In this document: positions 1-64,000 of the stretch, piece by piece
How positions within the stretch are numbered: position 1 is the first letter of the stretch
How the letters are laid out: every line of letters starts with the position of its first letter
Notes under the pieces: generated by a model
The model's input: only the letters and a program-made list of their open reading frames with translations
The model's database searches: none
Told to the model about the DNA's origin: nothing
From: an uncultured Gammaproteobacteria bacterium
GTDB taxonomy: Bacteria > Pseudomonadota > Gammaproteobacteria > UBA9214
Length of the DNA: 64,000 nucleotides
NCBI GenBank assembly: GCA_963701455.1
Contig: CAVPAE010000006.1
Location: forward strand, 900,458-964,457
Direction: 5' to 3'
Position numbers and translations under genes: made by a program

Positions 1-1
1 T

Positions 2-286
2 GAGTTAGCTGCGCTGCTCGATCAGTCTGGAGAAATTCCTGAGGGAATAATCGAAGATGAACTACTTGCTGTTATTTACAGAGCGGATCCGGCTCTTGAT
101 GATGAATCCGGTCGATTAGTGCCAGGTATGAAAAACTCTGAAATATCTCTATCGCTTCATCTCACTGAACCAGGTCCAGATGGTATTTCACCGCTCGGTG
201 GAATTAGGGGGCAAGAGGCAATATTTTATTTGGTGCTAGAAGAACTTCAGAAGATTGGGTATGAGGTAGTAGATGGTCGCGTATAA
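2..286 (+). CDS. 3' end of a cassette ORF (hypothetical protein, truncated by the window edge)
   Basis: The open frame runs from the window start to TAA at 284-286. The stop lies inside the inverse core (GTATAAC) of the first attC. There is no recognisable similarity. Confidence 0.35.
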   Translation, partial: ELAALLDQSGEIPEGIIEDELLAVIYRADPALDDESGRLVPGMKNSEISLSLHLTEPGPDGISPLGGIRGQEAIFYLVLEELQKIGYEVVDGRV

Positions 287-370
287 CAAGTCGCCCAAGC
301 CGACGCGGGAAAGTATTGTGGCGCTTCGCGGAGGGTTTCTTGGCCGCGCGGCTTGGCTCAAACGTTAGGC
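281..370 (+). other. attC recombination site (cassette 1)
   Basis: Inverse core GTATAAC at 281-287. Core GTTAGGC at 364-370. Imperfect internal palindrome gcccaagccg...cggcttggct. Confidence 0.55.
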
Positions 371-375
371 ATCAT

Positions 376-780
376 ATGACTAGAGAACAAAGGGGCTTGG
401 TGCTCTACTGGATGTTCGGAGGAGTTGTTATTCTGGTTGGAGCTAGCACATTGCTTCTAGATATCAAATTTCAAGAATTAGCTTTATTGGGTGTTTCAGC
501 TTTTTATGGATTGGTTTCGCTGTTTCAGGACTTCTCATACTATCGAGGATACGGAAGCGGAAGACAGTTGCTTGGTAAATTTATTGAGTGTCATCCCAAA
601 TTAAAAGTATGGACAGTAGGCTACTGTGTGTTTGTATTACCGTACTTAATTTATAAGATTCAAGCTGATAATGAGGTTTCTGGAGTGTTGTACTTTTTGA
701 GCCTTCTACTACTGATCGGGCCATTCGTATATGTATCAGAGGTTGAGCGTTTTCATTCAATGGGCGACAAGAATGCCTAA
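376..780 (+). CDS. Cassette-encoded small integral membrane protein (134 aa, about 4 TM helices), function unknown
   Basis: ATG at 376. Hydrophobic segments include VLYWMFGGVVILVGASTLLL and VLYFLSLLLLIGPFVYV. The TAA stop lies in the attC inverse core. The ORF track starts at 316 from an upstream in-frame start. Confidence 0.55.
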   Translation: MTREQRGLVLYWMFGGVVILVGASTLLLDIKFQELALLGVSAFYGLVSLFQDFSYYRGYGSGRQLLGKFIECHPKLKVWTVGYCVFVLPYLIYKIQADNEVSGVLYFLSLLLLIGPFVYVSEVERFHSMGDKNA

Positions 781-835
781 CAAACGCCTCCAAGGCGACG
801 CGGCTCCGCCGCGCGCTTGAGGCGAGGCGTTAGGC
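775..835 (+). other. attC recombination site (cassette 2)
   Basis: GCCTAAC at 775-781 and GTTAGGC at 829-835. Dyad symmetry aacgcctc...gaggcgtt. A nearly identical copy occurs at 4739-4799. Confidence 0.7.
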
Positions 836-910
836 ATCATATGACTAGAGAACAAAGGGGCTTGGTGCTCTACTGGATGTTCGGAGGAGTTGTTATTCTG
901 GTTGGAGCTA

Positions 911-2065
911 GTGTAGGTCGTCATAAATAATGTAACATATAAGCTCTTGCGAAGTACTGAGGGCTTCCTATGCGAATTGCGGTAGAAATTGCTTTGTCTG
1001 AGGATGAAGTCGCTCACCTGAGCAAGTTGTCAAAATCACGTTCAGTATCCGTGCGGCTTGCAGAACGTTCACGAATTATTCTGCTGGCAGGGACGGGCAT
1101 GACCAATGAAGAGATTGGCGATGAACTGGGCATTACAAGACAGAAGGCGGGCCGCTGGCGAGTGCGCTACGCCGAAAGTGGAATCGACGGTATCAGCCAG
1201 GATGCATCTCGACCCGGACGAAAACCAAAGATCAGTTCACGCAAAGTCGCGAAAGTGATTAAGCTCACAACACAAACGACACCGGAAAATGCAACGCATT
1301 GGAGCCAACGTCTGATGGCAGAGAAGGTAGGCATCAGCATGTCATCAGTGGGGCGGATATGGAAAAGTCATGGTTTGAAACCGCACCGGGTGAGTACGTT
1401 CAAGCTATCAAATGATAAAGCGTTTGCTGAGAAGCTGGAGGCTATTGTCGGCCTTTATGTGTCCCCTCCAGAAAATGCCATCGTATTGAGTTGTGATGAA
1501 AAGAGTCAGATACAAGCATTGGATAGAACACAGCCTGGCTTGCCGATGAAGAAAGGCAAGGTGGCAACCATGACACATGACTATAAACGCAATGGCACCA
1601 CGACTCTGTTTGCCGCACTGAACACGTTAACAGGAGAAGTACTGGGTACCTGTACCCAGCGGCATCGACATCAGGAATGGCTGGTGTTTCTACGCAAGAT
1701 CAATCAATCCACGCCCAAGGATAAAGACATTCACATTATCTGTGATAACTATGCGACGCATAAACACCCAAAGGTGAAAAGCTGGTTGAGATATCACAAA
1801 CGTTTCCACGTCCATTTTACGCCGACCAGTGCATCGTGGCTAAACATGGTAGAACGATTCTTTCGTGAGTTGACTGATAAGCAGTTAAGACGGGGCGTGT
1901 TTAGCAGCGTGAAAGAACTTCAAGAGTCAGTGATGACATTCATTGAGAAGCACAATAAAGCCCCAGCACCTTACATCTGGACCAAGTCAGCAACCGACAT
2001 CCTGGAGAAAGTGAAGCGCGGGAGAGAAAATCTCAATAAGTTACAGACTGTTTGACGAGGTACAC
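911..2065 (+). mobile_element. IS630-family insertion sequence (copy A), flanked by TA
   Basis: Imperfect terminal inverted repeats gtgtaggtcgtc / gtgtacctcgtc. TA at 909-910 and at 2066-2067. The target gene has TA at the equivalent position (444-445). Confidence 0.7.
970..2055 (+). CDS. IS630-family DDE transposase
   Basis: 361 aa. N-terminal helix-turn-helix region. DDE region with the conserved blocks HDYKRNGTTTLFAALN, ICDNYATHK and SWLNMVERFF. Confidence 0.85.
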   Translation: MRIAVEIALSEDEVAHLSKLSKSRSVSVRLAERSRIILLAGTGMTNEEIGDELGITRQKAGRWRVRYAESGIDGISQDASRPGRKPKISSRKVAKVIKLTTQTTPENATHWSQRLMAEKVGISMSSVGRIWKSHGLKPHRVSTFKLSNDKAFAEKLEAIVGLYVSPPENAIVLSCDEKSQIQALDRTQPGLPMKKGKVATMTHDYKRNGTTTLFAALNTLTGEVLGTCTQRHRHQEWLVFLRKINQSTPKDKDIHIICDNYATHKHPKVKSWLRYHKRFHVHFTPTSASWLNMVERFFRELTDKQLRRGVFSSVKELQESVMTFIEKHNKAPAPYIWTKSATDILEKVKRGRENLNKLQTV

Positions 2066-2067
2066 TA

Positions 2068-3209
2068 GTGGTCCATGCGGTTAATTCTGTAACGCGTCCT
2101 TTGCGCGACCGACAGCGGCCAGGATATGACTGGCCGGTTTCGTCCACTTGAAGGGCTTGGCACTCTCGGCGTTGTGAGCCTTAATGAACCGTTCCAACTC
2201 GGCCTTCAGTTCTGGCACGCTGGTAAAGACACCCCGATACAAGGCACGCCGTTCCAGTTGCGCAAACCAGCCTTCCACCGCATTGAGCCAGGACGAACTG
2301 GTCGGTGTGAAATGCAGATGAATGCGCGGGCGTAAAGCCACCCACTCCTGAACTGCCTGCGTTTTGTGGGCACTCAGGTTGTCTACAATAATATGTAATT
2401 GCCGATCCGCCGGGGTGCGTCGATCGAGCAGCTTTAGGAACGACAGAAATGCCTTGCTGTTCGTGCGCTCTGCCACTTTGCCGATCACTTTTCCGGTCAA
2501 TGTGTTGAATGCCGCATACAAGCTGGTGGTGCCGTTCCTTTTATAGTCGTGGGTGCGACTACCGATTCGGCTGGGATTGAGCGGCAATCCCGGTTGGGTA
2601 CGATCCAACGCTTGAATCTGCGTCTTCTCATCCACACTGAGCACCACGGCGTTTTCCGGCGGGTTCATGTAAAGGCCGATAATATCGACGACCTTCTCGG
2701 CAAACTGTGGATCGTTGCTGATCTTGAACGTCTTCAAGCGATGCGGCCGCAGGTCTGCCGCCTTCCAGATCTGGCGAACCTGCCAGGGCGTGACATCCGC
2801 ATAGCTCGCCATCAACTCAATGCTCCAGTGCGTCGCTTCCTGGGGGACCCGTTTGGTCGTCAAAAACAAAACCTTTTCCACTGTCTTCTTGTCGATGACT
2901 GTCGGGCGTCCGCTGCGCGCCCGCTCCAGCAGGCCGTCAATCCCTTCGGCTTCAAATCGATTTCGCCAGCGATGTACCGTCTTTGCCGTGGTTCTCTGAG
3001 CGGTGGCCACTTGTGTCGGTGTCATCCCCTCACTGAGCTGAAGGATGATCTTCGCCCGCATGATCTGACCATGCGGGAGCGTGGTCGAACGGCACCACTC
3101 GTTCAGCACTGCTGCATCCTTGTCGGACAATTGAAAGGTCTTGGGTAAGCGCATGCCATAGTGTATATGCCCTGAACTATTAATAACAATATTTTACGCA
3201 TGAACCACT
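2068..3209 (-). mobile_element. IS630-family insertion sequence (copy B, a different member), inserted at the TA adjacent to copy A
   Basis: Terminal inverted repeats gtggtccatgcggttaat / gtggttcatgcgtaaaat. TA at 2066-2067 and at 3210-3211. The interrupted gene resumes at 3212. Confidence 0.7.
2081..3154 (-). CDS. IS630-family DDE transposase
   Basis: 357 aa, paralogous to 970..2055. Conserved blocks HDYKRNGTTSLYAAFN, VDNLSAHK and SWLNAVEGWF. Confidence 0.85.
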   Translation of the reverse strand: MRLPKTFQLSDKDAAVLNEWCRSTTLPHGQIMRAKIILQLSEGMTPTQVATAQRTTAKTVHRWRNRFEAEGIDGLLERARSGRPTVIDKKTVEKVLFLTTKRVPQEATHWSIELMASYADVTPWQVRQIWKAADLRPHRLKTFKISNDPQFAEKVVDIIGLYMNPPENAVVLSVDEKTQIQALDRTQPGLPLNPSRIGSRTHDYKRNGTTSLYAAFNTLTGKVIGKVAERTNSKAFLSFLKLLDRRTPADRQLHIIVDNLSAHKTQAVQEWVALRPRIHLHFTPTSSSWLNAVEGWFAQLERRALYRGVFTSVPELKAELERFIKAHNAESAKPFKWTKPASHILAAVGRAKDALQN

Positions 3210-3332
3210 AGCACATTGCTTCTAGATATCAAATTTCAAGAATTAGCTTTATTGGGTGTTTCAGCTTTTTATGGATTGGTTTCGCTGTTTCAGGGTAATC
3301 ATCCCTTTTTTAACCGGCACCAAAAGTAGACG

Positions 3333-4157
3333 TCATGCTGCTACCAGCATGTGTTTTGGTGGAAAGCCACCATTGGCCTTGTTGGGCCGTTCATGATTGT
3401 AGAACCAGAGCCACTGCGTAGCATAGTCCTGAACCTCTTCGATTGAGTCGAACTGGTACTGGCTCAGCCAGCTGTAGCGAACCGTTCGGTTGTAGCGTTC
3501 GACATAGGCATTCTGTTGTGGCTTGCCTGGCTGGATGAATTCCAGCTGGATGTCGTGCCTGCCCGCCCATACTTCCAGGTCCTGACTGATGAATTCCGGG
3601 CCGTTGTCACAACGTAGCCGGCCAGGTTTGCCGCGCCATTCGATGATCTGATCCAGCGCCCGGATCACACGTACGGCGGGCAGCGAGAAATCGGCTTCAA
3701 TGCCCAGCCCCTCACGGTTGAAGTCATCCAGCACATTGAACAACCGGAAGGTACGACCATCCGTCAGCTGATCATGCATGAAGTCCATGGACCAAGTCGC
3801 ATTCGGCGCTTCGGGCACTGTCAGTGGCACAGGTTTTTCACGCTGCATTCGTCGCTTGGGCTTGATTCGCAGGTTCAATTCCAACTCGCAGTAAATCCGA
3901 CGGATACGCTTGTGGTTCCAGGCAAAACCCTTGACGTTACGCAGATAGTCCCGGCACAGACCGAAGCCCCAGTCCTTCTGATTATGCGTCAACCGGACCA
4001 GCCAGTCGGCAATCTCGGCATTCTCATCGGACAGGATCGGTTGGTAACGATAGCAGGTCTCGCTGATGCCAAAGGCCACGCAAACCAGGCGAACACTGGC
4101 ACCGTATGTCGATGCCGCTTCCTTGGCCATCTCCTTGCGTCGAGATGGCCTCACCAC
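3333..4157 (-). CDS. IS3-family transposase OrfB (integrase catalytic core)
   Basis: 274 aa with a DDE/rve-type core ([10 protein letters not shown]..., ...CDNGPEFIS...). Confidence 0.85.
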
Positions 4158-4417
4158 TTTTTTGCCAGCGCCTCCTGGACCATCTCCGCCTTGAGACGCT
4201 CATCGGCATACATCTTCTTCAGCCGCCGGTTCTCGTCCTCCAGCTCCTTCAGGCGCTTCATCAGTGAGGCATCCATCCCTCCGAACTTGGCGCGCCACTT
4301 GTAAAATGCCGCGCTGCTCATGCCGTGTTCCCGGCACAGCGCCGGCACCGGCGTCCCGGCCTCGGCCTGCTTCAGAATCGCCAGGATCTGGCTGTCACTA
4401 TAACGTGATGTTTTCAT
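4151..4417 (-). CDS. IS3-family transposase OrfA (helix-turn-helix)
   Basis: 88 aa with a helix-turn-helix and leucine zipper. It overlaps OrfB at the AAAAAAG heptamer (minus strand, about 4152-4160), consistent with a -1 programmed frameshift. Confidence 0.8.
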
Positions 4418-4738
4418 GCAGAATCTCCTCTTAACCTATTATGAGAAAATTCTACTTCTGATGTCAGCTAGTTTTGGGGATGATTACCTCAGGACTTCTC
4501 ATACTATCGAGGATACGGAAGCGGAAGACAGTTGCTTGGTAAATTTATTGAGTGTCATCCCAAATTAAAAGTATGGACAGTAGGCTACTGTGTGTTTGTA
4601 TTACCGTACTTAATTTATAAGATTCAAGCTGATAATGAGGTTTCTGGAGTGTTGTACTTTTTGAGCCTTCTACTACTGATCGGGCTATTCGTATATGTAT
4701 CAGAGGTTGAGCGTTTTCATTCAATGGGCGACAAGAAT

Positions 4739-4799
4739 GCCTAACAAACGCCTCCAAGGCGACGCGGCTCCGCCGCGCGCTTGAGGCGAGGCGTTATGT
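4739..4799 (+). other. attC recombination site (cassette 3, duplicate of the 775-835 site; core GTTATGT)
   Basis: Identical to attC 2 apart from the last bases of the core, which derive from the downstream cassette. Confidence 0.65.
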
Positions 4800-4834
4800 T
4801 TAAAAAACAAAAATATTGGAGCCTCTAGATTTAA

Positions 4835-5488
4835 ATGGATACAAATACATGGTTAATAACTGTTTTTGGCATATATATAGCGAGTGTTGTCACGTACTCA
4901 ATAGTATATTTCCGGTTGTATGAAAAAGATCACTCTCGTTTTCTATTTAATGAAAAGGCCATGGAGAAGCAGCATAACAACCTTATCGATAAATTAAATA
5001 AAACCACTTCAGATTCCATCAAAAACAGCCCGTTACTTTTAGATGTTTTAGGTTATTTAGAAAAGCATCAGGAAATTAAAAGTATTAAAAATAAATGGAT
5101 CCTACTTGAATCTGGTAATAGCTTTAAATACAGCAGGGATGCCTTTGCACATCAAGGAGGTGCGCATGTTTTGACCACCTTAAAAATAAGAGATGAAAAA
5201 GAAGAATTGATTTTTGACCACAGATGGAACGACGTAGATGGGTTAATAAAGATAATTTCGGAACACATGTCTAGCACAGAGGCGCTAATTAAATCTTTAA
5301 GTCATAAAATAAGCACATCTGAAAACCAGTATCCTGATTTTTGGTCATATTTTGACTTTTTATATTTTAGTGTAATTAGCCAAACCACTGTTGGATATGG
5401 TGATATTCTCCCGAACTCTACTTTGATAAGGAAAGTCGTAATCACTCTAGTAATGCTAGGCCTACTTACTATTTGTTGTCATAATTAA
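4835..5488 (+). CDS. Cassette-encoded 2-TM potassium-channel-like protein (selectivity filter TTVGYGD) with a ~135-aa domain inserted between TM1 and the pore helix
   Basis: 217 aa. TM1 is residues about 6-27. The pore helix and filter are FSVISQTTVGYGDILP. The C-terminal TM is VVITLVMLGLLTICC. Confidence 0.55.
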   Translation: MDTNTWLITVFGIYIASVVTYSIVYFRLYEKDHSRFLFNEKAMEKQHNNLIDKLNKTTSDSIKNSPLLLDVLGYLEKHQEIKSIKNKWILLESGNSFKYSRDAFAHQGGAHVLTTLKIRDEKEELIFDHRWNDVDGLIKIISEHMSSTEALIKSLSHKISTSENQYPDFWSYFDFLYFSVISQTTVGYGDILPNSTLIRKVVITLVMLGLLTICCHN

Positions 5489-5507
5489 TCTGTCTTTTCA
5501 GGCGCAA

Positions 5508-5580
5508 ACATAACAAATCGTTCATGTGGGAATTTTGTTACGCTGCGCTTCACAAAATCCCCATAACTCAAACGTTAGGC
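5508..5580 (+). other. attC recombination site (cassette 4; degenerate inverse core ACATAAC, core GTTAGGC)
   Basis: Core GTTAGGC at 5574-5580 is preceded by ctcaaac as in attC 1. Internal pairing aacaaa/tttgtt. Confidence 0.45.
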
Positions 5581-5606
5581 AGCTACCATGAGCCATAAAG
5601 GGATAC

Positions 5607-5801
5607 ATGAACTTTAACGGACTACAAAAGACTTATTGGGAACAGCAAATTGCGCGTGTAGAACGTGTTCGCGAGCAGATAGCTTCCCGACTGAATATCA
5701 GTCCCGGTCGCACCATCCCCGACACAACAGATCTTGCTATAGGCAACAGGTCGCAGATTGTCTGCAGCCATAATGTTCATCGATATTTGTGGATTCTCTA
5801 A
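5607..5801 (+). CDS. Small ORF at the start of cassette 5 (64 aa). It may be an independent small protein or the frameshifted N-terminus of the downstream cyclase.
   Basis: ATG with a good ribosome-binding site (aaaggga). It overlaps the cyclase ORF by 44 nt in another frame. The cyclase frame has a stop only 6 codons before its start. Confidence 0.25.
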   Translation: MNFNGLQKTYWEQQIARVERVREQIASRLNISPGRTIPDTTDLAIGNRSQIVCSHNVHRYLWIL

Positions 5802-6360
5802 TCGTCCATCTGAGACAGAGGCAGAACAGGCAGCGTTAATGGCTGCGCTCAATCTGTTTTTTTCTGAAATGATTAAAATTGCGGAAGACTATGGCGGGAC
5901 TGTAGAAAAGAATACCGGTGATGGTTTAATGGCCTATTTTGAGGATGGAACTTCAACACCGCCAGAAAATGGGCCACACAGAGCAGTCGCGTGTGCCTTA
6001 ACCATGATGGCAGCTTCAGAGCATTTGCTGAATCCAATTCTTGCGAGATCGGACATCGACCCTATTCAGTTTCGCATATGCATTGATTCGGGCAACGTGA
6101 CAATAGCCAAGCTTGGTGCAGCTAGACGATTCAATGCGGTAGTGGCAATAGGTACAACTGCTAATGTTGCATCAAAGATGCTCGCAACTGCCAAAGCCGG
6201 ACAAATACTTCTAGGCGAGAATGTAAAAGCAAAACTGCCTTTAGAATGGCAGGTTTCTTGGGTGAAATTGCATACGTACAAGACAGGGTGGGTATTCCGT
6301 ACTAACGAACAACCCTATTCCTTTTATCTGTTCGACGCACATTGGGCAAGGTTACTGTAA
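5758..6360 (+). CDS. Class III nucleotidyl (adenylyl/guanylyl-type) cyclase catalytic domain, stand-alone (~200 aa)
   Basis: CHD (cyclase homology domain) motifs: RRLSAAIMFIDICGFS (metal-binding Asp), EKNTGDGLMAYF (second Asp), FRICIDSGNVTIAKLG, GTTANVASKM. Start is TTG at 5758 or ATG at 5773. Confidence 0.7.
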   Translation: MSAAIMFIDICGFSNRPSETEAEQAALMAALNLFFSEMIKIAEDYGGTVEKNTGDGLMAYFEDGTSTPPENGPHRAVACALTMMAASEHLLNPILARSDIDPIQFRICIDSGNVTIAKLGAARRFNAVVAIGTTANVASKMLATAKAGQILLGENVKAKLPLEWQVSWVKLHTYKTGWVFRTNEQPYSFYLFDAHWARLL

Positions 6361-7001
6361 TGGGAAATGACTCTAATGAATTGGCCTCGAAAAGCCAAAT
6401 TCCAATTCCTGCTGAGCTTGAGGGTAAAAACCTGGGGACTCCTGCCCGGCAAGGGAAAAGCGGTGATGTTAGTGGGGTTGTCGCAGAATCAGAGCAATCA
6501 GATACGAAAAAAATAGATCATGTGGATAAATATGCCAAGCATCTCCACTCGTACATTCGGGAATATATATCCGCAGCTGATAAAAAGGCTTCATTTGTGT
6601 TTGCAATTGGAGCTGCACTGTTGGTGTATCTTTATGAAAAGAATCTTGCCGTAACCTGGGTCAAGGCTGTAAATACATGGACCCTTAATGAAGGGATCAT
6701 CTTTTTAGCAATTATAGGCCTCGCTATATCGTGCCTTCTTTCAATTTTGGTTGTTGTCCCTTTTCTTAAAGGCTCAAGGAGAGGGTTTGTTTTTTGGGAC
6801 TCCATCGCTGAATTTAGCAACTCTTCTGAGTTTTCGAATGAGCTATTTAAGCTGGGCGACTCACAGCTAACGGAAGAAATACTACGGCACTCTTACGAGC
6901 TCTCGCGCGTGTGCAAACGGAAATATCTATTACTGAACTGGTCATTAAGAGTTGGTGCAGTAGGCGCAATATGTACGTTGCTTGTTCTTGTAAAAGGGTG
7001 A
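6342..7001 (+). CDS. Multi-TM membrane protein co-encoded with the cyclase; candidate membrane-disrupting effector (SLATT-like topology)
   Basis: 219 aa. Overlaps the cyclase ORF by 19 nt. N-terminal soluble/low-complexity region, then TM helices FVFAIGAALLVYLY and IIFLAIIGLAISCLLSILVVVPFL, a ~70-aa soluble segment, and a C-terminal TM VGAVGAICTLLVLV. Confidence 0.55.
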   Translation: MGKVTVMGNDSNELASKSQIPIPAELEGKNLGTPARQGKSGDVSGVVAESEQSDTKKIDHVDKYAKHLHSYIREYISAADKKASFVFAIGAALLVYLYEKNLAVTWVKAVNTWTLNEGIIFLAIIGLAISCLLSILVVVPFLKGSRRGFVFWDSIAEFSNSSEFSNELFKLGDSQLTEEILRHSYELSRVCKRKYLLLNWSLRVGAVGAICTLLVLVKG

Positions 7002-7010
7002 TAAAACGCT

Positions 7011-7065
7011 GCCTAACAAGGCGCCCCAGCCGGACGCTTCGCGCCGCTGGGCTTGGTCGTTAGGC
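7011..7065 (+). other. attC recombination site (cassette 5)
   Basis: GCCTAAC at 7011-7017 and GTTAGGC at 7059-7065. Internal dyad gcgccccagc...gctgggcttggtc. Confidence 0.7.
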
Positions 7066-7118
7066 ATAACGAGTTAAAGTGCCAGTATATTTATAGATAG
7101 AAAAGGGCTATTACACTT

Positions 7119-8003
7119 ATGAAATACGAAAACCCTAATGAATTACGCAAAGCTTGGCTGTCAAATGATAAAACATGGTCGCAGGCTCGTAAAAAAGAGT
7201 GGGGACGAATTAATGAAAAAATTAAGAGTCGCGCGTTCCAGTTTGTTAGAGCTCATGACAATATCAAAAGACTGAAAAGCTATTTTTTGACTGGCTTTCC
7301 GCCAGGCCCGGTTCCTAATGACGAACTAGATCTGCATAAATATTATTTTCGACCCCTTGCAGGGATTCCAGGAAATATCCTCTTTGAATGCTGGCTTTCA
7401 CCCGATCACTCTAAAGAATATTTCTCTGAAGTTATTGAAAGAAACCCGGACAACCTTGTAGATAGCCGTAACAGATTTAGAAAAATGGTGCGGGATTTTT
7501 TTCCTGAAAAAGAGGGGACACTATTTGACGGGCTCGAATCGGATTTCTATCTATTGTTGGGTGGGAACAGGTGTAGAAAAGATATCGAATATCCTGATAT
7601 TGATGACGATGAATATAAAAAAAGATGTCACACGCACTTTAATGAATGCCTGCCAATTATTAATCGGGTACTTTTTGCTGAGCCTGAAGACGTGAATACT
7701 AAAGATATTGCCCATTTGATGGTGGCAGAATTCATTGATAGTTATACAGGTTCATTTGAATTAGTAGTTAACCATGAATATGAAGAAGGGCTAACGTTCA
7801 AAGACTATGGTCTTGATGAAATCCGTCGTAGCCAGCTCGAACGCTGTAGTGAAATACTAAAGGCGGAAGATAAATTACACCCTCGACAGATTGAAATTGC
7901 AACGCAGCTTTTGAGCTCAATAAATGAGTTGAAATTACATGAAGAACTTGAAAAAGTGATCTCACCATATTTGATAGACACCATAAATTCGCATGATGCC
8001 TAA
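7119..8003 (+). CDS. Cassette-encoded hypothetical soluble protein (294 aa)
   Basis: Clean ORF with a ribosome-binding site. Its TAA stop lies inside the next attC inverse core. No recognisable motifs. Confidence 0.55.
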   Translation: MKYENPNELRKAWLSNDKTWSQARKKEWGRINEKIKSRAFQFVRAHDNIKRLKSYFLTGFPPGPVPNDELDLHKYYFRPLAGIPGNILFECWLSPDHSKEYFSEVIERNPDNLVDSRNRFRKMVRDFFPEKEGTLFDGLESDFYLLLGGNRCRKDIEYPDIDDDEYKKRCHTHFNECLPIINRVLFAEPEDVNTKDIAHLMVAEFIDSYTGSFELVVNHEYEEGLTFKDYGLDEIRRSQLERCSEILKAEDKLHPRQIEIATQLLSSINELKLHEELEKVISPYLIDTINSHDA

Positions 8004-8060
8004 CAAGGCAAATTCAGCTGACGCGCCAAAGGCGCGCGCGGCTGATTTGCGGCGTTAGAG
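7998..8060 (+). other. attC recombination site (cassette 6; core GTTAGAG)
   Basis: GCCTAAC at 7998-8004. Dyad gctgacgcgcc...ggcgcgcgcggctga. Confidence 0.6.
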
Positions 8061-8112
8061 GGCTGAATATAACGTCTTGACGTTATGGCGACATAGTGCT
8101 ATATATTACCCC

Positions 8113-8346
8113 ATGAGCAGTGATCCCAAACGAGCAACCGTATATTTTGATCCAGCGCTTCACCGCGCACTCCGGGTCAAAGCAGCAGAGACTGAGCGAT
8201 CCATATCGGACCTGGTCAATGAGGCTGTGCAATTAAGCCTTGTTGAGGATGCCGAGGACCTTGCTGCTTTCGAAGACAGGGTGAACGAGCCCAGCTTGCC
8301 GTATGAAGATGTCGTTAAAGATCTGAAACGACGTGGAAAAATATAA
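8113..8346 (+). CDS. Type II antitoxin, ribbon-helix-helix (RelB/ParD-like)
   Basis: RATVYFDPALHRALRVKAAETERSISDLVNEAV is an RHH antitoxin signature. It overlaps the downstream toxin gene by 14 nt. Confidence 0.7.
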   Translation: MSSDPKRATVYFDPALHRALRVKAAETERSISDLVNEAVQLSLVEDAEDLAAFEDRVNEPSLPYEDVVKDLKRRGKI

Positions 8347-8602
8347 GGTATCGATTAAGCGTTCTGCGGTGAAAGAAATTGAAGCCATACCGCAAAAGAA
8401 AGAACGGCAACGCATAATCCGTCGCATTGGCCAACTGGCTAATGATCCACGCCCCCCAGGTTCAAAGAAGCTATCCGGTCATGATAAATATCGGATACGC
8501 CAAGGTTCTTATCGTATTGTATACAGCATCGAAGGTAATGAGCTTGTCGTCGTTGTAGTGAAGGTGGGTCATCGGAAGGATGTTTACCGTGGCGCCCTCT
8601 AA
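8333..8602 (+). CDS. Type II toxin, RelE/ParE family
   Basis: 89 aa. KLSGHDKYRIRQGSYRIVYSIEGNELVVVVVKVGHRKDVY is typical of the RelE/ParE fold. GTG start. Confidence 0.8.
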   Translation: MEKYKVSIKRSAVKEIEAIPQKKERQRIIRRIGQLANDPRPPGSKKLSGHDKYRIRQGSYRIVYSIEGNELVVVVVKVGHRKDVYRGAL

Positions 8603-8656
8603 CAACTCAGCCCAGTCCGACGCGCTGACGCGCGCTGCTGGCTTCAGCCGTTAGGT
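8597..8656 (+). other. attC recombination site (cassette 7; core GTTAGGT)
   Basis: Inverse core CTCTAAC overlaps the relE stop. Dyad cagcccagtccgacgcg...cgcgctgctggcttcag. Confidence 0.6.
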
Positions 8657-8660
8657 GCTT

Positions 8661-8984
8661 ATGAAAATCACCAGCTTACTTGCTTCAATTATTCTGGGAT
8701 TAACCCTGGCTGGTTGCTCGGGCTCAAGCGACATTACGAATGCAGCAGAAGTACAAGAAGAACTTGATGACTTGTTACAGGTTGGAGCTTCAAAAGAGTA
8801 TATTGAAGCCACGCTTGTGCGTCTGAATATTGGCCATTCGTTTGATAAGTATGCTTCACGATATCAAGGCATTATCAGGAATGCCGGCGGTCCGATGGAT
8901 CATGCGGTAGTGGTATATGTATACATGGATGAAAACGACAAGCTCACAAGGGTGGAAACCCATGATTCATATACAGGGCCATAA
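8661..8984 (+). CDS. Cassette-encoded small lipoprotein (signal peptide plus LAGC lipobox)
   Basis: MKITSLLASIILGLTLAGCSG. A possible degenerate last attC (ACACAAC...GTTAGGA) lies at about 8993-9068. Confidence 0.5.
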   Translation: MKITSLLASIILGLTLAGCSGSSDITNAAEVQEELDDLLQVGASKEYIEATLVRLNIGHSFDKYASRYQGIIRNAGGPMDHAVVVYVYMDENDKLTRVETHDSYTGP

Positions 8985-9290
8985 TGTTGATTACACAACC
9001 TGCGTTTTCCAGGGCTTGCTTTCACTCGGCCGATTATGTGTGCGTAAGATGAAAAATACCGGTTAGGAACTTGACTCGAAAAATTAGTTGAATCGTTTAA
9101 GGAGCACAGTTAATTGTGCCCGGACTGTTCACTCCAATCGATGCCCGTCCCTCGCGCAATTGAGTTCAATCGCTAGACCTCGTTAAAAATACTAATTGTG
9201 TCAGTACGAATTAATTTCTAGTATTGGCGATTATTCAGGCTGACACATTTTATAAACGTTCACACTATTTCATCCAGAAGGGAAATAAAC

Positions 9291-9749
9291 ATGGGAATGA
9301 TTAACGAGTTCAAGCAATTTGCAATGCGCGGCAACGTGGTCGATATGGCCGTGGGTATCATTATCGGCGGTGCGTTTGGAACGATCGTCAAAAGCCTGGT
9401 TTCGGATGTCATGATGCCGCCGCTTGGATTGTTGCTGGGTGGTGTGGACTTTTCCGATCTGTTTATCACCCTGAAGGAAGGCGCCACTGCCGGGCCGTAT
9501 GCGACCCTGGCGGCGGCGCAGGCGGCGGGCGCGGTGACTATTGGCTACGGCGTGTTTATGAACGCCGTGATCAGTTTCCTGATTGTTGCATTCGCTGTTT
9601 TCCTGCTCATCAAGGGTATTAACAAGCTGCAGAGCGAAAAGGAAGAACCGGCCGAGCCGACCACGAAGGATTGTCCGAAATGCTTTACTGCCATTCCGAT
9701 TAAGGCGACGCGTTGTCCGAACTGCACTTCGGAAATCGGGTCTGCATAA
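9291..9749 (+). CDS. mscL: Large-conductance mechanosensitive channel MscL with a C-terminal CxxC...CxxC extension
   Basis: [30 protein letters not shown] is the MscL N-terminus. GC rises to core-genome level here. Confidence 0.85.
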
Positions 9750-9779
9750 CGGCGGGGTGAATTTAAGGAGAGTGTGAAC

Positions 9780-9925
9780 AAGTCTCGAATCGTCATTCCG
9801 GCGCATGCCGGACAAAAGCGCAAGGCGCGTTGAACGCCCGGAGGGTGGGCGAAGCGAGTCATCCAGGTAAATCGACAAGCTGGACCCCGGCCTTCGCCGG
9901 GGTGACGACTTATTCAGAGTTACCT
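9780..9925. repeat. Dispersed palindromic repeat element (cgtcattccggcg...ctggaccccggccttcgccggggtgacga family)
   Basis: Related copies at 35275-35375 and 62925-62995. Confidence 0.5.
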
Positions 9926-10065
9926 TAAGAAGACAGGGCGTCAGTGCACATGTATTTCTGATCTTCGGGCAAATCGTGCCCTGACACTCTTTCCCCCGGT
10001 CCGCTCCGGGTCAGCCCATTGGATGCAGCGCGGGGTGGCGTATACTGGGCTGAAAGACAGGGAAA

Positions 10066-12420
10066 ATGTCCATGCGACTGCGTCCTCAAGTCAACCTGTT
10101 AACCGGCCTCATCATCGCCATCATCCTGCTCGGGGTGATCAGCGCGGCCACGGTGTTCGTGAACGCGCGCACCTACCGTGACCTGGCGTTTGATTTCCAG
10201 CGCCAGTACATGACCCAGATGGTCGCCGCTGAATCCGCCAGCATCCTCGCCGAGGAAGATCGTAACGCACGCAATCTCGGCCTGCGCATCCAGGAGCAGG
10301 ACGATTTCCTGCAGGCGTTCGACGCCGGTGACAGCGTTGCGATTTCGGCCGTGCTCGATGCACTGTACGACCAGTCAACGACCACAGCCAGTCTCGTGGA
10401 TGTGGTTGCCTTTTACGTGTTCGGTAACGATTCCAGGCTGCTGGCAAGGGCAAGCCGCCTCGTGCCGGCGGCAGCGGCGGGCGGGGAAGCGCTGCTGTGT
10501 CCGGGACTGATCACCAAGGCGCGGGTGCGCGCCGGACCGATGCGCGAGAAGCCGCTGTACGAACTCTGCCTGTTTGACGGCTTGCCCTACCTGGCATCAC
10601 TGCTGCCGGTCGGCGAACCGGAGCCGGGCGGCTACCTGCAGATAGTGACCGACCCGGTACCGAAACTCCTGCGGATCGGTCACCGGCTGAAGATGCCGGT
10701 GCAGATCCGCCGCACCGACGGTGCGGTCATTCATACCGCGTCCGCGTGGGTGGATGCCCGCACTGACCACGAGGTGATGTCCGAGTATGTCCTGACGGCC
10801 AATAATTCCCGGCCGGCGCTGAACATTGCCGCCCAGCGCAATGCCGACAGCCTGGTGATGCAGATCGAGAAGACCAACAACCGGCTGCTGTTCGTGGTGG
10901 GGCTGATTATTCTCGCGACCGTGGTGCTGGCGCTGTTGATGGTCAAGTTCTCGGTACTCAATCCGCTGCGCGATATCAGCTACCAGTTCCGGGTTTCCAG
11001 GAAGCGGGATGCGGCCGCGACCGATGCCGTGGCGGAGCCGGGCGGGCCGGTGAGTTTTCATGCGCTGGGGCAGCTGTACGAGACCCTGCACGACATGGCC
11101 ATCCGCGATCCGCTCACCGGCACCTACAACCGTGCGCTGCTGGAGGACCGTCTGAAGCAGGTGATTGCCGAGCACCGCCGGACCCCGGGCAAGGCTGCCA
11201 TCCTGCTGACAGACATGGTGCGATTCAAGTACGTCAACGATCTGCTCGGTCACCATGCCGGCGACCTGCTGCTCAAGGAGGTCGTGGTGCGCATCGGCCG
11301 GGTGCTGCGCGAATCGGACACCCTGGCGCGGCTTGGCGGTGACGAGTTCGTGATCATCCTGCCCGACACGGATGCCGAGCAGGCGATCCAGGTGGCGGAA
11401 AAGATCATCCAGTCCATGGTGCCGGAATTCGAGGTGGAGCAGAATCGGCTGTCGACGTCGGTATCCATCGGCATCGCCCTGATGCCGGAGCATGGCGACG
11501 ATGTCGAGACCCTGCTGCGCAACGCCGACTATGCAATGTATTCCACCAAGCATGACCGCCGCGGCTACGCGATCTACGACCCTGCGACCCGGGAAGACAT
11601 CAACGTCGACAGGATGCAGCTGGACGGCATGCTCAACGAGGACATACGCCGCAACGACCTGTTCCTGGTCTACCAGCCGGTGATCGAGTTCGGCAGCCAC
11701 CGCGTCAGTTACCTGGAGGCGCTGGTGCGCTGGCGCCAGCCGGACGGCCGGGTGCTGATGCCGGGCGACTTCGTGCCCGTCGCCGAGCGCAGCGGGCTGA
11801 TCCGGCAGCTCTCCGAATGGATCATCGACCGCGTCTGTCGCGAGCTTGCCATGCTGCAGCAGGACAACCCCGGGATGCGCGCCGGCATCAACCTGTCGAT
11901 GTACAACCTGCATGACCTGAACCTGAAACAACAGATCCATGATGCGCTGTCCCGGCACCGGCTCCGGCCGGAATCACTGCTGCTGGAAATCACCGAGACC
12001 GGCGTGATGCTGGACCCGGAGCAGGTCATCGAGACACTGGGGGAGCTTGCCGAGATGGGGCTCAGCCTCTCCATCGACGATTTCGGCACCGGCCACGCCT
12101 CGCTGGTCTACCTGAAACGCCTGCCAGTGCAGTCACTCAAGGTGGACAAGTCGTTCGTGGTGGACATGGACAGCGACGAGGACAATTTCTCCATTGTGCG
12201 CGCCACCATTGACCTGGCGCACAGCCTCGGCCTGACGGTGACGGCCGAGGGGGTCGAAACCGGTGCGGTCTACGCGCAGTTGCGGGGCATGGGCTGTGAC
12301 TACTACCAGGGGTATTATGTCGGCAGGCCGAAAGACCGCGAGGCCATCAGGGAATGGCTGGAGGAGAACAACCGGGGGAGGGTCGAGCAGGGCCGGCGCC
12401 CGGGGTGGAGCGCCGGATAG
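10066..12420 (+). CDS. Sensor protein with GGDEF and EAL domains (c-di-GMP synthase/phosphodiesterase), N-terminal periplasmic sensor flanked by 2 TM helices
   Basis: GGDEFVIIL motif, RDPLTGTYNR, and an EAL domain (LEALVRW, DDFGTG). Confidence 0.85.
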   Translation: MSMRLRPQVNLLTGLIIAIILLGVISAATVFVNARTYRDLAFDFQRQYMTQMVAAESASILAEEDRNARNLGLRIQEQDDFLQAFDAGDSVAISAVLDALYDQSTTTASLVDVVAFYVFGNDSRLLARASRLVPAAAAGGEALLCPGLITKARVRAGPMREKPLYELCLFDGLPYLASLLPVGEPEPGGYLQIVTDPVPKLLRIGHRLKMPVQIRRTDGAVIHTASAWVDARTDHEVMSEYVLTANNSRPALNIAAQRNADSLVMQIEKTNNRLLFVVGLIILATVVLALLMVKFSVLNPLRDISYQFRVSRKRDAAATDAVAEPGGPVSFHALGQLYETLHDMAIRDPLTGTYNRALLEDRLKQVIAEHRRTPGKAAILLTDMVRFKYVNDLLGHHAGDLLLKEVVVRIGRVLRESDTLARLGGDEFVIILPDTDAEQAIQVAEKIIQSMVPEFEVEQNRLSTSVSIGIALMPEHGDDVETLLRNADYAMYSTKHDRRGYAIYDPATREDINVDRMQLDGMLNEDIRRNDLFLVYQPVIEFGSHRVSYLEALVRWRQPDGRVLMPGDFVPVAERSGLIRQLSEWIIDRVCRELAMLQQDNPGMRAGINLSMYNLHDLNLKQQIHDALSRHRLRPESLLLEITETGVMLDPEQVIETLGELAEMGLSLSIDDFGTGHASLVYLKRLPVQSLKVDKSFVVDMDSDEDNFSIVRATIDLAHSLGLTVTAEGVETGAVYAQLRGMGCDYYQGYYVGRPKDREAIREWLEENNRGRVEQGRRPGWSAG

Positions 12421-12457
12421 CCGCGGCCGGTATCTACAGGACAGGGGAATACAGACG

Positions 12458-12649
12458 ATGATGAGATATTCCGTATTATTGGTACTGCTGCTGGCAGGCT
12501 GCGGCGGCGAGCAGGAGCCGCCGGCCGAGAAGCGTGGCCATGTCTGGCAGGAACAGATCAACACCATGGACAAGGCGAGGGATGTCGATACCCTGCTGCA
12601 GGATTCCGCCGCCGCGCAGCGCCAGGCGATCGATGCACAGGCACAGTAA
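12458..12649 (+). CDS. Small lipoprotein (63 aa)
   Basis: MMRYSVLLVLLLAGCGG signal peptide and lipobox. Ribosome-binding site aggggaa. Confidence 0.4.
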   Translation: MMRYSVLLVLLLAGCGGEQEPPAEKRGHVWQEQINTMDKARDVDTLLQDSAAAQRQAIDAQAQ

Positions 12650-12739
12650 GACTTTGCCGTTGCCTGGCCGGCGCTAAACTCCGCCGCCAGTGGCGGCACG
12701 ACAACAACGCTGCCGGTTGGGGCGGTTGTCGTCGGGTAA

Positions 12740-14215
12740 ATGAATATGACGAGAATAATGACAATAAGCAGTGGACTGGCTCGGGTGGGCAAAACGCACC
12801 TGGCGGTGAATCTCGCGCTGGAATTCGCACGGCGCGGCCGGCGTGCCGCGGTTTACCATGAGCTGGGATCCGTCACGCCCATCGAGGCCGTACTGGCCCT
12901 GCCGCATGCCGTCACGCCGCTGCGTCGCGCCACGGACGCGCAGGAGGCGAATGATTTTATTCGCCGCGGTTATCTCGGTATCGATATTCTTTCCTGTCGC
13001 CAGCCGCTGCGCGCCTGGGCCGGCCATGACGCGCAAAGGCTGGCCGCCTGCCTCGATGGCCTGCAGGCGCAGCAGGAATGCGACGACCTGCTCATCGATA
13101 CCTCGGGCATGGATCCGCGCAGCCTGGTTGCCTGCTGCCGTGCCTCCGCCAGCGTCATCCTGGTCGTGACGCCGGATGCCCATTCCCAGGCAGAGGCCTT
13201 TGCCCTGTTGAAGGTGCTGGTGCTCAACGGTTATGCCGGCGAACTCTGGCTGCTGGTGAACCGCGCACCTGACGCGGAGAGCGCAGAGGAAATCCAGCGG
13301 CGTATCAGCACCCAGGTGCAGGCACATCTTGGCGGGGAGATCCCGCTGCTGTGCAGCGTGCCCGAGGATGCACGGGTCGGCAGGGCGCAGGGTTGTCTGC
13401 AGGCTTTCAGCGCGATATTTCCCGACTGCGATGCGGCTGCCGCGATCGTCAGGCTGGCCGATGTCCTGCCGCCGGGGCCGGCCACTGCCAGCGTGCATGG
13501 CGCGCTCCGCAGCTTCTGGGAACGCTTTATCGAGATCATGCAGGAACCTGTGCACCTGGCGGGAAATGCCCTGCTGCAGGAAGCTCCCGTTGCGGCATCC
13601 GGACAAGCGCATGTCGCGGCCGGTGCCGCTCCCGCGGAAATGAACCTGTTGTCGCATGCCGGCGAACTTGCGGACCTGCCGGTTGTGCTGGAGCGGGCTG
13701 CCGAATCCCTGCAAACAGCGGCGGCGACGCTGGCTGCCTTCGCGGCCCGGCTTGAAGAAACCGGCGACATCCTGCCGGAAACGCCGGCGGCGCAGCTGGA
13801 GAGCAGCCAGTTGCCAGCCGTGGTGGCGCAGTTGCTCGCGGTACTGGCTGCGGATGCGGTGCATGCGCAGGTCGAATTGTGGCTGGATAGCGCCAGCGTC
13901 GCCACCGCTGACGCTGACTGGCTGCAGCCGGGACAATACCTGAAATATACCCTGCAAATGGCGCTGCCGGGCGGTGCCGCGGAGACGCGGTTGCGGTCGC
14001 TGCTGGACGATATCCCGGTGCAGCCGGCGCCAGGCGCGGAGGAAGGCACCCTGCAGGTAATCCTGACGCCGCGGCACGATGCCTGTCTTGATGTCCTCAT
14101 CAGCTCCGGTGACGGGGTACGCATCCATGCCTGGCTGCCGGTCGCCACGGCCGTACCGGCCGCGGCCAGCCTGCCGGTGGCGGGCGTGGTACCCGCCGCC
14201 AAGCGTCTGCACTAG
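12740..14215 (+). CDS. ParA/MinD-like P-loop ATPase with a long Ala-rich C-terminal extension
   Basis: N-terminal MTISSGLARVGKTHLAVNLA is a deviant Walker A motif. The long antisense ORFs on the opposite strand are GC artefacts. Confidence 0.45.
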   Translation: MNMTRIMTISSGLARVGKTHLAVNLALEFARRGRRAAVYHELGSVTPIEAVLALPHAVTPLRRATDAQEANDFIRRGYLGIDILSCRQPLRAWAGHDAQRLAACLDGLQAQQECDDLLIDTSGMDPRSLVACCRASASVILVVTPDAHSQAEAFALLKVLVLNGYAGELWLLVNRAPDAESAEEIQRRISTQVQAHLGGEIPLLCSVPEDARVGRAQGCLQAFSAIFPDCDAAAAIVRLADVLPPGPATASVHGALRSFWERFIEIMQEPVHLAGNALLQEAPVAASGQAHVAAGAAPAEMNLLSHAGELADLPVVLERAAESLQTAAATLAAFAARLEETGDILPETPAAQLESSQLPAVVAQLLAVLAADAVHAQVELWLDSASVATADADWLQPGQYLKYTLQMALPGGAAETRLRSLLDDIPVQPAPGAEEGTLQVILTPRHDACLDVLISSGDGVRIHAWLPVATAVPAAASLPVAGVVPAAKRLH

Positions 14216-14217
14216 TG

Positions 14218-14344
14218 ACCCCTGAATAATTCATGTATCGCGTCATTGCGAGCGTAGCGAAGCAATCTCGTGACATGTGCCTCAATTACTTACAGATTGC
14301 TTCGTCACCGTGTTCCTCGCAATGACGAAATATTCAGGGGTTCC
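14218..14344. repeat. About 125-bp nested palindromic (MITE-like) element
   Basis: Nested inverted repeats: cccctgaata/tattcagggg, gtcattgcgag/ctcgcaatgac and gaagcaatct/agattgcttc. A related element occurs at about 21990-22265. Confidence 0.5.
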
Positions 14345-14449
14345 CTGGTAGAAAAAATATTTCAATCATCCGGCCGGGTGTGAATAAAATACCGGCCTGA
14401 AATTCTCCAGCGGCTTTTACCCGGGTACAGGCAACCGGCCGAGACACGT

Positions 14450-15886
14450 GTGAAGATGGTTTTACAGCGCAACCTCAGCGACAGGCTGTTCACCCCCGTC
14501 GATGCCGCTTCACTGGCGGTGTTTCGCATCGGCTTCGGCTGCATCATGCTGGTCGAGATGTTGCGCTATTTCCACTTCGACTGGATCCGGCGCTACTACG
14601 TCACCCCGGAGTTTCACTTCAGCTACTACGGTTTCGACTGGGTGCAACCCCTGGGCGAAACCGGCATGGTCCTGCTTTTCGCGGGGCTTGCGCTGCTGGC
14701 GTTTTTCATCGCCATCGGCTATCTCTACCGCTTCAGCATTATCGCTTTTACGCTGGGCTTTACCTGGGTCTTTCTGCTTGACCAGACCCAGTACCTGAAT
14801 CACTTCTATCTCGTCATCCTGCTCGGGATTTTGTTGAGCGTGCTGCCGGCGCAGCGCGCCTTCTCCGTCGATGCCCGGCTGCAGCGCAGGCAGGGCACGG
14901 CGGAGGTGCCCGCGTGGGCGGTCTGGGTGCTGCGGGCCCAGTTCGAGGTGATGTATCTGTACGCGGGTATCGTCAAGCTGAATCCGGACTGGCTGCGCCT
15001 CGAACCCATGGCGATCTGGATGACACGCGGAGCCGAACTGCCGTTGATCGGCCCGTTGATGACGGAGCCGCTGGCCGTGGCCGCGGCCAGCTATGGCGTG
15101 ATTGTCCTGCACCTGGTCGGCGCGCCCCTGCTGTTGTGGCGGCGTACCCGGCTCGGTGTGTTTCTCATCTACGCGGCCTTTCATACCACCAACCACTTCA
15201 GCTTCAACATCGGTATCTTTCCCTGGCTCACGCTGTTCGGCACCCTGATCTTTTTCGAGCCTGACTGGCCGCGGCGTGTCTGGCGGGTGCTGACCAAGCG
15301 CGCGGCAGTGGCAACGCAGGCGGATGCCGGTGATGGCGGGAACGGTGTTGCGGCGGCAACGCCGGCTGTGGCGATGGGCAGGCGCCTGGTCATCGGCCTG
15401 CTGGCCGCATGGTTTGCCTTCCAGGTGCTGGTGCCGCTGCGGCATCTGCTGTACCCGGGCAATGTCAGCTGGACGGAGGAGGGACACCGTTTCGCCTGGC
15501 AAATGATGTTGCGCGAAAAGGGAGGCACCGCGAAATTCAGCGTGACCGACCCGGCAAGCGGCCGCGTCTGGCATATCAACCTGCCGGATTACCTGACCCC
15601 GCGCCAGGCCCGGAAAATGGCGACGCGCCCCGACATGCTGCTGCAGTTTGCCCACCACCTGCAACGGGTCTGGGAACGGGAAAAGAACCTGCCGGGCGTC
15701 GAGGTGCGCGTGACGACCGCCATCTCGCTGAACGGTCGCGCGCCGGTGCTGCTGCTGGACCCGGCAAGGGACCTGGCCGCCGTGCCGCGCGACCTGCGTG
15801 CTGCGGACTGGATCCTGCCGCTGACCGAGCCGCTGCCTGCGATTACCTTCAGGCGCCTGTTTCAAGACACAATCGCGGTCAGGTGA
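14450..15886 (+). CDS. HTTM domain (vitamin-K-carboxylase-like) integral membrane protein
   Basis: LAVFRIGFGCIMLVE...DQTQYLNHFYL. Multi-TM N-terminal half. Confidence 0.6.
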   Translation: MKMVLQRNLSDRLFTPVDAASLAVFRIGFGCIMLVEMLRYFHFDWIRRYYVTPEFHFSYYGFDWVQPLGETGMVLLFAGLALLAFFIAIGYLYRFSIIAFTLGFTWVFLLDQTQYLNHFYLVILLGILLSVLPAQRAFSVDARLQRRQGTAEVPAWAVWVLRAQFEVMYLYAGIVKLNPDWLRLEPMAIWMTRGAELPLIGPLMTEPLAVAAASYGVIVLHLVGAPLLLWRRTRLGVFLIYAAFHTTNHFSFNIGIFPWLTLFGTLIFFEPDWPRRVWRVLTKRAAVATQADAGDGGNGVAAATPAVAMGRRLVIGLLAAWFAFQVLVPLRHLLYPGNVSWTEEGHRFAWQMMLREKGGTAKFSVTDPASGRVWHINLPDYLTPRQARKMATRPDMLLQFAHHLQRVWEREKNLPGVEVRVTTAISLNGRAPVLLLDPARDLAAVPRDLRAADWILPLTEPLPAITFRRLFQDTIAVR

Positions 15887-16795
15887 CCGCTCCTGCACGT
15901 AATAGAAGCACCTGTAGGAGTACCCTGAAGGGCATAAACGCCGCCCTTCGGCGCGATTGTTTGAGGCGCCCATCGCGGTCAGGAGACCGCTCCTGCACGT
16001 AATAGAAGCGCCTGCAGGAGCGCCGTCCTTCGGCGCGATTGCTTGAGGCAGGCAATCGCGGTCAGAAGACCGCTCCTGCACGTAATCAAGAAGCACCTGT
16101 AGGAGCGCCGCCCTTCGGCGCGATTGCTTGAGGTCAAGCCCATCGCGGTCAGAAGACCGCTCCTGCACGTAATAGAAGCACCTGCAGGAGCGCCGTCCTT
16201 CGGCGCGATTGCTTGAGGCGCCCATCGCGGTCAGAAGACCGCTCCTGCACGTAATAGAAGCACCTGCAGGAGCGCCGTCCTTCGGCGCGATTGCTTGAGG
16301 CAGCCAATCGCGGTCAGGTGACCGCTCCTGCACGTAATAGAAGCACCTGCAGGAGCGCCGTCCTTCGGCGCGATTGCTTGAGGCAGGCAATCGCGGTCAG
16401 GTGACCGCTCCTGCACGTAATAGAAGCGCCTGCAGGAGCGCCGTCCTTCGGCGCGATTGCTTGAGGCAGGCAATCGCGGTCAGAAGACCGCTCCTGCACG
16501 TAATAGAAGCGCCTGCAGGAGCGCCGTCCTTCGGCGCGATTGCTTGAGGTGCCCATCGCGGTCAGGTGACCGCTCCTGCACGTAATAGAAGCGCCTGCAG
16601 GAGCGCCGTCCTTCGGCGCGATTGCTTGAGGCGGCAATCGCGGTCAGGTGACCGCTCCTACACGTAATAGAAGCACCTGTAGGAGCGCCGTCCTTCGGCG
16701 CGATTGCTTGAGGCAGGCAATCGCGGTCAGAAGACCGCTCCTACACCACCAGGTGCACCTGTAGGAGCGGCCTTTGGCCGCGATCGCTTTGCTGG
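15872..16795. repeat. Tandem array of about 11 copies of an ~82-bp palindromic repeat unit
   Basis: Unit: atcgcggtcagRRgaccgctcctgcacgtaatagaagcRcctgYaggagcgccgYccttcggcgcgattgcttgagg plus about 8 variable bases. Each unit contains two hairpins. Confidence 0.85.
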
Positions 16796-16809
16796 TTGCC
16801 TGTTGAGAA

Positions 16810-17217
16810 CTAGAAGCGGTCGCTTCCCGTGCGGCCCAGGTTGTTGATCCTGCGCCTGCCCAGCAGTTTCAGGAGCAGGTTGCGCAGTGCGCGCAGTACC
16901 GGGTACAGCAGGCGCGACAGTCGCGCCGACCTGAACAGCCAGTAGTTCAGACGGTTGAAGATGCCGGAGCGGGTGCTGAGCAGCGCCAGGGCGTGTATGG
17001 CGTCGGCGCCGTAGTAGAGCTGGTCATCCAGCTTGAGGACCATCCCCTGGTCGATATCCAGACCGTGTGCGGTAATCTCCTGCAGGATGTCACTGTGCTC
17101 GCGGGCGTTGACGATCTGGAGTTCGCCGGCGGCGGCACGGATACGCACCGCCTGGCAGTAGTTGTGGCACACGGGGCACTCGCGGTCGTAAACCAGTAGC
17201 ACCTGCTTGCCTGGCAT
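16810..17217 (-). CDS. DCC1-like thiol-disulfide oxidoreductase family protein (DUF393)
   Basis: VYDRECPVCHNYCQ motif near the N-terminus, 135 aa. This family often neighbours HTTM proteins. Confidence 0.6.
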   Translation of the reverse strand: MPGKQVLLVYDRECPVCHNYCQAVRIRAAAGELQIVNAREHSDILQEITAHGLDIDQGMVLKLDDQLYYGADAIHALALLSTRSGIFNRLNYWLFRSARLSRLLYPVLRALRNLLLKLLGRRRINNLGRTGSDRF

Positions 17218-17306
17218 ATCCCGGATTCGGTTTGCCTGAGGAATTGCGGTTGCGTCGGGGCGTGGCGGCTGGCGGAGTTCTTCCGCCAGCCGCGAACCCG
17301 GTCTGA

Positions 17307-18149
17307 CTATTCCATGATTTCGATGCTGGCCGAGTTCTTCAGTTCCTCGACGTGCTGCTGCAGCTGCTGGTTGGCGAGCAGCATTTTCAGGCGGTCCTTG
17401 ACGTCCTCGAATGGCGGCGGGGTGCTTTCACGGGAATCATCCAGGATGATGACGTGCCAGCCGAACTGGGTCTGCACCGGCTCCTTGGTGTACTCGCCCT
17501 TTTCCAGTTGTGCCGCGGCCTCCGAGAACGGTGCGACCATCTGGCCGGCGCCGAACCAGCCCAGCTTGCCGCCGCTGCTGCCCGACGGACCGGTGGATTT
17601 TTCCTTGGCCAGTTCCGAGAAGTCCGAGCCCTGGTCGAGCATCACGATCACGGCCTTGGCTTCATCCTCGGTTTCAACCAGGATGTGACGGGCATTGAAT
17701 TCCTTGCCCGGTTTGCCCACCTGGGCGTCGTAGAGTTCCTGCGCGGCTTCATCGGTGACCGGGTTGCTGTTCATGAAGTCCTTGATCGCGGCACCGGCCA
17801 GTGCAGTGCGCTCCTGCTGGTCCAGCGCGGCGACGACCATCGGCAGCGCGTTGAGTCCCTTGCTGATACTTTCCTGGCGCATCAGCTCCAGGGAAATCAG
17901 CTCGTTCAGCACGGCTTCCTGGTCACTGTCTTCCGGATTGGTGCTCTGGCTCTTGCGCATTGCGCTATAGACATCCAGCACGGACTGGGTCAGCGGGGTG
18001 CCATTGACGGTAGCGATCACAACGCCTTCCACGACCGGCGCAGTGGCCGCAGGCGCGGTGGCATCTGTCTGTCCAGCGGATGGCAGCTTGTCGCAGCCGG
18101 CAACCAGGGCCAGCGCGGCGAGTAACGGTAAAGCGTGACGATAGTTCAT
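17307..18149 (-). CDS. Peptidyl-prolyl cis-trans isomerase, parvulin/PpiC family, lipoprotein
   Basis: LAALALVAGC lipobox. Parvulin domain FNARHILV...GGKLGWFGAGQMVAPF...GWHVI. Confidence 0.8.
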   Translation of the reverse strand: MNYRHALPLLAALALVAGCDKLPSAGQTDATAPAATAPVVEGVVIATVNGTPLTQSVLDVYSAMRKSQSTNPEDSDQEAVLNELISLELMRQESISKGLNALPMVVAALDQQERTALAGAAIKDFMNSNPVTDEAAQELYDAQVGKPGKEFNARHILVETEDEAKAVIVMLDQGSDFSELAKEKSTGPSGSSGGKLGWFGAGQMVAPFSEAAAQLEKGEYTKEPVQTQFGWHVIILDDSRESTPPPFEDVKDRLKMLLANQQLQQHVEELKNSASIEIME

Positions 18150-18155
18150 ACAGTG

Positions 18156-18449
18156 TTACCTTTCAGGGTTTGTGGATTGGAATTCACCAGGCGTTGCGGC
18201 CTGGATGCTGAGAGCATGGATGTCGCGCTGCATCATATCACCGAGGGCATCATAGACCAGGCGGTGCCGCTGGATGAGCGGCTTGTCCTGAAACGCGGCG
18301 GCAACGATGTGCACGATGAAATGGCCGCCGCCGCTCGCGGCACCCGCGTGTCCGGCATGTTTGGCGCTTTCGTCGATAATTTCCAGTGATACCGGCTGCA
18401 GGGCCTCTGTCAGGCGGGTGCGGATCCGGTCGATGCGTTCGCTGGTCAT
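18156..18449 (-). CDS. BolA family protein
   Basis: MTSERIDRIRTRLTEALQPVSLEIIDESAKHAGHAGA...HFIVHIVAAAFQDKPLIQRHRLVYDAL...HALSIQA. The ORF track extends it spuriously upstream. Confidence 0.75.
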   Translation of the reverse strand: MTSERIDRIRTRLTEALQPVSLEIIDESAKHAGHAGAASGGGHFIVHIVAAAFQDKPLIQRHRLVYDALGDMMQRDIHALSIQAATPGEFQSTNPER

Positions 18450-18450
18450 G

Positions 18451-18750
18451 TCAGGGCAGTACCTGCTTGAAGGGTTTGACGGTGACCTGTGCATACACAC
18501 CGGCGGGCACGTAGGGATCGGCATCCGCCCATGCCTGGGCATCTTCCAGCGAGGCAAACTCCGCGACCACCAGGCTGCCGCTGAAGCCGGCCGCACCGGG
18601 ATCGGGGCTGTCGATGGCCGGGTGTGGGCCGGCCAGCACCAGGCGCCCGGCCTCCTGCAGTTGCTCGAGCCTGGCCAGGTGAGCGGGGCGCGCCTGCAGC
18701 CGGTCGGCCAGGCTGCCTTCGCGATCCTCGCTGATGATGGCGTACAGCAT
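18451..18750 (-). CDS. YciI family protein
   Basis: [28 protein letters not shown], 99 aa. The upstream extension in the ORF track is a GC artefact. Confidence 0.7.
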
Positions 18751-19292
18751 TAATCGCCGCCCTCCGGTGATTCCATGTAGCGGCTGAGATAGAACGCCTG
18801 GGCGAACACGAATACCAGCGTCAGTCCCATCATGCCGAACAGCTTGAAATTCACCCAGGTGTCTTCGCTGTAGTTGTAGGCGACGTACAGGTTCAGCAGT
18901 CCCATGAACGCGAAGAACAGCGTCCATGCCCAGTTGAGGCGTGCCCACACCGGTGACGGTGCGGAGATGGCGTGTCCCATCATGCGCTCCACCAGGGGAC
19001 GCTTGCCGATGAACTGGCTGCCGAGAAAGGAGATGCCGAACAGCCAGTTGACAACGGTTGGCTTCCACTTGATGAACACCGGGTCGCGCAGCGCGAGGGT
19101 GAGGCCGCCAAACAGGACCAGGATGCCCAGCGTGATCAGGTGCATCTTTTCGAACTTGCGGTGCTTCAGCCAGTATGCCCCGGTTTGCACGAAGGCGGCG
19201 CCGATGGCCACGGCCGTGGCCACGTAAATGTCGTACAGCTTGTACGCCAGAAAAAACAGCAGGATCGGAAACAGGTCAAAAAGAAACTTCAT
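18750..19292 (-). CDS. yciB: Intracellular septation protein A (YciB/IspZ)
   Basis: [26 protein letters not shown]. 180-aa membrane protein next to yciI and bolA. Confidence 0.8.
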
Positions 19293-19498
19293 CGCAAATT
19301 CATTTTGTAATAGAGGAAGCCAGCCAATTCAGTGGCTTGCCGGTGTTGCATCATAGTCTTTTTAGAATGTGGTTGAAAGCATTGTGCCAGCCCGGCATCA
19401 GTCGTTCGGTTAGTCAGGGAATCCACGGAAAAGTTTCGGGCGGGTGTTATTCCTTACCGTGTTTTTCCGTGGATTCCGTGGCCATGCTATCCCGTGAT

Positions 19499-20239
19499 CT
19501 AGTGCAGGGCGCGGTTAACCGTCCACTGGCGATGGTATTTCTCCATCACCTTGCGCACCTGCGCCGGGTAGTCCAGCGCGTCCATCTGCTGCATACCCTC
19601 GGTGAAGAAGCGCCCGGCATCCTCCGGGAGCTTGCTGGTGAGCACCGCAAAGGCCTGTTCCATGAGTTCGGGATTGTGGCTGCGCGTGGCGATGATGCTC
19701 TGGTTCAGCAGCAGCACCCGCCAGGGTCGTCCCGGGTTCACTTTCTCCAGGTCCTGGCTGATCATCGGGGCAACGGCCGCCACGATGCGGTTGATGACGT
19801 GGCTGAGGGCCTCGAGCCTGGGGGGTTCCCGCAGGTTATTGGCCAGCAGCGCCAGCGCGTCTACCACCGGTTCCAGGGTGTCGATGCGCCCGCCGTGGTC
19901 AGCTACCCACAGGGCAATGTTGATAGAGACCAGGGCGAGCGCCTCCTGGCGGTCGTCCAGTCCGGCCTTTGCGGCCAGCGTCGCCAGGGCCTCCTGCAGG
20001 CGCAGGGCATATTCCCCGATCTCGGTAATATCCGCGCTGTCGCGCATCCGGTCCGCACGCGCGTCGGACTCGATACGTGCCATCACATCCAGCAATTGCC
20101 TGAAGGCTTCCACCAGCGAGGAAGGATCGGTTGCGTCCTGTGCCGCAGGTGCAGCCGTGGCGGCGGCCTCGATACAGGCCGGCAGCAGGGTGTCCAGCAG
20201 GGATTGCAAGTCCGCTGGCCTGCCTGTCGGTATTTCCAT
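19499..20239 (-). CDS. Hypothetical protein (246 aa)
   Basis: Balanced amino-acid composition on the minus strand. The overlapping + strand ORF is Arg-rich and artefact-like. No motifs found. Confidence 0.4.
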   Translation of the reverse strand: MEIPTGRPADLQSLLDTLLPACIEAAATAAPAAQDATDPSSLVEAFRQLLDVMARIESDARADRMRDSADITEIGEYALRLQEALATLAAKAGLDDRQEALALVSINIALWVADHGGRIDTLEPVVDALALLANNLREPPRLEALSHVINRIVAAVAPMISQDLEKVNPGRPWRVLLLNQSIIATRSHNPELMEQAFAVLTSKLPEDAGRFFTEGMQQMDALDYPAQVRKVMEKYHRQWTVNRALH

Positions 20240-20365
20240 GGGGTAGCAGCTCCGGAAAATATGGCTGCATATGGTACCGCTTTCGTGGCAGGCCCGCGAG
20301 CCGTGAAACCCTCTCGACTATGTGTTTAAGCCCCCCTGGGCAGGCGGCTTCTGTAGAATACCGGG

Positions 20366-21244
20366 ATGTCCCTGAGTTATGACCTGCACTGCCACTCGCT
20401 GGCGTCCGACGGCACCCTTTCCCCGGCCGGGGTGGTGGCTGCTGCGCACGCCGCGGCGGTGGACGTACTGGCCCTGACCGACCATGACACCACGGCGGGG
20501 ATCGCCGCGGCCACGGAGTCTGCGCGGCCACTGGGTATGCGGCTGGTGCCGGGCGTGGAGATCTCGACCAACTGGGGTTCCCAGACCGTGCACGTACTCG
20601 GGCTGGGAATCGACCCCGACTGCGAGGCCCTGCAGGTCGGGCTGGCGGAGCTGCGTGCCTTCCGCGACTGGCGCGCCGTGGAAATCGGGCACCGGCTGGC
20701 CCGTGCCGGCATCGGCGGTTGCTACGAGGGTGCGCGGCGACTGGCGCAGGGCAGTATCGTGAGCCGAACCCATTTCGCGCACCACCTGGTTGCCACGGGG
20801 CATGCCGCCTCGGTGCGGGACGTGTTCAAGCGCTTCCTGGTCAACAACAAGCCCGGCCACGTTCCCGGCCGGTGGGCCGAGCTGGAGGCGGTCATGTCCT
20901 GGATCGCGGCAGCGGGCGGTATGGCTGTTATTGCCCACCCGGCCCGTTACAATATGACCGCCAGCAAGCTGCGCCGCCTGGTCGGTGAATTCCGGGAGTG
21001 CGGCGGTATCGGCATGGAGGTCGTGTCCGGCAGCCACACGCGCGACAATATCATTGCCATGGCGGCACTGAGTCGCAACGAGGGGATGCTGGCCTCGAGC
21101 GGTTCGGACTTTCATGGCCCGGAAAATCCCTGGGTCAGGCTGGGGCAGCTGGCGGAGATGCCGGCCGGCTGCCGCCCGGTCTGGGAAAGCGAGCACTGGC
21201 TGAACCCTGCCGGCTGCAGGCAACATATAAACAACTACGCATGA
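20366..21244 (+). CDS. PHP-domain phosphoesterase (TrpH/YciV, RNase AM-like)
   Basis: YDLHCHSLASDG N-terminus, then TDHDT. Confidence 0.75.
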   Translation: MSLSYDLHCHSLASDGTLSPAGVVAAAHAAAVDVLALTDHDTTAGIAAATESARPLGMRLVPGVEISTNWGSQTVHVLGLGIDPDCEALQVGLAELRAFRDWRAVEIGHRLARAGIGGCYEGARRLAQGSIVSRTHFAHHLVATGHAASVRDVFKRFLVNNKPGHVPGRWAELEAVMSWIAAAGGMAVIAHPARYNMTASKLRRLVGEFRECGGIGMEVVSGSHTRDNIIAMAALSRNEGMLASSGSDFHGPENPWVRLGQLAEMPAGCRPVWESEHWLNPAGCRQHINNYA

Positions 21245-21363
21245 AGGATTAGACAGGTCAATTGATTCGGGTTAAAAGTATCCGCCCCGCTACGGTTGCC
21301 GGCCGGGTATTTACGCGGCAACCCCCACAGCCACTACCCGAACACGCCGATCGAGTTGCGCCC

Positions 21364-21984
21364 ATGAGCCAGTATTTCCAGATCCATCCGGTGAACCCGC
21401 AGCCACGCCTGATTTACCAGGCCGTGGAGATCCTCCGCAACGAGGGCCTGATCGTGTATCCCACCGACTCCAGTTATGCGCTGGGCTGTCACGTGGGAGA
21501 CAAGCGCGGCATGGAGCGGATTCGTCGCATTCGCGCGCTGGACAGCCGCCACAATTTCACGCTGGTGTGCCGCGATCTCTCGGAGATTGCCACCTACGCC
21601 AAGGTGGATAATGGTTCCTACCGCCTGCTGAAGTCACTGACGCCTGGCCCGTATACCTTTGTCCTGCGTGCTACCCACGAGGTGCCGCGGCGCCTGCAGA
21701 ACCCCAAGCGCAAGACCATCGGTATCCGGGTTCCCGATAACCCGATCGCGCACGCGCTGCTGGCGGAACTGGGTGAGCCGATGATGAGTTCCACGCTGAT
21801 TCTGCCGGGACGGGACATGCCGGAGACCGATGCTCAGGATATCCGGGAGCGGCTTGAACACGATGTGGACCTGGTGATCGACGGCGGCAACTGCGGCTTC
21901 GAGCCGACCACGGTGATCAACATGAGTGACGCCGTGCCTGCGCTGTTGCGCCAGGGCTGCGGCAGTGTCGAGGGTTTTCTCTAG
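21364..21984 (+). CDS. YciO / L-threonylcarbamoyladenylate synthase family protein (Sua5/YciO/YrdC)
   Basis: MSQYFQIHPVNPQPRLIYQAVEILRNEGLIVYPTDSSYALGC, 206 aa. Confidence 0.75.
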   Translation: MSQYFQIHPVNPQPRLIYQAVEILRNEGLIVYPTDSSYALGCHVGDKRGMERIRRIRALDSRHNFTLVCRDLSEIATYAKVDNGSYRLLKSLTPGPYTFVLRATHEVPRRLQNPKRKTIGIRVPDNPIAHALLAELGEPMMSSTLILPGRDMPETDAQDIRERLEHDVDLVIDGGNCGFEPTTVINMSDAVPALLRQGCGSVEGFL

Positions 21985-21989
21985 AGACA

Positions 21990-22265
21990 CTCTGGTTTAT
22001 TCATATATCGCGTCATTGCGAGCGCGATGTACCGGGAGAAGATGAGGCCGGGAACCGGTCGAGAAGCTGGCCTGGGCCATGTACGAGTGTCGCGGGAGGC
22101 ATGGACGCCGGGAGCGACCAGCGAAGCAATCTCGTAACCAGTGAATCAACGAGTTACAGGTTGCTTCGTCACTGTGTTCCTCGGTAACTGCTCCATGCGT
22201 CGCCTAAGGCGCCTACTGTTGGTACTCTACCTCCTACATCCATGTAGTCGTCGCAATGACGTATA
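21990..22265. repeat. MITE-like palindromic element with an internal insertion
   Basis: Terminal arms cgcgtcattgcgagcg / cgtcgcaatgacg and gaagcaatctcg / caggttgcttcg. Confidence 0.4.
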
Positions 22266-22308
22266 AATCCTGGCATGCAATCAACGGACACAAGGTTATA
22301 ATCCGCCG

Positions 22309-22998
22309 ATGCTTGATCTCAACCTGGTACAGAAAATTGCGGTCTGGATCGTCCCGGTGCTGCTGGCGATCACGGTTCACGAAGTTGCGCACGGCTGGGT
22401 GGCCAGCAAGCTGGGTGACAAGACCGCTTTCATGCTGGGCCGGCTGACGCTGAATCCACTCAAGCACGTTGATCCCATGGGCACGATCCTGATACCCGGG
22501 ATGCTGCTGCTCCTGCAAACCGGATTTATTTTCGGCTATGCGAAGCCCGTGCCCGTTACCTGGCAGAACCTGCGCAATCCGAAGCGGGACATGGCGCTGG
22601 TCGCGGTCGCCGGACCGGCTGCGAACCTGCTGATGGCCATCGGCTGGGCGTTGCTGATGCGTGTCGGGCTGCTGCTGGGTGAGCAGGGCATGGCCCTGAT
22701 CTACATGGGTGTTGCCGGCATTTCCATCAATACCATCCTGATGGTGCTCAACCTGCTGCCGCTGCCGCCGCTGGACGGCGGGCGCGTCCTCACCGGCCTG
22801 CTGCCGGGGCCGTGGGCATACCGCGTCAGCCGCATCGAGCCGTACGGTTTTTTCATCCTGATCGCGTTGCTGGTCACGGGCCTGCTGGGCCTGATACTGT
22901 GGCCGCTGATCAGCATGGTCATGGCCCTGCTGGTGCCGGTGTCCGGCCTGCCGGCGCAGCAATTCCAGTTGCTGCTGATGACACTGATGGGTGGATAG
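22309..22998 (+). CDS. Site-2 protease family (peptidase M50) membrane metalloprotease
   Basis: HEVAHGW (HExxH) in TM1. Multi-TM, 229 aa. Confidence 0.75.
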   Translation: MLDLNLVQKIAVWIVPVLLAITVHEVAHGWVASKLGDKTAFMLGRLTLNPLKHVDPMGTILIPGMLLLLQTGFIFGYAKPVPVTWQNLRNPKRDMALVAVAGPAANLLMAIGWALLMRVGLLLGEQGMALIYMGVAGISINTILMVLNLLPLPPLDGGRVLTGLLPGPWAYRVSRIEPYGFFILIALLVTGLLGLILWPLISMVMALLVPVSGLPAQQFQLLLMTLMGG

Positions 22999-23007
22999 GA
23001 GATCGTT

Positions 23008-24222
23008 TTGGGTAGTGTAGAGACTCACAGCCGGGTGCTTTCCGGCATGCGGCCGACCGGGCAGTTACACCTCGGTCATTACCACGGTGTGCTCAAGAAC
23101 TGGGTGGCGCTGCAGCAGGAATTTGACTGCTTTTTCTTCGTGGCCGACTGGCATGCGCTGACGACACATTACGAAGAGGCGCATATTATCGCCGACAGCG
23201 TCTGGGACATGGTGATTGACTGGCTTGCCGCCGGCGTTGATCCGGGCAAGGCCAACCTGTTTATCCAGTCGCAGGTCCCGGAGCATGCCGAGCTGCACCT
23301 GCTGCTCTCCATGGTCACGCCACTGGGCTGGCTGGAACGGGTGCCCAGCTTCAAGGACCAGCAGGAAAAGCTGCGGGAACGCGATCTCGCGACCTACGGG
23401 TTTCTCGGCTACCCGCTGCTGCAGAGCGCCGACATCCTGATCTACGGCGCCGACAAGGTGCCGGTAGGGGAGGACCAGGTGGCGCATGTCGAGCTGACCC
23501 GCGAGGTCGCGCGCCGCTTCAACCATATCTACGGACGCGAGCCCGGTTTCGAGGCGGCCGCCGAGGCGGCCATCAAGAAGATGGGCAAGAAAAACGCCCG
23601 CCTGTTCCGGGAGCTGCTGAAACGCTACCAGGAGAAGGGAGACCACGAGGCCGTGCCCGTGGCGCAGGCCCTGCTGGCGGAACAGCAGAACCTCGCCCTG
23701 GCGGACCGCGAACGCCTGCTGGGCTACCTGGAAGGCAGCGGCCGCATGATCCTGCGGGAGCCGGCGGCGCTGCTGACGCCGGCCTCGAAAATGCCGGGAC
23801 TCGACGGGCAGAAGATGTCCAAGTCCTACAACAATACTATCAGCCTGCGCGAGAATCCCGCTGCCGTGGGCGAGAAGCTGCGCACCATGCCGACCGACCC
23901 GGCGCGGGTGCGGCGCACCGATCCCGGCAACCCGGACATCTGCCCGGTGTGGCAGCTGCACGAGGTCTATTCCGGCGCCGAGGTGAAGGACTGGGTGCGC
24001 AGCGGCTGTACGTCCGCCGGCATTGGCTGCCTGGATTGCAAGCAGCCGATCATCGACAGCATCCTGGCGGAGCTCGAACCGCTGCAGGCGCGCGCCCGTG
24101 AATTCGAGCAGAACCCGGGCCGGGTCCGCACCATCCTCAACGAGGGGACCGAGGCGGCGCGGGAAGTGGCGCGGGAAACGCTGGAAGAAGTGCGCAGCGT
24201 GATGGGCCTGAGCTACACCTGA
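23008..24222 (+). CDS. trpS: Tryptophan--tRNA ligase (long form)
   Basis: Class I HIGH-like motif GQLHLGHY and KMSKS. Confidence 0.9.
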   Translation: MGSVETHSRVLSGMRPTGQLHLGHYHGVLKNWVALQQEFDCFFFVADWHALTTHYEEAHIIADSVWDMVIDWLAAGVDPGKANLFIQSQVPEHAELHLLLSMVTPLGWLERVPSFKDQQEKLRERDLATYGFLGYPLLQSADILIYGADKVPVGEDQVAHVELTREVARRFNHIYGREPGFEAAAEAAIKKMGKKNARLFRELLKRYQEKGDHEAVPVAQALLAEQQNLALADRERLLGYLEGSGRMILREPAALLTPASKMPGLDGQKMSKSYNNTISLRENPAAVGEKLRTMPTDPARVRRTDPGNPDICPVWQLHEVYSGAEVKDWVRSGCTSAGIGCLDCKQPIIDSILAELEPLQARAREFEQNPGRVRTILNEGTEAAREVARETLEEVRSVMGLSYT

Positions 24223-24339
24223 ACCGCCCGCAATAATTACGGCAAACCGGGGACATCCCGTTGAAAATAGGTTAGTATCGCCCGGACGATGCAAGTCGTC
24301 CCTAGGCTACGACGCGGTCACCACGTACCAGGGAGTTAC

Positions 24340-25224
24340 ATGAGCGAAAACCAGAGTTGCGAAGTCACGCCGGATATCCAGCACCAGGAAGAACTCCCCC
24401 TCGCCGTTGTCCAGGGCAGGGTCCTCGAAGCACTCCCCAAAGATCTCTACATCCCGCCGCAGGCGCTGGAGATTATCCTTGAGTCCTTTGAAGGGCCACT
24501 GGATCTGCTGCTGTACCTGATCCGCAAGGAGAACCTCGATATCGTCGACATCCCCATCGCCGATGTGACCCGGCAGTATGTCGTATACATCGAGCTGATG
24601 CAGGAGATGCAGCTGGAGCTGGCAGGCGAGTACCTGGTGATGTCCGCGATGCTGGCGGAGATCAAGTCCCGCATGCTGCTGCCGCGGCCACCTGCAGCGG
24701 AGGAGGGCGAGGAAGACGATCCGCGTGCCGAGCTGATCCGCCGGCTGCAGGAATACGAACGCTACAAGCAGGCCGCCGAGGACGTGGACGCCTTGCCACG
24801 GCTGGGCCGCGATGTCTTCCAGGCACATGCCCAGGCTCCCGATCAGAAGGTTGTCAGGCTGCCGCCGGAAGTGGAGTTGAACGACCTGGTTGCGGCCTTC
24901 CAGCAGGTCATGCAGCGGGCCTCGATGTACGCCCACCATCACGTGCAAATGGAATCCCTGTCGGTGCGCGAGCGCATGTCCATTATTCTCGGCAAGGTGA
25001 ACTCGACCGGATTTACTGCATTCACCGACCTGTTCACGGTTTCCGAGGGCCGCATGGGCGTAGTGGTCTCCTTTCTCGCGGTGCTGGAACTGATGAAGGA
25101 ATCACTCATTGAACTGACACAGTCGGAGCCCTATGCCCCGATTCATGTCAAAGCCGCGACCCGCATCGAGGATGCCCCGGTATCCGTGCCGGAAGAGCCA
25201 ATGGCGGAACAGGCAAGCGCCTGA
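24340..25224 (+). CDS. scpA: Segregation and condensation protein A
   Basis: ILESFEGPLDLLLYLIRKENLDIVDIPIADVTRQY. The ORF track start at 24289 is probably too far upstream. Confidence 0.85.
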   Translation: MSENQSCEVTPDIQHQEELPLAVVQGRVLEALPKDLYIPPQALEIILESFEGPLDLLLYLIRKENLDIVDIPIADVTRQYVVYIELMQEMQLELAGEYLVMSAMLAEIKSRMLLPRPPAAEEGEEDDPRAELIRRLQEYERYKQAAEDVDALPRLGRDVFQAHAQAPDQKVVRLPPEVELNDLVAAFQQVMQRASMYAHHHVQMESLSVRERMSIILGKVNSTGFTAFTDLFTVSEGRMGVVVSFLAVLELMKESLIELTQSEPYAPIHVKAATRIEDAPVSVPEEPMAEQASA

Positions 25225-25240
25225 GCAAGGGTAGAAAGCA

Positions 25241-25927
25241 ATGGAAACAGAACAGCTGAAAACGGTCATCGAAGCGATCCTGCTGGCTGCGGGACGTCCC
25301 CTGACACTCGACCAGCTGCTGGCAATGTTCGAGGAGCAGGAAAAGCCGGAGCGCACGCAGGTGCGCGAGGCCGTGGCGGCGCTGCAGGAAGATTATGCCG
25401 GCCGCGGCATTGACCTGGTCGAGGTCGGCAGCGGCTACCGCATCCAGGTGCGCGCCAGCATGCAGCCCTGGGTGTCCCGGCTGTGGGAGGAAAAACCGGC
25501 GCGTTATACGCGCGCCCTGCTGGAGACCCTGGCACTGATCGCCTATCGCCAGCCGGTCACGCGCGGCGAGATCGAGGATGTCCGCGGCGTCAGTGTCAGC
25601 AGCAACATCATCAAGACCCTGCAGGAGCGCGAGTGGATCCACGTCGTCGGTCACCGCGAGGTGCCCGGCCGTCCCGCCATGTACGGGACTACCCGGCAGT
25701 TCCTGGACTATTTCAGCCTGAAGACACTGGACGAGCTGCCCTCGCTGGCGGAACTGCGCGACCTGAACGAGATCGGGCGGGAGCTGGAGTTCGACATGGC
25801 GGATATCCCCGGCTTGCAGGTGGAGGACGGCGACGCGGAAGAACCGGCGGAAGCTGCCGCCGAGACCGAGGAATCCCTGCCGGTAGCGGAACCGGCTGTC
25901 GGCGAGTCCGGCGCCACCATTCATTAG
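25241..25927 (+). CDS. scpB: SMC-Scp complex subunit ScpB
   Basis: IEAILLAAGRPLTLDQL...PVTRGEIEDVRGV with an acidic C-terminus. Confidence 0.85.
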   Translation: METEQLKTVIEAILLAAGRPLTLDQLLAMFEEQEKPERTQVREAVAALQEDYAGRGIDLVEVGSGYRIQVRASMQPWVSRLWEEKPARYTRALLETLALIAYRQPVTRGEIEDVRGVSVSSNIIKTLQEREWIHVVGHREVPGRPAMYGTTRQFLDYFSLKTLDELPSLAELRDLNEIGRELEFDMADIPGLQVEDGDAEEPAEAAAETEESLPVAEPAVGESGATIH

Positions 25928-25994
25928 CGGCTGCATTCGCATGCGGCAGCTTGCAGCGGCGGTGTCCGACCCTCGGTATTCACTGCCTTATGGC

Positions 25995-26200
25995 GTTGCT
26001 ATCCCGTTAACTCCTTCTCCCATCGGAGGGTGTCGTAAAAGTACCCTCTCCCTGCGGGAGAGGGTTAGGGTGAGGGGATAAAACAGGATAACCGCCTGAT
26101 TTTATATCCCCTCATCCCAGCCTTCTCCCGGAGCACCCAAAGAACGGGCATAAAGGAGAAGGGGATACACCCTTTTACAACACCCTCCAACGGGAGAAGG
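25995..26200. repeat. About 190-bp element with long-range inverted repeats
   Basis: ggagggtgtcgtaaaag...cttttacaacaccctcc. Internal hairpin ccctctccctgcgggagaggg. Shares cccaaagaacgggcataaag with other repeats. Confidence 0.4.
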
Positions 26201-26417
26201 AATTCTCTTTTGTTTCGACTAGTGGGTCGTCATGTCCTGTGCTTCAATATCATCGTAATCAGCTTTGTATATATGATGTTTCTGGATTTCAATACAACTT
26301 AACGGAACAGCAACGACCATATGATTATCAATCCCGCCTGTTTTTTCACGACGCGGCACGCCTGCACGCGCTCGCCGCGTCAGGCCGCTAGCGGCGTCGC
26401 CCGCTAGTCCCGCTCCC

Positions 26418-27215
26418 ATGGCCGAACGACTGCAAAAATTCCTGGCACAGGCCGGTTACGGCTCGCGTCGCGAGATCGAGAACTGGATTCGTGAGGGCAG
26501 GATCAGCGTGAACGACAAGCCTGCCGAACTGGGGGTCAGCGTTACCGCAGACGACCGCATCCGGGTTGATGGCCGGCTGGTTGCTGCCGCGAGTACGGAG
26601 TCGCGGCCGCCGCGAACCATGGCCTACCACAAGCCGGCCGGGGAACTGACGACCCGCAAGGATGCCGAGGGCCGTCCGACCATCTTCGACAACCTGCCGA
26701 AGATCCGCAGCGGCCGCTGGATCAGTGTCGGACGGCTGGATTTCAATACCGCCGGCCTGCTGCTGGTCACCACGGACGGCGAGCTGGCCCATCGACTGAT
26801 GCATCCCTCGTGGCAGATCGAACGGGAATACGCGGTGCGTATCCTGGGCGAAGTGGAGGATGCCGTGCTGCAACGCCTGCAGGAGGGGGTCATGCTGGAT
26901 GATGGCATGGCCGCGTTTGCCTCGATCAAGGATGCCGGCGGGCAGGGCGTCAATCACTGGTATCACGTGATCGTCAGGGAAGGGCGCAACCGCGAGGTGC
27001 GGCGCCTGTGGGAATCGCAGGGGCTGCAGGTCAGTCGCCTGATCCGGATCCGCTTCGGCCCGGTCGAACTTCAGCGCAGCCTGCGCGCCGGACGCTTCCA
27101 GGACCTGACGCCGCAGGAGCTGGCCGCCCTGTATGCGGCCGTGAAGCTGCCCGTGCCGGAGGCGCCGCCGCGGCGGCGCAAGGCGGAGGCCAGGTACGGC
27201 CGCCGCCGGCGCTAG
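26418..27215 (+). CDS. rluB: 23S rRNA pseudouridine synthase RluB
   Basis: S4 domain, RSA family. MAERLQKFLAQAGYGSRREIENWIREGRISVN, Arg-rich C-terminal tail. Confidence 0.85.
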   Translation: MAERLQKFLAQAGYGSRREIENWIREGRISVNDKPAELGVSVTADDRIRVDGRLVAAASTESRPPRTMAYHKPAGELTTRKDAEGRPTIFDNLPKIRSGRWISVGRLDFNTAGLLLVTTDGELAHRLMHPSWQIEREYAVRILGEVEDAVLQRLQEGVMLDDGMAAFASIKDAGGQGVNHWYHVIVREGRNREVRRLWESQGLQVSRLIRIRFGPVELQRSLRAGRFQDLTPQELAALYAAVKLPVPEAPPRRRKAEARYGRRRR

Positions 27216-27392
27216 GGAATCACTGATTAATTAATTCACGTGTCTCGTCATTGCGACGAACGCAGATTGTAGGTTGGGCTGAACAACTGAAGCCCAACAT
27301 GGCAAGAATCGACGGAATTCCCGCTCGTTGGGCTTCGCAGGCTCATCAACCTGCGTGCCTGGCATACGGGCGGTGTCCATGCAAGAGGTCCC

Positions 27393-29210
27393 TTGTCCTT
27401 GCTGAAGATCGACCGTCGCAGGTTATCGCCGCTGTTTGCCACGCTGTTGCGCACCTGGGGGCCCCAGCACTGGTGGCCCGGTGAAACGCCCTTTGAAGTG
27501 ATGGTGGGCGCGGTGCTGACGCAGAACACCGCCTGGACCAATGTCGAGAAGGCGATCGCCAACCTGGTCGCGCGCGACTGGCTCGATGCCGACCGGATTG
27601 CAGGACTGCGGCAGCGGGACCTGGCGCGGTGCCTGAAACCCTCCGGTTATTTCAATATCAAGGCACAACGCCTGCAGGCATTCTGCCGCTGGTACCGGCA
27701 GGCGGGCGGCTACCCGGCGCTCGCGCGGCTGCCAACGGCGGAACTGCGCGAGGCGCTGCTGGCCGTCAAGGGCATCGGGCCGGAGACCGCCGATGACATG
27801 CTGCTGTATGCCTTCGACCGGCCGGTTTTCGTGGTCGATGCCTACACCCGCCGGTTGTTCTCACGCTTTGGCCTGTGCAGTGGTGACGAGCCCTACGAAC
27901 AGCTGCGCAGCGCCGTTGAGACGGCAATGGGCACCGACGTCGACGCATTCAACGAGCTGCATGCACTGATCGTGCGCCATGCCAGGGAGGTCTGCGGGTG
28001 CGGCCGCGCTGCGCTGACTGCGTGCTGGCCGGACGCTGTCCCGCGGCGCATACCGCCGTCGGCTGACTCCCCTGCGGACAGAGGGGTTTTGCCTGCTATT
28101 CCCGCGGTCTCTGCTAAGATCATTCTGTCAGACACCAATCCGGACACAATGGTGAAGCGCATGCTGCACAAGATCCTCCGTTACCTGCTGGCAATTCCCT
28201 TGCTGCTGTTCCTGAGCGGTGTACAGGCGGAACCGGTATCGCCGCCGACCGGGCTGGAAGCCGGCATGATCAACCCCGGTTACGAGGAAAAGCCGGACTG
28301 GTTCGTCAACTCGTTCCTGGATATCCGTGAAGATGTCAGTGACGCGGCCGCCGCGGACAAGCGCGTGCTGCTGTACTTCTACCAGGACGGTTGTCCCTAC
28401 TGCAAAAAACTGCTGGATACCAATCTTGCACTGAAGGATACCGAGACCCGGATGCGCGAGCATTTCGCGGTGATCGCCATCAACATGTGGGGCGACCGCG
28501 AGGTCACCGGTTTCGCCGGCGAGTTGACCACCGAGAAGGCCTTCGCGCAGTCGCTGCGGGTGATGTTCACGCCGACGCTGCTGTTTCTCGACGAGGCGGG
28601 GAGCGTGGTACTGCGCGTGAATGGCTACTACCCGCCGCACAAGTTCAACGCGGCCCTGGATTATGCCGCGCGCCATGACGGCAAGGACCCGGATTTCAGG
28701 ACCTGGTTTGCGGCGCAGGCAACGGCACCTGCCAGCGGGGTGCTGCACCGCGAACCCGCCTGGCTGTCACCCGAGGCGAACCTGGCCGCGCGTCCGGGCG
28801 GGCGGCCCCTGCTGGTGATGTTCGAGCAGCAGGACTGCGCGCCCTGCGATGAGCTTCATCTGGATATTCTCAAGCGTCCGGCAAGCCGTGAGCAGCTGGC
28901 GCGGCTGGATGTCGTGCTGCTGGATATGTGGTCGCAGGAACCGGTGGCCCGGCCGGACGGCAAGACCGGCAGCGTGGCTGAATGGGCGCGGGAGCTGAAC
29001 GTGCAGTATGCGCCGACACTGGTGTTCTTCGATGCCTCCGGTACCGAGGTCTTCCGTACCGAGGCCTGGCTCCGGTCCTTTCACATCCAGTCCGCCATGG
29101 ATTATGTCGCCTCGGGAGGCTACCTGGAGCAGCCCGATTTCCAGCGGTTCATCGGTGCGCGCGCCGATGCCCTGGAAGCGCAGGGGATTCACGTCGATTT
29201 GCTGGACTGA
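27393..29210 (+). CDS. Single 605-aa ORF. Residues 1-215 are an HhH-GPD base-excision DNA glycosylase-like domain (EndoIII-like). Residues ~250-605 are a signal-peptide-containing double thioredoxin-fold domain (CPYC, CAPC). It is probably two genes, or a fusion.
   Basis: N-terminal half VLTQNTAWTNVEKAI...AVKGIGPETADDML. Second half MVKRMLHKILRYLLAIPLLLFLSGVQA then YFYQDGCPYCKKL and MFEQQDCAPCDEL. No in-frame stop between them. Confidence 0.5.
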   Translation: MSLLKIDRRRLSPLFATLLRTWGPQHWWPGETPFEVMVGAVLTQNTAWTNVEKAIANLVARDWLDADRIAGLRQRDLARCLKPSGYFNIKAQRLQAFCRWYRQAGGYPALARLPTAELREALLAVKGIGPETADDMLLYAFDRPVFVVDAYTRRLFSRFGLCSGDEPYEQLRSAVETAMGTDVDAFNELHALIVRHAREVCGCGRAALTACWPDAVPRRIPPSADSPADRGVLPAIPAVSAKIILSDTNPDTMVKRMLHKILRYLLAIPLLLFLSGVQAEPVSPPTGLEAGMINPGYEEKPDWFVNSFLDIREDVSDAAAADKRVLLYFYQDGCPYCKKLLDTNLALKDTETRMREHFAVIAINMWGDREVTGFAGELTTEKAFAQSLRVMFTPTLLFLDEAGSVVLRVNGYYPPHKFNAALDYAARHDGKDPDFRTWFAAQATAPASGVLHREPAWLSPEANLAARPGGRPLLVMFEQQDCAPCDELHLDILKRPASREQLARLDVVLLDMWSQEPVARPDGKTGSVAEWARELNVQYAPTLVFFDASGTEVFRTEAWLRSFHIQSAMDYVASGGYLEQPDFQRFIGARADALEAQGIHVDLLD

Positions 29211-29214
29211 GATG

Positions 29215-29460
29215 TTGCTATCGCGGTCAGTACCCAAAGAACGGGCATAAAGAGATCGCTTCTAAACCTGCTAGTTTAACTGTAGGAGCGCCGCCCTTCG
29301 GCGCGATTGTTTGAGTTCGCAATCGCGGTCAGTACCCAAAGAACGGGCATAAAAAGACCGCTCCTACACCTGCTAGCCCACCTGTAGGAGCGCCGTCCTT
29401 CGGCGCGATTGTTTGAGGCCGCAATCGCGGTCAGGAGACCGCTCCTACAGCAGGTCCGCG
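29215..29460. repeat. 3 tandem copies of the 82-bp-family palindromic repeat (variant modules)
   Basis: atcgcggtcag...ctgtaggagcgccgcccttcggcgcgattgtttgag units. Some carry a tacccaaagaacgggcataaagag module. Confidence 0.7.
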
Positions 29461-30215
29461 GCGCTCAGTTGCTGGCCGGTGATGCCCTGGCTGTCGGGGC
29501 CGAGCAGGAACAGGAATGGTTTGACGACGTCCGCCGGTTCCGGCAGTGAATTGCGGTCTTCATAGGGATAGGCCATGCGCCGCAACGCGGTGCGCACCGG
29601 GCCCGGGTCCAGGCTGTTAACCCGTATCGGCGTATTCGCTTCGAGTTCATCCGCCAGTATCTGCATGAAGCCCTCGGCGCCGGCCTTGGAGACGGCATAA
29701 GCGCCCCAGTAGGCCTTGCCGTGGCGGCCAGCGGCGTCGGCGGCAAACACGATCGAGGCGTCCCGGCTTTGCTGCAGCAGGCCGAGACAGGCCATGGTCA
29801 GCAGGTAGGGCGCATTGAGATTGACCTGCAGCGTCTCGAACCAGAGTTCGTGCTCGAAATTGGCGAACGGCACCAGGGCGCCGAGGTGTGCCGCGTTGTG
29901 CACCAGCCCGTCGAGGTGGCTGAATTCCTTTTCGATGGTTTCGGCCAGCGTGGCGTAGTCATCCGGCGTGGCGCCCTTGAGATCCAGTGGATACAGGGCG
30001 GGCTCGGGATGACCGGCGGCGGTGATTTCGTCGTAGGCCTGCTCCAGTGCACGCACGTCACGGTCCAGCAGGATGACGCTGGCGCCATGCGCGGCGCAGG
30101 CACCGGCGACGGCGCGGCCAATGCCGTTGGCGGCGCCGGTGATCAGGATGACCCGGTCGTGCAGCAGTTCGGGGGCGGGGTTCCAGTCATGCAGGGTGTC
30201 GGGGATGGCGTTCAT
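29445..30215 (-). CDS. SDR-family oxidoreductase, YciK-like
   Basis: ILITGAANGIGRAVA (TGxxxGxG), YAVSKAG (YxxxK). Confidence 0.75.
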   Translation of the reverse strand: MNAIPDTLHDWNPAPELLHDRVILITGAANGIGRAVAGACAAHGASVILLDRDVRALEQAYDEITAAGHPEPALYPLDLKGATPDDYATLAETIEKEFSHLDGLVHNAAHLGALVPFANFEHELWFETLQVNLNAPYLLTMACLGLLQQSRDASIVFAADAAGRHGKAYWGAYAVSKAGAEGFMQILADELEANTPIRVNSLDPGPVRTALRRMAYPYEDRNSLPEPADVVKPFLFLLGPDSQGITGQQLSAADLL

Positions 30216-30338
30216 GCGGGCGAATTATACCCGGGTTTGCATGATTCGGGCGGCTAATATGTTGTCCCGGCGACACTGACCGGCTGTACGGTTACCGGTT
30301 GTGGCACAATAACAGGACCCGATTAAACAGGCTGGACC

Positions 30339-30986
30339 ATGCTCAAGAATATACCCCTGTTCGCGGACCTGGATGACGCCGAGCTGGAATTCCTTTCGCG
30401 CCGCGCGGTGACGCGGAAGTTTCCACGCAACGCCGTCTTCATGACCGAGGGGGATTACAGCGATTCCCTCTATTGCATCCTGTCCGGCCGGGTGAAGGTC
30501 TACCTGAACGATGACGAGGGCAAGGAAGTGATCCTGAATGTCCAGGGACCGGGGGAATATTTCGGGGAACTGGCCCTGCTGGATTCCGGGCCGCGTTCCG
30601 CCTCGGTCATGGCGCTGGAGAAGTGCCGGCTGTCGGTGATTTCAAAGGCCGATTTCGAGGAATTTCTGGACAATCATGCAGCGGCACAAAAGAAGATCAT
30701 GCTGGGCATGGTCAAGCGCCTGCGGGCGCTGACGGAGAACGTGCGCACGCTGGCACTGCTGGATGTCTACGGGCGGGTGGCACGGGTATTGTTGCAACTG
30801 GCCAGGCCGGTCGGCGATGTGCTGGTGATCAATGAGGAACTGCGCCAGCAGGATATCGCCAATCGCGTCGGTTCCTCGCGCGAGATGGTGAGCCGCGTCC
30901 TGAAAGACCTGCGCGAGGGCGGTTATATCGAGATCGACGAAAACCGCCACATCGTGATCAAGGAGAAATTGCCGGCGGGGTGGTGA
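30339..30986 (+). CDS. Crp/Fnr-family transcriptional regulator
   Basis: cNMP-binding domain (GEYFGELALL) and a C-terminal helix-turn-helix (RQQDIANRVGSSREMVSRVL). Confidence 0.85.
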   Translation: MLKNIPLFADLDDAELEFLSRRAVTRKFPRNAVFMTEGDYSDSLYCILSGRVKVYLNDDEGKEVILNVQGPGEYFGELALLDSGPRSASVMALEKCRLSVISKADFEEFLDNHAAAQKKIMLGMVKRLRALTENVRTLALLDVYGRVARVLLQLARPVGDVLVINEELRQQDIANRVGSSREMVSRVLKDLREGGYIEIDENRHIVIKEKLPAGW

Positions 30987-31029
30987 CCGGTATCGGTTGC
31001 TGCAAGTTTCCCCGATCGTGAAGTTATGC

Positions 31030-31375
31030 TTCCGTCCTGTAGGAGCACCCTAAAGGGCATAAACGCCGTCCTTCGGCGCGATTGTTTGAGGTTCGCATCG
31101 CGGTCAGAAGACCGCTCCTACACGCAATAGATGCACCTGTAGGAGCGCCGCCCTTCGGCGCGATCGTGCAAACATCCATCGCGGTCAGAAGACCGCTCCT
31201 ACACGCAATAGATGCACCTGTAGGAGCGCCGTCCTTCGGCGCGATCGTGCAAACATCCATCGCGGTCAGAAGACCGCTCCTACACAACCAGAAGCACCTG
31301 TAGGAGCGCCGCCCTTCGGCGCGATTGTCCGGGTCTGGTATCGCGGTCAGGAGACCGCTCCTACAGGAGGATGAT
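31030..31375. repeat. 4 tandem copies of the 82-bp-family palindromic repeat
   Basis: Same ctgtaggagcgccgYccttcggcgcgat...atcgcggtcagaagaccgctcctaca units. Confidence 0.7.
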
Positions 31376-31399
31376 TGCAACGATGGAGTTTGCCGGGTC

Positions 31400-31606
31400 C
31401 TAGAAACAAACCCACTGGCCCTGAAACCAGAAGCAGAGATGTCCCGGACTGTGTTTGGTTGCGGCCATGACGATGATGTCCGAGTGGGGTGGTGCAGGGG
31501 CCGCCGGTGCCTTTCCCGCGTCGCCTCCGCCGATCTTTTCGATGCCCACGATCTTGCCTGTGGGGTCCATCTCGAACTCGATCTGGAATTTCACATTTCC
31601 GCTCAT
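31400..31606 (-). CDS. Small hypothetical protein (68 aa) with a Gly/Ala/Pro linker and a Cys/Trp-rich C-terminus
   Basis: MSGNVKFQIEFEMDPTGKIVGIEKIGGGDAGKAPAAPAPP...CFWFQGQWVCF. Coding status uncertain. Confidence 0.3.
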   Translation of the reverse strand: MSGNVKFQIEFEMDPTGKIVGIEKIGGGDAGKAPAAPAPPHSDIIVMAATKHSPGHLCFWFQGQWVCF

Positions 31607-31744
31607 GATCTCCTCCCTGCTGCTTGCCGGTAGATTGCCGCGCCCGTTACTCCGGGGCGACGCAGTGCTTTGCAGCGGCCGTGGTGGGCCGCTGGCTCCT
31701 GCTTTATTCTGTCTGCCGAGCTGTGGACTCGGCCGGTTCGTCAG

Positions 31745-34700
31745 AACGCCAGGGTAATGCGCCCGTAGACGAGCCGTTCCGGATAGATTCGCGGGTTGAA
31801 GGGATCGGTATCGACGAAGTTGAACGATTCGTCGAACAGGTTGCTGACACCGACACTGACCAGTCCACGGCGTTTCGGCAGGCGATAGCCCAGCGCGGTA
31901 TCCACGATCCAGAAATCTTCATCCTGTTCTTGCAGTCAACGTACTGCCCGGCTGTATCAGCGAAGTCACCTGTCTGGTCCATGTAGCTGGCCTTGAGTTT
32001 CGCGATGTAGCCGTCGGGGATGAAAATAATTGATGCTCAGGGGGAGCTTGTTGGTCCGGACCCGGGTTGCCTCCAGTTCACCGGTGAAATCGTCGGTACG
32101 CGCAAAGCGCTCGTACTGGTATTCCGCCCCGATGGACAGGCGCGGGTGTGGCGTCCAGAGGAGGTAGGCCCGCCCGAAGCGCTCCTGCCAGTCGGATTCA
32201 ATCACATCCGGAACCGGTGTTACCTGGATGCGTGGAACATCGAGGTCACGCCAGGAGTATTCCATGCCTGCCGCGAGGTCGGGGCTGAATACCTGGTCGA
32301 GCGCCACGCCGTAGCGCTTTGTCACGGTACCTTCCGGATCATCGTAGAACTGGTTGAAGCCCGCGACCTGGGTCGGTTCCACGGTCTGGTTCGAGATCAG
32401 GCTGCGCTTGACCGTGCGAAAGGCGGCGGCTCGCAGGGTGGTGTCGGGGATGAACTCCCAGCTCAGGCCGAGCTTCGGATTGAACTTGTTGACATCGTGT
32501 GTGAGTTTGTCGGTCGAGGTGATCGGGAACGGAATAGCATCCAGGTTGGTGACCGAGTTAACCGTCTTGTCGTTCTCAAAATCATCGTAGCTCCCGCCAA
32601 CTGTCACGGTCAGGTTGTCGCGCGGCAGGTAATAGGTATAGATATAGGCGTTCGCATGGGTGATGTCATCGTGTTCTGTGGCTGTTATGTCACTGAACAG
32701 AAATTCGTCACCCATGAAGGAGTTGTCGATGACACGTTCATTTCGCTTCCTGTCTGCATCGAAGTAGCCGATGCCGCTGATCAGGTTAAGCGATTTACTT
32801 CGCCACAGATGCTGCAGTTCCGATACATAGCCATCAACCGGCCCGTCCAGATCAGCCGTATAGAGTGATGCAATCTCGGAATGCAGATTCTCATCACGAT
32901 CCTGACGTATATAGGACGCGATGATTTCCGAGTGGGGGGTGAATTTATGATTCAGGCCCAGCCGTGCGGTATCGGTATCGATGGTCCTGCGTTCATTTGA
33001 TCTCATAAAGTTCGGGTCTATATGCAGCTGCAGATCACCGCCATCGCTCTCGAGATGCCGTACCTCGGCCTGGAGGCTGGTCTTGTAGCTAACTGCCGTC
33101 TGCACGAACAGGTTGTAGACCGTCCTCGTTCTGGTCGCCGTTGTCCTGGTAGCCGTCGGTTTCGTAATGGAACTGGCCCGCGCTCCAGGACCAGTTGTTG
33201 TACACGCCGCTTTGTACCAGGTCATCGCCCAGGGTGTCGTTGCCCCCGGCGAGAGCATTGGCCTGCAGGGCAAGGCGGTTGCGTGTGAACAGTGGATTGA
33301 ACTCCAGGAATGCCGCATCTGACGGGCCGGCATTTTCCAGGATGAACAGGTCGGTCTCGGCCAGTTGCGGTTGCACCGGTGTCAGGTTGAGGGGCTGCAG
33401 CAACTGCGATTGCAGCAGTTCGCTAACGCGGGCGATCTCGTGGCGCGGCTGGGAAGAATAACTATCAGCCAGCAGGCGGTGGGCGGAGAAATTGGTCGGG
33501 TCGGTGTTGACCGACTGCCAGCCCTCGACCAGGGCGCGTTGTTCGAAGCCGAGGTCACGTGTAAATCCGTGCAATGCTGGCGCTGCGTGTCGCCAGGTCG
33601 GAATCCAGTTCCAGGCGGGAGCGGTAGACCGCGCGGTTGTCGTTCAGCTTGATGGAGGTCTGCAGGTCATGCAGGGCCTCGACGGGGCGGTTCTCCGTCT
33701 GCTTGCGGATGGCGTCGTAGAACCACGGCGTCGGATCGTTGGGGTCCAGTTTCCGGGCCATCTCGTACTGGGTCCCTGCCAGCCTGTCGCGTTTTTCCTC
33801 GTAGTAGGCCTTGCCCATGTAGCTGCGGATCAGGGAATTGCCCGGGTCCAGCGCCACGGCGACTTCGATTTCCTCGCGGCCGGCTGTCAGTTCGCCGCGG
33901 CGTATCTTTGCCAGCCCGAGGCCGAGGCGGGGCAGGGGCGCGGCCTGGTCGAGTGCGATGGCCTTCTCGAATGCCGCCGTGGCCTCGGGCAGCCGGATTT
34001 CCGTCAACCAGGCGAAGCCCAGTACGGTCTGGGTGTGGGCAACGTTCACGTCCAGTGCCACGGCACGTTCCGCTGCATTCACGCCCTGGTCAAGGTCGCC
34101 CACGGAGAGCCACAACTCCGCCAGGCGTGACCAGGCGAGCGCATTGCCAGGTTGCTTGCGGACGGCATACTGCAGGGTGGCGAGCGCGGCAGACAAGTCA
34201 AAGTGCGCCTGTTGTGCATAGGACAGCGCGATTCTGGCCGTGGCGGATTCCGGTGCGGCCTCCACTGCACGTGTCGCCAGTGCCAGCGCGGAATCCTTGT
34301 CGTTCAGGGTCAGGGCGATAATCGATTGCAGTGCCAGTGCATCGCTGTTGCCGGGGTCCTGCTGCAGCAGCATGTCGAGCAGGCCGCGGGCGGCATCGAC
34401 CTGGCCGACGTCAAGCGCCTGCGCGGCCTGTTGCAGCGTGGTGTTGCCGGACGTCAGCACCGGCGGGTAATACAGCGTCCACTGAACGGCATCACGGGGG
34501 CGCACCAGCACCTGCTTGAACGGGGCCATTCCGGCCTGCGCGATAGCCTGCTCGCCGTCAGCCACTGCGACATCGCCTGCAGCGGACTCGACCCGGACCC
34601 GGCCTTCATAAACGGTCACATCCGTCTGGTTCGTTGCGACCTCGACCAGGAACTCCGTGCCTTCGATGGCAGCATTGGCAAACGGGGTGATGACTTTCAA

Positions 34701-35139
34701 CGAGCGCGGATCGCGGCTGATAAGGTGGGCCGCACCTTTCAGCAGTTCCAGCCAGGTCGAGCCATCCGTGGTTTCCGCGGGTGTAAACACGATGGAGCTC
34801 GACTGGTCCAGCCGGATAATGGTTTCCGGGTACAACTGGATGGCAACCCGGCTGTTCGCACCGGTACGCAGCGGCATCGCCGGGACAGTACTCCTCTTCC
34901 CGGGTTGCCGCCTGCCAGTCCGTTTCACCGGCATAGCGGACATCCAGGGGGCCTTGTATAGAGACCGCACGGGCGATGCTGGATTCGCAGCGCTCTGCTG
35001 CAGTGATGTGTGGTGAGGCGAATGCCAGTGCGAGTTGCAAGCCGATACAGGTGATGGAATAACGCGTCGCTGAAAAGTCAAAGAACTCTCTCCCCGAAAA
35101 AGCCCGGCATTGCGGGCGATTATCATGTTGTTTAGCCAT
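31745..35139 (-). pseudogene. Large secreted protein gene (~1130 aa) split over at least 5 reading frames: signal peptide, FecR-like domain, TPR repeats, C-terminal beta-barrel ending in Phe
   Basis: Pieces on the minus strand: 34606..35139 (signal peptide), 33555..35126 (ITPFANAAIEGTEFLVEV FecR block plus TPRs), 33089..33574, 31966..33333 (beta-rich), 31745..31928 (…NLFDESFNFVDTDPFNPRIYPERLVYGRITLAF stop). Frame breaks near 34880, 33565, 33100-33330 and 31940. Confidence 0.5.
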
Positions 35140-35400
35140 ATACGTAAAACTACGTAGTACTAAGTAGTTTTACGTATATGGCGCTATTTGTAGTGTTTGT
35201 GAGGAGTACTTTAAGTGTCCTGCGCTGGAAAACCAACCCTGTGAACAGGAGTTTTGCTCGATTTAAGGAGTCTCTGAACAAGTTATGATTCGTCATTCCG
35301 GCGAAGGCCGGAATCTAGGGAAATCAACAAACTGGACCCCGGCCTTCGCCGGGGTGACGAATTGTTCAGGATTTCCTTAATGTGGATCAATTGACCGGGA

Positions 35401-37626
35401 TCATTTGAGATCCATGCGAATCATTCCGTCCTGGTCAGGCGGCGGTTGCAGGCGGCAGCGGGCCAGGAAAAAACGCAGCACGCCGTCGCGATCGTTCTCC
35501 TTCTGCAGTGCCGAAAATATCGATTCAGCCGTGTGCCGGTCGCCGGCACGAAACGCGGCGAGTCCCTCGGCGAAGCGCGCCAGGTAGCCACTGCGGCTGG
35601 CTGCTTCCGGGTCGGCTTCGGTACCCAGCAGTTCATGGATCACCACGGGGCGGGATTTACCTGAAAGGATGAAGCTGCCCAGCTCGCGTGTCTGCAGGCC
35701 AGCGACACCGGCAAGGACTTCCGCGCTCAGCAGGATTTGCGTTCCCAGGTGTGAATTCAGCCCCTGGATGCGCGTGCTGGTGTTGACGATATCCCCGACG
35801 GCCCGGTATTCGTAATGGTCCACCGCGCCGATGTTGCCCAGCAGGATTTCTCCGCTGTGCAGACCGATGCGTGTCTGCAGGCAGTGCCGCATACCTGCGT
35901 TTGCAGGCGCATCCAGGGCGCGGTTGATCTCCAGGGCCGCCTGGATCGCCTGACGCTGGATAGCAGGTTCCCGTTTCACCGCCGCCCAGATCGCCAGCAT
36001 GGCATCGCCCACCACGTCGGAGATAATGCCGTTGTTGTTGCGCACCGGTTGAAACAGGGTTTCGTAGTAGGCATTCATTAATTCACCCAGCTCCGCGGGC
36101 GGCATGGCTTCCGACATCCGGGTGTATTCGTAGGCATCGGTGGACAGACAGACCCCGTGCATCAGTTGTCCGGCTGCCTGGGTATCGGCGCGCTTGCTGG
36201 CAAGTTCGTCCACCACCTGCGGGGGCAGGTACAGGCCGAAAGCCGAGCGGATGGTTTCCCGTTCCCGGTTGACGTCGAGGTAATGCCACAACAGGGCGGC
36301 GAACAGGGCCAGCGGCAGTTGCAGTCCCAGCGGCATCAGCAGCGGCAGCCACACTGCCGAATGGCTGAACAGGAGATGGCTGCCGCCGAGGTAGAGACCC
36401 GCAAGGCCAATTCCCGCCAGGATCGCCGGGACAGCCGGCAGCAGCCGTACCAGTGCACCTGCCAGGACGCCCCATGCCAGCAGCAGGCCATAGAAAACCG
36501 GTAACGGCAGCGGGGTGACGGGCAGGTCTTCCAGCAGGTTGGCGAATGCCGTGGCGGCGATTTCCACCCCGCTCAGGTTCAGTCCGTTGTCCTGTGAGAA
36601 CACGGTGTAGAACTCATCCAGTTGTTCGGGGTGCAGGCGTTCCGAGTAACCCACGAACACCGCCTTGCCCTGCAAGTCGGGCAGCCCTGTCTCTCCTGGC
36701 CGGGTGTTCCCGGGCGCCAGCAGGCGTGCGTAGGGAATGGTGGTAATGGTTTGCGGCGGTCCGTAAAAGTTCAGGTAACGGCTGTCCGGGCCGGAATACA
36801 GGCCGAGCAGTGCCAGCAGCAGACCATGCTGTTTCGTGTCGGTGCTGAATGCCCCACGCAGCGCAGTTGCCAGGTCCGGGTTTGCCGCAAAGGTTGCGCG
36901 CAATGCCTGTATTTCATGCACCAGGCCGGCTCCAGGCTGACTGCCGGATGTGGCCGGTTTTCGAGCAGGCGCCGTGGCCAGGTCGGCAACCCGTGCCTGC
37001 AATTCGGGAATGGCCGCAGCCGTATGCAGTTGCAGTGCGACCACCGGTTCGCTCGGCAACTCGCCGGTGCCGCTGGTGAAGGCCCAGTACTGGCTGACCC
37101 TGACCGGGTAGACCGGCAGGGGGAAGGGCGCTATGGCACGGGCCGCCGTGGCAAGTTCCTCAACGGGCGGCAGCAGTTGCTGGGTGATCATCTCCCCGGT
37201 GTACTTGCCGGTTGCATCAAACAGGCGGGTGATATCCTTGCGGGTATAGGCGAACAGGACCACGCGATTGGCATCCCTGATGGCCTGCGCCAGCAGCCGG
37301 TCTTCCCCGGGTCCCCGTGCTTCCCTGAAAAAGATATCGAGTGCGATGACCGATGCCCCGGCAGCGGCAAGCCGGTTTACCAGTTGCGCATGGATGCTGC
37401 GCGGCCACTGTGCAGGTTCGTTTGGCAGCCCCAGGGCCTGCGCGGAGAGCTTGTCGATACTGACGACGATGACGTCTTCAGGCGGCGCGCGGGTTCCCCG
37501 CAGCTTGAACAGCAGGTCGAGGCCGGTGCTTTCCTCGAGCGCGTGCATGCCGGGCAGGCTGCTGACAATCACGCCAAACAGGCCGGTGAGGACTCCCAGC
37601 AACAGCGCCTTTGCCTGTCTGGTCAT
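35401..37626 (-). CDS. CHASE2 sensor domain-containing adenylate/guanylate cyclase
   Basis: N-terminal CHASE2 domain, TM region, C-terminal class III cyclase (VVGDAMLAIWAA, RIGLHSGEILLGNIG, GDIVNTSTRIQG). Confidence 0.85.
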   Translation of the reverse strand: MTRQAKALLLGVLTGLFGVIVSSLPGMHALEESTGLDLLFKLRGTRAPPEDVIVVSIDKLSAQALGLPNEPAQWPRSIHAQLVNRLAAAGASVIALDIFFREARGPGEDRLLAQAIRDANRVVLFAYTRKDITRLFDATGKYTGEMITQQLLPPVEELATAARAIAPFPLPVYPVRVSQYWAFTSGTGELPSEPVVALQLHTAAAIPELQARVADLATAPARKPATSGSQPGAGLVHEIQALRATFAANPDLATALRGAFSTDTKQHGLLLALLGLYSGPDSRYLNFYGPPQTITTIPYARLLAPGNTRPGETGLPDLQGKAVFVGYSERLHPEQLDEFYTVFSQDNGLNLSGVEIAATAFANLLEDLPVTPLPLPVFYGLLLAWGVLAGALVRLLPAVPAILAGIGLAGLYLGGSHLLFSHSAVWLPLLMPLGLQLPLALFAALLWHYLDVNRERETIRSAFGLYLPPQVVDELASKRADTQAAGQLMHGVCLSTDAYEYTRMSEAMPPAELGELMNAYYETLFQPVRNNNGIISDVVGDAMLAIWAAVKREPAIQRQAIQAALEINRALDAPANAGMRHCLQTRIGLHSGEILLGNIGAVDHYEYRAVGDIVNTSTRIQGLNSHLGTQILLSAEVLAGVAGLQTRELGSFILSGKSRPVVIHELLGTEADPEAASRSGYLARFAEGLAAFRAGDRHTAESIFSALQKENDRDGVLRFFLARCRLQPPPDQDGMIRMDLK

Positions 37627-37744
37627 CAGGATGAGCTGTTTCAGGGTAGCGTTTCGTGAGAATCAATAATGGGACAGAAACAGGGGGATGACAAGCAAAC
37701 CCTTGATGCTGCAGGCAGTCGGGTATGCAGTTCTACGGTGCGGT

Positions 37745-37850
37745 TGCTTAAGTCCGCATCGCGGTCAGTACCCAAAGAACGGGCATAAAGAGACCGCTCC
37801 TACAGCCAATAGTTGCACCTGTAGGAGCGGCTTTCAGCCGCGATTTGCGC
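37745..37850. repeat. Single copy of the 82-bp-family palindromic repeat
   Basis: atcgcggtcagtacccaaagaacgggcataaagagaccgctcctaca...cctgtaggagcgg. Confidence 0.5.
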
Positions 37851-37973
37851 CTGCAAAACCGGACCAGAAGATCACCAGCGGTGAATTCCAGGAATGGCAT
37901 GAAATAGTCATTGCATCCTGTAATTCATGGGGTGAAATGGGTTGTCAATCCAGAATATATGCAACTGACGAGT

Positions 37974-38597
37974 TCAGTTTTCCGACTGGCAGCACTGGCA
38001 CAGGTCTGCCAGGTGCACAAGTTCTACCAGCGAGTTCGTCCTCATCTTCTTGTTGACATTGGCGCGGTGTACCTCGACGGTGCGGATACTGAGTCCGAGA
38101 TTCTCGGCAACCTTGCTGTTGGACATGCCGGCAACAATATGCTCCATCACTTCCCGTTCGCGTTCGCTCAGACTGCTGCATCTTTGCTGCGCCAGCTCCC
38201 TGAGTCGACGGGTCTCATCGAGATCGTTCATCCTCTTGAAGGCAGTTTCCACGGTCTCCAGTAACGCTTCGTTACCGACCGGTTTCTCAAGGAAGTCCAT
38301 GGCTCCGGCTTTCATTGCCTTGACGGAAAGCGCGATGTCACCACTGCCTGATATGAAGATAACGGGCAGTTCGATACCAAGACCATTGAGTTCCGCCTGC
38401 AGTTCAAGTCCGGACATGCCACCGAGGTAATGGTCCAGTACGATGACGGCGCGGCTTGCGTCATTGACGGCATCGAGCAGTTCGCTGGCGGTGCTGAATT
38501 GCAACACATCGTAGCCTTCACGCTCAAGGAACAGCCCCAGCGCATCGCGTATCGCGGGATCGTCGTCAACCAGATAAATCCTTTCTGACTGTCCCAT
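37974..38597 (-). CDS. Response regulator, FixJ/NarL (LuxR-type helix-turn-helix) family
   Basis: RIYLVDDDPAIRDAL receiver domain and a C-terminal LuxR helix-turn-helix (SLSEREREVMEHIVAGMSNSKVAENLGLSIRTVEVHR). The start is taken at MGQSE, not the longer ORF-track start. Confidence 0.8.
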   Translation of the reverse strand: MGQSERIYLVDDDPAIRDALGLFLEREGYDVLQFSTASELLDAVNDASRAVIVLDHYLGGMSGLELQAELNGLGIELPVIFISGSGDIALSVKAMKAGAMDFLEKPVGNEALLETVETAFKRMNDLDETRRLRELAQQRCSSLSEREREVMEHIVAGMSNSKVAENLGLSIRTVEVHRANVNKKMRTNSLVELVHLADLCQCCQSEN

Positions 38598-38844
38598 TGC
38601 CTTTCCCCGTCCGTTCGCTACTGAAGCGTTGCCCTGCAGGCCAACTATCTGCAGTGGTTCCGCCATATCCCGGTGCATGGCCATCCCTGGCGGGCCATCC
38701 GTGGATATCCTCCCTGATATGACAAGCATAGGTAGTATTGACGCGCAGGCGTATGAACAAATCACGCGGCAGCTGTGAATTATTCACACGGATGACCGGC
38801 GGCGGCCGGAAGGGGAAAGGCGTGGCGGTTGCGTGGTCTGCGGG

Positions 38845-40167
38845 CTAGGCCCCGGCCTTGCCGTGCTGCGGCCCGGTATCGGCTTCGCTGGTATCGCAGC
38901 GTGACTCCACATGCCGCGTGGCACGCTCGATCTGCTCTACCTTGGGGGGCGTGTTGCTGCCGGTGACGCCCAGTTCGGCAAACTTGCGCGCCCCGGGAAG
39001 AACGCGGGAATCATAGGAACCAACCGCCTTGTTGAAGGCGTCGACGCTGTTGTCGAGGCTGCGGCCCAGTCGTGCGAGGTGGTCGGCGAAGGTGGTCAGG
39101 CGTGCATACATCTCCTGTCCCACTGCCTGGATCTCCTCGGCATTCCGGGCCAGCGCCTCCTGCCGCCAGCCGTAGGCGACGGCGCGCAGCAGGGCGACAA
39201 AACTGCTGGGGGTGGCAAGGATGACGTGGTGTTCCAGTGCGTCCTCGAGCAGCGCGGTGTCGATTTCGAGCGCGGCGCTGAGGAACTGGTCGCCGGGGAT
39301 GAACAGCACCACGAACTCGGGGCTGTGCCGGAACTGCTTCCAGTAGGCCTTGCCGGAAAGCTCCCTGATGCGCTGGCGCACGTTGCGCGCATGCCGCTCC
39401 AGGTGCTTGCTGCGTTGCGCATCTTCCGTGGCTTCCACGGCGGAAAGATAGGCATCCAGCGGGGTCTTGGCATCCACGACGATGTCGCGCCTGTCAGGCA
39501 TGCGGATCACCATGTCCGGGCGTTGCTGGCCGGATTCGCCGGCCACGGTCGGCTGCTCGGTAAAATCGCAGTGCTCCACCATGCCCGCCAGTTCGGCGAG
39601 CCGCTTCAGCGTCAGCTCGCCCCACTGGCCGCGCACCTCGGGTCGCCGCAGGGCCTGCACCAGGTTGCGGGTCTCGCCCTGCAGCAGTCGATGGGATTCG
39701 GCGATAGTCTCGAGGTGCCGGGTGAGTGCACCCTGCGCCTCCTTGCGCTCGTTCTCCATGCGGCGCATTTCCGACTCGGTTTTGCCGAGGGCGTCCTGGA
39801 TGGGTTTCACCAGTCCCTCGATCGCCTGCTCCTTGCGGTTGAGATCACTCTCCGCGCGGATCTGGAACTGCTTCATGTTCTCCCGCGCAAGCTGCAGGAA
39901 CTGGTCGGTGTTGTCCCGGAGTGCATTGCCTGCCAGCCGGCTGAAGGTGTCCTTGAGGGTGCGGGTGGTTTCCTCGAAGGTGGCCTCGCGCGCCACGGCT
40001 GCCTTGCGCTCATAGTCGAGCTCGACGAGCAGGCGCTGGTACTTGTTACGCAGGCGGTTGAATTTCCGGTTCTCGATCAGGTAGGCCGTGAGTGCGCCAA
40101 TTTCAAGGGAGATGACGACAACCAGAATCAGGAAGGTGATTTCATTAACGGCCATGGCCCGGATCAT
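38845..40167 (-). CDS. rmuC: DNA recombination protein RmuC
   Basis: N-terminal TM helix, coiled-coil, and an RmuC C-terminal domain (FVVLFIPGDQFLSAALE). Confidence 0.85.
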   Translation of the reverse strand: MIRAMAVNEITFLILVVVISLEIGALTAYLIENRKFNRLRNKYQRLLVELDYERKAAVAREATFEETTRTLKDTFSRLAGNALRDNTDQFLQLARENMKQFQIRAESDLNRKEQAIEGLVKPIQDALGKTESEMRRMENERKEAQGALTRHLETIAESHRLLQGETRNLVQALRRPEVRGQWGELTLKRLAELAGMVEHCDFTEQPTVAGESGQQRPDMVIRMPDRRDIVVDAKTPLDAYLSAVEATEDAQRSKHLERHARNVRQRIRELSGKAYWKQFRHSPEFVVLFIPGDQFLSAALEIDTALLEDALEHHVILATPSSFVALLRAVAYGWRQEALARNAEEIQAVGQEMYARLTTFADHLARLGRSLDNSVDAFNKAVGSYDSRVLPGARKFAELGVTGSNTPPKVEQIERATRHVESRCDTSEADTGPQHGKAGA

Positions 40168-40204
40168 ACCATCGAAGTCGCAGGCGTTTTGTTGTGCGGG
40201 AGAG

Positions 40205-40888
40205 TCAGATAATGCCGCGGGTTTCAGTCCGGTCGAGCCACGCCAGCAGGTCGGCGGGTGCGTCGATCATGGCGTCTGCCTCCCATTCCTGTGGCCGGTC
40301 ATTGTCCTGGAAATAACCGAACAGGGCGACCAGGGTGTACATGCCGGCTTTGTTTCCCGCCTCGACATCACGCTGTGCATCGCCGACATAGACACAGCGC
40401 TGCGGTTCGCTGCCGGCAAGCGCGCAGGCGTGCAGCATGGGTGCCGGGTCCGGCTTGCGTTGCGCCAGTGTGTCACCGCTGACGACACAGGCGGCGCGCT
40501 GCAGCAGCCCCAGGTCACTGAGCAGCGGGTCTGTCAGCCAGCCAGGCTTGTTGGTGACCACGCCCCAGTTGAGGCCGCGTGCCTCCAGGGTGTCGAGTAC
40601 CTCGGCCATGCCCGGGAAGGGCCGTGTGTGCGTGGAGATGTTCGCCCGGTATATTTCCAGCAGGCGCTGGCGCAACGGCTCGATGGCGGGGTCGGATGCC
40701 TCCAGCTGGAAGCCGCGACGCACGATGGCGACGCCGCCGTGCGACACGGCTGGCCGGATGGTTTCGAAGGGAAGTGGTTCGCGGTGGTTTTCCGCGAGCA
40801 CCGTGTTCAGTGCGGCTGCGAGATCCGGTGCCGTGTCGAGCAGGGTACCGTCGAGGTCGAACAGGACGGTCTGGATGCCGCCGGGCAC
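40205..40888 (-). CDS. gph: HAD-family hydrolase, phosphoglycolate phosphatase-like
   Basis: VLFDLDGTLLDT motif I. Downstream of ubiG, as in many gammaproteobacteria. Confidence 0.7.
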   Translation of the reverse strand: MPGGIQTVLFDLDGTLLDTAPDLAAALNTVLAENHREPLPFETIRPAVSHGGVAIVRRGFQLEASDPAIEPLRQRLLEIYRANISTHTRPFPGMAEVLDTLEARGLNWGVVTNKPGWLTDPLLSDLGLLQRAACVVSGDTLAQRKPDPAPMLHACALAGSEPQRCVYVGDAQRDVEAGNKAGMYTLVALFGYFQDNDRPQEWEADAMIDAPADLLAWLDRTETRGII

Positions 40889-40891
40889 GGG

Positions 40892-41599
40892 TCAGGCCTT
40901 GCGAAAGCAGGCAAGGTAGTTGACGGAGACATCGCCGCCGAGGCTGTACTCCTGTGTGAGCGGGTTGTAGCTCATGCCGGTCAGGTCGGTCAGTTGCAGG
41001 CCGCAGTCACGCGCCCATGACTCCATCTCGGAAGGGCGGATGAACTTGCTGTAGTCGTGCGTGCCCCTGGGCAGCATCCGCAGCAGGTATTCGGCACCGA
41101 CCACGGCGAACAGGTAGGCCTTGGGGTTGCGGTTGATGGTCGAGAGAAATACGTGGCCATCATCCTTGATGAGCTGTGCACAGGCGGCAATGACGGCGGC
41201 CGGGTCCGGCACGTGCTCCAGCATTTCCAGGCAGGTCACGGTGTCGAAGTGCCCGGCCCGGGTCGCTGCGACCTGTTCCGCGGTCGCCTGCTGGTAGTCA
41301 ATCTCCAGCCCGGATTCGTGCTGGTGCAGCCTGGCGACCGCCAGCGGTGCCTTGCCCATGTCGATACCGGTGACATGCGCGCCGCGCAGGGCCATGCCTT
41401 CGGTGAGCAGGCCGCCGCCGCAGCCGACGTCGATGATCTGTTTGCCGGCCAGCGGGGCAAGCCGGTCGATGTAATCAAGGCGCAGCGGGTTAATGTCGTG
41501 CAGCGGCTTGAACTCGCTGTGCGGATCCCACCAGCGTCCGGCCAGCTTTTCGAACTTGGCTATCTCGTCGTGATCGACGTTGTGTATCGCTTCGGTCAT
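40892..41599 (-). CDS. ubiG: Bifunctional 3-demethylubiquinol 3-O-methyltransferase / 2-polyprenyl-6-hydroxyphenol methylase
   Basis: [35 protein letters not shown]-binding motif, 235 aa. Confidence 0.85.
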
Positions 41600-41610
41600 G
41601 GTTCTGCAGG

Positions 41611-42936
41611 TTATGTTTGGTGAGTGGATTGAATGCGGTCTCTCCAGCCGCGGGTGCGCGCGAGGATGTCGTTGCCGTCCAGCGTGGTCAGGCGGCGCTC
41701 TTTCAGCAACTGCCGGCCGGCCACCCAGACATCGGTTACCTGCTCGCGCCCGCCAGCGTACACCAGCTGGGATACCGGATCATACACGGGCTGGGTTTCC
41801 GGGGTATCCAGGTTGACGGCGGCCAGGTCCGCCCACTTGCCGGGCTGCAGTGAACCGGTTTCCTCGCCCAGCCCCAGCGCAGTGGCGCCATTCAGGGTGG
41901 CCATGCGCAGCACCTCGTGTGCCGGCAGTGCGCTGGCATCTCCGCTGGTGCCTTTCGCCAGCAGCGCGGCGGTGCGCATCTCGCCGAGCATGTCGAGGTC
42001 GTTGTTGCTGGCCGCGCTGTCGGTGCCCAGCGCCACGTTGACGCCGGCGGCAAGCAGCGCCTGCACCGGGCAGAAGCCGCTGGCAAGTTTCAGGTTGGAC
42101 TCCGGACAATGCACCACGTGGCCGCCGGCAGCAGCGAAGGCGGCAATTTCCGCGCTGCCCAGCTGGGTCATGTGGACGGCGATCAGTGCCGGGGAGACCA
42201 GTCCGAGATCATGCAGGCGGGCGAGGGGACGCTGGCCCGTGAGTTCCTCGGCCTTGTCGACCTCGTCTGCCGTCTCGTGCACATGCATGTGAATGCCGAT
42301 CTCCAGCTCGTCGGCGAGGACGCGAATGTGCTGCAAAGGCTGGTCGGATACCGTGTAGGGGGCATGTGGTGCAAACACCGTGCTGATCAGCGGATCGCCG
42401 CGATAGTTGTCGTGCACGGCGAGGCCCCTGGAGATGTACTCGCCGGCGTCGTTTGCCCACACCGTGGGAAAATCGATCACGATCAGGCCGACGCTGGCGC
42501 GCATGCCGCAGGCGGCCGCGGTCCGTGCCGTGATATCCGGGTAAAAATACATGTCGTTGAAACAGGTGGTGCCGCTGCGCAGCATCTCGGCGATGGCGAG
42601 TTGCGTGCCGTCGTGGACAAACTCCTCGTTTACCCAGCGTGATTCGGCTGGCCAGATATGCCCGTTGAGCCATTCCTCCAGCGGGATGTCGTCGGCCAGT
42701 CCGCGCAGCAGCGACATGGCTGCATGGGTATGCGCGTTGACCAGTCCCGGGATCAGCAGGTGGCGATCCAGGTGGTGTTCAGTGTCAGCGGTATAGCGGG
42801 TATGTGCCTCGACAGTCGGCAGGATGTCGAGGATGCGGCCTTCCTGAATGGCAAGGCTGTGATGTTCGTAAAGGGTCGCTGCCGGTTCGACCGGGGCAAT
42901 CCAGCGGCAATGGATGAGGGTATCGATGTTGTTCAT
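41611..42936 (-). CDS. mtaD: Amidohydrolase, 5-methylthioadenosine/S-adenosylhomocysteine deaminase-like (TRZ/ATZ family)
   Basis: [19 protein letters not shown] metal-binding HxH, 441 aa, adjacent to ubiG. Confidence 0.7.
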
Positions 42937-42986
42937 GCGGTGATTTCAGGCGGCATGCAGCACGGTACTCTCCATGGTTGCGAGAC

Positions 42987-43023
42987 AAAAAAATGCCCGC
43001 CACCCGGTAGCCGGGTGGCGGGC
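42987..43023 (-). terminator. Rho-independent terminator downstream of the ompA-like gene
   Basis: Stem gcccgccacccgg / ccgggtggcgggc with a 3-nt loop, followed by a U7 run on the minus strand. Confidence 0.7.
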
Positions 43024-43046
43024 AGGCATTACTTCATGCGGCTGGA

Positions 43047-43671
43047 TCAGTTCTTCGGCGTTTTGACACCGACACTGATATCAACACGACGGTTCTGGGC
43101 ACGGCCTGCCTTGGTGCTGTTGTCTGGCCACCGGCTCGGATTCACCCTTGCCGCTGACATCGATGATGCCCGCATCGATGCCTTCGCTGACCATGTAGTC
43201 CTTGACGGATGTGGCACGACGCAGGGACAGTGCCTGGTTGTACTCTTCGGTACCGATGCTGTCGGTGTGACCCACCACGTTGATGTCGATCACCTGGGCA
43301 CCCTGGCTCTTGATCTGGTCGTCAAGCGCTGTGATGGCTGCCTTGCCTTCCGGCTTCAGGTTGGACTTGTCAAAGTCGAACAAGGCTTCAGCCTTGATGG
43401 TGGAGGTTGTATAGACCGGAGCGGCGGGTGCCATCGGTGCTGGTGGCGGTGCTTCAACCACCTCGAGGCCGCAGTCCACGGTCATGTCTTCGGCCTTCCA
43501 GAAACCGGTGCGAACGCAGTTGCCCGCGCTGTCCGTCACGTAGTGACCGTTGGCATCGCCGACGTAACCTGCGCCAGCCTTGCCGGCTTCATGGGCTGTA
43601 ACGCTGCTTGCGAACAGCAGTCCGGCAGCAATAGAGGCGACTATTCCTCCGATTTTATAGTCGTTTTTCAT
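43047..43671 (-). CDS. OmpA-family peptidoglycan-associated protein with an apparent 1-bp insertion near 43124 that breaks the conserved C-terminus
   Basis: OmpA-like domain VGHTDSIGTEEYNQALSLRRA. The present frame ends RQQHQGRPCPEPSC at 43081. The +1 frame restores the canonical DNSTKAGRAQNRRVDISV end with a stop at 43047. Confidence 0.7.
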
Positions 43672-44084
43672 GTGTAACCGCTCCTGTGGGATGTTGATAA
43701 AAAGTCTATTTGCTCGTCTTGCCAGATTTGCTGAGATTGTACTCTAGATCACAGTTCAAGTGATTGAAATAAGGTTATCATTGCACGTTGCGCACTTTAC
43801 AATCCTCATTGCACAAATGCAACAACAATTTTCAAAAAAACCACAAATTCGCAAATTGCGTAGCTAAAAAACAACAAATGCGATCAGGGTTGTCATGTCT
43901 GGCCCCGTTAATAGAGATTATTGTCATTACTTATCAGTAGCATAGATATGTTTAGCCGCGCAAGAGATCGGCGGGGTCGGCATGTCGTATCCGGAATGTT
44001 AAACCAGCCCCATCAGGACGGTTTTTTCCGCTGGAATCAGTAGAATACCCCGATTACACCGGTTTCGGGAACCCATGCAAAGCC

Positions 44085-45143
44085 ATGAATGACCAGAATG
44101 ACACTGTTTCAGCCGTCCGCTGGACGGACGCCGGCCTGCGCTTGCTGGACCAGCGCCGCCTGCCGGATGAAGAAAACTACCTGCAATTTAATGATGCGGC
44201 GGCGGTGGCCACCGCGATCCGGGACATGGTGGTGCGCGGTGCGCCGGCCATCGGTATCACGGCGGCCTATGGCGTGGTACTGGCGGCCAGCCGGCATGTC
44301 CTGGAGTCCCCGCAGGCATGGCAGGCCGGCGTGCTGCAGGATATCCAGGTCCTGGCAGCTGCGCGTCCCACGGCGGTGAACCTGGTCTGGGCGCTGCAAC
44401 GCATGCAGCGCCGCCTGGCAACGGCCGGTGATGAGCCGGTCGCGGCGTTGCTCGACGAGGCCAGGCGGATTCACGCCGAGGATATCGCCGCCAACCGGCA
44501 GATGGGCGAGGCGGGTGCTGCGCTCATTAACAAGGGCAGTGCCGTGCTGACGCACTGCAATGCCGGGGCGCTGGCGACCGGTGGTTACGGGACCGCGCTG
44601 GGCGTGATTCGCAGTGCCTGGGCGGCGGGGAAGCTCCGCCAGGTCTACGCGGATGAAACGCGGCCCTGGCTGCAGGGTGCCCGGCTGACGGCCTGGGAGT
44701 TGCTGCGCGATCAAATCCCGGTGACCTTGCTCAGCGACAGTGCGGCATCTCTTTTGATGCAGCAGCAACGTGTGCAATGGGTGATCGTCGGGGCCGACCG
44801 GGTGGCCGCCAACGGTGATGTCATCAACAAGATCGGCACCTATCAGCTGGCGGTTGCCTGTCGCTACCACGGGGTGCGCATGATGGTCGTTGCGCCGCTC
44901 TCCACGCTGGACAGGGACATGCCGGACGGGCAGCAGGTCACGCTCGAGGAGCGTTCGCCCGACGAGGTCCTGCAACTGGCCGGCCGGCGGATCGCTGCGC
45001 CCGGGGCAACAGCCTGGAACCCGGTATTCGACGTCACGCCTGCCGGGCTGGTCGATTACCTGGTGACGGAAGCGGGCGTGGTGGCGGCACCGGACAGGGA
45101 AAAACTGGCCGCGCTGCCTGTGGTGCAACCCGACCTGAAATAG
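44085..45143 (+). CDS. mtnA: S-methyl-5-thioribose-1-phosphate isomerase
   Basis: eIF-2B alpha/beta/delta family. [15 protein letters not shown]. Confidence 0.85.
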
Positions 45144-45323
45144 CCGGCCAGGGATACGTGTTTTCTTTGGCAGGCGGCCTCAGCGCCCACGGAAAGCATT
45201 ATTTTTCGGCTGTAGTGGGGGAGGCGACTATGTTAAAATGCGCGGTCTTTGTTGCTTGCGGCTGCCTCAAACGCCACCTGCAGCGCCCGGTCACCTGAAC
45301 AAGGAAGCGCACTTCACTCCCAA

Positions 45324-47906
45324 ATGAGCGATTTCGCAAAAGAAATACTGCCCGTCAATCTCGAGGACGAGATGAAGCAGTCCTACCTCGATTACGCCAT
45401 GAGCGTGATCGTGGGACGGGCATTGCCGGATGTGCGTGACGGTCTGAAGCCGGTGCATCGCCGTGCGCTCTTCGCCATGAGCGAGCTGGGCAACGACTGG
45501 AACAAGGCCTACAAGAAATCGGCGCGTATCGTCGGTGACGTCATCGGTAAATACCACCCGCATGGCGATACCGCGGTGTACGACACGATCGTGCGCATGG
45601 CGCAGCCGTTCTCGCTGCGCTACATGCTGGTCGACGGCCAGGGCAACTTCGGTTCCGTGGATGGCGATTCCCCGGCCGCGATGCGTTATACCGAAGTCCG
45701 CATGGCGCGGATAGCGCACGAGCTGATCGCCGATATCGACAAGGAAACCGTCGATTTCGTTCCCAACTATGACGAGACCGAGCACGAACCTTCGGTCTTC
45801 CCGACGCGTTTACCGAACCTGCTGGTCAACGGCTCTGCCGGTATTGCCGTGGGCATGGCGACCAACATTCCGCCGCACAACCTGACGGAAATCATCAGCG
45901 CCTGTCTTGCGATTATCGACAATCCCGAGATCGATATCGACGGACTGATGGAATACGTGCCGGGTCCGGATTTCCCGACGGCCGGGATCATCAACGGTGT
46001 GCGTGGCATTCACGAGGCCTATCGCACCGGGCGCGGCCGCATCCAGATACGGGCGCGCAATCACGTCGAGACCGACGAGGCCCGTGGGCGGCAACACCTT
46101 GTGTTTACCGAGTTGCCCTACCAGGTGAACAAGGCGCGCCTGCTGGAAAAGATCGCCGAGCTGGTCAAGGACAAGAAGATCGAGGGTATCTCCGGCCTGC
46201 GCGACGAGTCCGACAAGGACGGCATGCGCATGGTCGTGGACCTGAAGCGTGGTGAAGTGGCGGAAGTGGTGCTGAACAACCTCTACCAGCATACCCAGCT
46301 GCAGAATGTCTTCGGCATCAACATGGTGGCGCTGGTCGATGGCCGCCCGCAGCTGCTGAACCTGAAGCAGTGCCTTGAGGCCTTCATTCGTCACCGCCGC
46401 GATGTGGTTACCCGGCGCACCGTGTTCGACCTGCGCAAGGCGCGCCAGCGGGCCCACATCCTGGAAGGCCTCGCCGTCGCGCTGGCCAATATCGATGAGG
46501 TGATCCGGGTCATCAAGTCATCGCCCAACCGCGCCGTGGCCAAGGAGGCCCTGATGGCCCGCAGCTGGGAACCGGGGGCGGTGACCGACATGCTGGAACG
46601 CTCCGGCAGCGATTGCCACGCGGCCGGATGAACTGGAAGAAGGTTACGGACTGGTGGCCGATGGCTACCGTCTGTCCGAGGCACAGACCCAGGCCATCCT
46701 CGATCTGCGCCTGCACCAGCTGACCGGGCTGGAGCAGGACAAGATTGTCGACGAATACAAGGAACTGCTCGACCTGATCGACGAACTGCTGGCCATCCTG
46801 CAGAATCCGGAGCGCCTGATGCAGGTGATTCGCGACGAGCTGACCGAGATACGCGACCAGTTACGGGGATGAGCGCCGCACGGAAATCCTCACCGACCAT
46901 CTCGATCTCACGCTGGAAGACCTGATCACCGAGGAAGACGTGGTGGTGACGCTGTCGCATGCCGGCTATGCAAAATCCCAGCCGCTGTCGGACTACCGCG
47001 CCCAGCGCCGTGGCGGCCGCGGCAAGAGTGCGGCGGACGTCAAGGAAGAGGATTTCATCGACAAGCTGTTTATCGCCAGCACCCACGATACCATTCTGTG
47101 CTTCTCCAGCCGCGGCAAGGTTTACTGGCTCAAGGTCTACGAATTGCCGCAGGCCGGCCGCGCCGCGCGCGGCAAGCCGATCGTGAACCTGCTGCCGCTG
47201 GAGGCGGACGAGCGCATCAATGCGATTCTGCCGATACGTGATTTTTCCGACGGACCACTACGTGTTCATGGCGACGGCGCTGGGTACCGTGAAGAAGACG
47301 CCGCTGGTGGATTTCTCCCGCCCGCGTGCCAACGGCATCATCGGCATCGACCTGCGCGACGAGGACTACCTGATCGATGTGGCGATCACCGATGGCACCC
47401 AGGACATCATGCTGTTCAGCAATGCCGGCAAGGTGATCCGCTTCCGCGAGGCTGACGTGCGTGCCATGGGACGCACCGCCTGCGGCGTGCGCGGCATCAA
47501 GCTGCAGTCAGGTCAGCAGGTCATTTCCCTGATCATCGCCAGCGAGAGCCCGGTACTGACCGCTACCGAGAACGGCTATGGCAAGCGCACCCTGGCCGCG
47601 GACTACCCCGTTTACGGCCGTGGTGGCCAGGGGGTCATCGCCATCCAGGTTACGGAAAGAAATGGTGCCGTTGTGGGCGCTGTGCCTGCTGACGAAACGG
47701 ACGAAGTCATGTTGATCAGCGGCGGCGGGACACTGGTGCGCACCCGCGTCAACGAGATCTCCGTGATGGGCAGGAATACCCAGGGCGTGCGCCTGATCGC
47801 CCTGGATGCCGGCGAACAGCTGGTCGGTATCGAGCGCATTATCGAGGATCGTGGCGAGGACGAAGATGCCGACGATGCCAAAACGAATGAGGAAACATCA
47901 GAATGA
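45324..47906 (+). CDS. gyrA: DNA gyrase subunit A; reading frame interrupted by three apparent 1-bp insertions (near 46613, 46863, 47254)
   Basis: [47 protein letters not shown]... Canonical GyrA sequence continues across ORF-track pieces 45249..46631, 46654..46872, 46940..47455 and 47220..47906. Deleting one base at each site restores [25 protein letters not shown] and [15 protein letters not shown]. Confidence 0.85.
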
Positions 47907-47918
47907 AGGTAATTGAGC

Positions 47919-49001
47919 ATGCCTGATATCTATAACTTCAGTGCCGGACCGGCGATGCTGCCGCGGGCAGTGATGACGCAGGCGCGTGATGAACTGCTGG
48001 ACTGGCACGGCAGCGGCATGTCGGTGATGGAAATGAGCCATCGCAGCAAGGCCTATCTTTCCATCGCCGAACAGGCGGAGGCCGATCTGCGTGACTTGCT
48101 GGCGATACCGGACAACTACAGGGTGCTGTTCCTGCAGGGAGGTGCCACCAGTCAGTTCGCCATGGTCCCGATCAACCTGCTGCGCGGCAAGGGTGGTGCG
48201 GATTACATCAATACCGGCGCCTGGTCGAAGAAGGCCATCGGCGAGGCGCGCAAGTTTTGCGAGGTTAACGTCGCCGCCACGGGTGAAGCCGGCAATTTCA
48301 GCACAATCCCCGCATTCGAAAGCTGGCAACTCGATTCCAGTGCCGCCTACGTGCACTACACACCGAACGAGACCATCGGCGGTGTGGAGTTCCACTGGAT
48401 ACCGGAGACCGGAGAGGTGCCGCTGGTCGCTGACATGTCATCGACGATTCTTTCCCGGCCAATCGATGTATCACGCTTCGGACTGATCTACGCCGGGGCG
48501 CAGAAAAATATCGGCCCGGCCGGGCTGACCGTCGTCATCGTGCGCGATGACCTGATAGGCAAGCCGCTGGCGGGTACGCCGACGATGTTCGACTACCAGG
48601 TGCATGCCGACAACGCGTCGATGTACAACACGCCGCCGACCTACGCCTGGTATCTTGCCGGCCTGGTGTTCAAGTGGCTGCTGGGCCAGGGCGGCCTGGA
48701 TGCCATGGCGGAAATCAACCGGCGCAAGTCGCAGCAACTGTATGCAGCGATCGAGGCGTCGGACTTCTACAGCAGCCCGGTGGATGCGGCGTGCCGCTCC
48801 TGGATGAACGTGCCGTTCACACTGGCGGATGCCGCGCTCGACGCCGCTTTCCTGGAACAGGCAGGGCAGGCCGGCCTGCTGAACCTGAAAGGACACCGCT
48901 CCGTGGGCGGTATGCGTGCCAGTATCTACAATGCCATGCCGGAGAGCGGCATCGCCGCGCTCATCGACTTCATGGGCGAGTTCGAACGGACGCACGGCTG
49001 A
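47919..49001 (+). CDS. serC: Phosphoserine aminotransferase
   Basis: MPDIYNFSAGPAMLP. Class V aminotransferase, 360 aa. Confidence 0.9.
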   Translation: MPDIYNFSAGPAMLPRAVMTQARDELLDWHGSGMSVMEMSHRSKAYLSIAEQAEADLRDLLAIPDNYRVLFLQGGATSQFAMVPINLLRGKGGADYINTGAWSKKAIGEARKFCEVNVAATGEAGNFSTIPAFESWQLDSSAAYVHYTPNETIGGVEFHWIPETGEVPLVADMSSTILSRPIDVSRFGLIYAGAQKNIGPAGLTVVIVRDDLIGKPLAGTPTMFDYQVHADNASMYNTPPTYAWYLAGLVFKWLLGQGGLDAMAEINRRKSQQLYAAIEASDFYSSPVDAACRSWMNVPFTLADAALDAAFLEQAGQAGLLNLKGHRSVGGMRASIYNAMPESGIAALIDFMGEFERTHG

Positions 49002-49066
49002 GCGCTGTTGCGGGCATGAGCCCCGCGGCAACTTCCTGAATTATGACTGCCTGACATAGAACCCTA

Positions 49067-50230
49067 ATGCAAAAAATTCTCACGCTGAACAATATCGCAC
49101 CCGCCGGGCTGGAACATTTCCCCCGGGATACCTACGAAGTGGCCTCCGAGATCCAGCATCCGGATGCCATCCTGCTGCGTTCCTTCAATATGCACGACAT
49201 GGAACTGCCGCCGTCGGTCAAGGCGATCGGTCGTGCCGGTGCCGGCGTCAACAATATTCCCGTCGAGCGGATGAGCGCCGCCGGCATCCCGGTATTCAAT
49301 GCACCGGGCGCGAATGCCAACGCCGTCAAGGAACTGGTTATCGCCGGCATGCTGCTGGCCTCGCGCAACATCTGCCAGGCATGGGATTTCGCCCGTTCCC
49401 TGGAAGGCGAGGATGTAGCTATTCACAAGGCGGTGGAGTCAGGCAAGAAACAGTTCGTCGGTTTCGAACTGCCGGGCAAGACACTGGGCGTCGTCGGGCT
49501 GGGCGCGATCGGTGTCCAGGTGGCCAACGGCGCCCTGGCGCAAGGCATGCATGTCGTCGGGTTCGATCCGGGTATCACCGTGCGCCGCGCCTGGGAAATG
49601 TCCTCCGAGGTGCGCCAGGCGGCGAGCATCGAGGAACTGCTGACCCACGTGGATTATGTGAGCTTCCATGTGCCGCTGGTGGACGAAACCCGCCACATGA
49701 TCAATGCGGAACGGCTCAAGCTGATGCGGGACAATGCCATCATTCTGAATTTCGCGCGCAACGGCGTTGTCGATGACTCGGCCGTGGTTGCCGCGATTGA
49801 TGCCGGCAAGATCTACGCCTATGTCTGCGATTTCCCGAGCAACCTGCTGAAGAACCATCCGCGGGTGATCGCGCTGCCGCACCTGGGCGCTTCCACGCAC
49901 CAGGCCGAGGTAAATTGCGCCATCATGGTGGCCGAGGAAGTGCGCGAATTCCTGGAAAACGGCAACGTCAGGAATTCCGTGAATTTCCCTGAAATGATGA
50001 TGCCGCGCAACACCGGCTACCGCCTGGGCATCGTCAACAGAAATGTGCCCAACATGCTGGGGCAGATATCCACCTGCATGGCCAGTTCCAACCTGAATAT
50101 TCTCGACATGCTGAACAAGTCGCGCGGTGACCTGGCCTATACGCTGGTGGATGTTGATACGCCGGTCAAACCGGATTGCCTGGCCAGCATCGCCGCGATT
50201 GAAGGCGTGCTCAACGTCAGGGCGTTATAG
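49067..50230 (+). CDS. serA: D-3-phosphoglycerate dehydrogenase (2-hydroxyacid dehydrogenase family with C-terminal ACT-like domain)
   Basis: GKTLGVVGLGAIG NAD-binding motif, catalytic histidine region. Positioned between serC and pheA. Confidence 0.75.
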   Translation: MQKILTLNNIAPAGLEHFPRDTYEVASEIQHPDAILLRSFNMHDMELPPSVKAIGRAGAGVNNIPVERMSAAGIPVFNAPGANANAVKELVIAGMLLASRNICQAWDFARSLEGEDVAIHKAVESGKKQFVGFELPGKTLGVVGLGAIGVQVANGALAQGMHVVGFDPGITVRRAWEMSSEVRQAASIEELLTHVDYVSFHVPLVDETRHMINAERLKLMRDNAIILNFARNGVVDDSAVVAAIDAGKIYAYVCDFPSNLLKNHPRVIALPHLGASTHQAEVNCAIMVAEEVREFLENGNVRNSVNFPEMMMPRNTGYRLGIVNRNVPNMLGQISTCMASSNLNILDMLNKSRGDLAYTLVDVDTPVKPDCLASIAAIEGVLNVRAL

Positions 50231-50239
50231 CAGCCGGTT

Positions 50240-51322
50240 ATGGGCGACGACAGCAAACTCGATGAGCTGCGCGAACGCATCGACAGCCTGGATGAACAGA
50301 TCCAGGCGCTGATAAGCCAGCGGGCGGCCTGCGCCCGTGAAGTCGCGGCGGTAAAACTTGCCGCCGGCGAAGACACGCATTTCTACCGTCCCGAACGCGA
50401 GGCCGTCATCCTGCGCCGCATCGGCGAGCGCAATTCCGGTCCCCTGCCGGACGCGGAAATGGTGCGCCTGTTCCGCGAAATCATGTCGGCCTGCCTGGCG
50501 CTGGAAAAACAGCTCACCATCGCCTATCTCGGGCCGGAAGGCACCTTCACCCAGGCGGCCGCGCTGAAACAGTTCGGCCATTCGGTGCAGACACTGGCAC
50601 TGAACGGCATCGGGGATGTGTTTCGCGAAGTCGAGGCCGGGGCCGCGGATTACGGCGTCGTACCGGTGGAAAACTCCACCGAGGGTGTCATCAGCCACAC
50701 CCTTGACCTGTTCCAGTACTCGCGCCTCGGCATTTGCGGCGAGGTTGAGCTGCGCATTCACCATCACCTGCTGGCGCAGCGCAGTGATGTGAAAATCACC
50801 CGGGTGCTGGCGCACCAGCAGGCGCTGGCACAGTGCCGCGGCTGGCTGGAGCTGAACCTGCCCGCTGCCGAGCACATTGCGGTCGGCAGCAATGCCGAGG
50901 CGGCGCGACTGGTCAGTGAAGATGAATCCGCTGCAGCCATCGCCAGCGATACGGCGGCGGAGCTCTACGGCCTGGTGATCCTGGAGCCGAATATCGAGGA
51001 CGAGCCGACCAATACGACCCGCTTTCTGGTGATCGGCATGCAGGTGGCAGCGCCCAGCGGCAATGACAAGACCTCCCTGCTGATCTCGGTGCGCAACCGG
51101 CCGGGCGCCCTGTATCGCATGCTGCGACCGCTGGCCGACCACGGCATCAGCATGACCCGCATCGAGTCCAGGCCCTCACGCCAGGCCATGTGGGAATATG
51201 TCTTCTATATCGATGTGGACGGGCACCGTGAGGATGCCGCAGTCGCCGCTGCGCTGAGTGACCTGGAACAGGAGACCTTTGCCGTCAGGGTGCTGGGGTC
51301 ATATCCGAAATCGGCTGTCTAG
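50240..51322 (+). CDS. pheA: Bifunctional chorismate mutase / prephenate dehydratase (P-protein)
   Basis: N-terminal chorismate mutase (LRERIDSLDEQIQALISQRAA), prephenate dehydratase domain, C-terminal ACT domain. Confidence 0.9.
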   Translation: MGDDSKLDELRERIDSLDEQIQALISQRAACAREVAAVKLAAGEDTHFYRPEREAVILRRIGERNSGPLPDAEMVRLFREIMSACLALEKQLTIAYLGPEGTFTQAAALKQFGHSVQTLALNGIGDVFREVEAGAADYGVVPVENSTEGVISHTLDLFQYSRLGICGEVELRIHHHLLAQRSDVKITRVLAHQQALAQCRGWLELNLPAAEHIAVGSNAEAARLVSEDESAAAIASDTAAELYGLVILEPNIEDEPTNTTRFLVIGMQVAAPSGNDKTSLLISVRNRPGALYRMLRPLADHGISMTRIESRPSRQAMWEYVFYIDVDGHREDAAVAAALSDLEQETFAVRVLGSYPKSAV

Positions 51323-51417
51323 AATCGTGTGGACTACGACGCTACCTGCTACAGGCTTGAGAGAGTAAATGCTGATGGCTGTCGCGGATAACCACTTTTT
51401 CGACCTGGCGGCACCGG

Positions 51418-52503
51418 GTGTCGCGCCAGTTGCGGCCCTACCAGCCGGGCAAGCCGGTCGCGGAACTGGAACGCGAATACGGGATTCGCGATGCCATCAA
51501 GCTGGCGTCCAACGAGAATCCCCTGGGGCCAAGCCCCCTGGCAGTTGCCGCGGCGCAGGCCGTGTTGCAGGACATCGCGCGCTATCCCGAGGGCAGCGGC
51601 CACACGCTGGCGCAGCGGCTGGCGGAAAAACATGTGCTGTCCCGGGAATGCGTAACCCTGGGCAATGGTTCCAATGACATCCTCGACCTGGTTGCACGGG
51701 TGTTCCTGACGCCGGAGCATTCCGCGGTTTACTCGGAGTATGCCTTTGCTGTCTACCCGATAGCGGTGCAGGCCGTTGGCGCGCAGGCCAGGGTGGCTCC
51801 CGCTCACGACGGCAGCCGCGGTCCGGCGTACGGCCACGATCTTGCCGCGATGCAGGAGCAGGTGGATGACACGACCCGCCTGGTCTTTATCGCCAACCCC
51901 AACAACCCGACCGGGACCTGGCTGGCGGAGCCGGAGCTGGAAGACTTCATCGCCAGCCTGCCGGCACATGTCATGGTGGTGGTCGATGAGGCGTACTTCG
52001 AGTACGTGGGCCACGCCAGCTACCCGGATACCTCGCGCTGGCTGGAACGGTTTCCGAACCTGATCGTGACGCGCACCTTTTCCAAGGCCTACGGACTCGC
52101 CGGCTTGCGGGTTGGCTATGCGCTGTCGCATCCGGCCGTCGCCGACCTGCTGAACCGGGTGCGGCATCCCTTCAACGTCAACCTGGTCGGCCAGGCCGCC
52201 GCGCTCGCGGCGCTGGAGGATAACGAACATCTCGACAAGAGCATTCGCTGCAACCATGAAGGCATGTTCCAGTTGCTGACCGGTGTTTCCCGGCTGGGGC
52301 TTGCCGCTATCGAATCGGCCGGCAACTTCCTGACCCTGGATACCGGGCGCGCCGCGCTCGAGGTCTACAACGCACTGTTGCAGGAAGGCGTGATCGTGCG
52401 CCCGGTCGCAAACTACGGCATGCCGCAGCACCTGCGCGTGACCATCGGGCGTACAGATGAGAATGCGCGCTTCCTGGCAGCGCTGGAAAAGGTGCTGGCA
52501 TGA
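51418..52503 (+). CDS. hisC: Histidinol-phosphate aminotransferase
   Basis: LASNENPLGPSP. Class II aminotransferase. Overlaps tyrA by 4 nt. Confidence 0.85.
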   Translation: MSRQLRPYQPGKPVAELEREYGIRDAIKLASNENPLGPSPLAVAAAQAVLQDIARYPEGSGHTLAQRLAEKHVLSRECVTLGNGSNDILDLVARVFLTPEHSAVYSEYAFAVYPIAVQAVGAQARVAPAHDGSRGPAYGHDLAAMQEQVDDTTRLVFIANPNNPTGTWLAEPELEDFIASLPAHVMVVVDEAYFEYVGHASYPDTSRWLERFPNLIVTRTFSKAYGLAGLRVGYALSHPAVADLLNRVRHPFNVNLVGQAAALAALEDNEHLDKSIRCNHEGMFQLLTGVSRLGLAAIESAGNFLTLDTGRAALEVYNALLQEGVIVRPVANYGMPQHLRVTIGRTDENARFLAALEKVLA

Positions 52504-53360
52504 TCGAGCGACTCTGCATCATCGGTGTTGGCCTGATCGGCGGCTCGCTGGCGCGGGCATTGCGCGAGGCCGGCTATTGCAGGTCCGTGGTGGGAGCGGG
52601 GCGCAACCCGGAGAATCTTCGGCATGCCATCGAACTGGGTGTTATCGACAGCTATGAAACCGATCTTGCCCGGGCGGTAGCCGGCGCAGACATGGTGCTG
52701 GTCGCGGTACCCCTGGGTGCGATGGAACCCGTCTTCAGCGCAATTCGGGGACATCTTGCCGATGGCGCCGTGCTGACCGATGCCGGCAGCGCCAAGGTCA
52801 GCGTCATCGAAGCGGTACGGCGGGCATTCGGGGAAGTGCCGGAGAACTTCGTGCCAGGGCACCCGATCGCAGGTATCGAGCAGAGCGGGGTGGCGGCCTC
52901 GCTGCCGGACCTGTATCGCAATCGCCGGGTGATCCTCACACCGTTGCCGGAAACCGCCGCCGCTGCCACCCAGCGGGTGCGGAGCATGTGGGAGGTGGCC
53001 GGCGCGGAGGTGGTGGACATGGAACCCGTGCATCATGACGCGGTGCTCGCGGCAACCAGTCACCTGCCGCACGTGCTGGCGTTTACCCTGGTGGAGAGCC
53101 TGGCGCGGCTGCAGGACAAGGCGGAAATTTTCGAGTATGCGGCCGGCGGATTCCGGGACTTCACCCGTATCGCCTCCAGCGATCCCGTCATGTGGCGCGA
53201 TATCTGTATCGCCAACGGGGATGCGATCCAGCAGATGATCGAGCGCTTTATCGGTGACCTGCAGGTGCTGGATCGAGCCGTGGAGGCACGCGATGGTGAC
53301 CGTCTGCTGCAGATTTTCGCGGATGCCAAGGCGGCTCGCGACCGCTTTGTGCACAAGTAA
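52500..53360 (+). CDS. tyrA: Prephenate/arogenate dehydrogenase
   Basis: IIGVGLIGGSLARAL NAD-binding N-terminus, 286 aa. Confidence 0.85.
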   Translation: MIERLCIIGVGLIGGSLARALREAGYCRSVVGAGRNPENLRHAIELGVIDSYETDLARAVAGADMVLVAVPLGAMEPVFSAIRGHLADGAVLTDAGSAKVSVIEAVRRAFGEVPENFVPGHPIAGIEQSGVAASLPDLYRNRRVILTPLPETAAAATQRVRSMWEVAGAEVVDMEPVHHDAVLAATSHLPHVLAFTLVESLARLQDKAEIFEYAAGGFRDFTRIASSDPVMWRDICIANGDAIQQMIERFIGDLQVLDRAVEARDGDRLLQIFADAKAARDRFVHK

Positions 53361-53374
53361 CCCGGGGTACGCTC

Positions 53375-55366
53375 ATGAGTGAACTGCGCTTTCATGCAAC
53401 GCCCGGCGGCTGCCTGACCGGCCGCCTGCGGGTGCCCGGCGACAAGTCGATTTCACACCGTTCCATCATGCTGGGTTCGCTGGCCGAGGGGGAAACCCGG
53501 GTCAGCGGTTTTCTGGAAGGTGAGGACAGCCTGGCGACACTGGCGGCGTTTCGCGCCATGGGCGTGGATATCGAGGGGCCGCAGGCCGGCAGGGTGCGCA
53601 TCCAGGGGGTGGGTCTGCATGGCCTGACCGCGCCCGCCGATGCGCTGTACCTGGGCAATTCCGGGACCTCCATGCGGCTGATGTCGGGGCTGCTTGCCGG
53701 CCAGGCATTCGATACCACCCTGACCGGGGATGTCTCCCTGTCGGGACGGCCCATGCAGCGCGTGGTGCGGCCACTGACCGGCATGGGGGCGCGTATTGAT
53801 GCGACAGCGGCCGGGACGGCGCCGCTGCGGATACACGGCGGCGCGGCGCTGACCGGCATTGACTACGACATGCCGGTTGCCAGCGCGCAGGTGAAATCCA
53901 GTGTCCTGCTGGCCGGGCTGTATGCCACCGGGACAACCTGTGTGCGCGAACCGGCGCCGACCCGCGACCACACCGAACGCATGCTGGCGGGGATGGGTTA
54001 TCCGCTGCGGCGTGAACCCGGGCGGGTTTGCCTGGATGGCGGACACGGGCTGCACGGTATTGAAATCGATGTCCCGGCGGACATTTCCTCGGCGGCATTT
54101 TTTCTGGTAGGTGCCAGTATCGCACCGGGTTCCGACCTGGTGCTCGAACATGTGGGCATGAATCCGACGCGCACCGGGGTCATCGATATCCTGCAGCGCA
54201 TGGGTGCCGCGATCGAGGTGCGCAACGCACGCGATGTCGGCGGTGAACCGGTGGCCGACCTGCATGTCCGTTCGGCACCCCTGCGGGGGATCGATATCCC
54301 GCCCGAACTCGTGCCGCTGGCGATCGATGAATTTCCCGTGATCTTTGTCGCGGCGGCCTGCGCGCAGGGCAGGACCGTGCTGACCGGTGCCGAGGAGTTG
54401 CGGGTCAAGGAAAGCGATCGCATCCAGGTGATGGCGGATGGCCTGAAGGTGCTGGGCATCAATGCGGTCGCAACCGCGGACGGTATGCAGATCGAGGGTG
54501 GTACGCTCGGCGGCGGCTGCGTCGACAGTCACGGCGATCATCGCATCGCCATGGCGTTCACCATGGCGGCACTGCGGGCGCAGGCTGCCATAGAAATTCG
54601 TGACTGCGCCAACGTGAACACCTCGTTCCCGGATTTCGTCGGCCAGGCACGCCACGCCGGCGTCAACGTCGAGACAGCTCGAGCTGAGATTTCTATGCAC
54701 GTTCCGGTTATCACCATCGACGGCCCCAGCGGTTCCGGCAAGGGCACGATCAGCCAGTTCCTGGCGGAGGAACTGGGCTGGCATCATCTTGACAGTGGTG
54801 CGTTGTATCGACTGCTGGCCTATGCCGCGTTGCAGGAATCCGTGGCGCTGGATGATGCCACGGCGCTGGCGGCGCTGGCCGGTCGCCTGCAGGCACGCTA
54901 CCGTTTGCCGACACGGCAGAATCCGGAGATCCTGCTCGATGGCGAGGATGTTGGCGAGGCCCTGCGATCCGAGACCTGCGGCAACGCGGCATCGCAGGCG
55001 GCGGCCCTGCCGGCGGTGCGCCAGGCGCTGCTGGAATGGCAACGGCACTACCGCCAGTCACCCGGTCTGGTCGCTGACGGACGTGACATGGGAACGGTGG
55101 TTTTTCCCGATGCCGACCTCAAGCTGTACCTGGTGGCGCGTCCCGAAGTGCGCGCCCTGAGAAGATATAACCAATTGAAAAAAAAGGGAATAGAGGTGGA
55201 TCTGGCGGAGCTGGTTAGCGCGGTCGAGACCCGCGACCGGCGTGATTCAGCACGCGAGGCATCCCCCCTGAAACCCGCCGGGGATGCACTGATCGTGGAT
55301 AACAGTGACCTGGATGAATCCGAAACCCTGCGTCTCATTCTGGACGCCGTCCACAGGGTTGTGTAA
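53375..55366 (+). CDS. aroA: 3-phosphoshikimate 1-carboxyvinyltransferase (EPSP synthase, residues ~1-435) continuous with cytidylate kinase (residues ~440-663) in one ORF
   Basis: EPSPS N-terminus LRVPGDKSISHRSIMLGSLAEGET. The cytidylate kinase part starts MHVPVITIDGPSGSGKGT. No in-frame stop. An out-of-frame TGA 8 nt upstream of the cmk ATG suggests a possible 1-bp indel rather than a genuine fusion. Confidence 0.8.
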   Translation: MSELRFHATPGGCLTGRLRVPGDKSISHRSIMLGSLAEGETRVSGFLEGEDSLATLAAFRAMGVDIEGPQAGRVRIQGVGLHGLTAPADALYLGNSGTSMRLMSGLLAGQAFDTTLTGDVSLSGRPMQRVVRPLTGMGARIDATAAGTAPLRIHGGAALTGIDYDMPVASAQVKSSVLLAGLYATGTTCVREPAPTRDHTERMLAGMGYPLRREPGRVCLDGGHGLHGIEIDVPADISSAAFFLVGASIAPGSDLVLEHVGMNPTRTGVIDILQRMGAAIEVRNARDVGGEPVADLHVRSAPLRGIDIPPELVPLAIDEFPVIFVAAACAQGRTVLTGAEELRVKESDRIQVMADGLKVLGINAVATADGMQIEGGTLGGGCVDSHGDHRIAMAFTMAALRAQAAIEIRDCANVNTSFPDFVGQARHAGVNVETARAEISMHVPVITIDGPSGSGKGTISQFLAEELGWHHLDSGALYRLLAYAALQESVALDDATALAALAGRLQARYRLPTRQNPEILLDGEDVGEALRSETCGNAASQAAALPAVRQALLEWQRHYRQSPGLVADGRDMGTVVFPDADLKLYLVARPEVRALRRYNQLKKKGIEVDLAELVSAVETRDRRDSAREASPLKPAGDALIVDNSDLDESETLRLILDAVHRVV

Positions 55367-55528
55367 AAAACCCTATACAATGAACTAGATACAGTTATAC
55401 TATTCACTTTCGCCGGATCGGGATCTGTATTCCGCTCCTTACTTTTAACCAGACTTGTCGCGATCTTCCCGGAGATTGCGGCGCATAGATAGCGGGCCGT
55501 GTTTAACGGTCCCAGGAAGTTTTCCCCC

Positions 55529-57202
55529 ATGACCCAAAGTTTTGCTGAAATGTTTGAAGAGAGCCTCGTCAACCAGGAGTTGCGTCGGGGTGCAGTTGTA
55601 ATCGGGACAGTTGTTGATATTCAGTCAGATAGTGTGATTGTCCATGCCGGTCTCAAATCGGAAGGTGTGATTCCGATCGAGGAGTTCAAGAACGCCTCGG
55701 GTGACCTTGAAGTTCAGGTCGGTGACGAGGTTGAGGTTTCCCTGGAGGCCATCGAGGATGGTTTTGGCGAGACCCGCCTTTCCCGCGAGAAAGCGAAACG
55801 TGATCAGGTCTGGCGTCGTCTGGAAAAAGCGTTTGAAAACGAGGATATCGTCAAGGGTGTTATCAGCGGCAAGGTGAAGGGTGGTTTCACCGTGGATATC
55901 GAGGAGATCCGTGCATTCCTGCCGGGCTCCCTGGTCGATGTCCGTCCGGTGCGCGATCCGGTCTACCTGGAAGGCAAGGAACTGGAATTCAAGGTCATCA
56001 AGCTGGACCAGCGTCGCAACAATGTCGTGGTTTCACGCCGCGCCGTTGTGGAAACCGAGTTCAGTGCCGAGCGCGAAGCGCTGCTGGAAAGTCTGCAGGA
56101 AGGCATGACGGTGAAGGGTATCGTGAAGAACCTCACCGATTACGGTGTGTTCGTGGACCTCGGCGGTATCGATGGCCTGCTGCACATCACGGACATGGCC
56201 TGGAAGCGGGTCAAGCATCCTTCTGAAATTGTCAACGTCGGTGACGAGATCGACGTCAAGGTTCTCAAGTTTGACCGGGAACGCAACCGCGTTTCTCTGG
56301 GCATGAAACAGCTGGGACAGGATCCGTGGGCGGACCTGGCACGTCGCTACCCGGCCAACTCGCGGCTGTTCGGCAAGGTGACCAACATCGCCGACTACGG
56401 TTGTTTCGTCGAGATCGAGGAGGGCGTGGAAGGCCTGGTGCATGTTTCCGAAATGGACTGGACCAACAAGAACGTCAACCCTTCCAAGGTCGTTCACATC
56501 GGTCAGGAAGTCGAGGTCATGGTGCTGGACATCGACGAGGAACGCCGCCGCATCTCGCTGGGTATCAAGCAGTGCTTCCCGAACCCCTGGGATGAATTCG
56601 GCGCGACCCGCAACAAGGGTGACCACGTCAAGGGCACCATCAAGTCGATTACGGATTTCGGCATCTTCATCGGTCTGGATGGGGAAATCGACGGTCTGGT
56701 GCACCTGTCGGACATCTCCTGGCATGAGCCGGGCGAAGAGGCCGTGCGCAAGTTCGCCAAGGGTGACGAGATCGAGGCCGTCGTGCTGTCGGTCGATCCC
56801 GAGCGGGAGCGTATCTCGCTGGGCATCAAGCAGCTGGAAAAAGATCCCTTCTCGAATTTTGTTGCTGAACACAGCAAGGGCAGTGTCGTTACGGGTACTG
56901 TCAAGGAAGTCGATGCCAAGGCAGCCATCATCGACCTGGGAGACGGTGTCGACGGTACCCTGCGTGCCTCGGAGCTGTCCCGCGATCGTATCGAGGATGC
57001 CCGGACCGTGCTGAACGTGGGTGATGAAGTCGAGGCCAAGTTCATGGGTGTCGACCGCAAGAGCCGCGCCATCATGCTGTCGATCAAGGCCAAGGACTCC
57101 GATGACGAGGCCGCCATGATGCAGGACTACGGCTCGGGTTCCACGGAGGCAACGACGAATCTCGGCGATGTGCTCAAGCAGCAAATGAATGGAGATGACT
57201 AG
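55529..57202 (+). CDS. rpsA: 30S ribosomal protein S1
   Basis: [13 protein letters not shown]... Six S1 repeats, 557 aa. Confidence 0.95.
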
Positions 57203-57286
57203 TCAGCCGATAGCCTGATGCAGGCGATCACGGCTGATTCATCGAGTATGACTGGAACGGAAATCTAATCCGGGTTGGTGGATAAA

Positions 57287-57592
57287 ATGACAAAGTCTGA
57301 ATTGATCGAGATACTTGCGGCGAAAAACGGACATCTGAATCACAAGGATGTCGAGTTGGCCGTCAAAAGTCTTCTTGAACAAATGAGCTGGGCACTCGCA
57401 ACCGGACAACGGATTGAAATCAGGGGGTTCGGCAGTTTCTCGTTGCATTACCGTCCACCGCGCATCGGCAGGAATCCGAAGACCGGAGAATCTGTCGCGC
57501 TGGCAGCCAAGCATGTGCCGCATTTCAAGCCGGGCAAGGAGCTCAGGGAGCGGGTCAATGCCGGTCTCGCACGTGAAAGGGAATTGTTATAG
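57287..57592 (+). CDS. ihfB: Integration host factor subunit beta
   Basis: [17 protein letters not shown]...[27 protein letters not shown]. Confidence 0.9.
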
Positions 57593-57676
57593 CGAGACTT
57601 GCCTCGAATACGCCTCCGGTCCTGACAGTGACGCCATTGCCGGAAGTGACATCGTCTCCTGTTGTAACCCGATCAT

Positions 57677-57722
57677 CCGGGGCACCCGCCAGTTTGCCGG
57701 CAGGTGCCCCGGCTTTTTGTTT
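57677..57722 (+). terminator. Rho-independent terminator after ihfB
   Basis: ccggggcacc...ggtgccccgg stem followed by ctttttgttt. Confidence 0.75.
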
Positions 57723-57809
57723 GAACGTCGGCAGCACCCGGTTGCGGCCTGCTGACAGGCTGCTGCAGGCAACTGTGTTGCCGGGAGCAGCGCATACCGG
57801 TTCGCTATC

Positions 57810-58982
57810 ATGCTGACGCTTGATCTGCTCTGGCTGCTGTTGCCCGTTGCCGCGGCCACTGGCTGGATGGCCGGGCGCCGCAACCGGGGGAAACCCGGTA
57901 GCTGTTCTGACTCCATTCTCGGGCCTGAATACATCAAGGGGTTGAACTACCTGCTCAACGAGCAGCAGGACAAGGCCATTGATGTCTTCATCCGCATGCT
58001 CGAGGTCAACAGTGACACCGTCGAGACTCACCTCGCCCTCGGCAACCTGTTCAGAAAACGGGGCGAGGTAGACCGCGCAATCCGCATCCATCAGAACCTG
58101 ATCGCACGCAGCAGTCTCAGCTCCGAGCAGCGCAACGATGCCTTGCTGGAGCTTGGCGAGGATTACATGAAGGCCGGCCTGTTTGACCGTGCTGAAGGGT
58201 TGTTCAGCGAACTGATAGAGAACAACGTCCATGTCTCCAGCGCATTGCCGCTGCTGCTTGATATCTACCAGCAGGAAAAGGACTGGGCCAGTGCGATCAG
58301 GATTGCGGAGCAGATGGGCATTGTCAGCGGGCAGCCGTCCAGGTCAATCATCGCCCAGTTTTACTGTGAACTCGCAGAAAATGCGCGCGCTCGCGACAAT
58401 ATAGAGGAGGCGTGCAAGCTGCTTGAACAGGCCAGTGAGTTCGATCCCTACTGCGCGCGCGCGCGCCTGATCCGCGCTGTAATCGCGAGGCAGCAGGGCG
58501 AGTACCGGATGGCACTGGCTGCCTATGAACAGGTGGCGGAGCGCGACATTGAATTGCTGCCGGAAATTCTGGATGACATGTACGCCTGTCACGTGGAGCT
58601 CGGAACACTGCCCGTGATGATCGACTATCTGCACAAGGCCGTGTCACTGTATGCCGGCATCACGCCCGTGCTGATGCTCGCCGACATCATGAGCAGCGAG
58701 AAGGACGACAGGACAGCCGCCGCTTTTATTTCCGGGGAACTCGGCAAGCGTCCCTCGGTGCGCGGGCTTTCACGCTTCATCGATCTCAGCCTGGCCAACA
58801 GTGAAGGTGCAGCCCGGGAAAACCTGCTGATCCTGAAAAACATGACCGACAAGCTGCTGGAAAACAAGCCGGTCTACAAATGCCACGATTGCGGGTTTTG
58901 CGGCAAGGCATTGCACTGGCAGTGCCCGGGCTGCAAGCACTGGAATACCGTCAAACCGATACACGGCGTCGAGGGCGAGTAA
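57810..58982 (+). CDS. lapB: Lipopolysaccharide assembly protein B (YciM): TPR repeats plus a C-terminal rubredoxin-like zinc finger
   Basis: N-terminal TM LLWLLLPVAAATGWMAGRR, TPR repeats, C-terminal CHDCGFCGKALHWQCPGCKHW. Confidence 0.85.
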   Translation: MLTLDLLWLLLPVAAATGWMAGRRNRGKPGSCSDSILGPEYIKGLNYLLNEQQDKAIDVFIRMLEVNSDTVETHLALGNLFRKRGEVDRAIRIHQNLIARSSLSSEQRNDALLELGEDYMKAGLFDRAEGLFSELIENNVHVSSALPLLLDIYQQEKDWASAIRIAEQMGIVSGQPSRSIIAQFYCELAENARARDNIEEACKLLEQASEFDPYCARARLIRAVIARQQGEYRMALAAYEQVAERDIELLPEILDDMYACHVELGTLPVMIDYLHKAVSLYAGITPVLMLADIMSSEKDDRTAAAFISGELGKRPSVRGLSRFIDLSLANSEGAARENLLILKNMTDKLLENKPVYKCHDCGFCGKALHWQCPGCKHWNTVKPIHGVEGE

Positions 58983-59009
58983 CTGATGAATTTCCCGGAG
59001 GATGAGTGA

Positions 59010-59727
59010 ATGAGCACGGCGGAGAAACCCGAACCCAGGGTAATCGTGGCCCTGGACTACCCTGACCGCACCGCGGCCCTGGCGCTGGTCGAGCGACTGG
59101 AGCCGGGGTCTATGCCGGCTGAAGGTAGGCAAGGAACTGTTTACCCGTGCCGGGCCACAGCTGGTCGAGGACCTGATTGCGCGCGGCTTCGAGGTGTTCC
59201 TGGACCTGAAATTCCACGATATTCCCAATACGGTGGCCAGCGCCTGCCACGCCGCTGCGGACCTGGGCGTGTGGATGCTGAATGTCCATGCGCTCGGCGG
59301 GGAGCGGATGCTGCTGGCGGCGCGTGAAGGCTGCGCAAGGGCAGGGCACAACCCGTTGCTGGTCGCGGTTACCATTTTAACCAGCATGGATGCGCAGGAC
59401 CTCGCAGCAGTCGGTCTTGCCGGGTCGCCGGAAGACAATGTGCTGCGGCTCGCAGCCCTGGTGCAGCGCTGCGGTCTCGACGGTGTGGTTTGTTCCTCCC
59501 GCGAGACGGCTGTCCTCAGGGAACGGCTCGGGCCGGACTTCACCCTGGTGACGCCGGGCATCAGGCCGGCCGGCAGTCAGCAGGACGACCAGCGCCGCGT
59601 CATGACGCCGCAGGAGGCCATCAGCAGTGGTGCCAGCTATCTGGTGATCGGCCGCCCGGTGACCCAGGCTGACGACCCGGTCAGCGTTTTGCGTACAATC
59701 AATTCGGAACTCGCCGCTTTGCAATAG
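59010..59727 (+). CDS. pyrF: Orotidine 5'-phosphate decarboxylase; frame broken by an apparent 1-bp indel near 59110
   Basis: [23 protein letters not shown], then after the shift [43 protein letters not shown]-track pieces 59010..59327 and 59194..59727. Confidence 0.8.
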
Positions 59728-59834
59728 CCTGCCTGTACGGCATCTTCCCTGGTGTGGTGTTCGCATGCAGTGATCCTGGTGCGGATACCGCAGGTAACAA
59801 CATATACAGGGAAAGTCACCAACAGGAGGCAGGA

Positions 59835-60107
59835 ATGCATTATCTCAAATGGTTTTATCTCATGCTTGTGCTGCTCATGGCGGCGCCGGTGTCGGCCGGT
59901 CCGGTCGACATCAATACCGCGGATGCCGCCACGCTGGCGAGTGCCATTAATGGCGTCGGCGAGAAGAAGGCGGCGACGATTGTCGAGTACCGCAACACCC
60001 ACGGACCGTTTGCCAGCGTGGACGATCTGGCCAGTATCAAGGGTATTGGTGCCGCCACAATTGACCGCAACCGTGACAACCTGACGGTTGTTTCACCCTC
60101 CAGGTAG
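59835..60107 (+). CDS. ComEA-family helix-hairpin-helix DNA-binding protein (secreted)
   Basis: Signal peptide MHYLKWFYLMLVLLMAAPVSA, then DINTADAATLASAINGVGEKKAATIVEYRNTHGPFASVDDLASIKGIG. Confidence 0.7.
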   Translation: MHYLKWFYLMLVLLMAAPVSAGPVDINTADAATLASAINGVGEKKAATIVEYRNTHGPFASVDDLASIKGIGAATIDRNRDNLTVVSPSR

Positions 60108-60382
60108 TTCTGCATCCCCGCCATCCCGGTTTGACCAGGATGGCGGGGGATGTCTCTACAGTCTTCTTTCCGTCTCGACAATACTGGCTCGGTCTCTTGC
60201 GAAGCCTGTTTCCTGTGTGCATGCCTATTGCTGTCAGGATGCGGTACGATAGCTCCTGTTGACGGCGACATCCCGGAGGCTCTGCGCCTGCCGGATTGTC
60301 AATTTTTCAACTGCGAAGCCGATGTTCCTGTAGGTTGGGGAAGGTGGTCTTCTCCATTGCTTGATTGCCAGGGAAACGAAAA

Positions 60383-61807
60383 ATGTCATTGTATCCAGTC
60401 ATTCTATCCGGGGGCTCAGGGTCACGACTGTGGCCGCTCTCGCGCGAACATTTCCCCAAGCCCCTGCTGCCGCTGGTCTCGGAGCTCACGCTGCTGCAGG
60501 AAACCGCCTGTCGCCTGGATCCTGTTCCCGGACTGGGTGATGCCGTCTACGTCTGCAACGAGGAGCATCGTTTCCTGGTTGCCGAGCAGGTGGCACAGCT
60601 CGGAAAAAAACCGGCAACCATCATCCTCGAACCGGAGGGCCGCAATACCGCACCGGCCCTGACGCTTGCCGCACTTTATCTCGTGGCGCGCGACCCCGAT
60701 GCCATGATGGTGGTGATGCCCGCGGACCATGTCATGACGGAGCCGCAGCGGTTTGTCGATATGGTGCAACTGGGCAGCGTCAGCGCGCAGTCAGGTTCGC
60801 TGGTGACGTTTGGCGTGGTGCCGGATTCCCCCGAAACCAGCTATGGTTACATCAAGCGCAACGGTGAACTTGAGGGAGGTGCCGCCTACACGGTGGCGAA
60901 ATTCGTCGAGAAGCCGGACCTGCAGACCGCCATGCGCTACGTCGATGCCGGTGACTATTACTGGAACAGCGGTATCTTCCTGATGCGCGCGGATCGCTGG
61001 CTGGAGGAAATCGGCAAGTATCGTGCCGATATTCTGGACTGCTGCCGCCAGGCGCTGGAGCAGGGCGCCGAGGACAGCGATTTTCTGCGGGTCCAGAAAG
61101 CGGCATTCACCGCTTGCCCGAGTGATTCGATCGACTATGCCGTCATGGAAAAAACCAATCGTGCCGTGGTGGTGCCCATCAGTGCCGGCTGGTCCGATGT
61201 CGGTGCCTGGTCGGCGCTGTGGAATGTCTGCCCGCGGGACGCGGATGGCAACGTCATCCAGGGTGACGTGATTGCGCAGGATACGCATAATGCCTTCCTG
61301 GTGGCCCAGCATCGCTGCCTCGCCACGGTGGGCATGGAGAATGTCATCGTGGTGGAGACATCCGATGCGGTGCTGGTCGCGAACAAGGACAAGGCGCAGG
61401 ACGTCAAGGAAATCGTCAAGCGGCTCAAGGAAACGGGCCGCAACGAGCACAAGTTCCACCGCAGGGTCTATCGTCCCTGGGGTTCCTTTGAAGGGATCGA
61501 TGCCGGGCCACGCTTCCAGGTCAAGCGTCTGAGTGTCAAGCCCGGCGCGCAACTCTCCCTGCAGATGCATCACCATCGCGCGGAGCACTGGGTTGTCGTG
61601 AAGGGAACGGCACGGGTCACCTGCGGTGAACGCATCTTCAACCTGCATGAAAATGAATCGACCTACATCCCGCTCGGCGAGCGACATCGTCTGGAAAACC
61701 CGGGAAACATTCCGCTGGAGGTGATCGAGATCCAGTCGGGCAGTTATCTCGGGGAGGATGACATCGTTCGTTATGACGATGTCTATGACCGGGTGCAGAA
61801 AAACTGA
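60383..61807 (+). CDS. manC: Mannose-1-phosphate guanylyltransferase / mannose-6-phosphate isomerase (type II PMI)
   Basis: MSLYPVILSGGSGSRLWPLSR N-terminus and a C-terminal cupin (PMI). Confidence 0.85.
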   Translation: MSLYPVILSGGSGSRLWPLSREHFPKPLLPLVSELTLLQETACRLDPVPGLGDAVYVCNEEHRFLVAEQVAQLGKKPATIILEPEGRNTAPALTLAALYLVARDPDAMMVVMPADHVMTEPQRFVDMVQLGSVSAQSGSLVTFGVVPDSPETSYGYIKRNGELEGGAAYTVAKFVEKPDLQTAMRYVDAGDYYWNSGIFLMRADRWLEEIGKYRADILDCCRQALEQGAEDSDFLRVQKAAFTACPSDSIDYAVMEKTNRAVVVPISAGWSDVGAWSALWNVCPRDADGNVIQGDVIAQDTHNAFLVAQHRCLATVGMENVIVVETSDAVLVANKDKAQDVKEIVKRLKETGRNEHKFHRRVYRPWGSFEGIDAGPRFQVKRLSVKPGAQLSLQMHHHRAEHWVVVKGTARVTCGERIFNLHENESTYIPLGERHRLENPGNIPLEVIEIQSGSYLGEDDIVRYDDVYDRVQKN

Positions 61808-61839
61808 TACGGAAAGCTGATAGCAAGGAATCACTCTAA

Positions 61840-62751
61840 ATGGACAGAAAAATCAGGAAGGCGGTATTTCCGGTTGCCGGACTCGGCACCCGGTTTCTGC
61901 CGGCCACCAAGGCCAATCCCAAGGAAATGCTCACGGTCGTAGACAAGCCGCTGATTCAGTATGCAGCGGAAGAAGCGGTCAATGCCGGCGTCGAGGAACT
62001 GATTTTCGTAACCAGCAGCAGCAAGCGCGCGATCGAGGACCATTTCGACAAGAATTATGAACTCGAGTCCGAGCTGGAAAAGCGCGGCAAGACCGATTTA
62101 CTCAGGATCGTTCGGGAAGTCGTGCCGGCAAATGTAACCTGCGTCTATATCCGCCAGCCTGAGGCGCTGGGGCTTGGCCATGCCGTCCTGTGCGCGCAGC
62201 CGGTTGTCGGTGACGAAGCCTTCGCGGTGATTCTTGCAGACGACCTGATTCACTGCGGCCGCAAGTGCGTGCTCGGCCAGATGATCGCGGTCTTCAATGA
62301 TCGCGATTGCAGCATTCTCGGTGTCGAGGAAGTGCCGCCTGACGAAACACACAAGTACGGCATCGTCGATCCCGGAGAATCCGACGGGCGCATCACCCGG
62401 GTGCGCAATATCGTCGAAAAGCCAAAGCCGGCGGATGCCCGCTCCAATCTCGGTGTCGTGGGGCGCTATATCCTGACACCGGCGATCTTCGACCACCTGC
62501 GGGGAATCCCGCGGGGCGCCGGCGGCGAAATTCAGCTGACCGATGCGATTGAGCGGTTGTTGCAGGATGAGCCGGTACTGGCCTACCAGTTCGCCGGCAA
62601 GCGGTATGACTGCGGCAGCAAGCTGGGCTACCTGCAGGCGACCGTGGAATATGCGCTCATGCACCCCGAGCTGCGCGACGAGTTTGCCAAATACCTGGCG
62701 ACGGAATTTGGCCAGCACGTGGAACAGCCGCTGCGCAGCGGCAATTGCTGA
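61840..62751 (+). CDS. galU: UTP--glucose-1-phosphate uridylyltransferase
   Basis: [25 protein letters not shown]...VDKPLIQY. Confidence 0.9.
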
Positions 62752-62924
62752 GCTGGATCTGGCTGATTTACTTAGAATGGCTCCCCGGGACGGAGTTCGG
62801 CCAGCAACTGGAACGGCCGTTGCGCCGGGGCAATTGCTGAGCTGTATCAGGCGGAATTTCCGGGCATGGCTCGCCTGGAAGGATAAATCCGGGGGCTGGT
62901 GCGAGCCGCAGGGTGAGCGAAGCG

Positions 62925-62995
62925 AATCATCCTGGGGAATCAACAGGCTGGACCCCGGCTTTGGCCGGGGTGACGACTTGTTCAGGCTTTCATAA
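62925..62995. repeat. Dispersed palindromic repeat (ctggaccccggctttggccggggtgacgac family)
   Basis: Same family as 9780-9925 and 35275-35375. Confidence 0.45.
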
Positions 62996-63066
62996 CTGTC
63001 ATTGAACGCGCCTTTGATGCGTGTGCAGGCACTCCGCGGTTATCGATAAACGCGGTCAACCACCGG

Positions 63067-63774
63067 TCATATCTTGTTGTGACCCGGCTCGGCAACGACA
63101 TACCAGTGAGGTGAGCGTCCCCAGCGTACGGCATACGCCTTTTTGACGCTGAAGCCCGCCGCTTGCAATTCTGCCTTGAAAACCCGCATCGGAATCGGAA
63201 TCCTGTCGACAGGCTGGCGGTTTTTGAGGCGGTTCTTCAGCTTGCGAAACATCGCGCTCAGGGAAAACGAGTTGAAAAACGAAATGATTACCGGGCCGCG
63301 GCTGATCCTGTGCAACTCTGCAAGCGCAGCCTTTCGGGTCTCGCTTTCGGTGAAATGGTGAAATAGCCGGTTACAGATCACGGCATCGAACGCCTTGTCC
63401 TCGTAACCGGTGTTCATGATATCCCTGACCTCAAACGTTACATCGAGGTCGGCCTGATCTCCGCGAGTCTCAAAGCTCTCGCGGGCTGCGGCGACCATGC
63501 CGGGTGCACTGTCCGCACCCGTGACCCGGAAACCCCGCTCCAGCAGCATGGCGGTGAGCCGTCCGGTACCACACGGAAGGTCGAGCACATGACTGCCTGC
63601 CGGGATATGTTCCAGCGTACGAAGGATACAGCGCATCTCATAACGGTCGCGGCGACTGCTGGCACGGTAAGTTGCCGGGTAGCGGTTGTAGGTGTTTTCC
63701 AGGCCAAATCTCTGTTGCGCGAGTTTGTAGGATTTACCGGTCACATGTATTGCCTCGAATGTTGCTTTTGCCAT
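63067..63774 (-). CDS. Class I SAM-dependent methyltransferase
   Basis: VLDLPCGTGRLT (motif I), 235 aa. Confidence 0.7.
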   Translation of the reverse strand: MAKATFEAIHVTGKSYKLAQQRFGLENTYNRYPATYRASSRRDRYEMRCILRTLEHIPAGSHVLDLPCGTGRLTAMLLERGFRVTGADSAPGMVAAARESFETRGDQADLDVTFEVRDIMNTGYEDKAFDAVICNRLFHHFTESETRKAALAELHRISRGPVIISFFNSFSLSAMFRKLKNRLKNRQPVDRIPIPMRVFKAELQAAGFSVKKAYAVRWGRSPHWYVVAEPGHNKI

Positions 63775-64000
63775 TGTAACTTTCGGTGTGCAATCGCCGT
63801 AAGGTTAGCAGTTCCCCCTTAAGCAGAACTTAAGGTGTCCTCCGCATTCACAGATACCTGGTGGGGTCTTGTTTTGACGTTGAGGCAGGGATTCTAACCC
63901 TGGGAAGGTCACCCTTCAACGGTTTTCAGGTACGTTCCCGGTTATACAGGCCTGTCCTGTCTTGTCCGGTATTGTCCTTTATAATCGAGCTCTGAAGTGG

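Follow-up and report, generated by a model that had tools for sequence, protein, structure and literature searches.

What kind of element occupies the low-GC stretch that precedes mscL in this genome? We analysed a window of 64 kb from an uncultured gammaproteobacterium of roughly 62% GC, in which the original prediction had placed an array of integron cassettes, all in one orientation, that stops shortly before mscL, and this was borne out by attC structure, covariation, model searches and recombination footprints. Window positions 1 to ~9250 very probably represent the distal part of a chromosomal integron-type gene-cassette array, because the structure and covariation of the sites, a leave-out model search, cross-recognition of a class 1 attC, a circular-permutation footprint and a recurring, boundary-limited cassette all point to it. 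The array is thus an ordinary, already known kind of element, a row of integron cassettes; at least eight co-oriented cassettes are visible, with one or two ORFs and then an attC per cassette. Their low GC content had been predicted correctly, but not the flat figures of ~40% against ~65%: cassettes range from 34 to 50% (12-28 points under the host), insertion sequences within the array from 48 to 55%, and the window from 10 to 64 kb has 62%.

The bottom strand of an attC folds into an imperfect hairpin with an R box, an unpaired central spacer, an L box and bulged bases on one arm. This hairpin is the substrate of the tyrosine recombinase IntI, whose cut at G|TT lets cassettes excise as circles and re-insert, normally at attI beside intI. 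All seven attC sites of the original prediction were present (attC0, 281-370; attC1, 775-835; attC2, 4739-4799; attC3, 5508-5580; attC4, 7011-7065; attC5, 7998-8060; attC6, 8597-8656), all on the plus strand, confined to 281-8656 and found nowhere else in the 64 kb. The count of GCCTAAC/GTTAGGC in the window (8) is not in itself unusual, being equalled by 16 of 100 shuffles; all eight occurrences fall within 364-8004. Stop codons inside the inverse cores, also predicted, were found at five of the seven sites but not at 5508 and 7011. Bottom-strand fold z-scores ranged from -1.8 to -4.5, and the folds were hairpins of R-box, unpaired spacer and L-box with the consensus unpaired stem bases on the R''/L'' arm. 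In the consensus structure 89.7% of cells were paired, compared with 24-40% in slid controls, and 8 of 13 inner-stem pairs were altered on both sides, a covariation score reached by 0 of 500 shuffles. The set is heterogeneous in sequence, with lengths of 55-90 nt and a mean column identity of 55%.

The covariance-model search that had been proposed as a check was run with models built by ourselves (R1 and R2) from window sites plus two external ones, R1 being trained on four window attC sites. On the window, R1 recovered the held-out sites as its top new matches, ranking both (286-365 and 5508-5580) above all window background, the best of which reached 12.6 bits. These held-out scores were only moderate: 22.7 bits (E 1.3e-3) for attC0 (90 nt, R'' GTATAAC, R' GTTAGGC, fold z -2.2), which R2 scored at 65.3 bits, and 15.9 bits (E 0.08) for the AT-rich attC3 (73 nt, fold z -2.4). 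R1 gave 71.8 bits for the training site attC1 (61 nt; fold z -4.5, matched by 0 of 200 shuffles), 62.9 for attC2 (61 nt), which equals attC1 except for its last bases (R' GTTATGT), part of cassette 3, and 65.9, 67.7 and 69.5 for attC4 (55 nt), attC5 (63 nt, fold z -3.25) and attC6 (60 nt, fold z -2.4), the last intact attC. The same model matched the aadA1 attC of an intI1-dfrA1-aadA1 class 1 integron over its full length and in matching orientation (46.7 bits, E 8e-11), R2 also detected the unseen dfrA1 attC (L011, 5110-5204), and the model background amounted to two weak matches in 969 kb of unrelated ligA loci.

Could the sites instead be palindromes of another class, such as REP/BIME-like repeats, intrinsic terminators or MITE ends, that flank genes by chance? 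They are GC-rich hairpins at gene ends, a terminator scan catches parts of two of them, and an Rfam search gave no match, though no attC family was among the Rfam matches. We regard this as highly improbable in view of their RYYYAAC...GTTRRRY termini, the full-length aadA1 cross-match, the strand asymmetry of R1 at the window sites (66-72 bits on the plus strand vs 15-21 bits on the minus strand) and the lack of further copies in 55 kb of host chromosome. Furthermore, each of cassettes 1-6 opens with six bases that are exactly complementary to its own inverse core R'' (0 mismatches each), even in the non-consensus cases TTATGT/ACATAAC and TTAGAG/CTCTAAC, and R''/R' pairs within one site mismatch at five of the seven sites. 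This six-base match is the footprint of G|TT recombination; such a circular-permutation signature per cassette, together with the cassette-bounded homology elsewhere that is described below, is not expected of REPs or terminators. In the cassette-array reading, IntI catalysis on these attC sites would excise and re-insert the cassettes, which would be transcribed from Pc.

Cassette 0 (1-364, plus strand) is partial, its start lying beyond the window; it consists of the C-terminal 94 codons of an ORF (in frame, 2-286), which matched nothing in Pfam, PADLOC, NCBIfam or PHROG, and of attC0, whose G|TT sets its end. Cassette 1 (365-829, plus strand, 465 bp), which starts with TTAGGC, the complement of its own R'', encodes a 134-aa multi-pass membrane protein (376-780) for which no family match was found. 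Its ATG lies 5 nt past the attC and there is therefore no room for a promoter of its own; cassettes 1 and 7, both starting a few bases past the preceding attC, would rely on upstream transcription. What had been taken for a near-duplicate attC is indeed a duplicate, but it belongs to a whole tandem copy of cassette 1, cassette 2 (830-4793, plus strand), whose pieces (830-910, 3209-3294 and 4489-4793) are split by three insertion sequences. With these and one copy of each target duplication taken out, cassette 2 measures 465 bp and has one internal difference from cassette 1 (722 C>T).

The interval 911-4488, originally read as cassette DNA, is thus made up of two IS630-family elements and one IS3-family element, and the single ORF orientation that had been claimed applies to the cassettes but not to two of the transposase genes in this interval, which lie on the minus strand. 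IS630 element A (911-2065, plus strand, 1155 bp) carries a transposase gene at 970-2055 (NCBIfam transpos_IS630, 282.5 bits; Pfam DDE_3) between the inverted ends GTGTAGGTCGTCA / GTGTACCTCGTCA, with TA at 909-910 and 2066-2067 within CTAG. Element B (2068-3208, minus strand, 1141 bp; transposase 2081-3154, minus strand, Pfam DDE_3 and HTH domains; inverted ends GTGGTCCATGCG / GTGGTTCATGCG) is flanked by TA at 2066-2067 and 3209-3210 and occupies the CTAG re-formed where element A ends on the right. The IS3-family element (3295-4488, minus strand, 1194 bp) has orfA at 4151-4417 and orfB at 3333-4157, both on the minus strand (NCBIfam transpos_IS3, 205.6 bits; Pfam HTH_Tnp_1 and rve), the inverted ends GTAATCATCCC, and a direct repeat, TCAGG, at 3290-3294 and 4489-4493. 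Cassette 1 has been duplicated in tandem, and its second copy was afterwards struck by the three elements, which, by their presumed polarity, should stop read-through into cassettes 3-7. The original prediction overlooked that three insertion sequences are present, that cassette 1 exists in two full copies, and that the array carries a Pycsar system and a toxin-antitoxin pair.

Cassette 3 (4794-5574, plus strand, 781 bp; first six bases TTATGT, R'' ACATAAC) encodes a 217-aa membrane protein (4835-5488) with the K+-channel pore motif TVGYGD; Pfam Ion_trans_2 (1.2e-12) covers residues 167-213 only, and K+ channels in the PDB match the pore only. Cassette 4 (5575-7059, plus strand, 1485 bp) holds a Pycsar anti-phage system, pycC (5607-6360) followed by pycTM (6360-7001). 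PADLOC models matched PycC (2.5e-19) and PycTM (3.1e-26), as did Pfam Guanylate_cyc and PycTM. A 1-nt insertion near 5741 breaks pycC into pieces at 5607-5801 and 5758-6360; joining the two frames improved the PycC match to 5.6e-23 (profile positions 9-200 of 226), and PycC homologues are all ~250 aa. Since pycC is frameshifted, the system may be inactive in this assembly. An intact PycC cyclase would make a cyclic mononucleotide upon phage infection, possibly cCMP/cUMP, or cGMP as in the related Pucsar branch, and PycTM would act as the membrane effector in abortive infection. This cassette recurs in two other loci (L012 and L013) at 81% nucleotide identity, with homology restricted to window 5574-7066 and stopping at the predicted cassette ends, a different gene downstream, and an attC4 homologue scoring 42.8 bits (L013, 1795-1849; L012, 11403-11457).

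Cassette 5 (7060-8054, plus strand, 995 bp) encodes a 294-aa protein (7119-8003) of a small uncharacterised all-alpha family, with only 4 close homologues and 69 distant representatives and no Pfam match among 33 members; the structure predicted by AF2 (pLDDT 91.7) had no significant structural neighbour. Cassette 6 (8055-8650, plus strand, 596 bp; first six bases TTAGAG, R'' CTCTAAC) is a type II toxin-antitoxin pair, an RHH antitoxin (8113-8346; Pfam Antitox_RHH 4.2e-7, NCBIfam RelB-like) and a ParE/RelE-fold toxin (8333-8602; Pfam ParE_toxin 4.1e-12, NCBIfam RelE_StbE), and would stabilise the array. The array ends raggedly with the remnant of cassette 7 (8651-9251, plus strand), a predicted lipoprotein (8661-8984, lipobox LAGC) for which no family match was found, followed by ~270 bp of AT-rich DNA. 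Neither folding nor either model revealed an attC in this remnant, and the expected R'' ACCTAAC was absent downstream even when one mismatch was allowed; the degenerate attC suspected near 8990-9070 had a fold z-score of +1.56 and was scored by neither model. The claim of functionless proteins held for the membrane protein and the lipoprotein, which lack a family match, and for the uncharacterised 294-aa protein, but the Pycsar, RHH/ParE and K+-channel pore cassettes are recognisable, the first two having clear functions.

The flanking gene outside the array, mscL (9291-9749, plus strand; Pfam MscL 2.7e-43), shares 90% nucleotide identity with mscL of the closest relative (L008), to which homology resumes at 9252, 39 bp before the gene. 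There, mscL follows ligA after 94 bp and the site is empty, and synteny with relatives suggests that the array most likely lies between ligA and mscL. In L002-L006 a low-GC block with decayed attC sites follows ligA directly, starting ~490 bp past the gene (L002, 4406-4466: 22.8 and 19.3 bits), so that the locus in close relatives is either empty or carries decayed sites. The window array and L002 have no cassette content in common, and there has therefore been turnover since their divergence.

If the array were part of a mobile integron that reached the ligA-mscL interval on a transposon, plasmid or integrative element, and not of a resident chromosomal one, this would account for the empty site in L008, the low cassette GC, the conjugation genes that adjoin the Pycsar cassette copy in L012, and attC heterogeneity of the kind seen in mobile and not in large sedentary integrons. 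We consider this unlikely, given that the visible part has no transposition or conjugation genes apart from the three insertion sequences inside one cassette, that resistance cassettes are absent, and that the attC remnants at the same locus in L002-L006 suggest long residence.

A complete integron is about as likely as a cluster that lacks an integrase (CALIN). We saw neither intI nor attI nor a Pc promoter in the window; neither the 64 kb nor the relatives' syntenic loci contain an IntI1-like tyrosine recombinase, and a further 80 loci lacked intI near ligA. The original prediction that intI and attI must lie beyond position 1 has the side right as judged by orientation, which is that of the class 1 control locus, where the same model matches the plus strand and intI1 lies upstream on the minus strand; 'must' is nevertheless too strong, because a CALIN is about equally likely. 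A complete integron would have intI, attI and Pc left of position 1, in the interval from ligA to the first cassette, the window showing the distal cassettes of an active array. We give this slightly less than an even chance: the array runs past the left edge of the window and more of it therefore exists, the attC sites are intact and high-scoring with perfect G|TT footprints, and the tandem duplicate with its single SNP suggests recent integrase activity, whereas intI is missing from the window and from the ligA loci searched, and the cassette-like block of L002-L006 contains no integrase or remnant. That the platform was lost or never present, with cassettes passively kept or moved in trans by an integrase from another locus, has an even chance. 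The decayed attC sites that directly follow ligA in relatives with no intI beside them, the loss of the attC from the distal cassette, and the accumulated insertion sequences and frameshifted pycC, which are consistent with relaxed selection, all argue for a CALIN; the six perfect footprints, the attC sites that are undecayed, unlike those of L002, and cassette turnover, which requires an integrase somewhere, argue against it.

IntegronFinder (Cury 2016; Neron 2022) reportedly defines chromosomal integron cassette arrays and CALINs. Measured by the IntegronFinder-based definitions quoted in 10.1101/2024.07.02.601686, the window array resembles both in having cassettes that share one orientation and that each terminate in an attC bounded by RYYYAAC and GTTRRRY, in its short, largely promoterless ORFs mostly without known function, and in its toxin-antitoxin cassette, ragged distal end and tandem duplication. 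It differs in the GC deficit of its cassettes and in a locus that is not conserved in close relatives, and its heterogeneous attC sites contrast with the single species-specific repeat of large Vibrio or Xanthomonas arrays. Four of the window sites (55-63 nt) fall in a length class similar to that of the class 1 aadA1/aadA2-type attC (59-base element) and share with it the motifs AAC-AA...CAAGCCGACGC...GCGCGGCTT...CGTTAG and the consensus structure, including a bulged A inside GACGC; unlike it, the window sites lie beside cassettes without resistance genes in the chromosome of an environmental bacterium, and two of them (90 and 73 nt) have longer terminal loops.

Pycsar with a TM effector was reportedly described by Tal et al. 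in 2021. Like such systems (PMC11224242; 10.64898/2026.08.12.744502), the window copy has a standalone cyclase of ~250 aa followed by a PycTM-family membrane effector, with overlapping pycC stop and pycTM start (TAATG) and PADLOC matches for both; unlike them, it forms an integron cassette that carries its own attC, and its pycC is interrupted in this assembly. In their survey, Darracq et al. (10.1101/2024.07.02.601686) place 73% of integron-borne defence systems in Vibrio and list PfiAT, Shedu, AbiV and PD-T7-4 as the commonest, and Pycsar is absent from its main text and one supplement; the present case, by contrast, is a Pycsar with a frameshifted pycC in an uncultured gammaproteobacterium of high GC. 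As in the integron-borne defence cassettes of Darracq et al. and Kieffer et al. (10.1101/2024.07.02.601719), a defence system of at most two genes occupies one cassette, and a ParE-type toxin-antitoxin cassette stands in the same array.

The original prediction placed seven attC sites in the array, and reading the sequence bore out all seven coordinates. The sites are 55–90 nt long, lie on the + strand, and each directly follows a + strand ORF. All of them begin with xxxTAAC and end with GTTAxxx, the inverse core (R″) and core (R′) heptamers. The heptamer GCCTAAC or its complement occurs eight times in the 64-kb window, always within 364–8004, a count that is not in itself unusual, being matched in 16 of 100 shuffles. 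In DNA folds, the bottom strands of the sites form an R box, an unpaired central spacer, an L box and a variable terminal loop, and in the RNAalifold consensus the R box contributes 6 pairs, the spacer measures 5–7 nt per side and there are 13–15 inner pairs. Across the six distinct sites, 89.7% of the cells in this consensus are paired, compared to 24–40% in controls with slid partners. Furthermore, 8 of 13 inner pairs are altered on both sides, and the resulting covariation score was reached by none of 500 shuffles, while the mean column identity across the sites is only 55%, indicating that the structure has been kept and the sequence has not. In the consensus, stem columns 20 and 24 (the A of the invariant GACGC) are unpaired and belong to the R″/L″ arm, with variation among the individual minimum-energy folds; they may correspond to the experimentally defined extrahelical bases that set the choice of strand.

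Covariance models built from the sites gave a concordant picture. When R1, a model trained on four of the window sites, was run unfiltered on both strands of the window, the held-out sites at 286–365 (22.7 bits) and 5508–5580 (15.9 bits) outranked all background, the best of which scored 12.6 bits. With R1 the + strand reached 66–72 bits and the − strand 15–21 bits; the sites are thus polar. As a control we used a class 1 integron on a Salmonella plasmid (intI1-dfrA1-aadA1-qacEdelta1), where R1 matched the aadA1 attC over its full length (46.7 bits, E 8e-11), on the strand that places intI1 upstream, and the broader model R2 picked out the dfrA1 attC, unseen in training, exactly between dfrA1 and aadA1. 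R1 returned only two weak matches in a background set of unrelated ligA loci totalling 969 kb. A search of the window against Rfam at the gathering thresholds returned no matches.

Integrase crosses over at G|TT, which assigns the final six bases of each attC within an array to the cassette that follows, and the cassette coordinates were set at this point. The expected footprint was found in cassettes 1–6, whose first 6 nt complement their own R″ with no mismatches; within a site, R″ and R′ show mismatches at 5 of the 7 attC sites, and the footprint also fits two non-consensus termini (TTATGT/ACATAAC and TTAGAG/CTCTAAC). Covariation, the leave-out model, the match to known attC sites and this recombination footprint all support the identification of the seven sites as attC sites. 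Cassette 7 (from 8651), which encodes a predicted lipoprotein and carries no attC, does not show the footprint because it has no R″. A possible degenerate eighth attC, at about 8990–9070, had also been proposed; it was rejected, as this segment shows no fold (z +1.56) and is scored by neither R1 nor R2, and as cassette 7 lacks the inverse core expected of it. The array comprises at least eight cassettes. On the right, sequence homologous to that of a close relative begins again at 9252, 39 bp short of mscL. The first ~9.25 kb are compositionally distinct: the predicted GC contrast with the host stands, but rather than ~40% against ~65% the values are 34–50% for the cassettes and 48–55% for three insertion sequences, against 62% for 10–64 kb.

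In cassette 4 (5575–7059), both PADLOC and Pfam identified the cyclase PycC and the membrane effector PycTM of the Pycsar anti-phage system. PycC was matched by PADLOC at 5.6e-23 (two frames joined) and by Pfam Guanylate_cyc at 2e-13, and PycTM by Pfam at 2.9e-11 and PADLOC at 3.1e-26; the start codon of pycTM overlaps the stop codon of pycC. The pycC gene (5607–6360) is split over two frames by a 1-nt insertion near 5741, placed by alignment to L013, a Logan contig carrying a copy of the cassette. Joining the frames widened the match to profile positions 9–200 of 226 and raised it from 62.9 to 79.6 bits, and PycC homologues are all about 250 aa long. On a 2.6-kb short-read Logan contig (ERR12037370) that encodes an identical 294-aa cassette 5 protein, pycC is intact at 250 aa and, compared with the window, one base fewer separates its start from pycTM. 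This leaves two origins for the frameshift, an assembly error or a strain polymorphism. Since related cyclases with transmembrane effectors make cCMP, cUMP or cGMP, the last in a sister branch (PMC11224242; 10.64898/2026.08.12.744502), the product of the predicted PycC may be any of these three.

Cyclase homologues with 87% amino-acid identity are found on the JGI contig L012 and on L013. The nucleotide homology to these contigs is 81% and limited to window positions 5574–7066. This span starts at the G in the core of the preceding attC and takes in cassette 4's own attC up to and including its R′; that attC is conserved in both contigs (42.8 bits), and the neighbouring genes differ. The gene 3′ of the Pycsar copy elsewhere is unrelated to cassette 5, and in L012 the genes upstream are the conjugation genes TraI_2, TraG and DtrJ. 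Homology that stops at the predicted ends, among different neighbours, provides direct evidence for cassette 4 as a mobile unit of its own, delimited as predicted. We also considered cassette 5 as a conserved third Pycsar gene, given that in homologous loci pycTM is followed, after 39 nt, by a gene for a 291-aa protein, and rejected this reading: the protein there is unrelated, and an attC intervenes in those loci too. Within L012 (4810–11457), the Pycsar copy has its own attC and none upstream, and a core-like heptamer, GTTTGGC, lies at the junction; this copy could be a secondary-site insertion or could occupy a site resembling attI on a conjugative element.

The proteins of the remaining cassettes range from a recognisable toxin-antitoxin pair to ORFs that match no family. 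Cassette 6 (8055–8650) encodes an RHH antitoxin (Antitox_RHH, 30.4 bits; cut-off 27.2) and a ParE toxin (ParE_toxin, 47 bits; cut-off 23) whose genes overlap by 14 nt, as in a type II toxin-antitoxin system. Cassette 5 (7060–8054) encodes the 294-aa protein (7119–8003), a member of a small uncharacterised family that numbers 4 close homologues and, among 1.84 billion, 69 representatives; Pfam gave no match to any of 33 family members. Its AF2 model is confident and all-alpha, with a pLDDT of 91.7, and a search of PDB and BFVD gave no significant structural neighbour. One homologue (locus L014, 239–1099) lies outside any cassette and is translationally coupled to the gene upstream. In the 217-aa protein of cassette 3 (cassette 4794–5574; gene 4835–5488), only the C-terminal pore (TVGYGD) matches K+ channels; its layout is unusual, with one N-terminal transmembrane helix, about 130 soluble residues, the K+-channel pore helix and TVGYGD filter, and a last transmembrane helix. 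Cassette 1 (365–829) encodes a 134-aa membrane protein, and the partial cassette 0 (to 364) an ORF of unknown function, neither with a family match.

Cassette 2 (830–4793) is a second copy of cassette 1. Once the insertion sequences and their target duplications are removed, 465 bp remain, in which one internal base differs from cassette 1. The near-duplicate in the original prediction is thus indeed a copy of cassette 1 with a one-base difference, but one that is broken by three insertion sequences, which occupy 911–4488. Elements A (911–2065; transpos_IS630, 282.5 bits, and DDE_3) and B (2068–3208; DDE_3) are different members of the IS630 family, each with a transposase of that family, inverted repeats and TA target duplications within CTAG, found at 3 of 3 junctions. 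The third element (3295–4488; HTH_Tnp_1, rve and transpos_IS3, 205.6 bits) belongs to the IS3 family, with orfA (4151–4417, HTH) overlapping orfB (3333–4157, rve), inverted repeats and the direct repeat TCAGG as a short target duplication. Elements A and B lie back to back, B having inserted into the CTAG that the right end of A had restored, leaving three TA dinucleotides (908–911, 2065–2068 and 3208–3211). The window holds no second copy of any of the three, and a plasmid search with these elements returned only distant matches in Rhizobium and Thiothrix, which are uninformative as to the host. The position of these elements within cassette 2 should interrupt read-through transcription into cassettes 3–7. 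A scan for promoter and terminator consensus sequences was uninformative, promoter-like sites being fewer than in shuffles.

A complete integron has an intI gene, encoding a tyrosine recombinase with the IntI-specific insertion, adjoining the array in divergent orientation, together with attI and Pc, while a CALIN (an attC cluster without an integrase) has at least two attC sites and no intI within ~4 kb. If present here, intI, attI and Pc would fall to the left of position 1. A motif scan and tblastn with IntI1 found no IntI-like tyrosine recombinase in the 64-kb window, and the visible 9 kb and the sequence downstream of it, taken by themselves, would fit a CALIN. No copy of the left-most cassette was found in the genome collection, queried with the partial cassette 0 protein, or in the metagenome collection; the genome scan gave only an irrelevant match of 25 residues, in a deltaproteobacterial MAG without integron features (L001). 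A metagenome scan with the ligA of the relative L008 yielded 80 loci (969 kb), in which there was neither intI nor an attC array; these loci served only as a background control. We regard a complete integron and a CALIN as about equally likely.

Synteny with relatives suggests that the array probably sits between ligA and mscL. The host GGDEF-EAL protein has at most 89% identity to proteins on metagenome contigs, and among relatives at 84–89% the interval from ligA to the GGDEF-EAL gene is hypervariable. In L008, ligA is followed by 94 bp (2395–2489) and then mscL, without cassettes; L002–L006 carry a low-GC block of small ORFs directly 3′ of ligA, with decayed attC sites (22.8 and 19.3 bits) and no integrase (L002, 3580–6130); and L007 has an mscL fragment in the interval (1476–4000). 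A sedentary chromosomal integron would be expected at a conserved position in related genomes, as a large array with near-identical, species-specific attC repeats. This locus is vacant in L008 and differs in L002 and L007, and the attC sites vary from 55 to 90 nt with a column identity of 55%. Such attC heterogeneity, the low GC of the cassettes and the lack of locus conservation speak against a large sedentary integron of the classical type.

Arrays of cassettes, cassettes with toxin-antitoxin pairs or defence systems, duplicated cassettes and hits by insertion sequences have all been described already, and the array is therefore a known kind of element, which leaves the understanding of integrons unchanged. 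It adds a well-delimited cassette array from an uncultured, high-GC gammaproteobacterium and a clean example of a Pycsar system borne on a mobile cassette, which elsewhere is found beside conjugation genes. Darracq et al. report 783 defence systems in cassettes of integrons, with Vibrio accounting for 73%; Pycsar goes unmentioned in their main text and one supplement (10.1101/2024.07.02.601686). The array fits the recent view of integrons stocking anti-phage systems and widens it beyond Vibrio. Small, sharply bounded candidates for defence screens are the 294-aa protein of cassette 5, the 217-aa K+-pore protein and the 134-aa membrane protein present in two copies. We consider it quite unlikely that the array is an anti-phage biobank outside Vibrio in which these three neighbours of the Pycsar and ParE cassettes are new compact defence or abortive-infection modules, and the ligA-mscL interval a lineage-specific landing site for cassettes, with an integrase acting in trans.

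To the right of the array, the stretch of ~260 bp that separates mscL from the GGDEF-EAL gene (9764–10027) is without a counterpart in the relatives and contains GC-rich palindromes such as ccggcgcatgccgg and ccccggccttcgccgggg; at the same position, L008 has ~2.5 kb of genes (yjdM, flavin reductase and cation efflux). Further downstream, the ORF at 14450–15886 lies at about the position of a gene that in the relatives is annotated as HTTM / vitamin-K-dependent gamma-carboxylase lumenal domain (L002, 14332–15738), and by position may be the same gene.

What the first reader, a model, noticed from the sequence alone, without database searches (positions are those of the whole stretch)
4835..5488. 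Cassette-encoded 2-TM K+ channel-like protein with a TTVGYGD filter and a ~135-aa insertion between TM1 and the pore helix
The canonical K+ selectivity filter (TTVGYGD) is preceded by a pore helix (FWSYFDFLYFSVIS) and followed by a single TM helix, with one N-terminal TM helix. This is KcsA/Kcv-like topology. It differs in having a large hydrophilic domain where the short turret normally sits, and no cytoplasmic C-terminal domain. Minimal channels on mobile cassettes are unusual. They could serve in defence (abortive-infection-type ion leak) or in ion homeostasis.
Basis: partly seen in the sequence, partly recalled or inferred. Interest (0 to 1): 0.55.

Follow-up and report, generated by a model that had tools for sequence, protein, structure and literature searches.

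The report
Integron-cassette potassium channel with periplasmic insert
This gene encodes a small potassium-channel subunit with a folded domain of unknown function on its outer face; it belongs to a widespread, undescribed bacterial family that is often carried on integron cassettes, and this copy has a frameshift near its end.

Summary
ORF 4835-5488 (+) encodes 217 aa: one N-terminal TM helix, a ~136-aa hydrophilic insert, a pore helix, the TTVGYGD filter and a short inner helix with no C-terminal domain. Pfam Ion_trans_2 aligns the filter to the P-loop (E=1.2e-12).

It is a true integron cassette (4794-5574). A covariance model finds seven same-strand attC sites, all in the low-GC first 8.7 kb.

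The insert defines a family rather than an oddity. At least 292 clusters at 50% identity share the architecture, across many phyla and almost only in MAGs. The pore is nearly invariant; the insert is 11-21% identical yet models confidently (pLDDT 88-89) as an alpha-beta4-alpha domain. It has no match in Pfam, the PDB or BFVD. Basic C-terminal tails place it in the periplasm.

There is no conserved partner gene, no full-length phage copy and no PADLOC match. Several homologues are also cassette-borne.

New finding: the window allele carries a 1-nt insertion (~5461). This replaces the consensus last 16 residues with 8, and a 96%-conserved TM2 Gln is also lost. The neighbouring Pycsar cyclase is frameshifted too.

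The physiological role is untested. K+ selectivity argues against a simple leak-type abortive-infection effector.

The parts
4736..4802 (+). attC of the preceding cassette. Its R' box GTTATGT (4793-4799) marks the 5' boundary of the channel cassette, with crossover between G4793 and T4794.
   Evidence: CM R1 hit 73.9 bits, E=5.8e-16; sequence read
4794..5574 (+). The integron gene cassette (781 bp), made of a short 5' leader, the channel ORF and its own attC. It is low in GC (~40%) against a ~62% GC chromosome.
   Evidence: Boundaries taken from the R' boxes; composition
4835..5488 (+). Channel ORF, 217 aa, as annotated
   Evidence: identical to P0001, one NCBI/ENA contig of 966,777 bp
4841..4927 (+). 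TM1, the outer helix (aa 3-31). The family-conserved F-x-F-N motif (F36, F38) follows it.
   Evidence: AF2 DSSP; conservation; sub-threshold Ion_trans alignment places residue 4 onward at the S5 region
4928..5335 (+). Turret insert (aa ~32-167): a folded alpha-beta4-alpha domain, inferred to be periplasmic. It is hypervariable in sequence and has no known homologue.
   Evidence: AF2 full-length and domain-only models, pLDDT 88.3 and 89.0; Foldseek against PDB and BFVD and an HMM against PDB sequences all negative; no Pfam domain in 29 of 29 members
5336..5404 (+). Pore helix and selectivity filter (aa 168-190); TTVGYGD lies at 5384-5404
   Evidence: Pfam Ion_trans_2; invariant D174 F175 Y177 F178 S179 T185 G187 G189 D190
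5405..5485 (+). Conserved ILPNST extracellular loop and inner helix TM2 (aa 191-217). G209 corresponds to the KcsA G99 hinge. L205 (codon 5447-5449, CTA) replaces a Gln that is 96% conserved in the family.
5459..5462 (+). Frameshift site: GGCC in the window versus GG-T in the closest relative, i.e. one extra base
   Evidence: DNA alignment A3, column ~663
5463..5513 (+). Ancestral-frame C-terminus YLLFVVIINLSFQAQT*, still encoded out of frame. Its stop codon lies inside the attC R'' box.
   Evidence: translation; family HMM gives 202.6 bits repaired versus 185.9 bits annotated
5505..5583 (+). The cassette's own attC (R'' ACATAAC ... R' GTTAGGC at 5574-5580). It is AT-rich (42% GC) and longer than the array's other attC sites.
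   Evidence: CM R1 55.6 bits, E=2.1e-11; alignment and covariation

Best explanation
The gene encodes one subunit of a K+-selective channel of the 2TM/P (KcsA/Kir/Kcv-type) class, presumed to be tetrameric. It belongs to a previously undescribed, phylogenetically broad family. In this family the short extracellular turret between the outer helix and the pore helix is replaced by a folded ~85-200-aa alpha-beta4-alpha domain facing the periplasm, and no cytoplasmic domain is present.

Shown here: the pore module is nearly invariant, carrying the filter T-T-V-G-Y-G-D, the aromatic pore helix and the hinge glycine. The insert folds confidently but evolves fast. The C-terminus is short and, where longer, basic, so it is cytoplasmic. 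The gene sits on a self-contained, apparently promoterless integron cassette at the distal end of a chromosomal array in an uncultured gammaproteobacterium. Other family members are also cassette-borne.

Inferred: four subunits form a K+ pore. With no cytoplasmic sensor and an inner helix that ends at or just past the bundle-crossing level, gating must come from the filter and/or from the four periplasmic domains around the outer mouth. These could act as a cap, a sensor or a ligand-binding domain. The conserved F-x-F-N and ILPNST segments probably couple the domain to the filter. The channel would then work as a single-gene accessory K+ conductance for K+ uptake or release, or for setting membrane potential, under particular external conditions.

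The allele in this window carries a 1-nt insertion that rewrites and shortens the last third of the inner helix, and it has lost a conserved TM2 Gln. It may therefore be impaired, and at this distal, IS-interrupted array position it is probably poorly expressed.
For: Channel identity: Ion_trans_2 at E=1.2e-12 with the filter on the P-loop, and 29 of 29 family members match. PDB P-loop alignments agree. Filter and pore-helix residues are invariant across 148 members. G209 lies 19 residues after D190, matching KcsA D80 to G99 (sequence compared with my knowledge of KcsA).

Family: 292 representatives at E<=1e-30, full length. Of 152 members, 141 have a single upstream TM; inserts are 83-206 aa and the median tail is 35 aa.

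Fold: pLDDT 88.3 and 89.0.

Topology: K/R-rich C-terminal extensions.

Cassette: 7 attC sites, all on the + strand and only in 278-8659, with 8 of 17 stem pairs showing compensatory changes. Homologues are bracketed by or abut attC sites in L001, L017 and L015.

Stand-alone unit: no conserved neighbour in 29 loci.

Frameshift.

No + strand promoter-like site in the cassette leader.
Against: No experiment supports K+ conduction, tetramerisation or periplasmic placement of the insert. No multimer model could be run. The charge bias immediately flanking TM1 is weak: 1.6 K+R before versus 2.0 after. The Pfam match omits the outer-helix part of the profile (positions 1-19), so the equivalence of TM1 to the outer helix rests on the AF2 model and a sub-threshold Ion_trans alignment (22.9 bits against a cut-off of 25). 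The physiological role is inference only. The window allele may be non-functional.
Confidence: 0.7

Rival explanations
1. Single-gene anti-phage or superinfection-exclusion module. The hypervariable periplasmic domain senses a phage component or envelope damage and opens the pore, and the K+ flux aborts infection or blocks DNA entry.
For: The adjacent cassettes are a Pycsar system (PycC 2.5e-19, PycTM 3.1e-26) and a ParE/RHH toxin-antitoxin pair. Homologues in L002 and L014 lie 62 nt downstream of an AIPR gene on the same strand. Pooled neighbours include R-M, AbiEi, AbiU, PIN, transposases and integrases. The fast-evolving external domain beside an invariant pore fits an arms-race pattern. 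Integron cassettes are known reservoirs of defence genes (titles and abstracts listed).
Against: There is no significant PADLOC match (best E=0.0025 at 14.9 bits, over coiled-coil-like sequence). Neighbourhoods are heterogeneous and include many housekeeping genes. The closest relative lies between priA and argS. No full-length copy occurs in 2.9 M viral contigs. A strictly K+-selective pore clamps the membrane near E_K rather than collapsing it, which makes it a poor suicide effector; known membrane effectors are not ion-selective (inference from established biophysics).
Confidence: 0.15
2. In this genome the gene is a decaying, functionally dead cassette: the protein is not made, or it does not conduct.
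For: A 1-nt insertion replaces 16 consensus C-terminal residues with 8, costing 16.7 bits against the family HMM. The 96%-conserved TM2 Gln is Leu. The tail of 27 residues after GYGD is the shortest complete one among 152 members. The neighbouring PycC is also frameshifted. The cassette is distal, separated from upstream by three IS elements, and has no promoter-like site. The closest relative, L004, is itself frameshifted.
Against: 23 of 25 highly conserved positions, including the whole filter and pore helix, are intact. The new tail, LLTICCHN, is still hydrophobic and AF2 models it as a continuous helix. The viral Kcv channels function with similarly short inner helices (my knowledge). The extra base could be a sequencing error. 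This rival concerns this allele only, not the family.
Confidence: 0.35
3. Inverted topology, as in GluR0 and iGluR pores. The P-loop enters from the cytoplasm and the insert is a cytoplasmic sensor domain.
For: The 15 residues after TM1 carry slightly more K/R (2.0) than the 15 before it (1.6). The insert has no conserved cysteine pairs.
Against: Extended C-terminal tails are strongly basic and low-complexity, and N-terminal extensions are also basic. The loop after GYGD is almost devoid of K/R, at 0.17 per 8 aa. Members with extra N-terminal TMs mostly add them in pairs. Inverted K-channel pores are otherwise known only with flanking ligand-binding domains, which are absent here.
Confidence: 0.07

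Closest known systems
KcsA / generic prokaryotic 2TM K+ channels (Pfam Ion_trans_2, PF07885)
   Same: One outer helix, a pore helix, the TxGYGD filter and an inner helix with a hinge glycine at the same spacing. The match is significant.
   Different: KcsA has a ~10-residue turret and a cytoplasmic C-terminal helical bundle. Here the turret is a ~136-aa folded domain and no C-terminal domain exists. The outer-helix part of the Pfam profile is not aligned.
Chlorovirus Kcv-type minimal channels (Kcv PBCV-1 94 aa, ATCV-1 82 aa)
   Same: No cytoplasmic domains, a very short inner helix ending near the bundle-crossing level, and carriage on a mobile genome.
   Different: Kcv channels have a short turret and are encoded by eukaryotic viruses. 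This family is bacterial, is not found full-length in viral contigs and is twice the size because of the insert. The only structural hit in BFVD is the pore of an Aureococcus virus channel at E=1.8e-3.
K2P (two-pore-domain) channels' extracellular cap
   Same: An extra structured, largely helical extracellular element inserted between the first outer helix and the first pore helix. NCBI's pipeline even labels one relative (NNJ83982.1) a 'two pore domain potassium channel family protein'.
   Different: There is only one P-loop per subunit here, so that label is a misnomer. The K2P cap is a ~55-aa helical hairpin without a beta-sheet, and no sequence or fold similarity of the insert to K2P caps was found.
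Membrane effectors of defence systems (PycTM, CBASS 2TM effectors, CARF-fused tetrameric pores such as Chp1)
   Same: Small membrane proteins found on mobile or defence loci, with a PycTM in the next cassette. A tetrameric pore that its authors discuss alongside potassium channels was recently described as a CRISPR effector (abstract listed).
   Different: Those effectors are activated by a cytoplasmic nucleotide-binding domain or a partner cyclase and are not K+-selective. This family has no cytoplasmic domain, no partner and a strictly conserved K+ filter.

Membership tests
K+ channel pore family (Ion_trans_2 / 2TM-P architecture) | P-loop with the TxGYG(D) signature aligned to the family profile above the curated threshold | tested here: met
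   48 bits against a cut-off of 22.5, E=1.2e-12, residues 167-213 on profile positions 20-66; 29 of 29 family members match
K+ channel pore family (Ion_trans_2 / 2TM-P architecture) | A pore helix immediately N-terminal to the filter, and an inner TM helix with a hinge glycine after it | tested here: met
   AF2 helix 172-184, filter, then helix 196-216; G209 lies 19 residues after D190, as in KcsA D80 to G99
K+ channel pore family (Ion_trans_2 / 2TM-P architecture) | An outer TM helix preceding the pore helix | tested here: inconclusive
   A single TM (aa 3-31) exists but lies ~136 aa upstream. Pfam profile positions 1-19 are not aligned, and Ion_trans aligns TM1 to S5 only below threshold (22.9 against 25 bits). 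Its packing could not be checked without a tetramer model.
K+ channel pore family (Ion_trans_2 / 2TM-P architecture) | Tetrameric assembly and K+-selective conduction | not testable with these tools
   No multimer prediction and no experiment were available
Integron gene cassette | An ORF followed by an attC site with a conserved R''/R' core (…TAAC / GTTRRRY) and an imperfect palindromic stem | tested here: met
   attC at 5505-5583, 55.6 bits, E=2.1e-11. The core is invariant and 8 of 17 stem pairs show compensatory changes across the 7 sites.
Integron gene cassette | Membership of an array of co-oriented attC-bounded units | tested here: met
   7 attC hits, all on the + strand and all within 278-8659, with none in the remaining 55 kb
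Integron gene cassette | An integron integrase (intI) and attI at the head of the array | not testable with these tools
   The array runs off the 5' end of the window, and the contig could not be retrieved
Kcv-like viral minimal K+ channels | A protein of about 80-125 aa with a short turret, encoded by a virus | tested here: not met
   The protein is 217 aa with a 136-aa insert. No full-length relative occurs in viral contigs, and PHROG hits cover the pore only.
K2P channels | Two P-loops per subunit | tested here: not met
   A single Ion_trans_2 stretch and a single filter motif
Known anti-phage defence systems (PADLOC-DB v2) | A significant match to a defence-system protein model, or a conserved partner from such a system | tested here: not met
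   Best match E=0.0025 at 14.9 bits; no conserved neighbour

The most novel reading that the evidence does not exclude
The family is a new class of externally gated K+ channel. A fast-evolving periplasmic domain built into the turret senses an extracellular cue, such as a phage tail or receptor-binding protein, a bacteriocin, a neighbour-cell signal or an ion, and directly controls the selectivity-filter gate. This would give a one-gene sensor-effector that integrons trade between phyla for defence or for electrical and ionic signalling.
Probability: 0.12. Interest if true: 0.8.

Novelty: new variant of a known kind. Interest (0 to 1): 0.45.

Why it matters
Prokaryotic K+ channels have served as structural templates for the field. 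Nearly all characterised ones are gated from the cytoplasmic side, through RCK, CNBD or voltage-sensor domains or a C-terminal bundle.

This family of at least ~300 sequence clusters has an invariant K+ pore, no cytoplasmic domain and a confidently folded, structurally unmatched domain in the turret. It would be a natural system for studying control of the filter gate from outside the cell.

Its repeated capture by integrons in unrelated phyla, as a single self-sufficient gene, suggests a conditionally useful accessory trait. It also adds an ion channel to the small set of cassette functions that can be named.

For this particular locus the significance is limited, because the allele is frameshifted and probably silent.

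Tried and rejected
1. Retrieving the source contig to find intI and attI: four exact-protein look-ups failed. The genome-contig scan did not contain this genome.

2. A crude regex and ungapped-stem attC finder missed all but one site because of extrahelical bases. I replaced it with a covariance model.

4. An insert-only profile against PDB sequences gave a best E of 0.068, to designed helical proteins, which I rejected.

5. The PADLOC hit CARF1--CARF_HEPN (E=0.0025, 14.9 bits) and the Pfam hits FOP_dimer, DPM3 and Lipl32 (E>0.02) fall below any threshold, over helical low-information sequence; I rejected them.

6. Search for a conserved partner gene by all-against-all BLAST of neighbours in 29 loci: none found. 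The only recurrent sets come from L002 and L014, which are the same syntenic locus.

7. Literature: no paper in the held library links integron cassettes with K+ channels or describes a turret-insert prokaryotic channel.

8. Phage origin: rejected.

9. Host identification beyond 'uncultured gammaproteobacterium' failed; the best hits to a flanking GGDEF-EAL protein are metagenomic at 89% identity or less.

Full report
**1. The observation**

ORF 4835-5488 (+) is real: ATG start, 217 aa. It reads as follows:
- an N-terminal hydrophobic helix (aa 3-31);
- a long hydrophilic stretch;
- DFWSYFDFLYFSVISQ-TTVGYGD (the filter is aa 184-190, nt 5384-5404);
- ILPNSTLIRKVVITLVMLGLLTICCHN, then the stop codon.

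Pfam Ion_trans_2 matches at 48 bits (curated cut-off 22.5), E=1.2e-12. Residues 167-213 align to profile positions 20-66 of 79, which are the pore helix, filter and inner helix. NCBIfam K-channel models and PDB sequences (TOK, K2P, KvAP, NaK-type) align the same stretch.

**2. Cassette context**

The first ~9 kb of the window has 40-55% GC, against ~62% for the remaining 55 kb.

I aligned seven candidate attC sites read from the sequence. They share an invariant TAAC…GTTA core, and 8 of 17 stem pairs keep pairing through changes on both sides.

A covariance model built from them finds exactly these seven sites in the window: 278-373, 772-838, 4736-4802, 5505-5583, 7009-7068, 7995-8063 and 8595-8659. 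All lie on the + strand, and there are none elsewhere.

The channel cassette runs from T4794 (after the G of R' GTTATGT) to G5574 (the first base of R' GTTAGGC), 781 bp in all. Its attC has 42% GC and spans 73 nt from R'' to R' (the CM hit is 79 nt), whereas its neighbours have 61-67% GC and are mostly ~60-70 nt. Together with the gene's low GC, this suggests capture from a different, AT-rich cassette pool.

No + strand promoter-like site lies in the 40-nt leader.

The integrase would lie upstream of the window and could not be reached. The array ends near 9.07 kb, just before a chromosomal mscL-like gene at 9291-9749; I identified that gene by eye only.

The host is an uncultured gammaproteobacterium. 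A flanking, intact 784-aa GGDEF-EAL protein has only metagenomic relatives, at 89% identity or less.

**3. The other cassettes**

- 5575-7066 is a Pycsar system. PycC matches PADLOC at 2.5e-19 and Pfam Guanylate_cyc at 2e-13. PycTM matches PADLOC at 3.1e-26 and Pfam PF18967.
- 7119-8003 is an unknown 294-aa ORF.
- 8113-8602 is an RHH antitoxin with a ParE toxin.
- 8655-8984 is a small ORF with a lipoprotein-like N-terminus, judged by eye.
- The cassette upstream of the channel is a duplicate of cassette 370-835. It is broken by two IS630-like elements (DDE_3 transposases at 970-2055 + and 2081-3154 -) and by an IS3-family element at 3295-4488.

**4. A family, not an oddity**

A word-indexed search returned one identical protein (P0001, a single 966,777-bp NCBI/ENA contig). 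It also returned about 25 full-length relatives of 218-291 aa at 26-32% identity.

A profile of 29 sequences, searched against 1.84 billion representatives, gives 292 proteins at E<=1e-30. Those among the 150 listed match essentially full length.

Among 152 retrieved members:
- 141 have exactly one TM upstream of the filter;
- the insert measures 83-206 aa, median ~158;
- the tail after GYGD has a median of 35 aa.

In GTDB species representatives, full-length relatives occur in Acidobacteriota, Bacteroidota, Gemmatimonadota, Chlorobiaceae, Gammaproteobacteria, Desulfobacterota and Dormibacterota. Nearly all are MAGs from soil, sediment or water.

NCBI's pipeline names the few deposited relatives 'potassium channel family protein', and in one case, wrongly, 'two pore domain potassium channel family protein'.

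I found no paper on this architecture or on K-channel cassettes.

**5. Anatomy and conservation**

Across 148 members:
- D174, F175, Y177, S179, T185, G187, G189, D190 and R199 are invariant;
- Y25, F36, F38, W170, F178, Q183, V186, I191, L192, P193, N194, V202 and a TM2 Gln are conserved at 94% or more.

By contrast the insert is only 11-21% identical to the window's insert. Apart from F-x-F at its start, it has no column conserved at 85% or more.

Even so, AlphaFold2 models it with confidence from only 21-29 sequences. The full-length model reaches pLDDT 88.3 and pTM 0.72; the insert alone reaches pLDDT 89.0 and pTM 0.74. The layout is a ~40-residue helix, a four-strand antiparallel sheet, then a ~25-30-residue helix.

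Two isolated three-residue strands, 36-38 (FLF) and 191-193 (ILP, just after the filter), are predicted. I infer that they pair, tying the start of the insert to the outer mouth.

The insert has no detectable relative:
- no Pfam domain in any of 29 members;
- no PDB sequence relative, best E=0.068;
- no Foldseek match in the PDB with either model, best E 0.05-0.1, TM 0.32 or less, ~50 aligned residues of generic sheet;
- nothing in BFVD apart from a pore-only match to an Aureococcus virus channel at E=1.8e-3.

**6. Topology**

Charge immediately flanking TM1 is uninformative: 1.6 K+R before versus 2.0 after.

Members with longer C-termini, however, carry strongly basic, low-complexity tails, such as KRRKLE…, …KKRSRSRPHRRR and …RRRATTQRRIRNEARR. 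Long N-terminal extensions are basic too. The eight residues after GYGD average only 0.17 K+R.

This supports N-in/C-in, the canonical K-channel orientation. The insert therefore lies in the periplasm at the position of the turret. An inverted, GluR0-like arrangement is unlikely but not excluded.

**7. The window allele is frameshifted**

The closest relative (L004, a Methylophagaceae MAG, 65% aa identity) aligns at the DNA level through and beyond the window's stop codon. The window has one extra base, GGCC (5459-5462) versus GG-T.

- In the annotated frame the protein ends G209-LLTICCHN*.
- Without the extra base it would read G209-YLLFVVIINLSFQAQT*.

The second reading fits the family consensus IGYxxLxVxINLxF. 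Its stop falls inside the attC R'' box; in the cassette-borne homologue in L001 the stop likewise lies within the attC hit.

A family HMM built without the window sequence scores the annotated protein at 185.9 bits and the repaired one at 202.6 bits. The window's tail of 27 residues after GYGD is the shortest complete one in the family. The 96%-conserved TM2 Gln is Leu here (CTA versus CAA).

The neighbouring PycC is also split. Joining the upstream out-of-frame ORF (5607-5801) to it raises the best PADLOC score from 62.9 to 82.7 bits and extends the match from profile position 43 to position 9.

Two frameshifts in two adjacent distal cassettes, beside intact IS, TA and chromosomal genes, suggest real decay of unexpressed cassettes. 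Assembly error cannot be ruled out without reads. L004 is itself frameshifted in an A-run and is not in an array; it lies between priA-like and argS-like genes, identified by eye.

**8. Function**

*What the evidence supports.* This is a K+-selective 2TM/P pore subunit. Selection has held the filter, the pore helix and the hinge glycine fixed over a very wide phylogenetic span. D190 to G209 has the same 19-residue spacing as KcsA D80 to G99.

The inner helix in the family ends about 28-35 residues after GYGD, at or just past the level of the KcsA bundle crossing, and there is no cytoplasmic domain. Control of opening therefore most plausibly resides at the filter and in the four periplasmic domains that must surround the outer mouth. 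That last step is inference.

*The gene acts alone.* No neighbour is conserved across 29 loci.

*It recurs in integron arrays.* L001 has about 17 attC hits, two of which bracket the homologue. L017 has five attC hits, the last directly upstream of the gene. L015 has an attC directly downstream. L013 has a weak upstream hit. My attC model is narrow, so this count is a lower bound.

*The defence idea.* The support is anecdotal: Pycsar and a toxin-antitoxin pair next door here; AIPR immediately upstream in L002 and L014; and scattered R-M, Abi, PIN and transposase neighbours.

Several points count against it:
- heterogeneous contexts that are often housekeeping;
- no PADLOC model match;
- no phage-borne full-length copies;
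- the biophysical point that a K+-selective pore pulls the membrane toward E_K rather than collapsing it, so it is a weak suicide effector.

I therefore favour an accessory, environmentally gated K+ conductance. I keep defence or exclusion as the main rival for the family, and pseudogenisation as the main rival for this allele.

**9. Comparison and novelty**

It works like a KcsA/Kcv-type channel and passes the Ion_trans_2 membership test for the pore. It is not a Kcv-like viral channel, given its size, insert and host, and it is not a K2P channel, because it has one P-loop.

The turret-inserted folded domain is functionally reminiscent of the K2P cap but unrelated to it. Combined with the absence of any cytoplasmic module, it is to my knowledge undescribed, and the held literature has nothing on it.

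I rate it a new variant of a known kind. Interest is moderate: the family is worth a structural and electrophysiological look, but this particular copy is probably a decaying, silent cassette.

Noticed in passing
window 5575-7066: The next cassette is a complete two-gene Pycsar anti-phage system, PycC cyclase plus PycTM effector, carried as one integron cassette. The cyclase is split by a frameshift near 5750-5765 (ORF 5607-5801 in one frame, ORF 5758-6360 in another). Joining them raises the PADLOC PycC score from 62.9 to 82.7 bits.
   Followed up: yes
window 343-4802: Cassette 370-835 (a 134-154-aa membrane-like ORF with no family match) is duplicated in tandem. The second copy is interrupted by two IS630-like elements in opposite orientation (970-2055 +, 2081-3154 -) and by an IS3-family element (3295-4488, orfA/orfB on the - strand). 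The IS3 element is flanked by a 5-bp overlap of the repeats (525-529), which looks like a target-site duplication.
   Followed up: partly
window 8113-8602: One cassette carries an RHH-antitoxin / ParE-toxin pair with overlapping genes. This is typical of stabilising TA cassettes in chromosomal integrons.
   Followed up: partly
window 8660-9290: The last cassette (ORF 8655-8984, with a lipoprotein-like N-terminus) has no detectable attC after it. The array ends next to an mscL-like gene (9291-9749), so a mechanosensitive channel gene lies right beside a cassette array that holds a K+ channel. This is probably coincidence.
   Followed up: no
window 15850-16830, 29220-29470, 31010-31390, 37770-37860: Dense tandem arrays of an ~82-nt GC-rich palindromic repeat (…GCGCCGTCCTTCGGCGCGATTG…ATCGCGGTCAG.AGACCGCTCCT…), up to ~10 copies in a row in the chromosomal part. 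They look like REP/BIME-type intergenic elements. I did not characterise them.
   Followed up: no
window 9838-9917, 35290-35369, 62906-62985: Three copies (76-86% identical) of an 80-nt element ending …CTGGACCCCGGCCTTCGCCGGGGTGACGA.TT.TTCAG. This is a second dispersed repeat family of unknown nature.
   Followed up: no
L004 1160-1836 (Methylophagaceae MAG JBJPGE010000103.1): The closest relative of the channel (65% aa identity) is not in an integron. It sits as an AT-rich single-gene insertion between priA-like and argS-like genes, and it is frameshifted in an A-run (this is a 2.5x coverage MAG).
   Followed up: partly
L002 4277-6795 and L014 (syntenic, Acidobacteriaceae): A family member lies 62 nt downstream of, and co-oriented with, an AIPR (abortive-infection phage resistance, PF10592) gene. 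This is the only suggestive two-gene arrangement seen, and it occurs in a single lineage.
   Followed up: partly
L001 2369-12402 (ENA ERZ25039533 contig_28683): A large cassette array with about 17 co-oriented attC hits in 10 kb. It carries a family member together with PIN, ankyrin-repeat, zinc-ribbon and TonB_C/TPR cassettes and an IS4 element. The attC sites there are ~90 nt, a different class from those in the window.
   Followed up: partly

Follow-up and report, generated by a model that had tools for sequence, protein, structure and literature searches.

At positions 5575..7059 on the + strand of the window, the 64,000 nucleotide stretch of DNA analysed here, lies an integron cassette of 1,485 bp as assembled, or 1,484 bp without one extra adenine. 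This carries a class III cyclase gene, pycC, and a membrane protein gene, pycTM. It is preceded by the attC site of an ion-channel-like cassette (5505..5580, + strand), a bottom-strand hairpin with an R' core of GTTAGGC at 5574-5580 and a crossover at G5574/T5575, and ends in its own attC site (7011..7065, + strand), with an R'' core of GCCTAAC at 7011-7017, an R' core of GTTAGGC at 7059-7065 and a crossover at G7059/T7060. The bottom strand of the latter folds into an imperfect hairpin (-17.9 kcal/mol, z = -2.5) in which GCCTAAC pairs with GTTAGGC. Three metagenome contigs (L001, L002 and L003) are 98% identical to the cassette at the nucleotide level, with similarity confined to 5575..7059 and unrelated flanks, and the limits of the cassette were set at these coordinates because the homology begins exactly at G/TTAGGC and stops at G/TTA. 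A further locus, L049, shares 81% identity with the cassette across this interval and likewise has unrelated flanks, and in both L049 and another locus, L050, the gene pair is followed by the same attC site as that of the window cassette. The recurrence of this unit in different contexts, between G/TT crossover boundaries, points to its being mobile. A first-pass annotation, made from the sequence of the window, had proposed one cassette between attC sites ending at 5580 and 7065, on which the core sites, the hairpin fold and the homology limits agree. All attC assignments rest on where the core motifs lie, how the sites fold and where homology to other loci stops, as strict regular expression scans missed even known sites.

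The cassette belongs to the promoter-distal part of a chromosomal array in the metagenome-assembled genome (MAG) of an uncultured gammaproteobacterium. Other attC sites in the window are found at 775-835, 4739-4797, 7998-8059 and 8600-8656, and the array is distinguished by a low GC content of 42-50%, relative to 62% in the host. On its left side it continues beyond the window, so that no intI is visible, and its other end is found near 9.1 kb, beside an mscL-like gene; based on the orientation of the cassettes, intI would lie to the left of the window. Toxin-antitoxin cassettes share the array. Three IS elements are located upstream of the Pycsar cassette within the array, and a search of the + strand between 4400 and 7300 revealed no sigma-70-like promoter, hence expression in this host is doubtful.

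The pycC gene is divided in the assembly. Its 5' part (5607..5741, + strand), with a purine-rich AAAGGGA sequence 4 nt upstream of the ATG at 5607, encodes residues 1-45 (MNFNGLQ...DTTDLA), including the N-terminal helix region, and its 3' part (5743..6360, + strand) encodes the class III catalytic core and a C-terminal beta-hairpin region. An extra A at 5741 (+ strand) converts ATG into ATAG, thereby shifting the pycC frame and generating a TAG at 5740-5742 in the frame of the cyclase. The 3' part consequently appears in the list of open reading frames as 5758..6360, with a TTG start, while the gene call of the source genome (P0144) is a 195 aa product starting at the ATG at 5773. The first-pass annotation had taken 5758..6360 to encode a minimal stand-alone cyclase of ~200 aa, an interpretation that has to be abandoned: homologues are ~250 aa long and align to the reading frame at 5607..5741, which is in another frame, joined to 5743..6360, and the cyclase looks minimal because the single extra base splits the gene and cuts off the N-terminal helix. 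In L001, L002 and L003 pycC is intact and starts at the equivalent of the ATG at 5607, with the extra A representing the sole gap relative to these 98% identical copies. A programmed +1 frameshift at 5739-5745 was considered and rejected, as no slippery motif and no known +1 motif is present (AUA-G-GCA or GGC-A-ACA) and the same three copies lack the base.

The first-pass identification of a class III cyclase possessing both metal-binding aspartates and the conserved arginine and asparagine was upheld. The protein matches the Pfam Guanylate_cyc profile (PF00211; 2e-13, 50.8 bits relative to a cut-off of 21.9), and the PADLOC PycC profiles match both the window reading frame (2.5e-19) and an intact relative (PDLC02367; 7.4e-24, residues 19-228 aligned to profile positions 9-209 of 226). 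In the numbering of the intact protein, the metal-binding residues D59 (FIDICGFS) and D105 (NTGDG), both present in the window, are invariant in 111 homologues, as are R156 and N186. No AGS-C or other Pfam domain besides Guanylate_cyc was found in PycC at E values up to 10, and an NCBIfam search returned only a sub-threshold match to a cyclase domain. NCBI and JGI annotate the protein simply as 'adenylate/guanylate cyclase'. The predicted structure of a 91% identical intact protein (pLDDT 88.6) has a helix at residues 8-28 and a beta-hairpin formed by the C-terminal ~45 residues. The N-terminal alpha-helix of PycC, described as its hallmark, touches the opposing protomer (PMC11224242); this helix is found in the family and in the 98% identical copies, and is encoded in the window at 5607-5741, severed from the core by A5741. 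The best fold match to the model is the cUMP synthase BcPycC (7r65; Foldseek E 2.9e-15, TM 0.73/0.80), over 243 columns that include the N-terminal helix, and the uridylate cyclase AnPycC (8jsz) ranks third, whereas ordinary adenylate and guanylate cyclases match over the core of ~200 residues only. At the level of sequence, the core is closer to CyaB (3r5g; 1.6e-22), which forms cAMP, than to the solved PycC structures (7r65, 1.6e-8; 6yii, 7e-8; 8jsf, 4e-6; 8jsz, 1e-3).

The pycTM gene (6360..7001, + strand) encodes a protein of 213 aa and is translationally coupled to pycC, its start codon overlapping the pycC stop codon in the sequence TAATG. The first-pass annotation had described a second gene of 219 aa at 6342..7001 with three transmembrane helices; hydropathy and a structural model agree on three hydrophobic helices (approximately residues 77-93, 112-133 and 195-212), but the start codon is the ATG at 6360, at the methionine where the homologues begin, rather than the TTG at 6342. 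Both the Pfam PycTM profile (PF18967; 2.7e-11, 44.2 bits relative to a gathering score of 27.2) and the PADLOC PycTM profile (2.9e-26) match the protein, as do the PADLOC CBASS 'Effector 2TM' profiles more weakly (1e-11 to 1e-7). Residues 1-49 form an extension predicted to be disordered, containing the motif IPIPxELEGKxLG, ahead of the three-helix PycTM domain. A Foldseek search of the PDB with the model gave no meaningful match, which is attributed to the absence of PycTM structures from the set searched and to the mediocre quality of the model (pLDDT 67). A Pfam search likewise detected no CAP-type domain, a feature that in the first-pass annotation had suggested an undescribed variant. This suggestion falls, as the protein matches the PycTM profiles and PycTM normally has no such domain: the PADLOC profiles are 154-165 positions long and therefore leave no room for one, and it is the TIR effector that carries the CAP-type cNMP-binding domain in Pycsar (PMC11224242). 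The PycTM family is large, comprising 1,043 representatives when clustered at 50% identity.

Judged by their sequences, both proteins are members of the known PycC and PycTM families and nothing about them is undescribed. The two are found together in ~36 of 45 related genome loci, distributed across several phyla and mostly outside integrons, usually with overlapping start and stop codons, and at 11 loci a second cyclase is present directly upstream, which is a trait of Pycsar-1 (bioRxiv 10.64898/2026.08.12.744502). In L049 the pair adjoins conjugation genes, and in L050 it lies beside a putAbiC gene. A plasmid collection contained no DNA match to the cassette, and the PycC protein matches in it were all below 36% identity; a phage collection gave no PycC protein match. 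The idea of a 'streamlined' integron version of Pycsar was discarded, as the gene sizes of 250 and 213 aa are the same in relatives outside integrons. The first-pass proposal of a Pycsar-type cyclic nucleotide defence module within an integron cassette is borne out by the two profile matches and the confirmed cassette, which is very probably a two-gene abortive infection system pairing a PycC cyclase with a PycTM membrane effector. By analogy with characterised Pycsar systems (PMC11224242; bioRxiv 10.64898/2026.08.12.744502), phage infection would lead a dimeric PycC, using its two metal-binding aspartates, to cyclise an NTP to a 3',5'-cNMP; this would activate PycTM, compromising the inner membrane, such that the infected cell would stop growing or die before phage progeny could be released.

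Whether the pair functions in this strain depends in part on A5741, which may be a real mutation. This possibility, tentatively held here as the lesser one, would leave a 64 aa N-terminal peptide and, at best, a poorly initiated core of 195-200 aa lacking the N-terminal helix; the cassette might then be a decaying, silent copy kept at the array's distal end and the system would probably be dead in this strain, since loss of a helix that contacts the opposing protomer (PMC11224242) plausibly abolishes activity. The base is present in the deposited assembly, as reflected in the 195 aa gene call, and lies outside any homopolymer; selection may also be weak on a cassette that is far from the integron promoter, downstream of three IS elements and devoid of its own promoter-like site, and another family member, in a Nitrospirales MAG (L042), similarly has a split cyclase. 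However, within the same window the essential gene gyrA has three single-base insertions, two of A and one of G, at approximately 46603, 46861 and 47252 when compared with a GyrA of 94% identity, showing that such errors occur in this assembly, and for this reason the extra A is judged more probably to be an assembly error, in which case the real gene would encode an intact PycC of 250 aa. The 94% identical gyrA reference served as calibrator, a scan for GC3 frame switches being too noisy to estimate indel density; the errors do not appear to be uniformly dense, because the reading frames across ~14 kb (47.9 to 61.8 kb) have the lengths expected for their apparent identity. Also counting against inactivation, pycC and pycTM contain no other lesion, their differences from L001 are preferentially synonymous (pN/pS, leaving aside the indel, of 0.36 for pycC and 0.12 for pycTM), and the close relatives are all intact: a very close strain (ERR12037370) encodes an identical PycTM, the same downstream neighbour and a 250 aa cyclase. 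The repaired 250 aa protein has no exact match in the protein collection searched, so there is no identical intact copy on record. An undescribed defence variant, in which a minimal cyclase acts with a novel membrane effector devoid of any cNMP sensor, would accord with the undetectable CAP-type domain, the failure of Foldseek to find any solved structure resembling the effector and the ~50 aa N-terminal extension that is missing from the PADLOC PycTM profiles, yet it is most improbable: curated Pycsar profiles match both proteins over essentially their full domain lengths, the small size of the cyclase is the product of the frameshift, the lack of a PDB match has the causes given above, and the extension is a low-complexity, poorly conserved sequence common to many family members. 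Scarcely any credence attaches to a housekeeping signalling cyclase that happens to adjoin an unrelated membrane protein and has no role in defence; the generic database annotations would permit this, but the pairing with PycTM is retained across phyla, defence-specific profiles match the pair, and it is carried on mobile units or alongside conjugation and putAbiC genes.

The signal of the pair is, by analogy, most likely to be cUMP, as all of the characterised PycC clades, A to D, make this molecule (PMC11224242), models favour UTP as the substrate of Pycsar-1, -2 and -3 (bioRxiv 10.64898/2026.08.12.744502) and the best full-length fold matches, 7r65 and 8jsz, are uridylate cyclases. The residues at the base-selecting positions of BcPycC, AnPycC and EaPycC are nonetheless different in this protein (F57, K101, T103, G106 and M108), and K190 replaces the canonical transition-state arginine of the N-x-x-x-R motif. 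The same architecture could employ another signal, with this PycC clade making a purine cNMP, either cGMP, as in Pucsar, or cAMP, in place of cUMP or cCMP; strictly speaking, the pair would then not count as a pyrimidine cyclase system. Such an alternative, considered unlikely, is consistent with K101 (D105-4), at least 90% conserved, occupying the position of the adenine-specifying lysine of class III adenylate cyclases, and with the adenylate cyclase CyaB being the closest PDB entry by sequence; furthermore, cGMP is the product in a sister branch of Pycsar-1 that shares its two classes of effector, and the use of ATP is predicted for another branch (bioRxiv 10.64898/2026.08.12.744502). By contrast, the second adenine-specifying position, an aspartate or threonine, is here a non-conserved V, N or Y, and the guanine-recognising glutamate of PfPucC (E118, i.e. 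D122-4; bioRxiv 10.64898/2026.08.12.744502) is replaced by lysine. Drawing together the CyaB-like core, the lysine at the purine-specifying position, the lysine in place of the catalytic arginine and the disordered extension of PycTM, it can also be conjectured that the signal nucleotide of the clade is neither cUMP nor cCMP and that the cassette represents the first documented integron-shuffled cyclic mononucleotide defence system, though this is a combination in which still less confidence is placed. Were it true, integrons would capture cyclic mononucleotide defence and shuffle it between hosts, the same cassette being found in several arrays and beside conjugation genes.

Returning to the favoured reading, an ordinary Pycsar pair whose cyclase is probably intact, the value of the analysis is mostly corrective: existing profiles recognise the system, and the apparent minimal cyclase is the result of a single-base frameshift in a MAG assembly that contains errors, which cautions against reading novelty from raw open reading frames. 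Beyond this, a complete, full-size Pycsar pair is found packaged as one integron cassette, recurring at 81-98% identity in several marine or sediment metagenome contexts, and a large, uncharacterised clade of PycC is brought to notice.

The first report of Pycsar is attributed to Tal et al. (Cell). The year 2021 is given for the first description of the system in PMC11224242 (its reference 3), in which the AnPycC-AnPycTM pair from Anabaena is characterised. The window pair resembles PycC-PycTM systems in being a two-gene operon that encodes a single-domain cyclase of class III fold, with a small C-terminal beta-hairpin and, in its intact form, an N-terminal helix, together with an effector built on a ~160 residue, three-helix PycTM domain, both genes being matched by curated profiles; an abortive infection logic would, by analogy, also be shared. 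It differs in that its cyclase shares just 17-19% identity with PycC proteins of solved structure, in the base-selecting residues of its family, with K190 in place of arginine, in the ~50 aa disordered extension of its effector and in its location on an integron cassette. The closest structural counterpart over the full length is BcPycC from Burkholderia cepacia LK29 (PDB 7R65, clade B), at 229 aa relative to 250 aa, although this is 19% identical in sequence and is paired with a CNBD-TIR effector instead of PycTM; the residues by which it selects UTP, namely Y50, D94 and R97 (PMC11224242), correspond, with approximate offsets, to F57, T103 and G106.

Similarly related is Pucsar (PucC with PucTM or PucTIR), which also combines a stand-alone, Pycsar-related cyclase with a three-helix effector, described as pJV1-spdB3-like and forming hexameric membrane assemblies in the course of abortive infection; its cyclases, however, make cGMP and have a glutamate at the base-recognition position occupied by lysine in the window family (bioRxiv 10.64898/2026.08.12.744502). 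The cyclase of Pycsar-2, described in the same preprint, is fused to a C-terminal AGS-C sensor domain that has no equivalent here. CBASS systems with two-helix effectors, whose PADLOC profiles match more weakly (1e-11 to 1e-7), likewise convert a nucleotide signal into a response at the membrane, but depend on a CD-NTase as opposed to a class III cyclase, and the PycTM profile scores far better (3e-26). With regard to integrons, Pycsar is not mentioned in the text and one supplement available for a study of defence in sedentary chromosomal integrons (bioRxiv 10.1101/2024.07.02.601686), and no paper in the literature collection searched connects Pycsar with attC sites or integron cassettes. As in the systems of that study, the window pair is a complete system, comprising at most two genes, within one cassette of a large array, alongside toxin-antitoxin cassettes; unlike them, it is not shortened relative to its counterparts outside integrons and its host is not a Vibrio, extending the concept of integrons as stores of defence systems both beyond this genus and beyond the types of system listed so far.

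The two translationally coupled genes in the window appear, from their sequences, to constitute a standard Pycsar system, comprising a PycC cyclase and a PycTM protein, the latter being the receptor-effector partner of PycC (PMC11224242). The first-pass annotation's proposal of a Pycsar-type class III cyclase and transmembrane effector module thus holds, with both genes matching Pycsar profiles, but its suggestion of an undescribed variant does not, since both are detected by PADLOC and Pfam and are arranged in the canonical architecture. When the cyclase assignment was checked by profile search, the ORF as found in the window matched Guanylate_cyc (2e-13) and 13 PADLOC PycC profiles (best 2.5e-19). 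The effector matches the Pfam PycTM family ('Pycsar effector protein') with 44.2 bits, relative to a gathering score of 27.2, and PADLOC PycTM at 2.9e-26, with CBASS 2TM effector profiles weaker. Its gene, previously placed from 6342 and credited with 219 aa, instead starts at the ATG at 6360, overlapping the cyclase stop codon as TAATG, and its product has 213 aa, a length and start shared by all homologues. Three hydrophobic spans among the helices, evident in both the structural model and hydropathy, agree with the three transmembrane helices originally predicted, and residues 1-49 are disordered. Canonical PycTM profiles span only 154-165 positions, such that the missing CAP-type domain is normal for this class and no sign of a new variant. 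The family includes 1,043 representatives of 150-236 aa at the 50% identity cluster level (E up to 1e-3). PADLOC PycTM profiles begin only at around residue 56 of the effector; the disordered extension that precedes this (residues 1-50, window 6360-6510) contains a motif, IPIPxELEGKxLG, conserved in close relatives, and distant members retain a variable, proline-rich N-terminal extension.

The cyclase had been described as 'minimal', but its homologues are about 250 aa in length and its small size is the product of a single-base frameshift in the window. Relative to three metagenome contigs carrying a 98%-identical cassette (L001-L003), the sole gap in the DNA alignment is found where the window has GCTATAGGC and the others GCTATGGC; the one extra A, at position 5741, brings TAG (5740-5742) into the reading frame of the cyclase. 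A query in which the upstream ORF starting at 5607, in the other frame, was joined to the cyclase frame retrieved more than 1,000 proteins, and among the matches listed nearly all were approximately 250 aa long with 100% coverage of the construct. Conservation is good across the first 45 residues (M1, L6, Y10, W11, R17, R22, I25, G34 and P38), and proteins in the closest 90% cluster have 250 aa, the exception being P0144, the 195-aa product called in the source genome itself (contig of 966,777 bp). With the intact protein, the match to PADLOC profile PDLC02367 improved to 7.4e-24, covering residues 19-228. The AlphaFold model of an intact, 91%-identical PycC (P0001; pLDDT 88.6) has a helix at residues 8-28 and a strand at 30-33 ahead of the first core strand at 47-60. 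Its best full-length PDB match is the uridylate cyclase BcPycC (7r65; E 2.9e-15, TM 0.73/0.80, 243 columns), with another uridylate cyclase, AnPycC (8jsz), also among the best, whereas ordinary adenylate and guanylate cyclases align over only around 200 columns. The N-terminal helix, a hallmark of PycC that packs against the opposing protomer in BcPycC and AnPycC (PMC11224242), is exactly the element severed from the cyclase in the window.

The extra A is probably an artefact of sequencing or assembly. The gyrA gene (45324-47906, + strand) is split into four frame segments in the window, with tblastn using a 94%-identical GyrA (P0153) locating +1 changes at approximately 46603 (an extra A, GGCGCG to GGCAGCG), 46861 (an extra A, TTC to TTAC) and 47252 (an extra G, GACGAC to GACGGAC); the source genome's GyrA call is only a 435-aa fragment (P0151). 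As gyrA is essential, these insertions are sequencing or assembly errors, and they bear on the reading of any frameshift in the window; they are alike in kind to the pycC insertion, two of the three also being A insertions outside homopolymers. They argue against the alternative that the extra A is a real mutation and pycC a genuine pseudogene, as do the differences from L001 in pycC and pycTM, which are otherwise mainly synonymous (pN/pS 0.36 and 0.12, respectively, based on few sites), and a very close strain (Logan ERR12037370) with an identical PycTM, a 250-aa cyclase and a start-to-start distance one base shorter. Conversely, the errors occur in clusters and not evenly, the ORFs from 47.9 to 61.8 kb being of the length expected for their apparent identity, and an exact look-up of the repaired PycC found it absent from the protein collection. 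On balance, a pseudogene is the less likely reading, albeit one with an appreciable chance of being correct. A programmed frameshift is very unlikely, with no known motif present and relatives lacking the base.

The cassette boundaries originally annotated were essentially right. Contigs L001 (ENA), L002 (JGI) and L003 (Logan), all of which encode the effector protein, share 98% identity with the window across 5569-7062 by blastn and no similarity outside, with DNA alignments placing the limits at G|TTAGGC and G|TTA, between unrelated flanks; in L001 the neighbouring cassettes are instead one for an HTH protein on the upstream side and one with a ParE-type toxin-antitoxin pair on the downstream side. 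An 81%-identical copy on contig L049 (9216-10706) is identical in extent and retains the attC. Because the boundaries agree across copies in unrelated flanks, 5575..7059 is a real, mobile cassette. The L049 copy lies directly downstream of genes for TraI (TraI_2 relaxase), a TraG coupling protein and a DtrJ-like protein (flanks 4058-8472), with no integrase found in the 9 kb upstream, and may belong to a cassette cluster that either resides on a conjugative element or lacks an integrase. At a further locus, L050, a putAbiC gene follows the pair. No close relative was found among plasmid or phage collections. Inspected loci beyond the window's own clade have no obvious attC flanks, which makes the integron cassette one of several vehicles.

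Two GTTAGGC cores (5574-5580, 7059-7065) and one GCCTAAC core (7011) lie within 5400-7300, and the bottom strand of 7008-7068 folds into an imperfect hairpin joining both cores (-17.9 kcal/mol, z = -2.5). Similar folding is seen at 775-835, 4739-4797, 7998-8059 and 8600-8656. These attC-like sites separate short same-strand ORFs, one encoding a small lipoprotein, in the first ~9.2 kb of the window, where GC content is 42-50% compared with ~62% in the remainder. This low-GC region is the promoter-distal end of a chromosomal integron array, ending near 9.1 kb beside an mscL-like gene; the array continues past the left window edge, hence no integrase is seen within the window. The cassette after the Pycsar pair encodes a 294-aa protein (7119-8003, + strand) with no Pfam or PADLOC match, and the Logan contig from ERR12037370 has an equal-length gene at the same spacing 3' of its pair. 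Beyond this, an RHH antitoxin and ParE toxin share one cassette (8077-8602, + strand), such pairs being typical stabilising cargo of chromosomal integrons. Directly upstream of the Pycsar cassette is an unusual channel-like cassette (4835-5488, + strand), encoding a 217-aa protein with a selectivity filter of the potassium-channel type (TVGYGD); its Pfam Ion_trans_2 match (1.2e-12) is confined to the last ~50 residues, the N-terminal 160 lacking a family assignment. Further upstream are two IS630-like elements with DDE_3 domains (970-2055, + strand; 2081-3154, - strand) and an IS3-family element (3333-4417, - strand). A cassette ORF's C-terminal portion and attC occur twice, at 316-835 and 4532-4797, with these elements (970-4417) between the copies, and the arrangement suggests IS-mediated rearrangement of the array. 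Expression in the window's host is uncertain, given these upstream elements and the lack of a promoter-like site on the + strand between 4400 and 7300. In the host part of the window, an 83-bp unit is tandemly repeated at 15939-16746 (9.7 copies, 93% identity); conservation of whole units rules out a CRISPR-like repeat.

A preprint describes chromosomal integrons as reservoirs for defence systems of at most two genes (bioRxiv 10.1101/2024.07.02.601686), a picture that the Pycsar cassette fits; Pycsar in cassettes is mentioned neither in its text and one supplement nor elsewhere in the literature searched. Compared with relatives outside integrons, the pair is not shortened. When one genome per species was scanned, 45 loci were found; in around 36 of them a PycTM gene comes immediately after a 250-aa cyclase, its start codon usually overlapping the cyclase stop. 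Hosts include Gamma-, Beta-, Alpha- and Deltaproteobacteria, Acidobacteriota, Verrucomicrobiota, Fibrobacteres and others. In eleven loci (L005, L007, L022, L029, L031-L033 and L035-L038), a second, divergent cyclase ORF of ~320 aa directly precedes the 250-aa PycC, ~1 kb upstream of its match, a trait assigned to the Pycsar-1 subclade in the Pucsar preprint (bioRxiv 10.64898/2026.08.12.744502). By its GyrA, the window's host falls among uncultured, sulfur-oxidiser-like marine Gammaproteobacteria, the relatives being a 'Gammaproteobacteria bacterium' MAG (94%), Thiogranum (83%), and Sedimenticola and Thiodiazotropha (~80%).

The analysis shows that both proteins belong to their families, that the catalytic residues are intact, that the genes are coupled in an operon, that their pairing is conserved and that the cassette is mobile. 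By analogy with known systems, phage infection would activate the PycC dimer, leading to accumulation of a 3',5'-cNMP, upon which PycTM, probably as an oligomer, would disturb the membrane and abort the infection. PycC clades A-D produce cUMP and clade E cCMP (PMC11224242), while Pucsar, a sister branch, produces cGMP, using a Glu at the position that precedes the second catalytic Asp by four residues (bioRxiv 10.64898/2026.08.12.744502). At this position the window's PycC family instead has a Lys (K101), at least 90% conserved, and in place of the transition-state Arg of the N-x-x-x-R motif of class III cyclases, as aligned to CyaB, is K190 (ANVASKM). As K101 is of the adenylate cyclase type and K190 replaces this Arg, product specificity is not obvious from these residues of PycC (5743-6360). 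A purine cyclic nucleotide would be consistent with K101 and with CyaB being the nearest core by sequence (1.6e-22, ahead of 7r65 at 1.6e-8), but such a product is unlikely: the Asp or Thr that partners this Lys in adenylate cyclases is missing from the window's PycC family, and the nearest full-length folds are those of uridylate cyclases, leaving cUMP as the favoured product.

Follow-up and report, generated by a model that had tools for sequence, protein, structure and literature searches.

Eleven tandem REPINs between two convergent genes of an uncultured gammaproteobacterium

In P. fluorescens SBW25, REPINs are two inverted REPs which, with the short spacer between them, form a long hairpin with compensatory changes in its arms (PMC3116915). 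They are also present in ordered clusters of tandem, near-identical REPINs, flanking sequence included, and the largest such cluster has 4 REPINs. REPIN clusters adjoin RAYT genes. In E. coli BIME-2 (PMC3333891), two REP types strictly alternate in inverted orientation with short linkers between them, and the many tandem copies are well conserved within one locus. A GTAG tag precedes the foot of the hairpin on its 5′ side, and the tnpA_REP gene has REPs on its flanks (REPtron). Near-identical tandem arrays, whether of REPINs or BIME-2, vary in copy number between strains (PMC3116915, PMC3333891).

Hosts named for the GTAG-1 REP family (Di Nocera et al. 2013, PMC3733652) are Pseudomonas, Xanthomonas, Thauera and Thioalkalivibrio sp. 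K90mix. As presented there, its members are built from a GTAG tag, two unpaired ‘GW’ bases, a short stem-loop and a conserved 3-bp tail, and sub-families differ in which complementary residues their stems carry. The elements often cluster, for instance as dimers with inward-facing tags, and are located between convergent or co-directional ORFs, near their 3′ ends.

The repeat block described here is composed of REPINs: pairs of REP hairpins that are GTAG-tagged, stand in inverted orientation and belong to the kind that RAYT transposases mobilise. Its host is an uncultured Thiogranum/Ectothiorhodospiraceae-like gammaproteobacterium, unlike SBW25, and the block is in the 64-kb stretch of its DNA that was analysed (the window), between convergent HTTM and DCC genes. 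A sequence-only reading had counted eleven tandem copies of about 82 bp there. Both Tandem Repeats Finder (15939-16746, period 83, 9.7 copies, 93% matches, score 1342) and anchoring on ATCGCGGTCAG confirm it: there are 11 head-to-tail units at 15872-16799, with the last REP ending at 16784. That the array is REP/BIME-like, as had also been claimed, is borne out, each double-hairpin unit being two inverted REP singlets and so a REPIN. The flanking genes and the units are as follows.

14450-15886, + strand: HTTM / vitamin-K-carboxylase-like gene, 478 aa (Pfam PF05090, E 1e-87; PF22777, E 1.5e-44)
15872-15971, + strand: unit 1, 100 bp; Y REP at 15872-15896, Z REP with an 18-nt module at 15914-15957
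15921-15938, + strand: 18-nt module TACCCTGAAGGGCATAAA in the unit-1 Z REP, separating its GTAGGAG head from its stem
15972-16054, + strand: unit 2, 83 bp; both arms GCAG
16055-16141, + strand: unit 3, 87 bp; tags GCAG and GTAG, giving a G.T mismatch
16142-16223, + strand: unit 4, 82 bp; both arms GCAG
16224-16306, + strand: unit 5, 83 bp; both arms GCAG
16307-16389, + strand: unit 6, 83 bp; both arms GCAG
16390-16472, + strand: unit 7, 83 bp; both arms GCAG
16473-16554, + strand: unit 8, 82 bp; both arms GCAG
16555-16636, + strand: unit 9, 82 bp; both arms GCAG
16637-16719, + strand: unit 10, 83 bp; both arms canonical GTAG
16720-16799, + strand: unit 11, about 80 bp; divergent end copy
16810-17217, − strand: DCC1-like thiol-disulfide oxidoreductase gene, 135 aa (Pfam PF04134, E 2.5e-12)

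The array has 22 REP singlets, with Y-type REPs on the − strand strictly alternating with Z-type REPs on the +. Each is 25-26 nt and consists of a GTAG (or GCAG) tag, GA, a 6-bp stem, a loop of 4-5 nt, the stem complement and a GAT tail. The Y type is GYAG-GA-GCGGTC-NNNN-GACCGC-GAT and the Z type GYAG-GA-GCGCCG-YCCTT-CGGCGC-GAT. A unit is a Y REP, a 14-nt spacer, a Z REP and a linker of 14-18 nt. Units are 80-100 bp long, most of them 82-83 bp; the extra length of unit 1 comes from the 18-nt module inside it, and unit 3 has 2 extra nt in its spacer and a longer linker. The right REP of unit 11, at 16761-16784, is the GGCC-stem variant GTAGGAGCGGCCTTTGGCCGCGAT. Units had been said to differ in some 8 bp, and most variation is indeed in 5-8 nt of the linker. 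Two-state sites are also present elsewhere: GAAG/GGTG/GGAG in the Y-REP loop, GCAC/GCGC in the spacer, GTAG/GCAG in the tag and T/C in the Z loop.

As single-stranded DNA or RNA, a unit has two fold options. One is a long REPIN hairpin with its tag-proximal arms paired, and the other is a clover, i.e. two small REP hairpins and a between-unit hairpin. Minimum-free-energy folds have the two tag-proximal arms paired. A two-unit fold is well separated from shuffled sequence (z = −6.0 for DNA and −6.65 for RNA; 0 of 200 shuffles as good), and the predicted structure of the array is very stable for either strand. Two palindromes had been picked out by the sequence-only reading. The first, CGCTCCTGCA...TGCAGGAGCG, is present in every unit. 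The second, CGCGATTGC...GCAATCGCG, exists, but only around half of the junctions between units have all 9 bp of it, the others having 6-7 bp. The first arises when the two tags of one REPIN pair, and the second when the GAT ends of adjacent REPINs pair; what had been missed is a third hairpin, inside each REP, and it is the REP-defining one.

Among 360 copies of the family, from the window and 95 loci, all 6 stem pairs are formed in 328. Three stem versions are fully compensated, GCGCCG/CGGCGC (188 copies), GCGGCC/GGCCGC (89) and GCGGTC/GACCGC (44), and therefore the hairpin is under constraint. Pairing is retained when stem position 4 switches between CG and GC (196/146), position 5 between CG and TA (290/49) and position 6 between GC and CG (198/139). 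The REP heads of these copies are GTAGGAGCG in 277, GCAGGAGCG in 34 and GTGGGAGCG in 25. Tag position 2 covaries between the arms: with counts halved, as both strands match, the window REPINs have 7 G/C, 7 A/T and 1 mismatch, and those at other loci 83 A/T, 2 G/C and 2 mismatches (n = 87). GCAG is in 15 of the 22 array tags. The GYAG degeneracy described for the tag of GTAG REPs covers it (PMC3733652).

In length, in having the tag outside the stem, in extragenic 3′ position and in compensatory substitutions the singlets are REPs of the GTAG superfamily, and their inverted arrangement about a spacer, foldable as one long hairpin, is that of a REPIN. The hairpin design with compensatory arm changes and the tandem near-identity, flanking sequence included, are as in SBW25 (PMC3116915). 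The REP sequence differs, the tags are ~40 nt apart here versus 71 or 110 bp, and there are 11 REPINs versus 4 in the largest ordered cluster there. The likeness to E. coli BIME-2 (PMC3333891) is in the strict alternation of two inverted REP types with short linkers, the many tandem copies, homogeneity within the locus, the position of the GTAG tag and variable copy number, though the latter is between species here (11 versus ~3.5 units) and between strains there. In composition the two are different: y and z2 REPs and the S, s, l and r linkers of BIME-2 are other sequences, the y/z2 REPs having no sequence similarity to the array REPs. The array stems are perfect 6-bp helices and lack the internal mismatch that E. 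coli TnpA_REP requires, while the extra GA bases and GAT tail of the array REPs are absent from E. coli REPs. The array is an architectural analogue of E. coli BIME-2, not a member. With GTAG-1 (PMC3733652) it shares the design, with GA as the two unpaired bases, and also the stem sub-families, the clustering and the location; this likeness is one of design. Unlike GTAG-1 as described, most array units have a GCAG tag, and some family copies have nested modules of 18-21 nt.

The last four codons of the HTTM gene and its stop (IAVR-stop) come from the first REP; the TGA at 15884-15886 falls inside the hairpin of the unit-1 Y REP. At the other end, 25 nt separate the last REP from the DCC stop codon. 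The ORF list contains three antisense ORFs through the array. They had been judged spurious, and with good reason: they have no Pfam match above cut-off and are antisense to the strong HTTM match, and support also comes from the unit of 82 or 83 bp not being a multiple of 3.

Three further sites in the window, proposed by the sequence-only reading, were all found in an nhmmer census, with small corrections to copy numbers and bounds.

29220-29449, + strand: second site; 2 full REPINs and a terminal Y REP (half unit)
31040-31366, + strand: third site; leading Z REP with module, 3 full REPINs and a terminal Y REP
37758-37845, + strand: fourth site; 1 REPIN with the module in its Y loop and a GGCT/AGCC stem variant
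26134-26154, + strand: 21-nt module CACCCAAAGAACGGGCATAAA in the loop of an unrelated hairpin

The census gave 40 REP singlets, 22 in the array and 18 at the other three sites, all copies being in the same orientation, with none in the window beyond the four sites. The second site separates an SDR gene from a thioredoxin/HhH-GPD gene convergent with it, the third is downstream of a Crp-family gene, and the fourth follows the 3′ end of a response-regulator gene and has a − strand gene on either side. All four sites are intergenic and adjoin the 3′ ends of genes, which are convergent in three cases and co-directional in one, the same placement as that reported for GTAG REPs (PMC3733652). Two genes have stop codons supplied by REPs: HTTM, and SDR, whose TAG is provided by the GTAG tag of the last REP of the second site.

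The module has the pattern [T/C]ACCC-N4-7-GGGCA[T/C]AA[A/G] and is 18-21 nt. As TACCCAAAGAACGGGCATAAA it is at 29231, 29333 and 37769, with variants at 15921 and 31046; both full REPINs of the second site have the 21-nt form in the Y loop. It sits precisely in REP loops, and taking out 21 nt gives back a normal GGTC-AGGA/AGAA-GACC loop; it is also found at the head/stem junction of the other REP type. A recurrence near 26135 had been noticed earlier, and the copy at 26134 is inside a composite palindromic element at ~25990-26210. In other genomes it is iterated in tandem, from two to at least five times inside one REP. The module may be a tiny element of its own, inserting or expanding at hairpins.

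The exact 26-nt Z REP was found in at least 95 stretches of 15 assemblies of uncultured Gammaproteobacteria, all of them Thiogranum, Ectothiorhodospiraceae, Thiohalobacter, Chromatiaceae or other uncultured gammaproteobacterial MAGs. A Pseudomonas origin, suggested by the GTAGGAGCG...CGCGAT look, is ruled out by the taxa matched in this genome scan. Longest among the arrays of the sampled relatives is one of 8 REPINs, versus 11 here. In two stretches from relatives there is a RAYT ORF of 152 aa (L093, 2276-2734; L024, 3528-3986), which matches Pfam Y1_Tnp with E 1.3e-11 (cut-off 23 bits), and its sole match in PDB is E. coli TnpA_REP (4ER8; E 9e-8). It is bordered on both sides by tandem REPINs of the array family, including the GGTC/GACC variant, just as SBW25 clusters adjoin RAYT genes and E. 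coli REPs the tnpA_REP gene. No RAYT was found in the 64-kb window on searching with a RAYT consensus and the L093 protein (best tblastn E 0.17), and for this reason a cognate RAYT in the source organism is inferred from its relatives only.

The orthologous intergenic site has some REP-type element in every relative examined, though its content differs. L012, whose flanks are 86-88% identical, has an inverted run of ~3.5 REPINs there. A single REP of another family occupies the site in L097 and L098, whose DCC protein is 90% identical, and L099 has a degenerate remnant only; L098 and L099, metagenome contigs among the closest, end 120-150 nt past the DCC gene. The array is therefore not conserved. 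The HTTM gene is a deleted remnant in L012 and L097. Separately, the one orientation that the four window sites share on the G-rich strand prompted the idea that orientation tracks the replication strand. It was rejected: in clusters with |GC skew| > 0.02 the Z REP is on the G-rich strand in 50 of 99 (p = 1), and the inverted L012 array also argues against it.

How did the array become so long? Identity of units within it is 0.894, and 0.936 for units 2-10, whereas array units are 0.72-0.81 identical to those at the other window sites. Of the 11 units, 7 have GCAG tags compensated on both arms; of the 87 REPINs from other genomes, 2 have them too, and 2 more have GCAG on a single arm. Y-loop and spacer variants occur in all four combinations. 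The high internal identity, the compensated rare GCAG and the four combinations together argue for growth by local duplication and recombination. With the differences at the orthologous site in copy number, orientation and repeat family, the four combinations also lend indirect support to the earlier suggestion of a recombination hotspot. The array is very probably a tandemly amplified cluster of non-autonomous GTAG-superfamily REPINs whose cognate enzyme is a RAYT (TnpA_REP-type HUH/Y1 transposase). A REPIN or small cluster would first have been placed at the convergent gene 3′ ends by RAYT-type single-strand transposition, and would then have expanded locally via unequal recombination or replication slippage between units, the amplified unit presumably having already undergone GTAG to GCAG mutation on both arms. 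Most likely, the array is selfish or nearly neutral DNA, tolerated at the site because no gene is disrupted. Any effects on the host would be incidental: if E. coli REP/BIME biology is a guide, the hairpins in the 3′ UTRs of both convergent mRNAs would be 3′-exonuclease barriers or weak terminators, the first REP, on the HTTM stop codon, may damp translation of that gene, and the array may bind DNA gyrase.

That the host keeps it for a function of the BIME-2 kind, as a convergent-transcription buffer whose hairpins would stop 3′ exonucleases or read-through, a gyrase-binding topological insulator or a translational damper of HTTM via the REP at its stop, is unlikely. In favour are its location exactly between convergent genes, from the HTTM stop to 25 nt from that of DCC, its very stable predicted structure and the presence of a REP-type element at the site in all relatives examined. 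REPs within ~15 nt of a stop codon reportedly reduce translation, a result attributed to Liang et al. in 2015. For E. coli REP/BIME, mRNA stabilisation, transcription termination and binding of gyrase, IHF and Pol I are on record (PMC3333891). However, content of the site varies from 11 REPINs to ~3.5 inverted ones, a single REP of another family or a remnant, and where HTTM is itself a remnant (L012, L097) there is little to regulate. A scan for intrinsic terminators gave 3 sites versus 1.2 +/- 1.3 expected, with U-tract signal not above chance, and the same scan found no promoter-like sites. Besides, one or two hairpins would be enough and eleven unneeded.

In E. coli, mutation of GTAG to ACGA abolished TnpA_REP binding and cleavage (PMC3333891), and by that analogy the GCAG-tagged array copies may not be RAYT substrates. 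The exceptional length reached with GCAG units, which a RAYT probably cannot process, may then be a sign that a structural or topological element immune to the RAYT was selected for at this convergent site. Both of these readings, the module as an element of its own and array length as selected, are quite improbable.

The preferred origin, local duplication, has a counterpart in many successive RAYT-mediated insertions next to or into existing REPINs, but this is very doubtful. REPs are known targets of further insertions, complex REP arrays may come from alternative RAYT processing of circular intermediates (PMC3733652, its reference 51), and the between-unit linkers, which are the most variable part, could mark separate joining events. 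Yet an array-specific spacer and tail (CGTAATAGAAGC.C, TTGCTTGAGG) are absent from the three other sites, identity is 0.89-0.94 within the array versus 0.72-0.81 between sites, the period is a regular 82-83 bp, and 7 units have the rare double GCAG, which should make a poor RAYT substrate (PMC3333891). Hardly credible, despite the regular period, the short variable segment in each unit and the ORFs through the array, is any non-REP reading: as a CRISPR array, its variable segments are merely 5-8 nt, its unit is an inverted-repeat pair and there are no cas-like genes among the flanking genes scanned; integron attC series, plasmid-type iterons and coding repeats are ruled out on anatomy; the unit is not a multiple of 3 and the ORFs are without a Pfam match above cut-off; no Rfam family reaches gathering score in the whole 64-kb window; copies of the unit recur at three further places in the window and in at least 15 other genomes, and there they flank RAYT genes; and unit-specific variants argue against a collapsed or duplicated assembly.

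Large as it is, the array is an ordinary case of a familiar class of junk-like repeat in bacteria, and the result matters mainly for annotation. Annotators should mask it as a repeat of REPIN/BIME type, drop the three antisense ORFs and treat the 3′ ends of the HTTM and SDR genes as REP-encoded. Arrays of REPIN type break short-read assemblies. The module, if it is indeed a distinct element, would be a parasite nested within REPINs. The GCAG-tagged amplified units are a natural test of RAYT-independent tandem growth, and the REPIN-RAYT system is extended to uncultured sulfur-oxidiser-type Gammaproteobacteria, with unusually long ordered arrays (5-11 REPINs).

The block at 15872-16799, between the convergent HTTM and DCC1-like genes, is an array of REPINs, amplified locally, whose REPs are of the GTAG-1 family type. 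The eleven units of the array lie head-to-tail, with boundaries set by anchoring on ATCGCGGTCAG. Tandem Repeats Finder gives a period of 83, 9.7 copies and 93% matches (score 1342) for 15939-16746; a separate repeat is present at 62700-62883 (period 89, 2.1 copies, 78% matches).

Array units (start, length)
Unit 1: 15872, 100 bp
Unit 2: 15972, 83 bp
Unit 3: 16055, 87 bp
Unit 4: 16142, 82 bp
Unit 5: 16224, 83 bp
Unit 6: 16307, 83 bp
Unit 7: 16390, 83 bp
Unit 8: 16473, 82 bp
Unit 9: 16555, 82 bp
Unit 10: 16637, 83 bp
Unit 11: 16720, ~80 bp

There is more to the unit than the two palindromes noted in the sequence-only reading, since it contains one 25-26 nt element twice, in opposite orientations.

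Y-type REP, - strand: G[T/C]AG-GA-GCGGTC-NNNN-GACCGC-GAT
Z-type REP, + strand: G[T/C]AG-GA-GCGCCG-YCCTT-CGGCGC-GAT

Each REP is a small hairpin with a perfect 6-bp stem; the GTAG tag is at its 5′ end, followed by two unpaired bases, and a tail of 3 nt closes the element. Pairing of the two facing tags of a unit across a 14-nt spacer forms the REPIN hairpin and is the first of those palindromes. The second consists of the facing GAT tails of adjacent units across a 14-18 nt linker; its length is 9 bp in roughly half of the junctions and 6-7 bp in the others. Against dinucleotide shuffles, two consecutive units have far stronger predicted folding: -55 kcal/mol for DNA (z = -6.0) and, for RNA, -99.7 kcal/mol (z = -6.65). 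A CRISPR, attC, iteron or coding-repeat array, or an artefact, is rejected on the anatomy and because the unit is dispersed and RAYT-linked.

In the window, a profile of the unit (nhmmer) matches 17 full copies and 3 partial ones, always on the + strand, and these lie at four sites, each at gene 3′ ends.

15872-16789, + strand: between convergent HTTM and DCC1-like genes
29220-29449, + strand: between convergent thioredoxin/HhH-GPD and SDR genes
31040-31366, + strand: between convergent Crp-family and TonB-receptor genes
37758-37845, + strand: between co-directional response-regulator and CHASE2-cyclase genes

The array coordinates, palindromes, ‘alternative module’ and antisense ORFs described from the sequence were each found there; the corrections needed concern only the number of copies at sites two and three (given as three and four). 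The uniform orientation is probably chance, because orientation does not track GC skew: the Z REP is on the G-rich strand in 50 of 99 clusters, and the proposal that orientation follows the skew was rejected.

Within the array, unit-to-unit identity is 89% (94% for units 2-10), but only 72-81% between array units and those of the three remaining sites, whose units have spacers and tails of their own. Seven inner units have GCAG in place of GTAG on both arms, so that the REPIN stem is still paired. Among the matches listed, this compensated variant occurs in 2 of 87 REPINs of other genomes, with 2 more mismatched (tag counts were halved, as the palindrome matches on both strands). All four combinations of the Y-loop (GAAG or GGTG) and spacer (GCAC or GCGC) variants are seen. 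The within-array identity, the shared GCAG tags and the four combinations point to local duplication and inter-unit recombination, rather than repeated insertion, as the origin of the array. E. coli TnpA_REP needs GTAG in order to bind and cleave (PMC3333891); by analogy, the amplified GCAG units may no longer be transposase substrates.

On comparison of related loci, REP-type DNA is seen to occupy the HTTM/DCC site repeatedly; the array itself is not conserved. The related-genome locus L012 is syntenic (86% over window 10028-14215 and 88% over 16810-18901) and has ~3.5 REPINs of the same family there, in opposite orientation. The closest DCC relatives (protein 90% identical), on metagenome contigs L097 and L098, have a lone REP from a different GTAG family (GTAGCCCGGATGCAGCGTAGCGGAATCCGGG; L097 2740-2830, L098 990-1107) in the same intergenic site between convergent genes, and contig L099 has a degenerate remnant only. 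(Contigs L098 and L099 terminate 120-150 nt past the DCC gene.) In a sample of 126 clusters, the number of Z REPs per cluster is 1 (96 clusters), 2 (20), 3 (3), 4 (1), 5 (3) or 8 (2). With 9 strict matches in the same tally the array is the largest, though long arrays recur in the lineage (loci L080, L025, L085 and L007).

Relatives were sought by exact match of the 26-nt Z REP, with one genome per species. It occurs in at least 95 stretches from at least 15 assemblies, and among the matches listed every assembly is of uncultured Gammaproteobacteria (Thiogranum, Ectothiorhodospiraceae, Thiohalobacter, Chromatiaceae or unclassified). The window and these loci together hold 360 copies of the generic REP, 328 of which form all six stem pairs. 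Compensation is complete in the three main versions of the stem (GCGCCG/CGGCGC, 188; GCGGCC/GGCCGC, 89; GCGGTC/GACCGC, 44), while the head GTAGGAGCG and the tail are conserved, a pattern that would be expected of a protein-recognised hairpin. No RAYT gene was found across the 64-kb window. Two of the related loci have one.

L093 2276-2734: RAYT-type ORF, 152 aa, Pfam Y1_Tnp
L024 3528-3986: RAYT-type ORF, 152 aa, Pfam Y1_Tnp

The ORF carries an HUH motif (HLHWL) and matches Y1_Tnp with E 1.3e-11 (45 bits, cut-off 23 bits); its sole PDB match is E. coli TnpA_REP (4ER8, E 9e-8). Both genes have tandem REPINs of the same design on either side, the GGTC/GACC variant included, a layout which is that of the REPtron (RAYT plus REPIN cluster) of E. 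coli and Pseudomonas (PMC3333891, PMC3116915). The REPIN anatomy and RAYT-linked family uphold the REP/BIME interpretation and make it more precise.

A module of 18-21 nt, [T/C]ACCC-N4-7-GGGCA[T/C]AA[A/G], has three kinds of exact insertion point: the Y REP loop (its removal gives back the normal 4-nt loop), the junction of GTAGGAG head and stem in Z REPs, and loops in a hairpin family that is unrelated. AG precedes it in every case, its strand is always that of the REPIN, and other genomes have from 2 to at least 5 tandem copies within one REP.

Module copies in the window and, with L handles, at other loci
15921-15938
26134-26154
29231-29251
29333-29353
31046-31063
37769-37789
L050 1060-1140
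L033 2860-2915
L004 7929-7980
L008 1792

The HTTM TGA stop codon (15884-15886) falls inside the first REP hairpin, and the final residues, IAVR*, are encoded by the REP. A REP GTAG tag (29445-29448) likewise supplies the TAG stop codon of the - strand SDR gene at 29445-30215. Liang et al. are said to have found in 2015 that REPs within ~15 nt of a stop codon lower translation. Neither terminator nor promoter signals rose above chance, and an Rfam search of the window gave no match. By analogy with E. coli REP/BIME work (PMC3333891 and references), the array could affect mRNA 3′-end stability, read-through, HTTM translation and supercoiling. The HTTM/vitamin-K-carboxylase-like gene (14450-15886, 478 aa) is full length only in the window; L012 (5160-5530) and L097 (2841-3275) have remnants that correspond approximately to residues 1-147 and 440-475, which shows the gene to be in decay in relatives.

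Other palindromic elements are present. Between a 491-aa gene and the HTTM gene is a MITE-like palindromic insert (14218-14345), in which terminal inverted repeats (cccctgaata... / ...tattcagggg) enclose a cattgcgagcgtagcgaagcaatc core; the orthologous L012 spacer is without it. A composite, highly palindromic intergenic element at 25990-26210 has arms (26052-26083 / 26102-26133) that are 81% complementary, outer arms, the widespread ccctctccc...gagagggttagggtgagggg motif and, in one loop, the 21-nt module. Of two intergenic palindromes at 35135-35182 and 35288-35362, one is near-perfect (24+24 nt, 96% complementary) and the other, an inverted repeat of cgtcattccggcgaaggccggaatc type with 31-nt arms, probably represents a further small repeat family. 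Window 1-8000 has a low G+C (0.466 versus 0.59-0.63 elsewhere in the window) and may be a foreign island.

The GTAG, GW, stem-loop and 3-bp tail design of the array REPs is that of the GTAG-1 family as set out in PMC3733652, which records that family in Thioalkalivibrio too. The array is notable only for its length and its amplified GCAG-tag variant, being otherwise of a known class, and its REP family is part of a REPIN-RAYT system in uncultured, sulfur-oxidiser-like Gammaproteobacteria.
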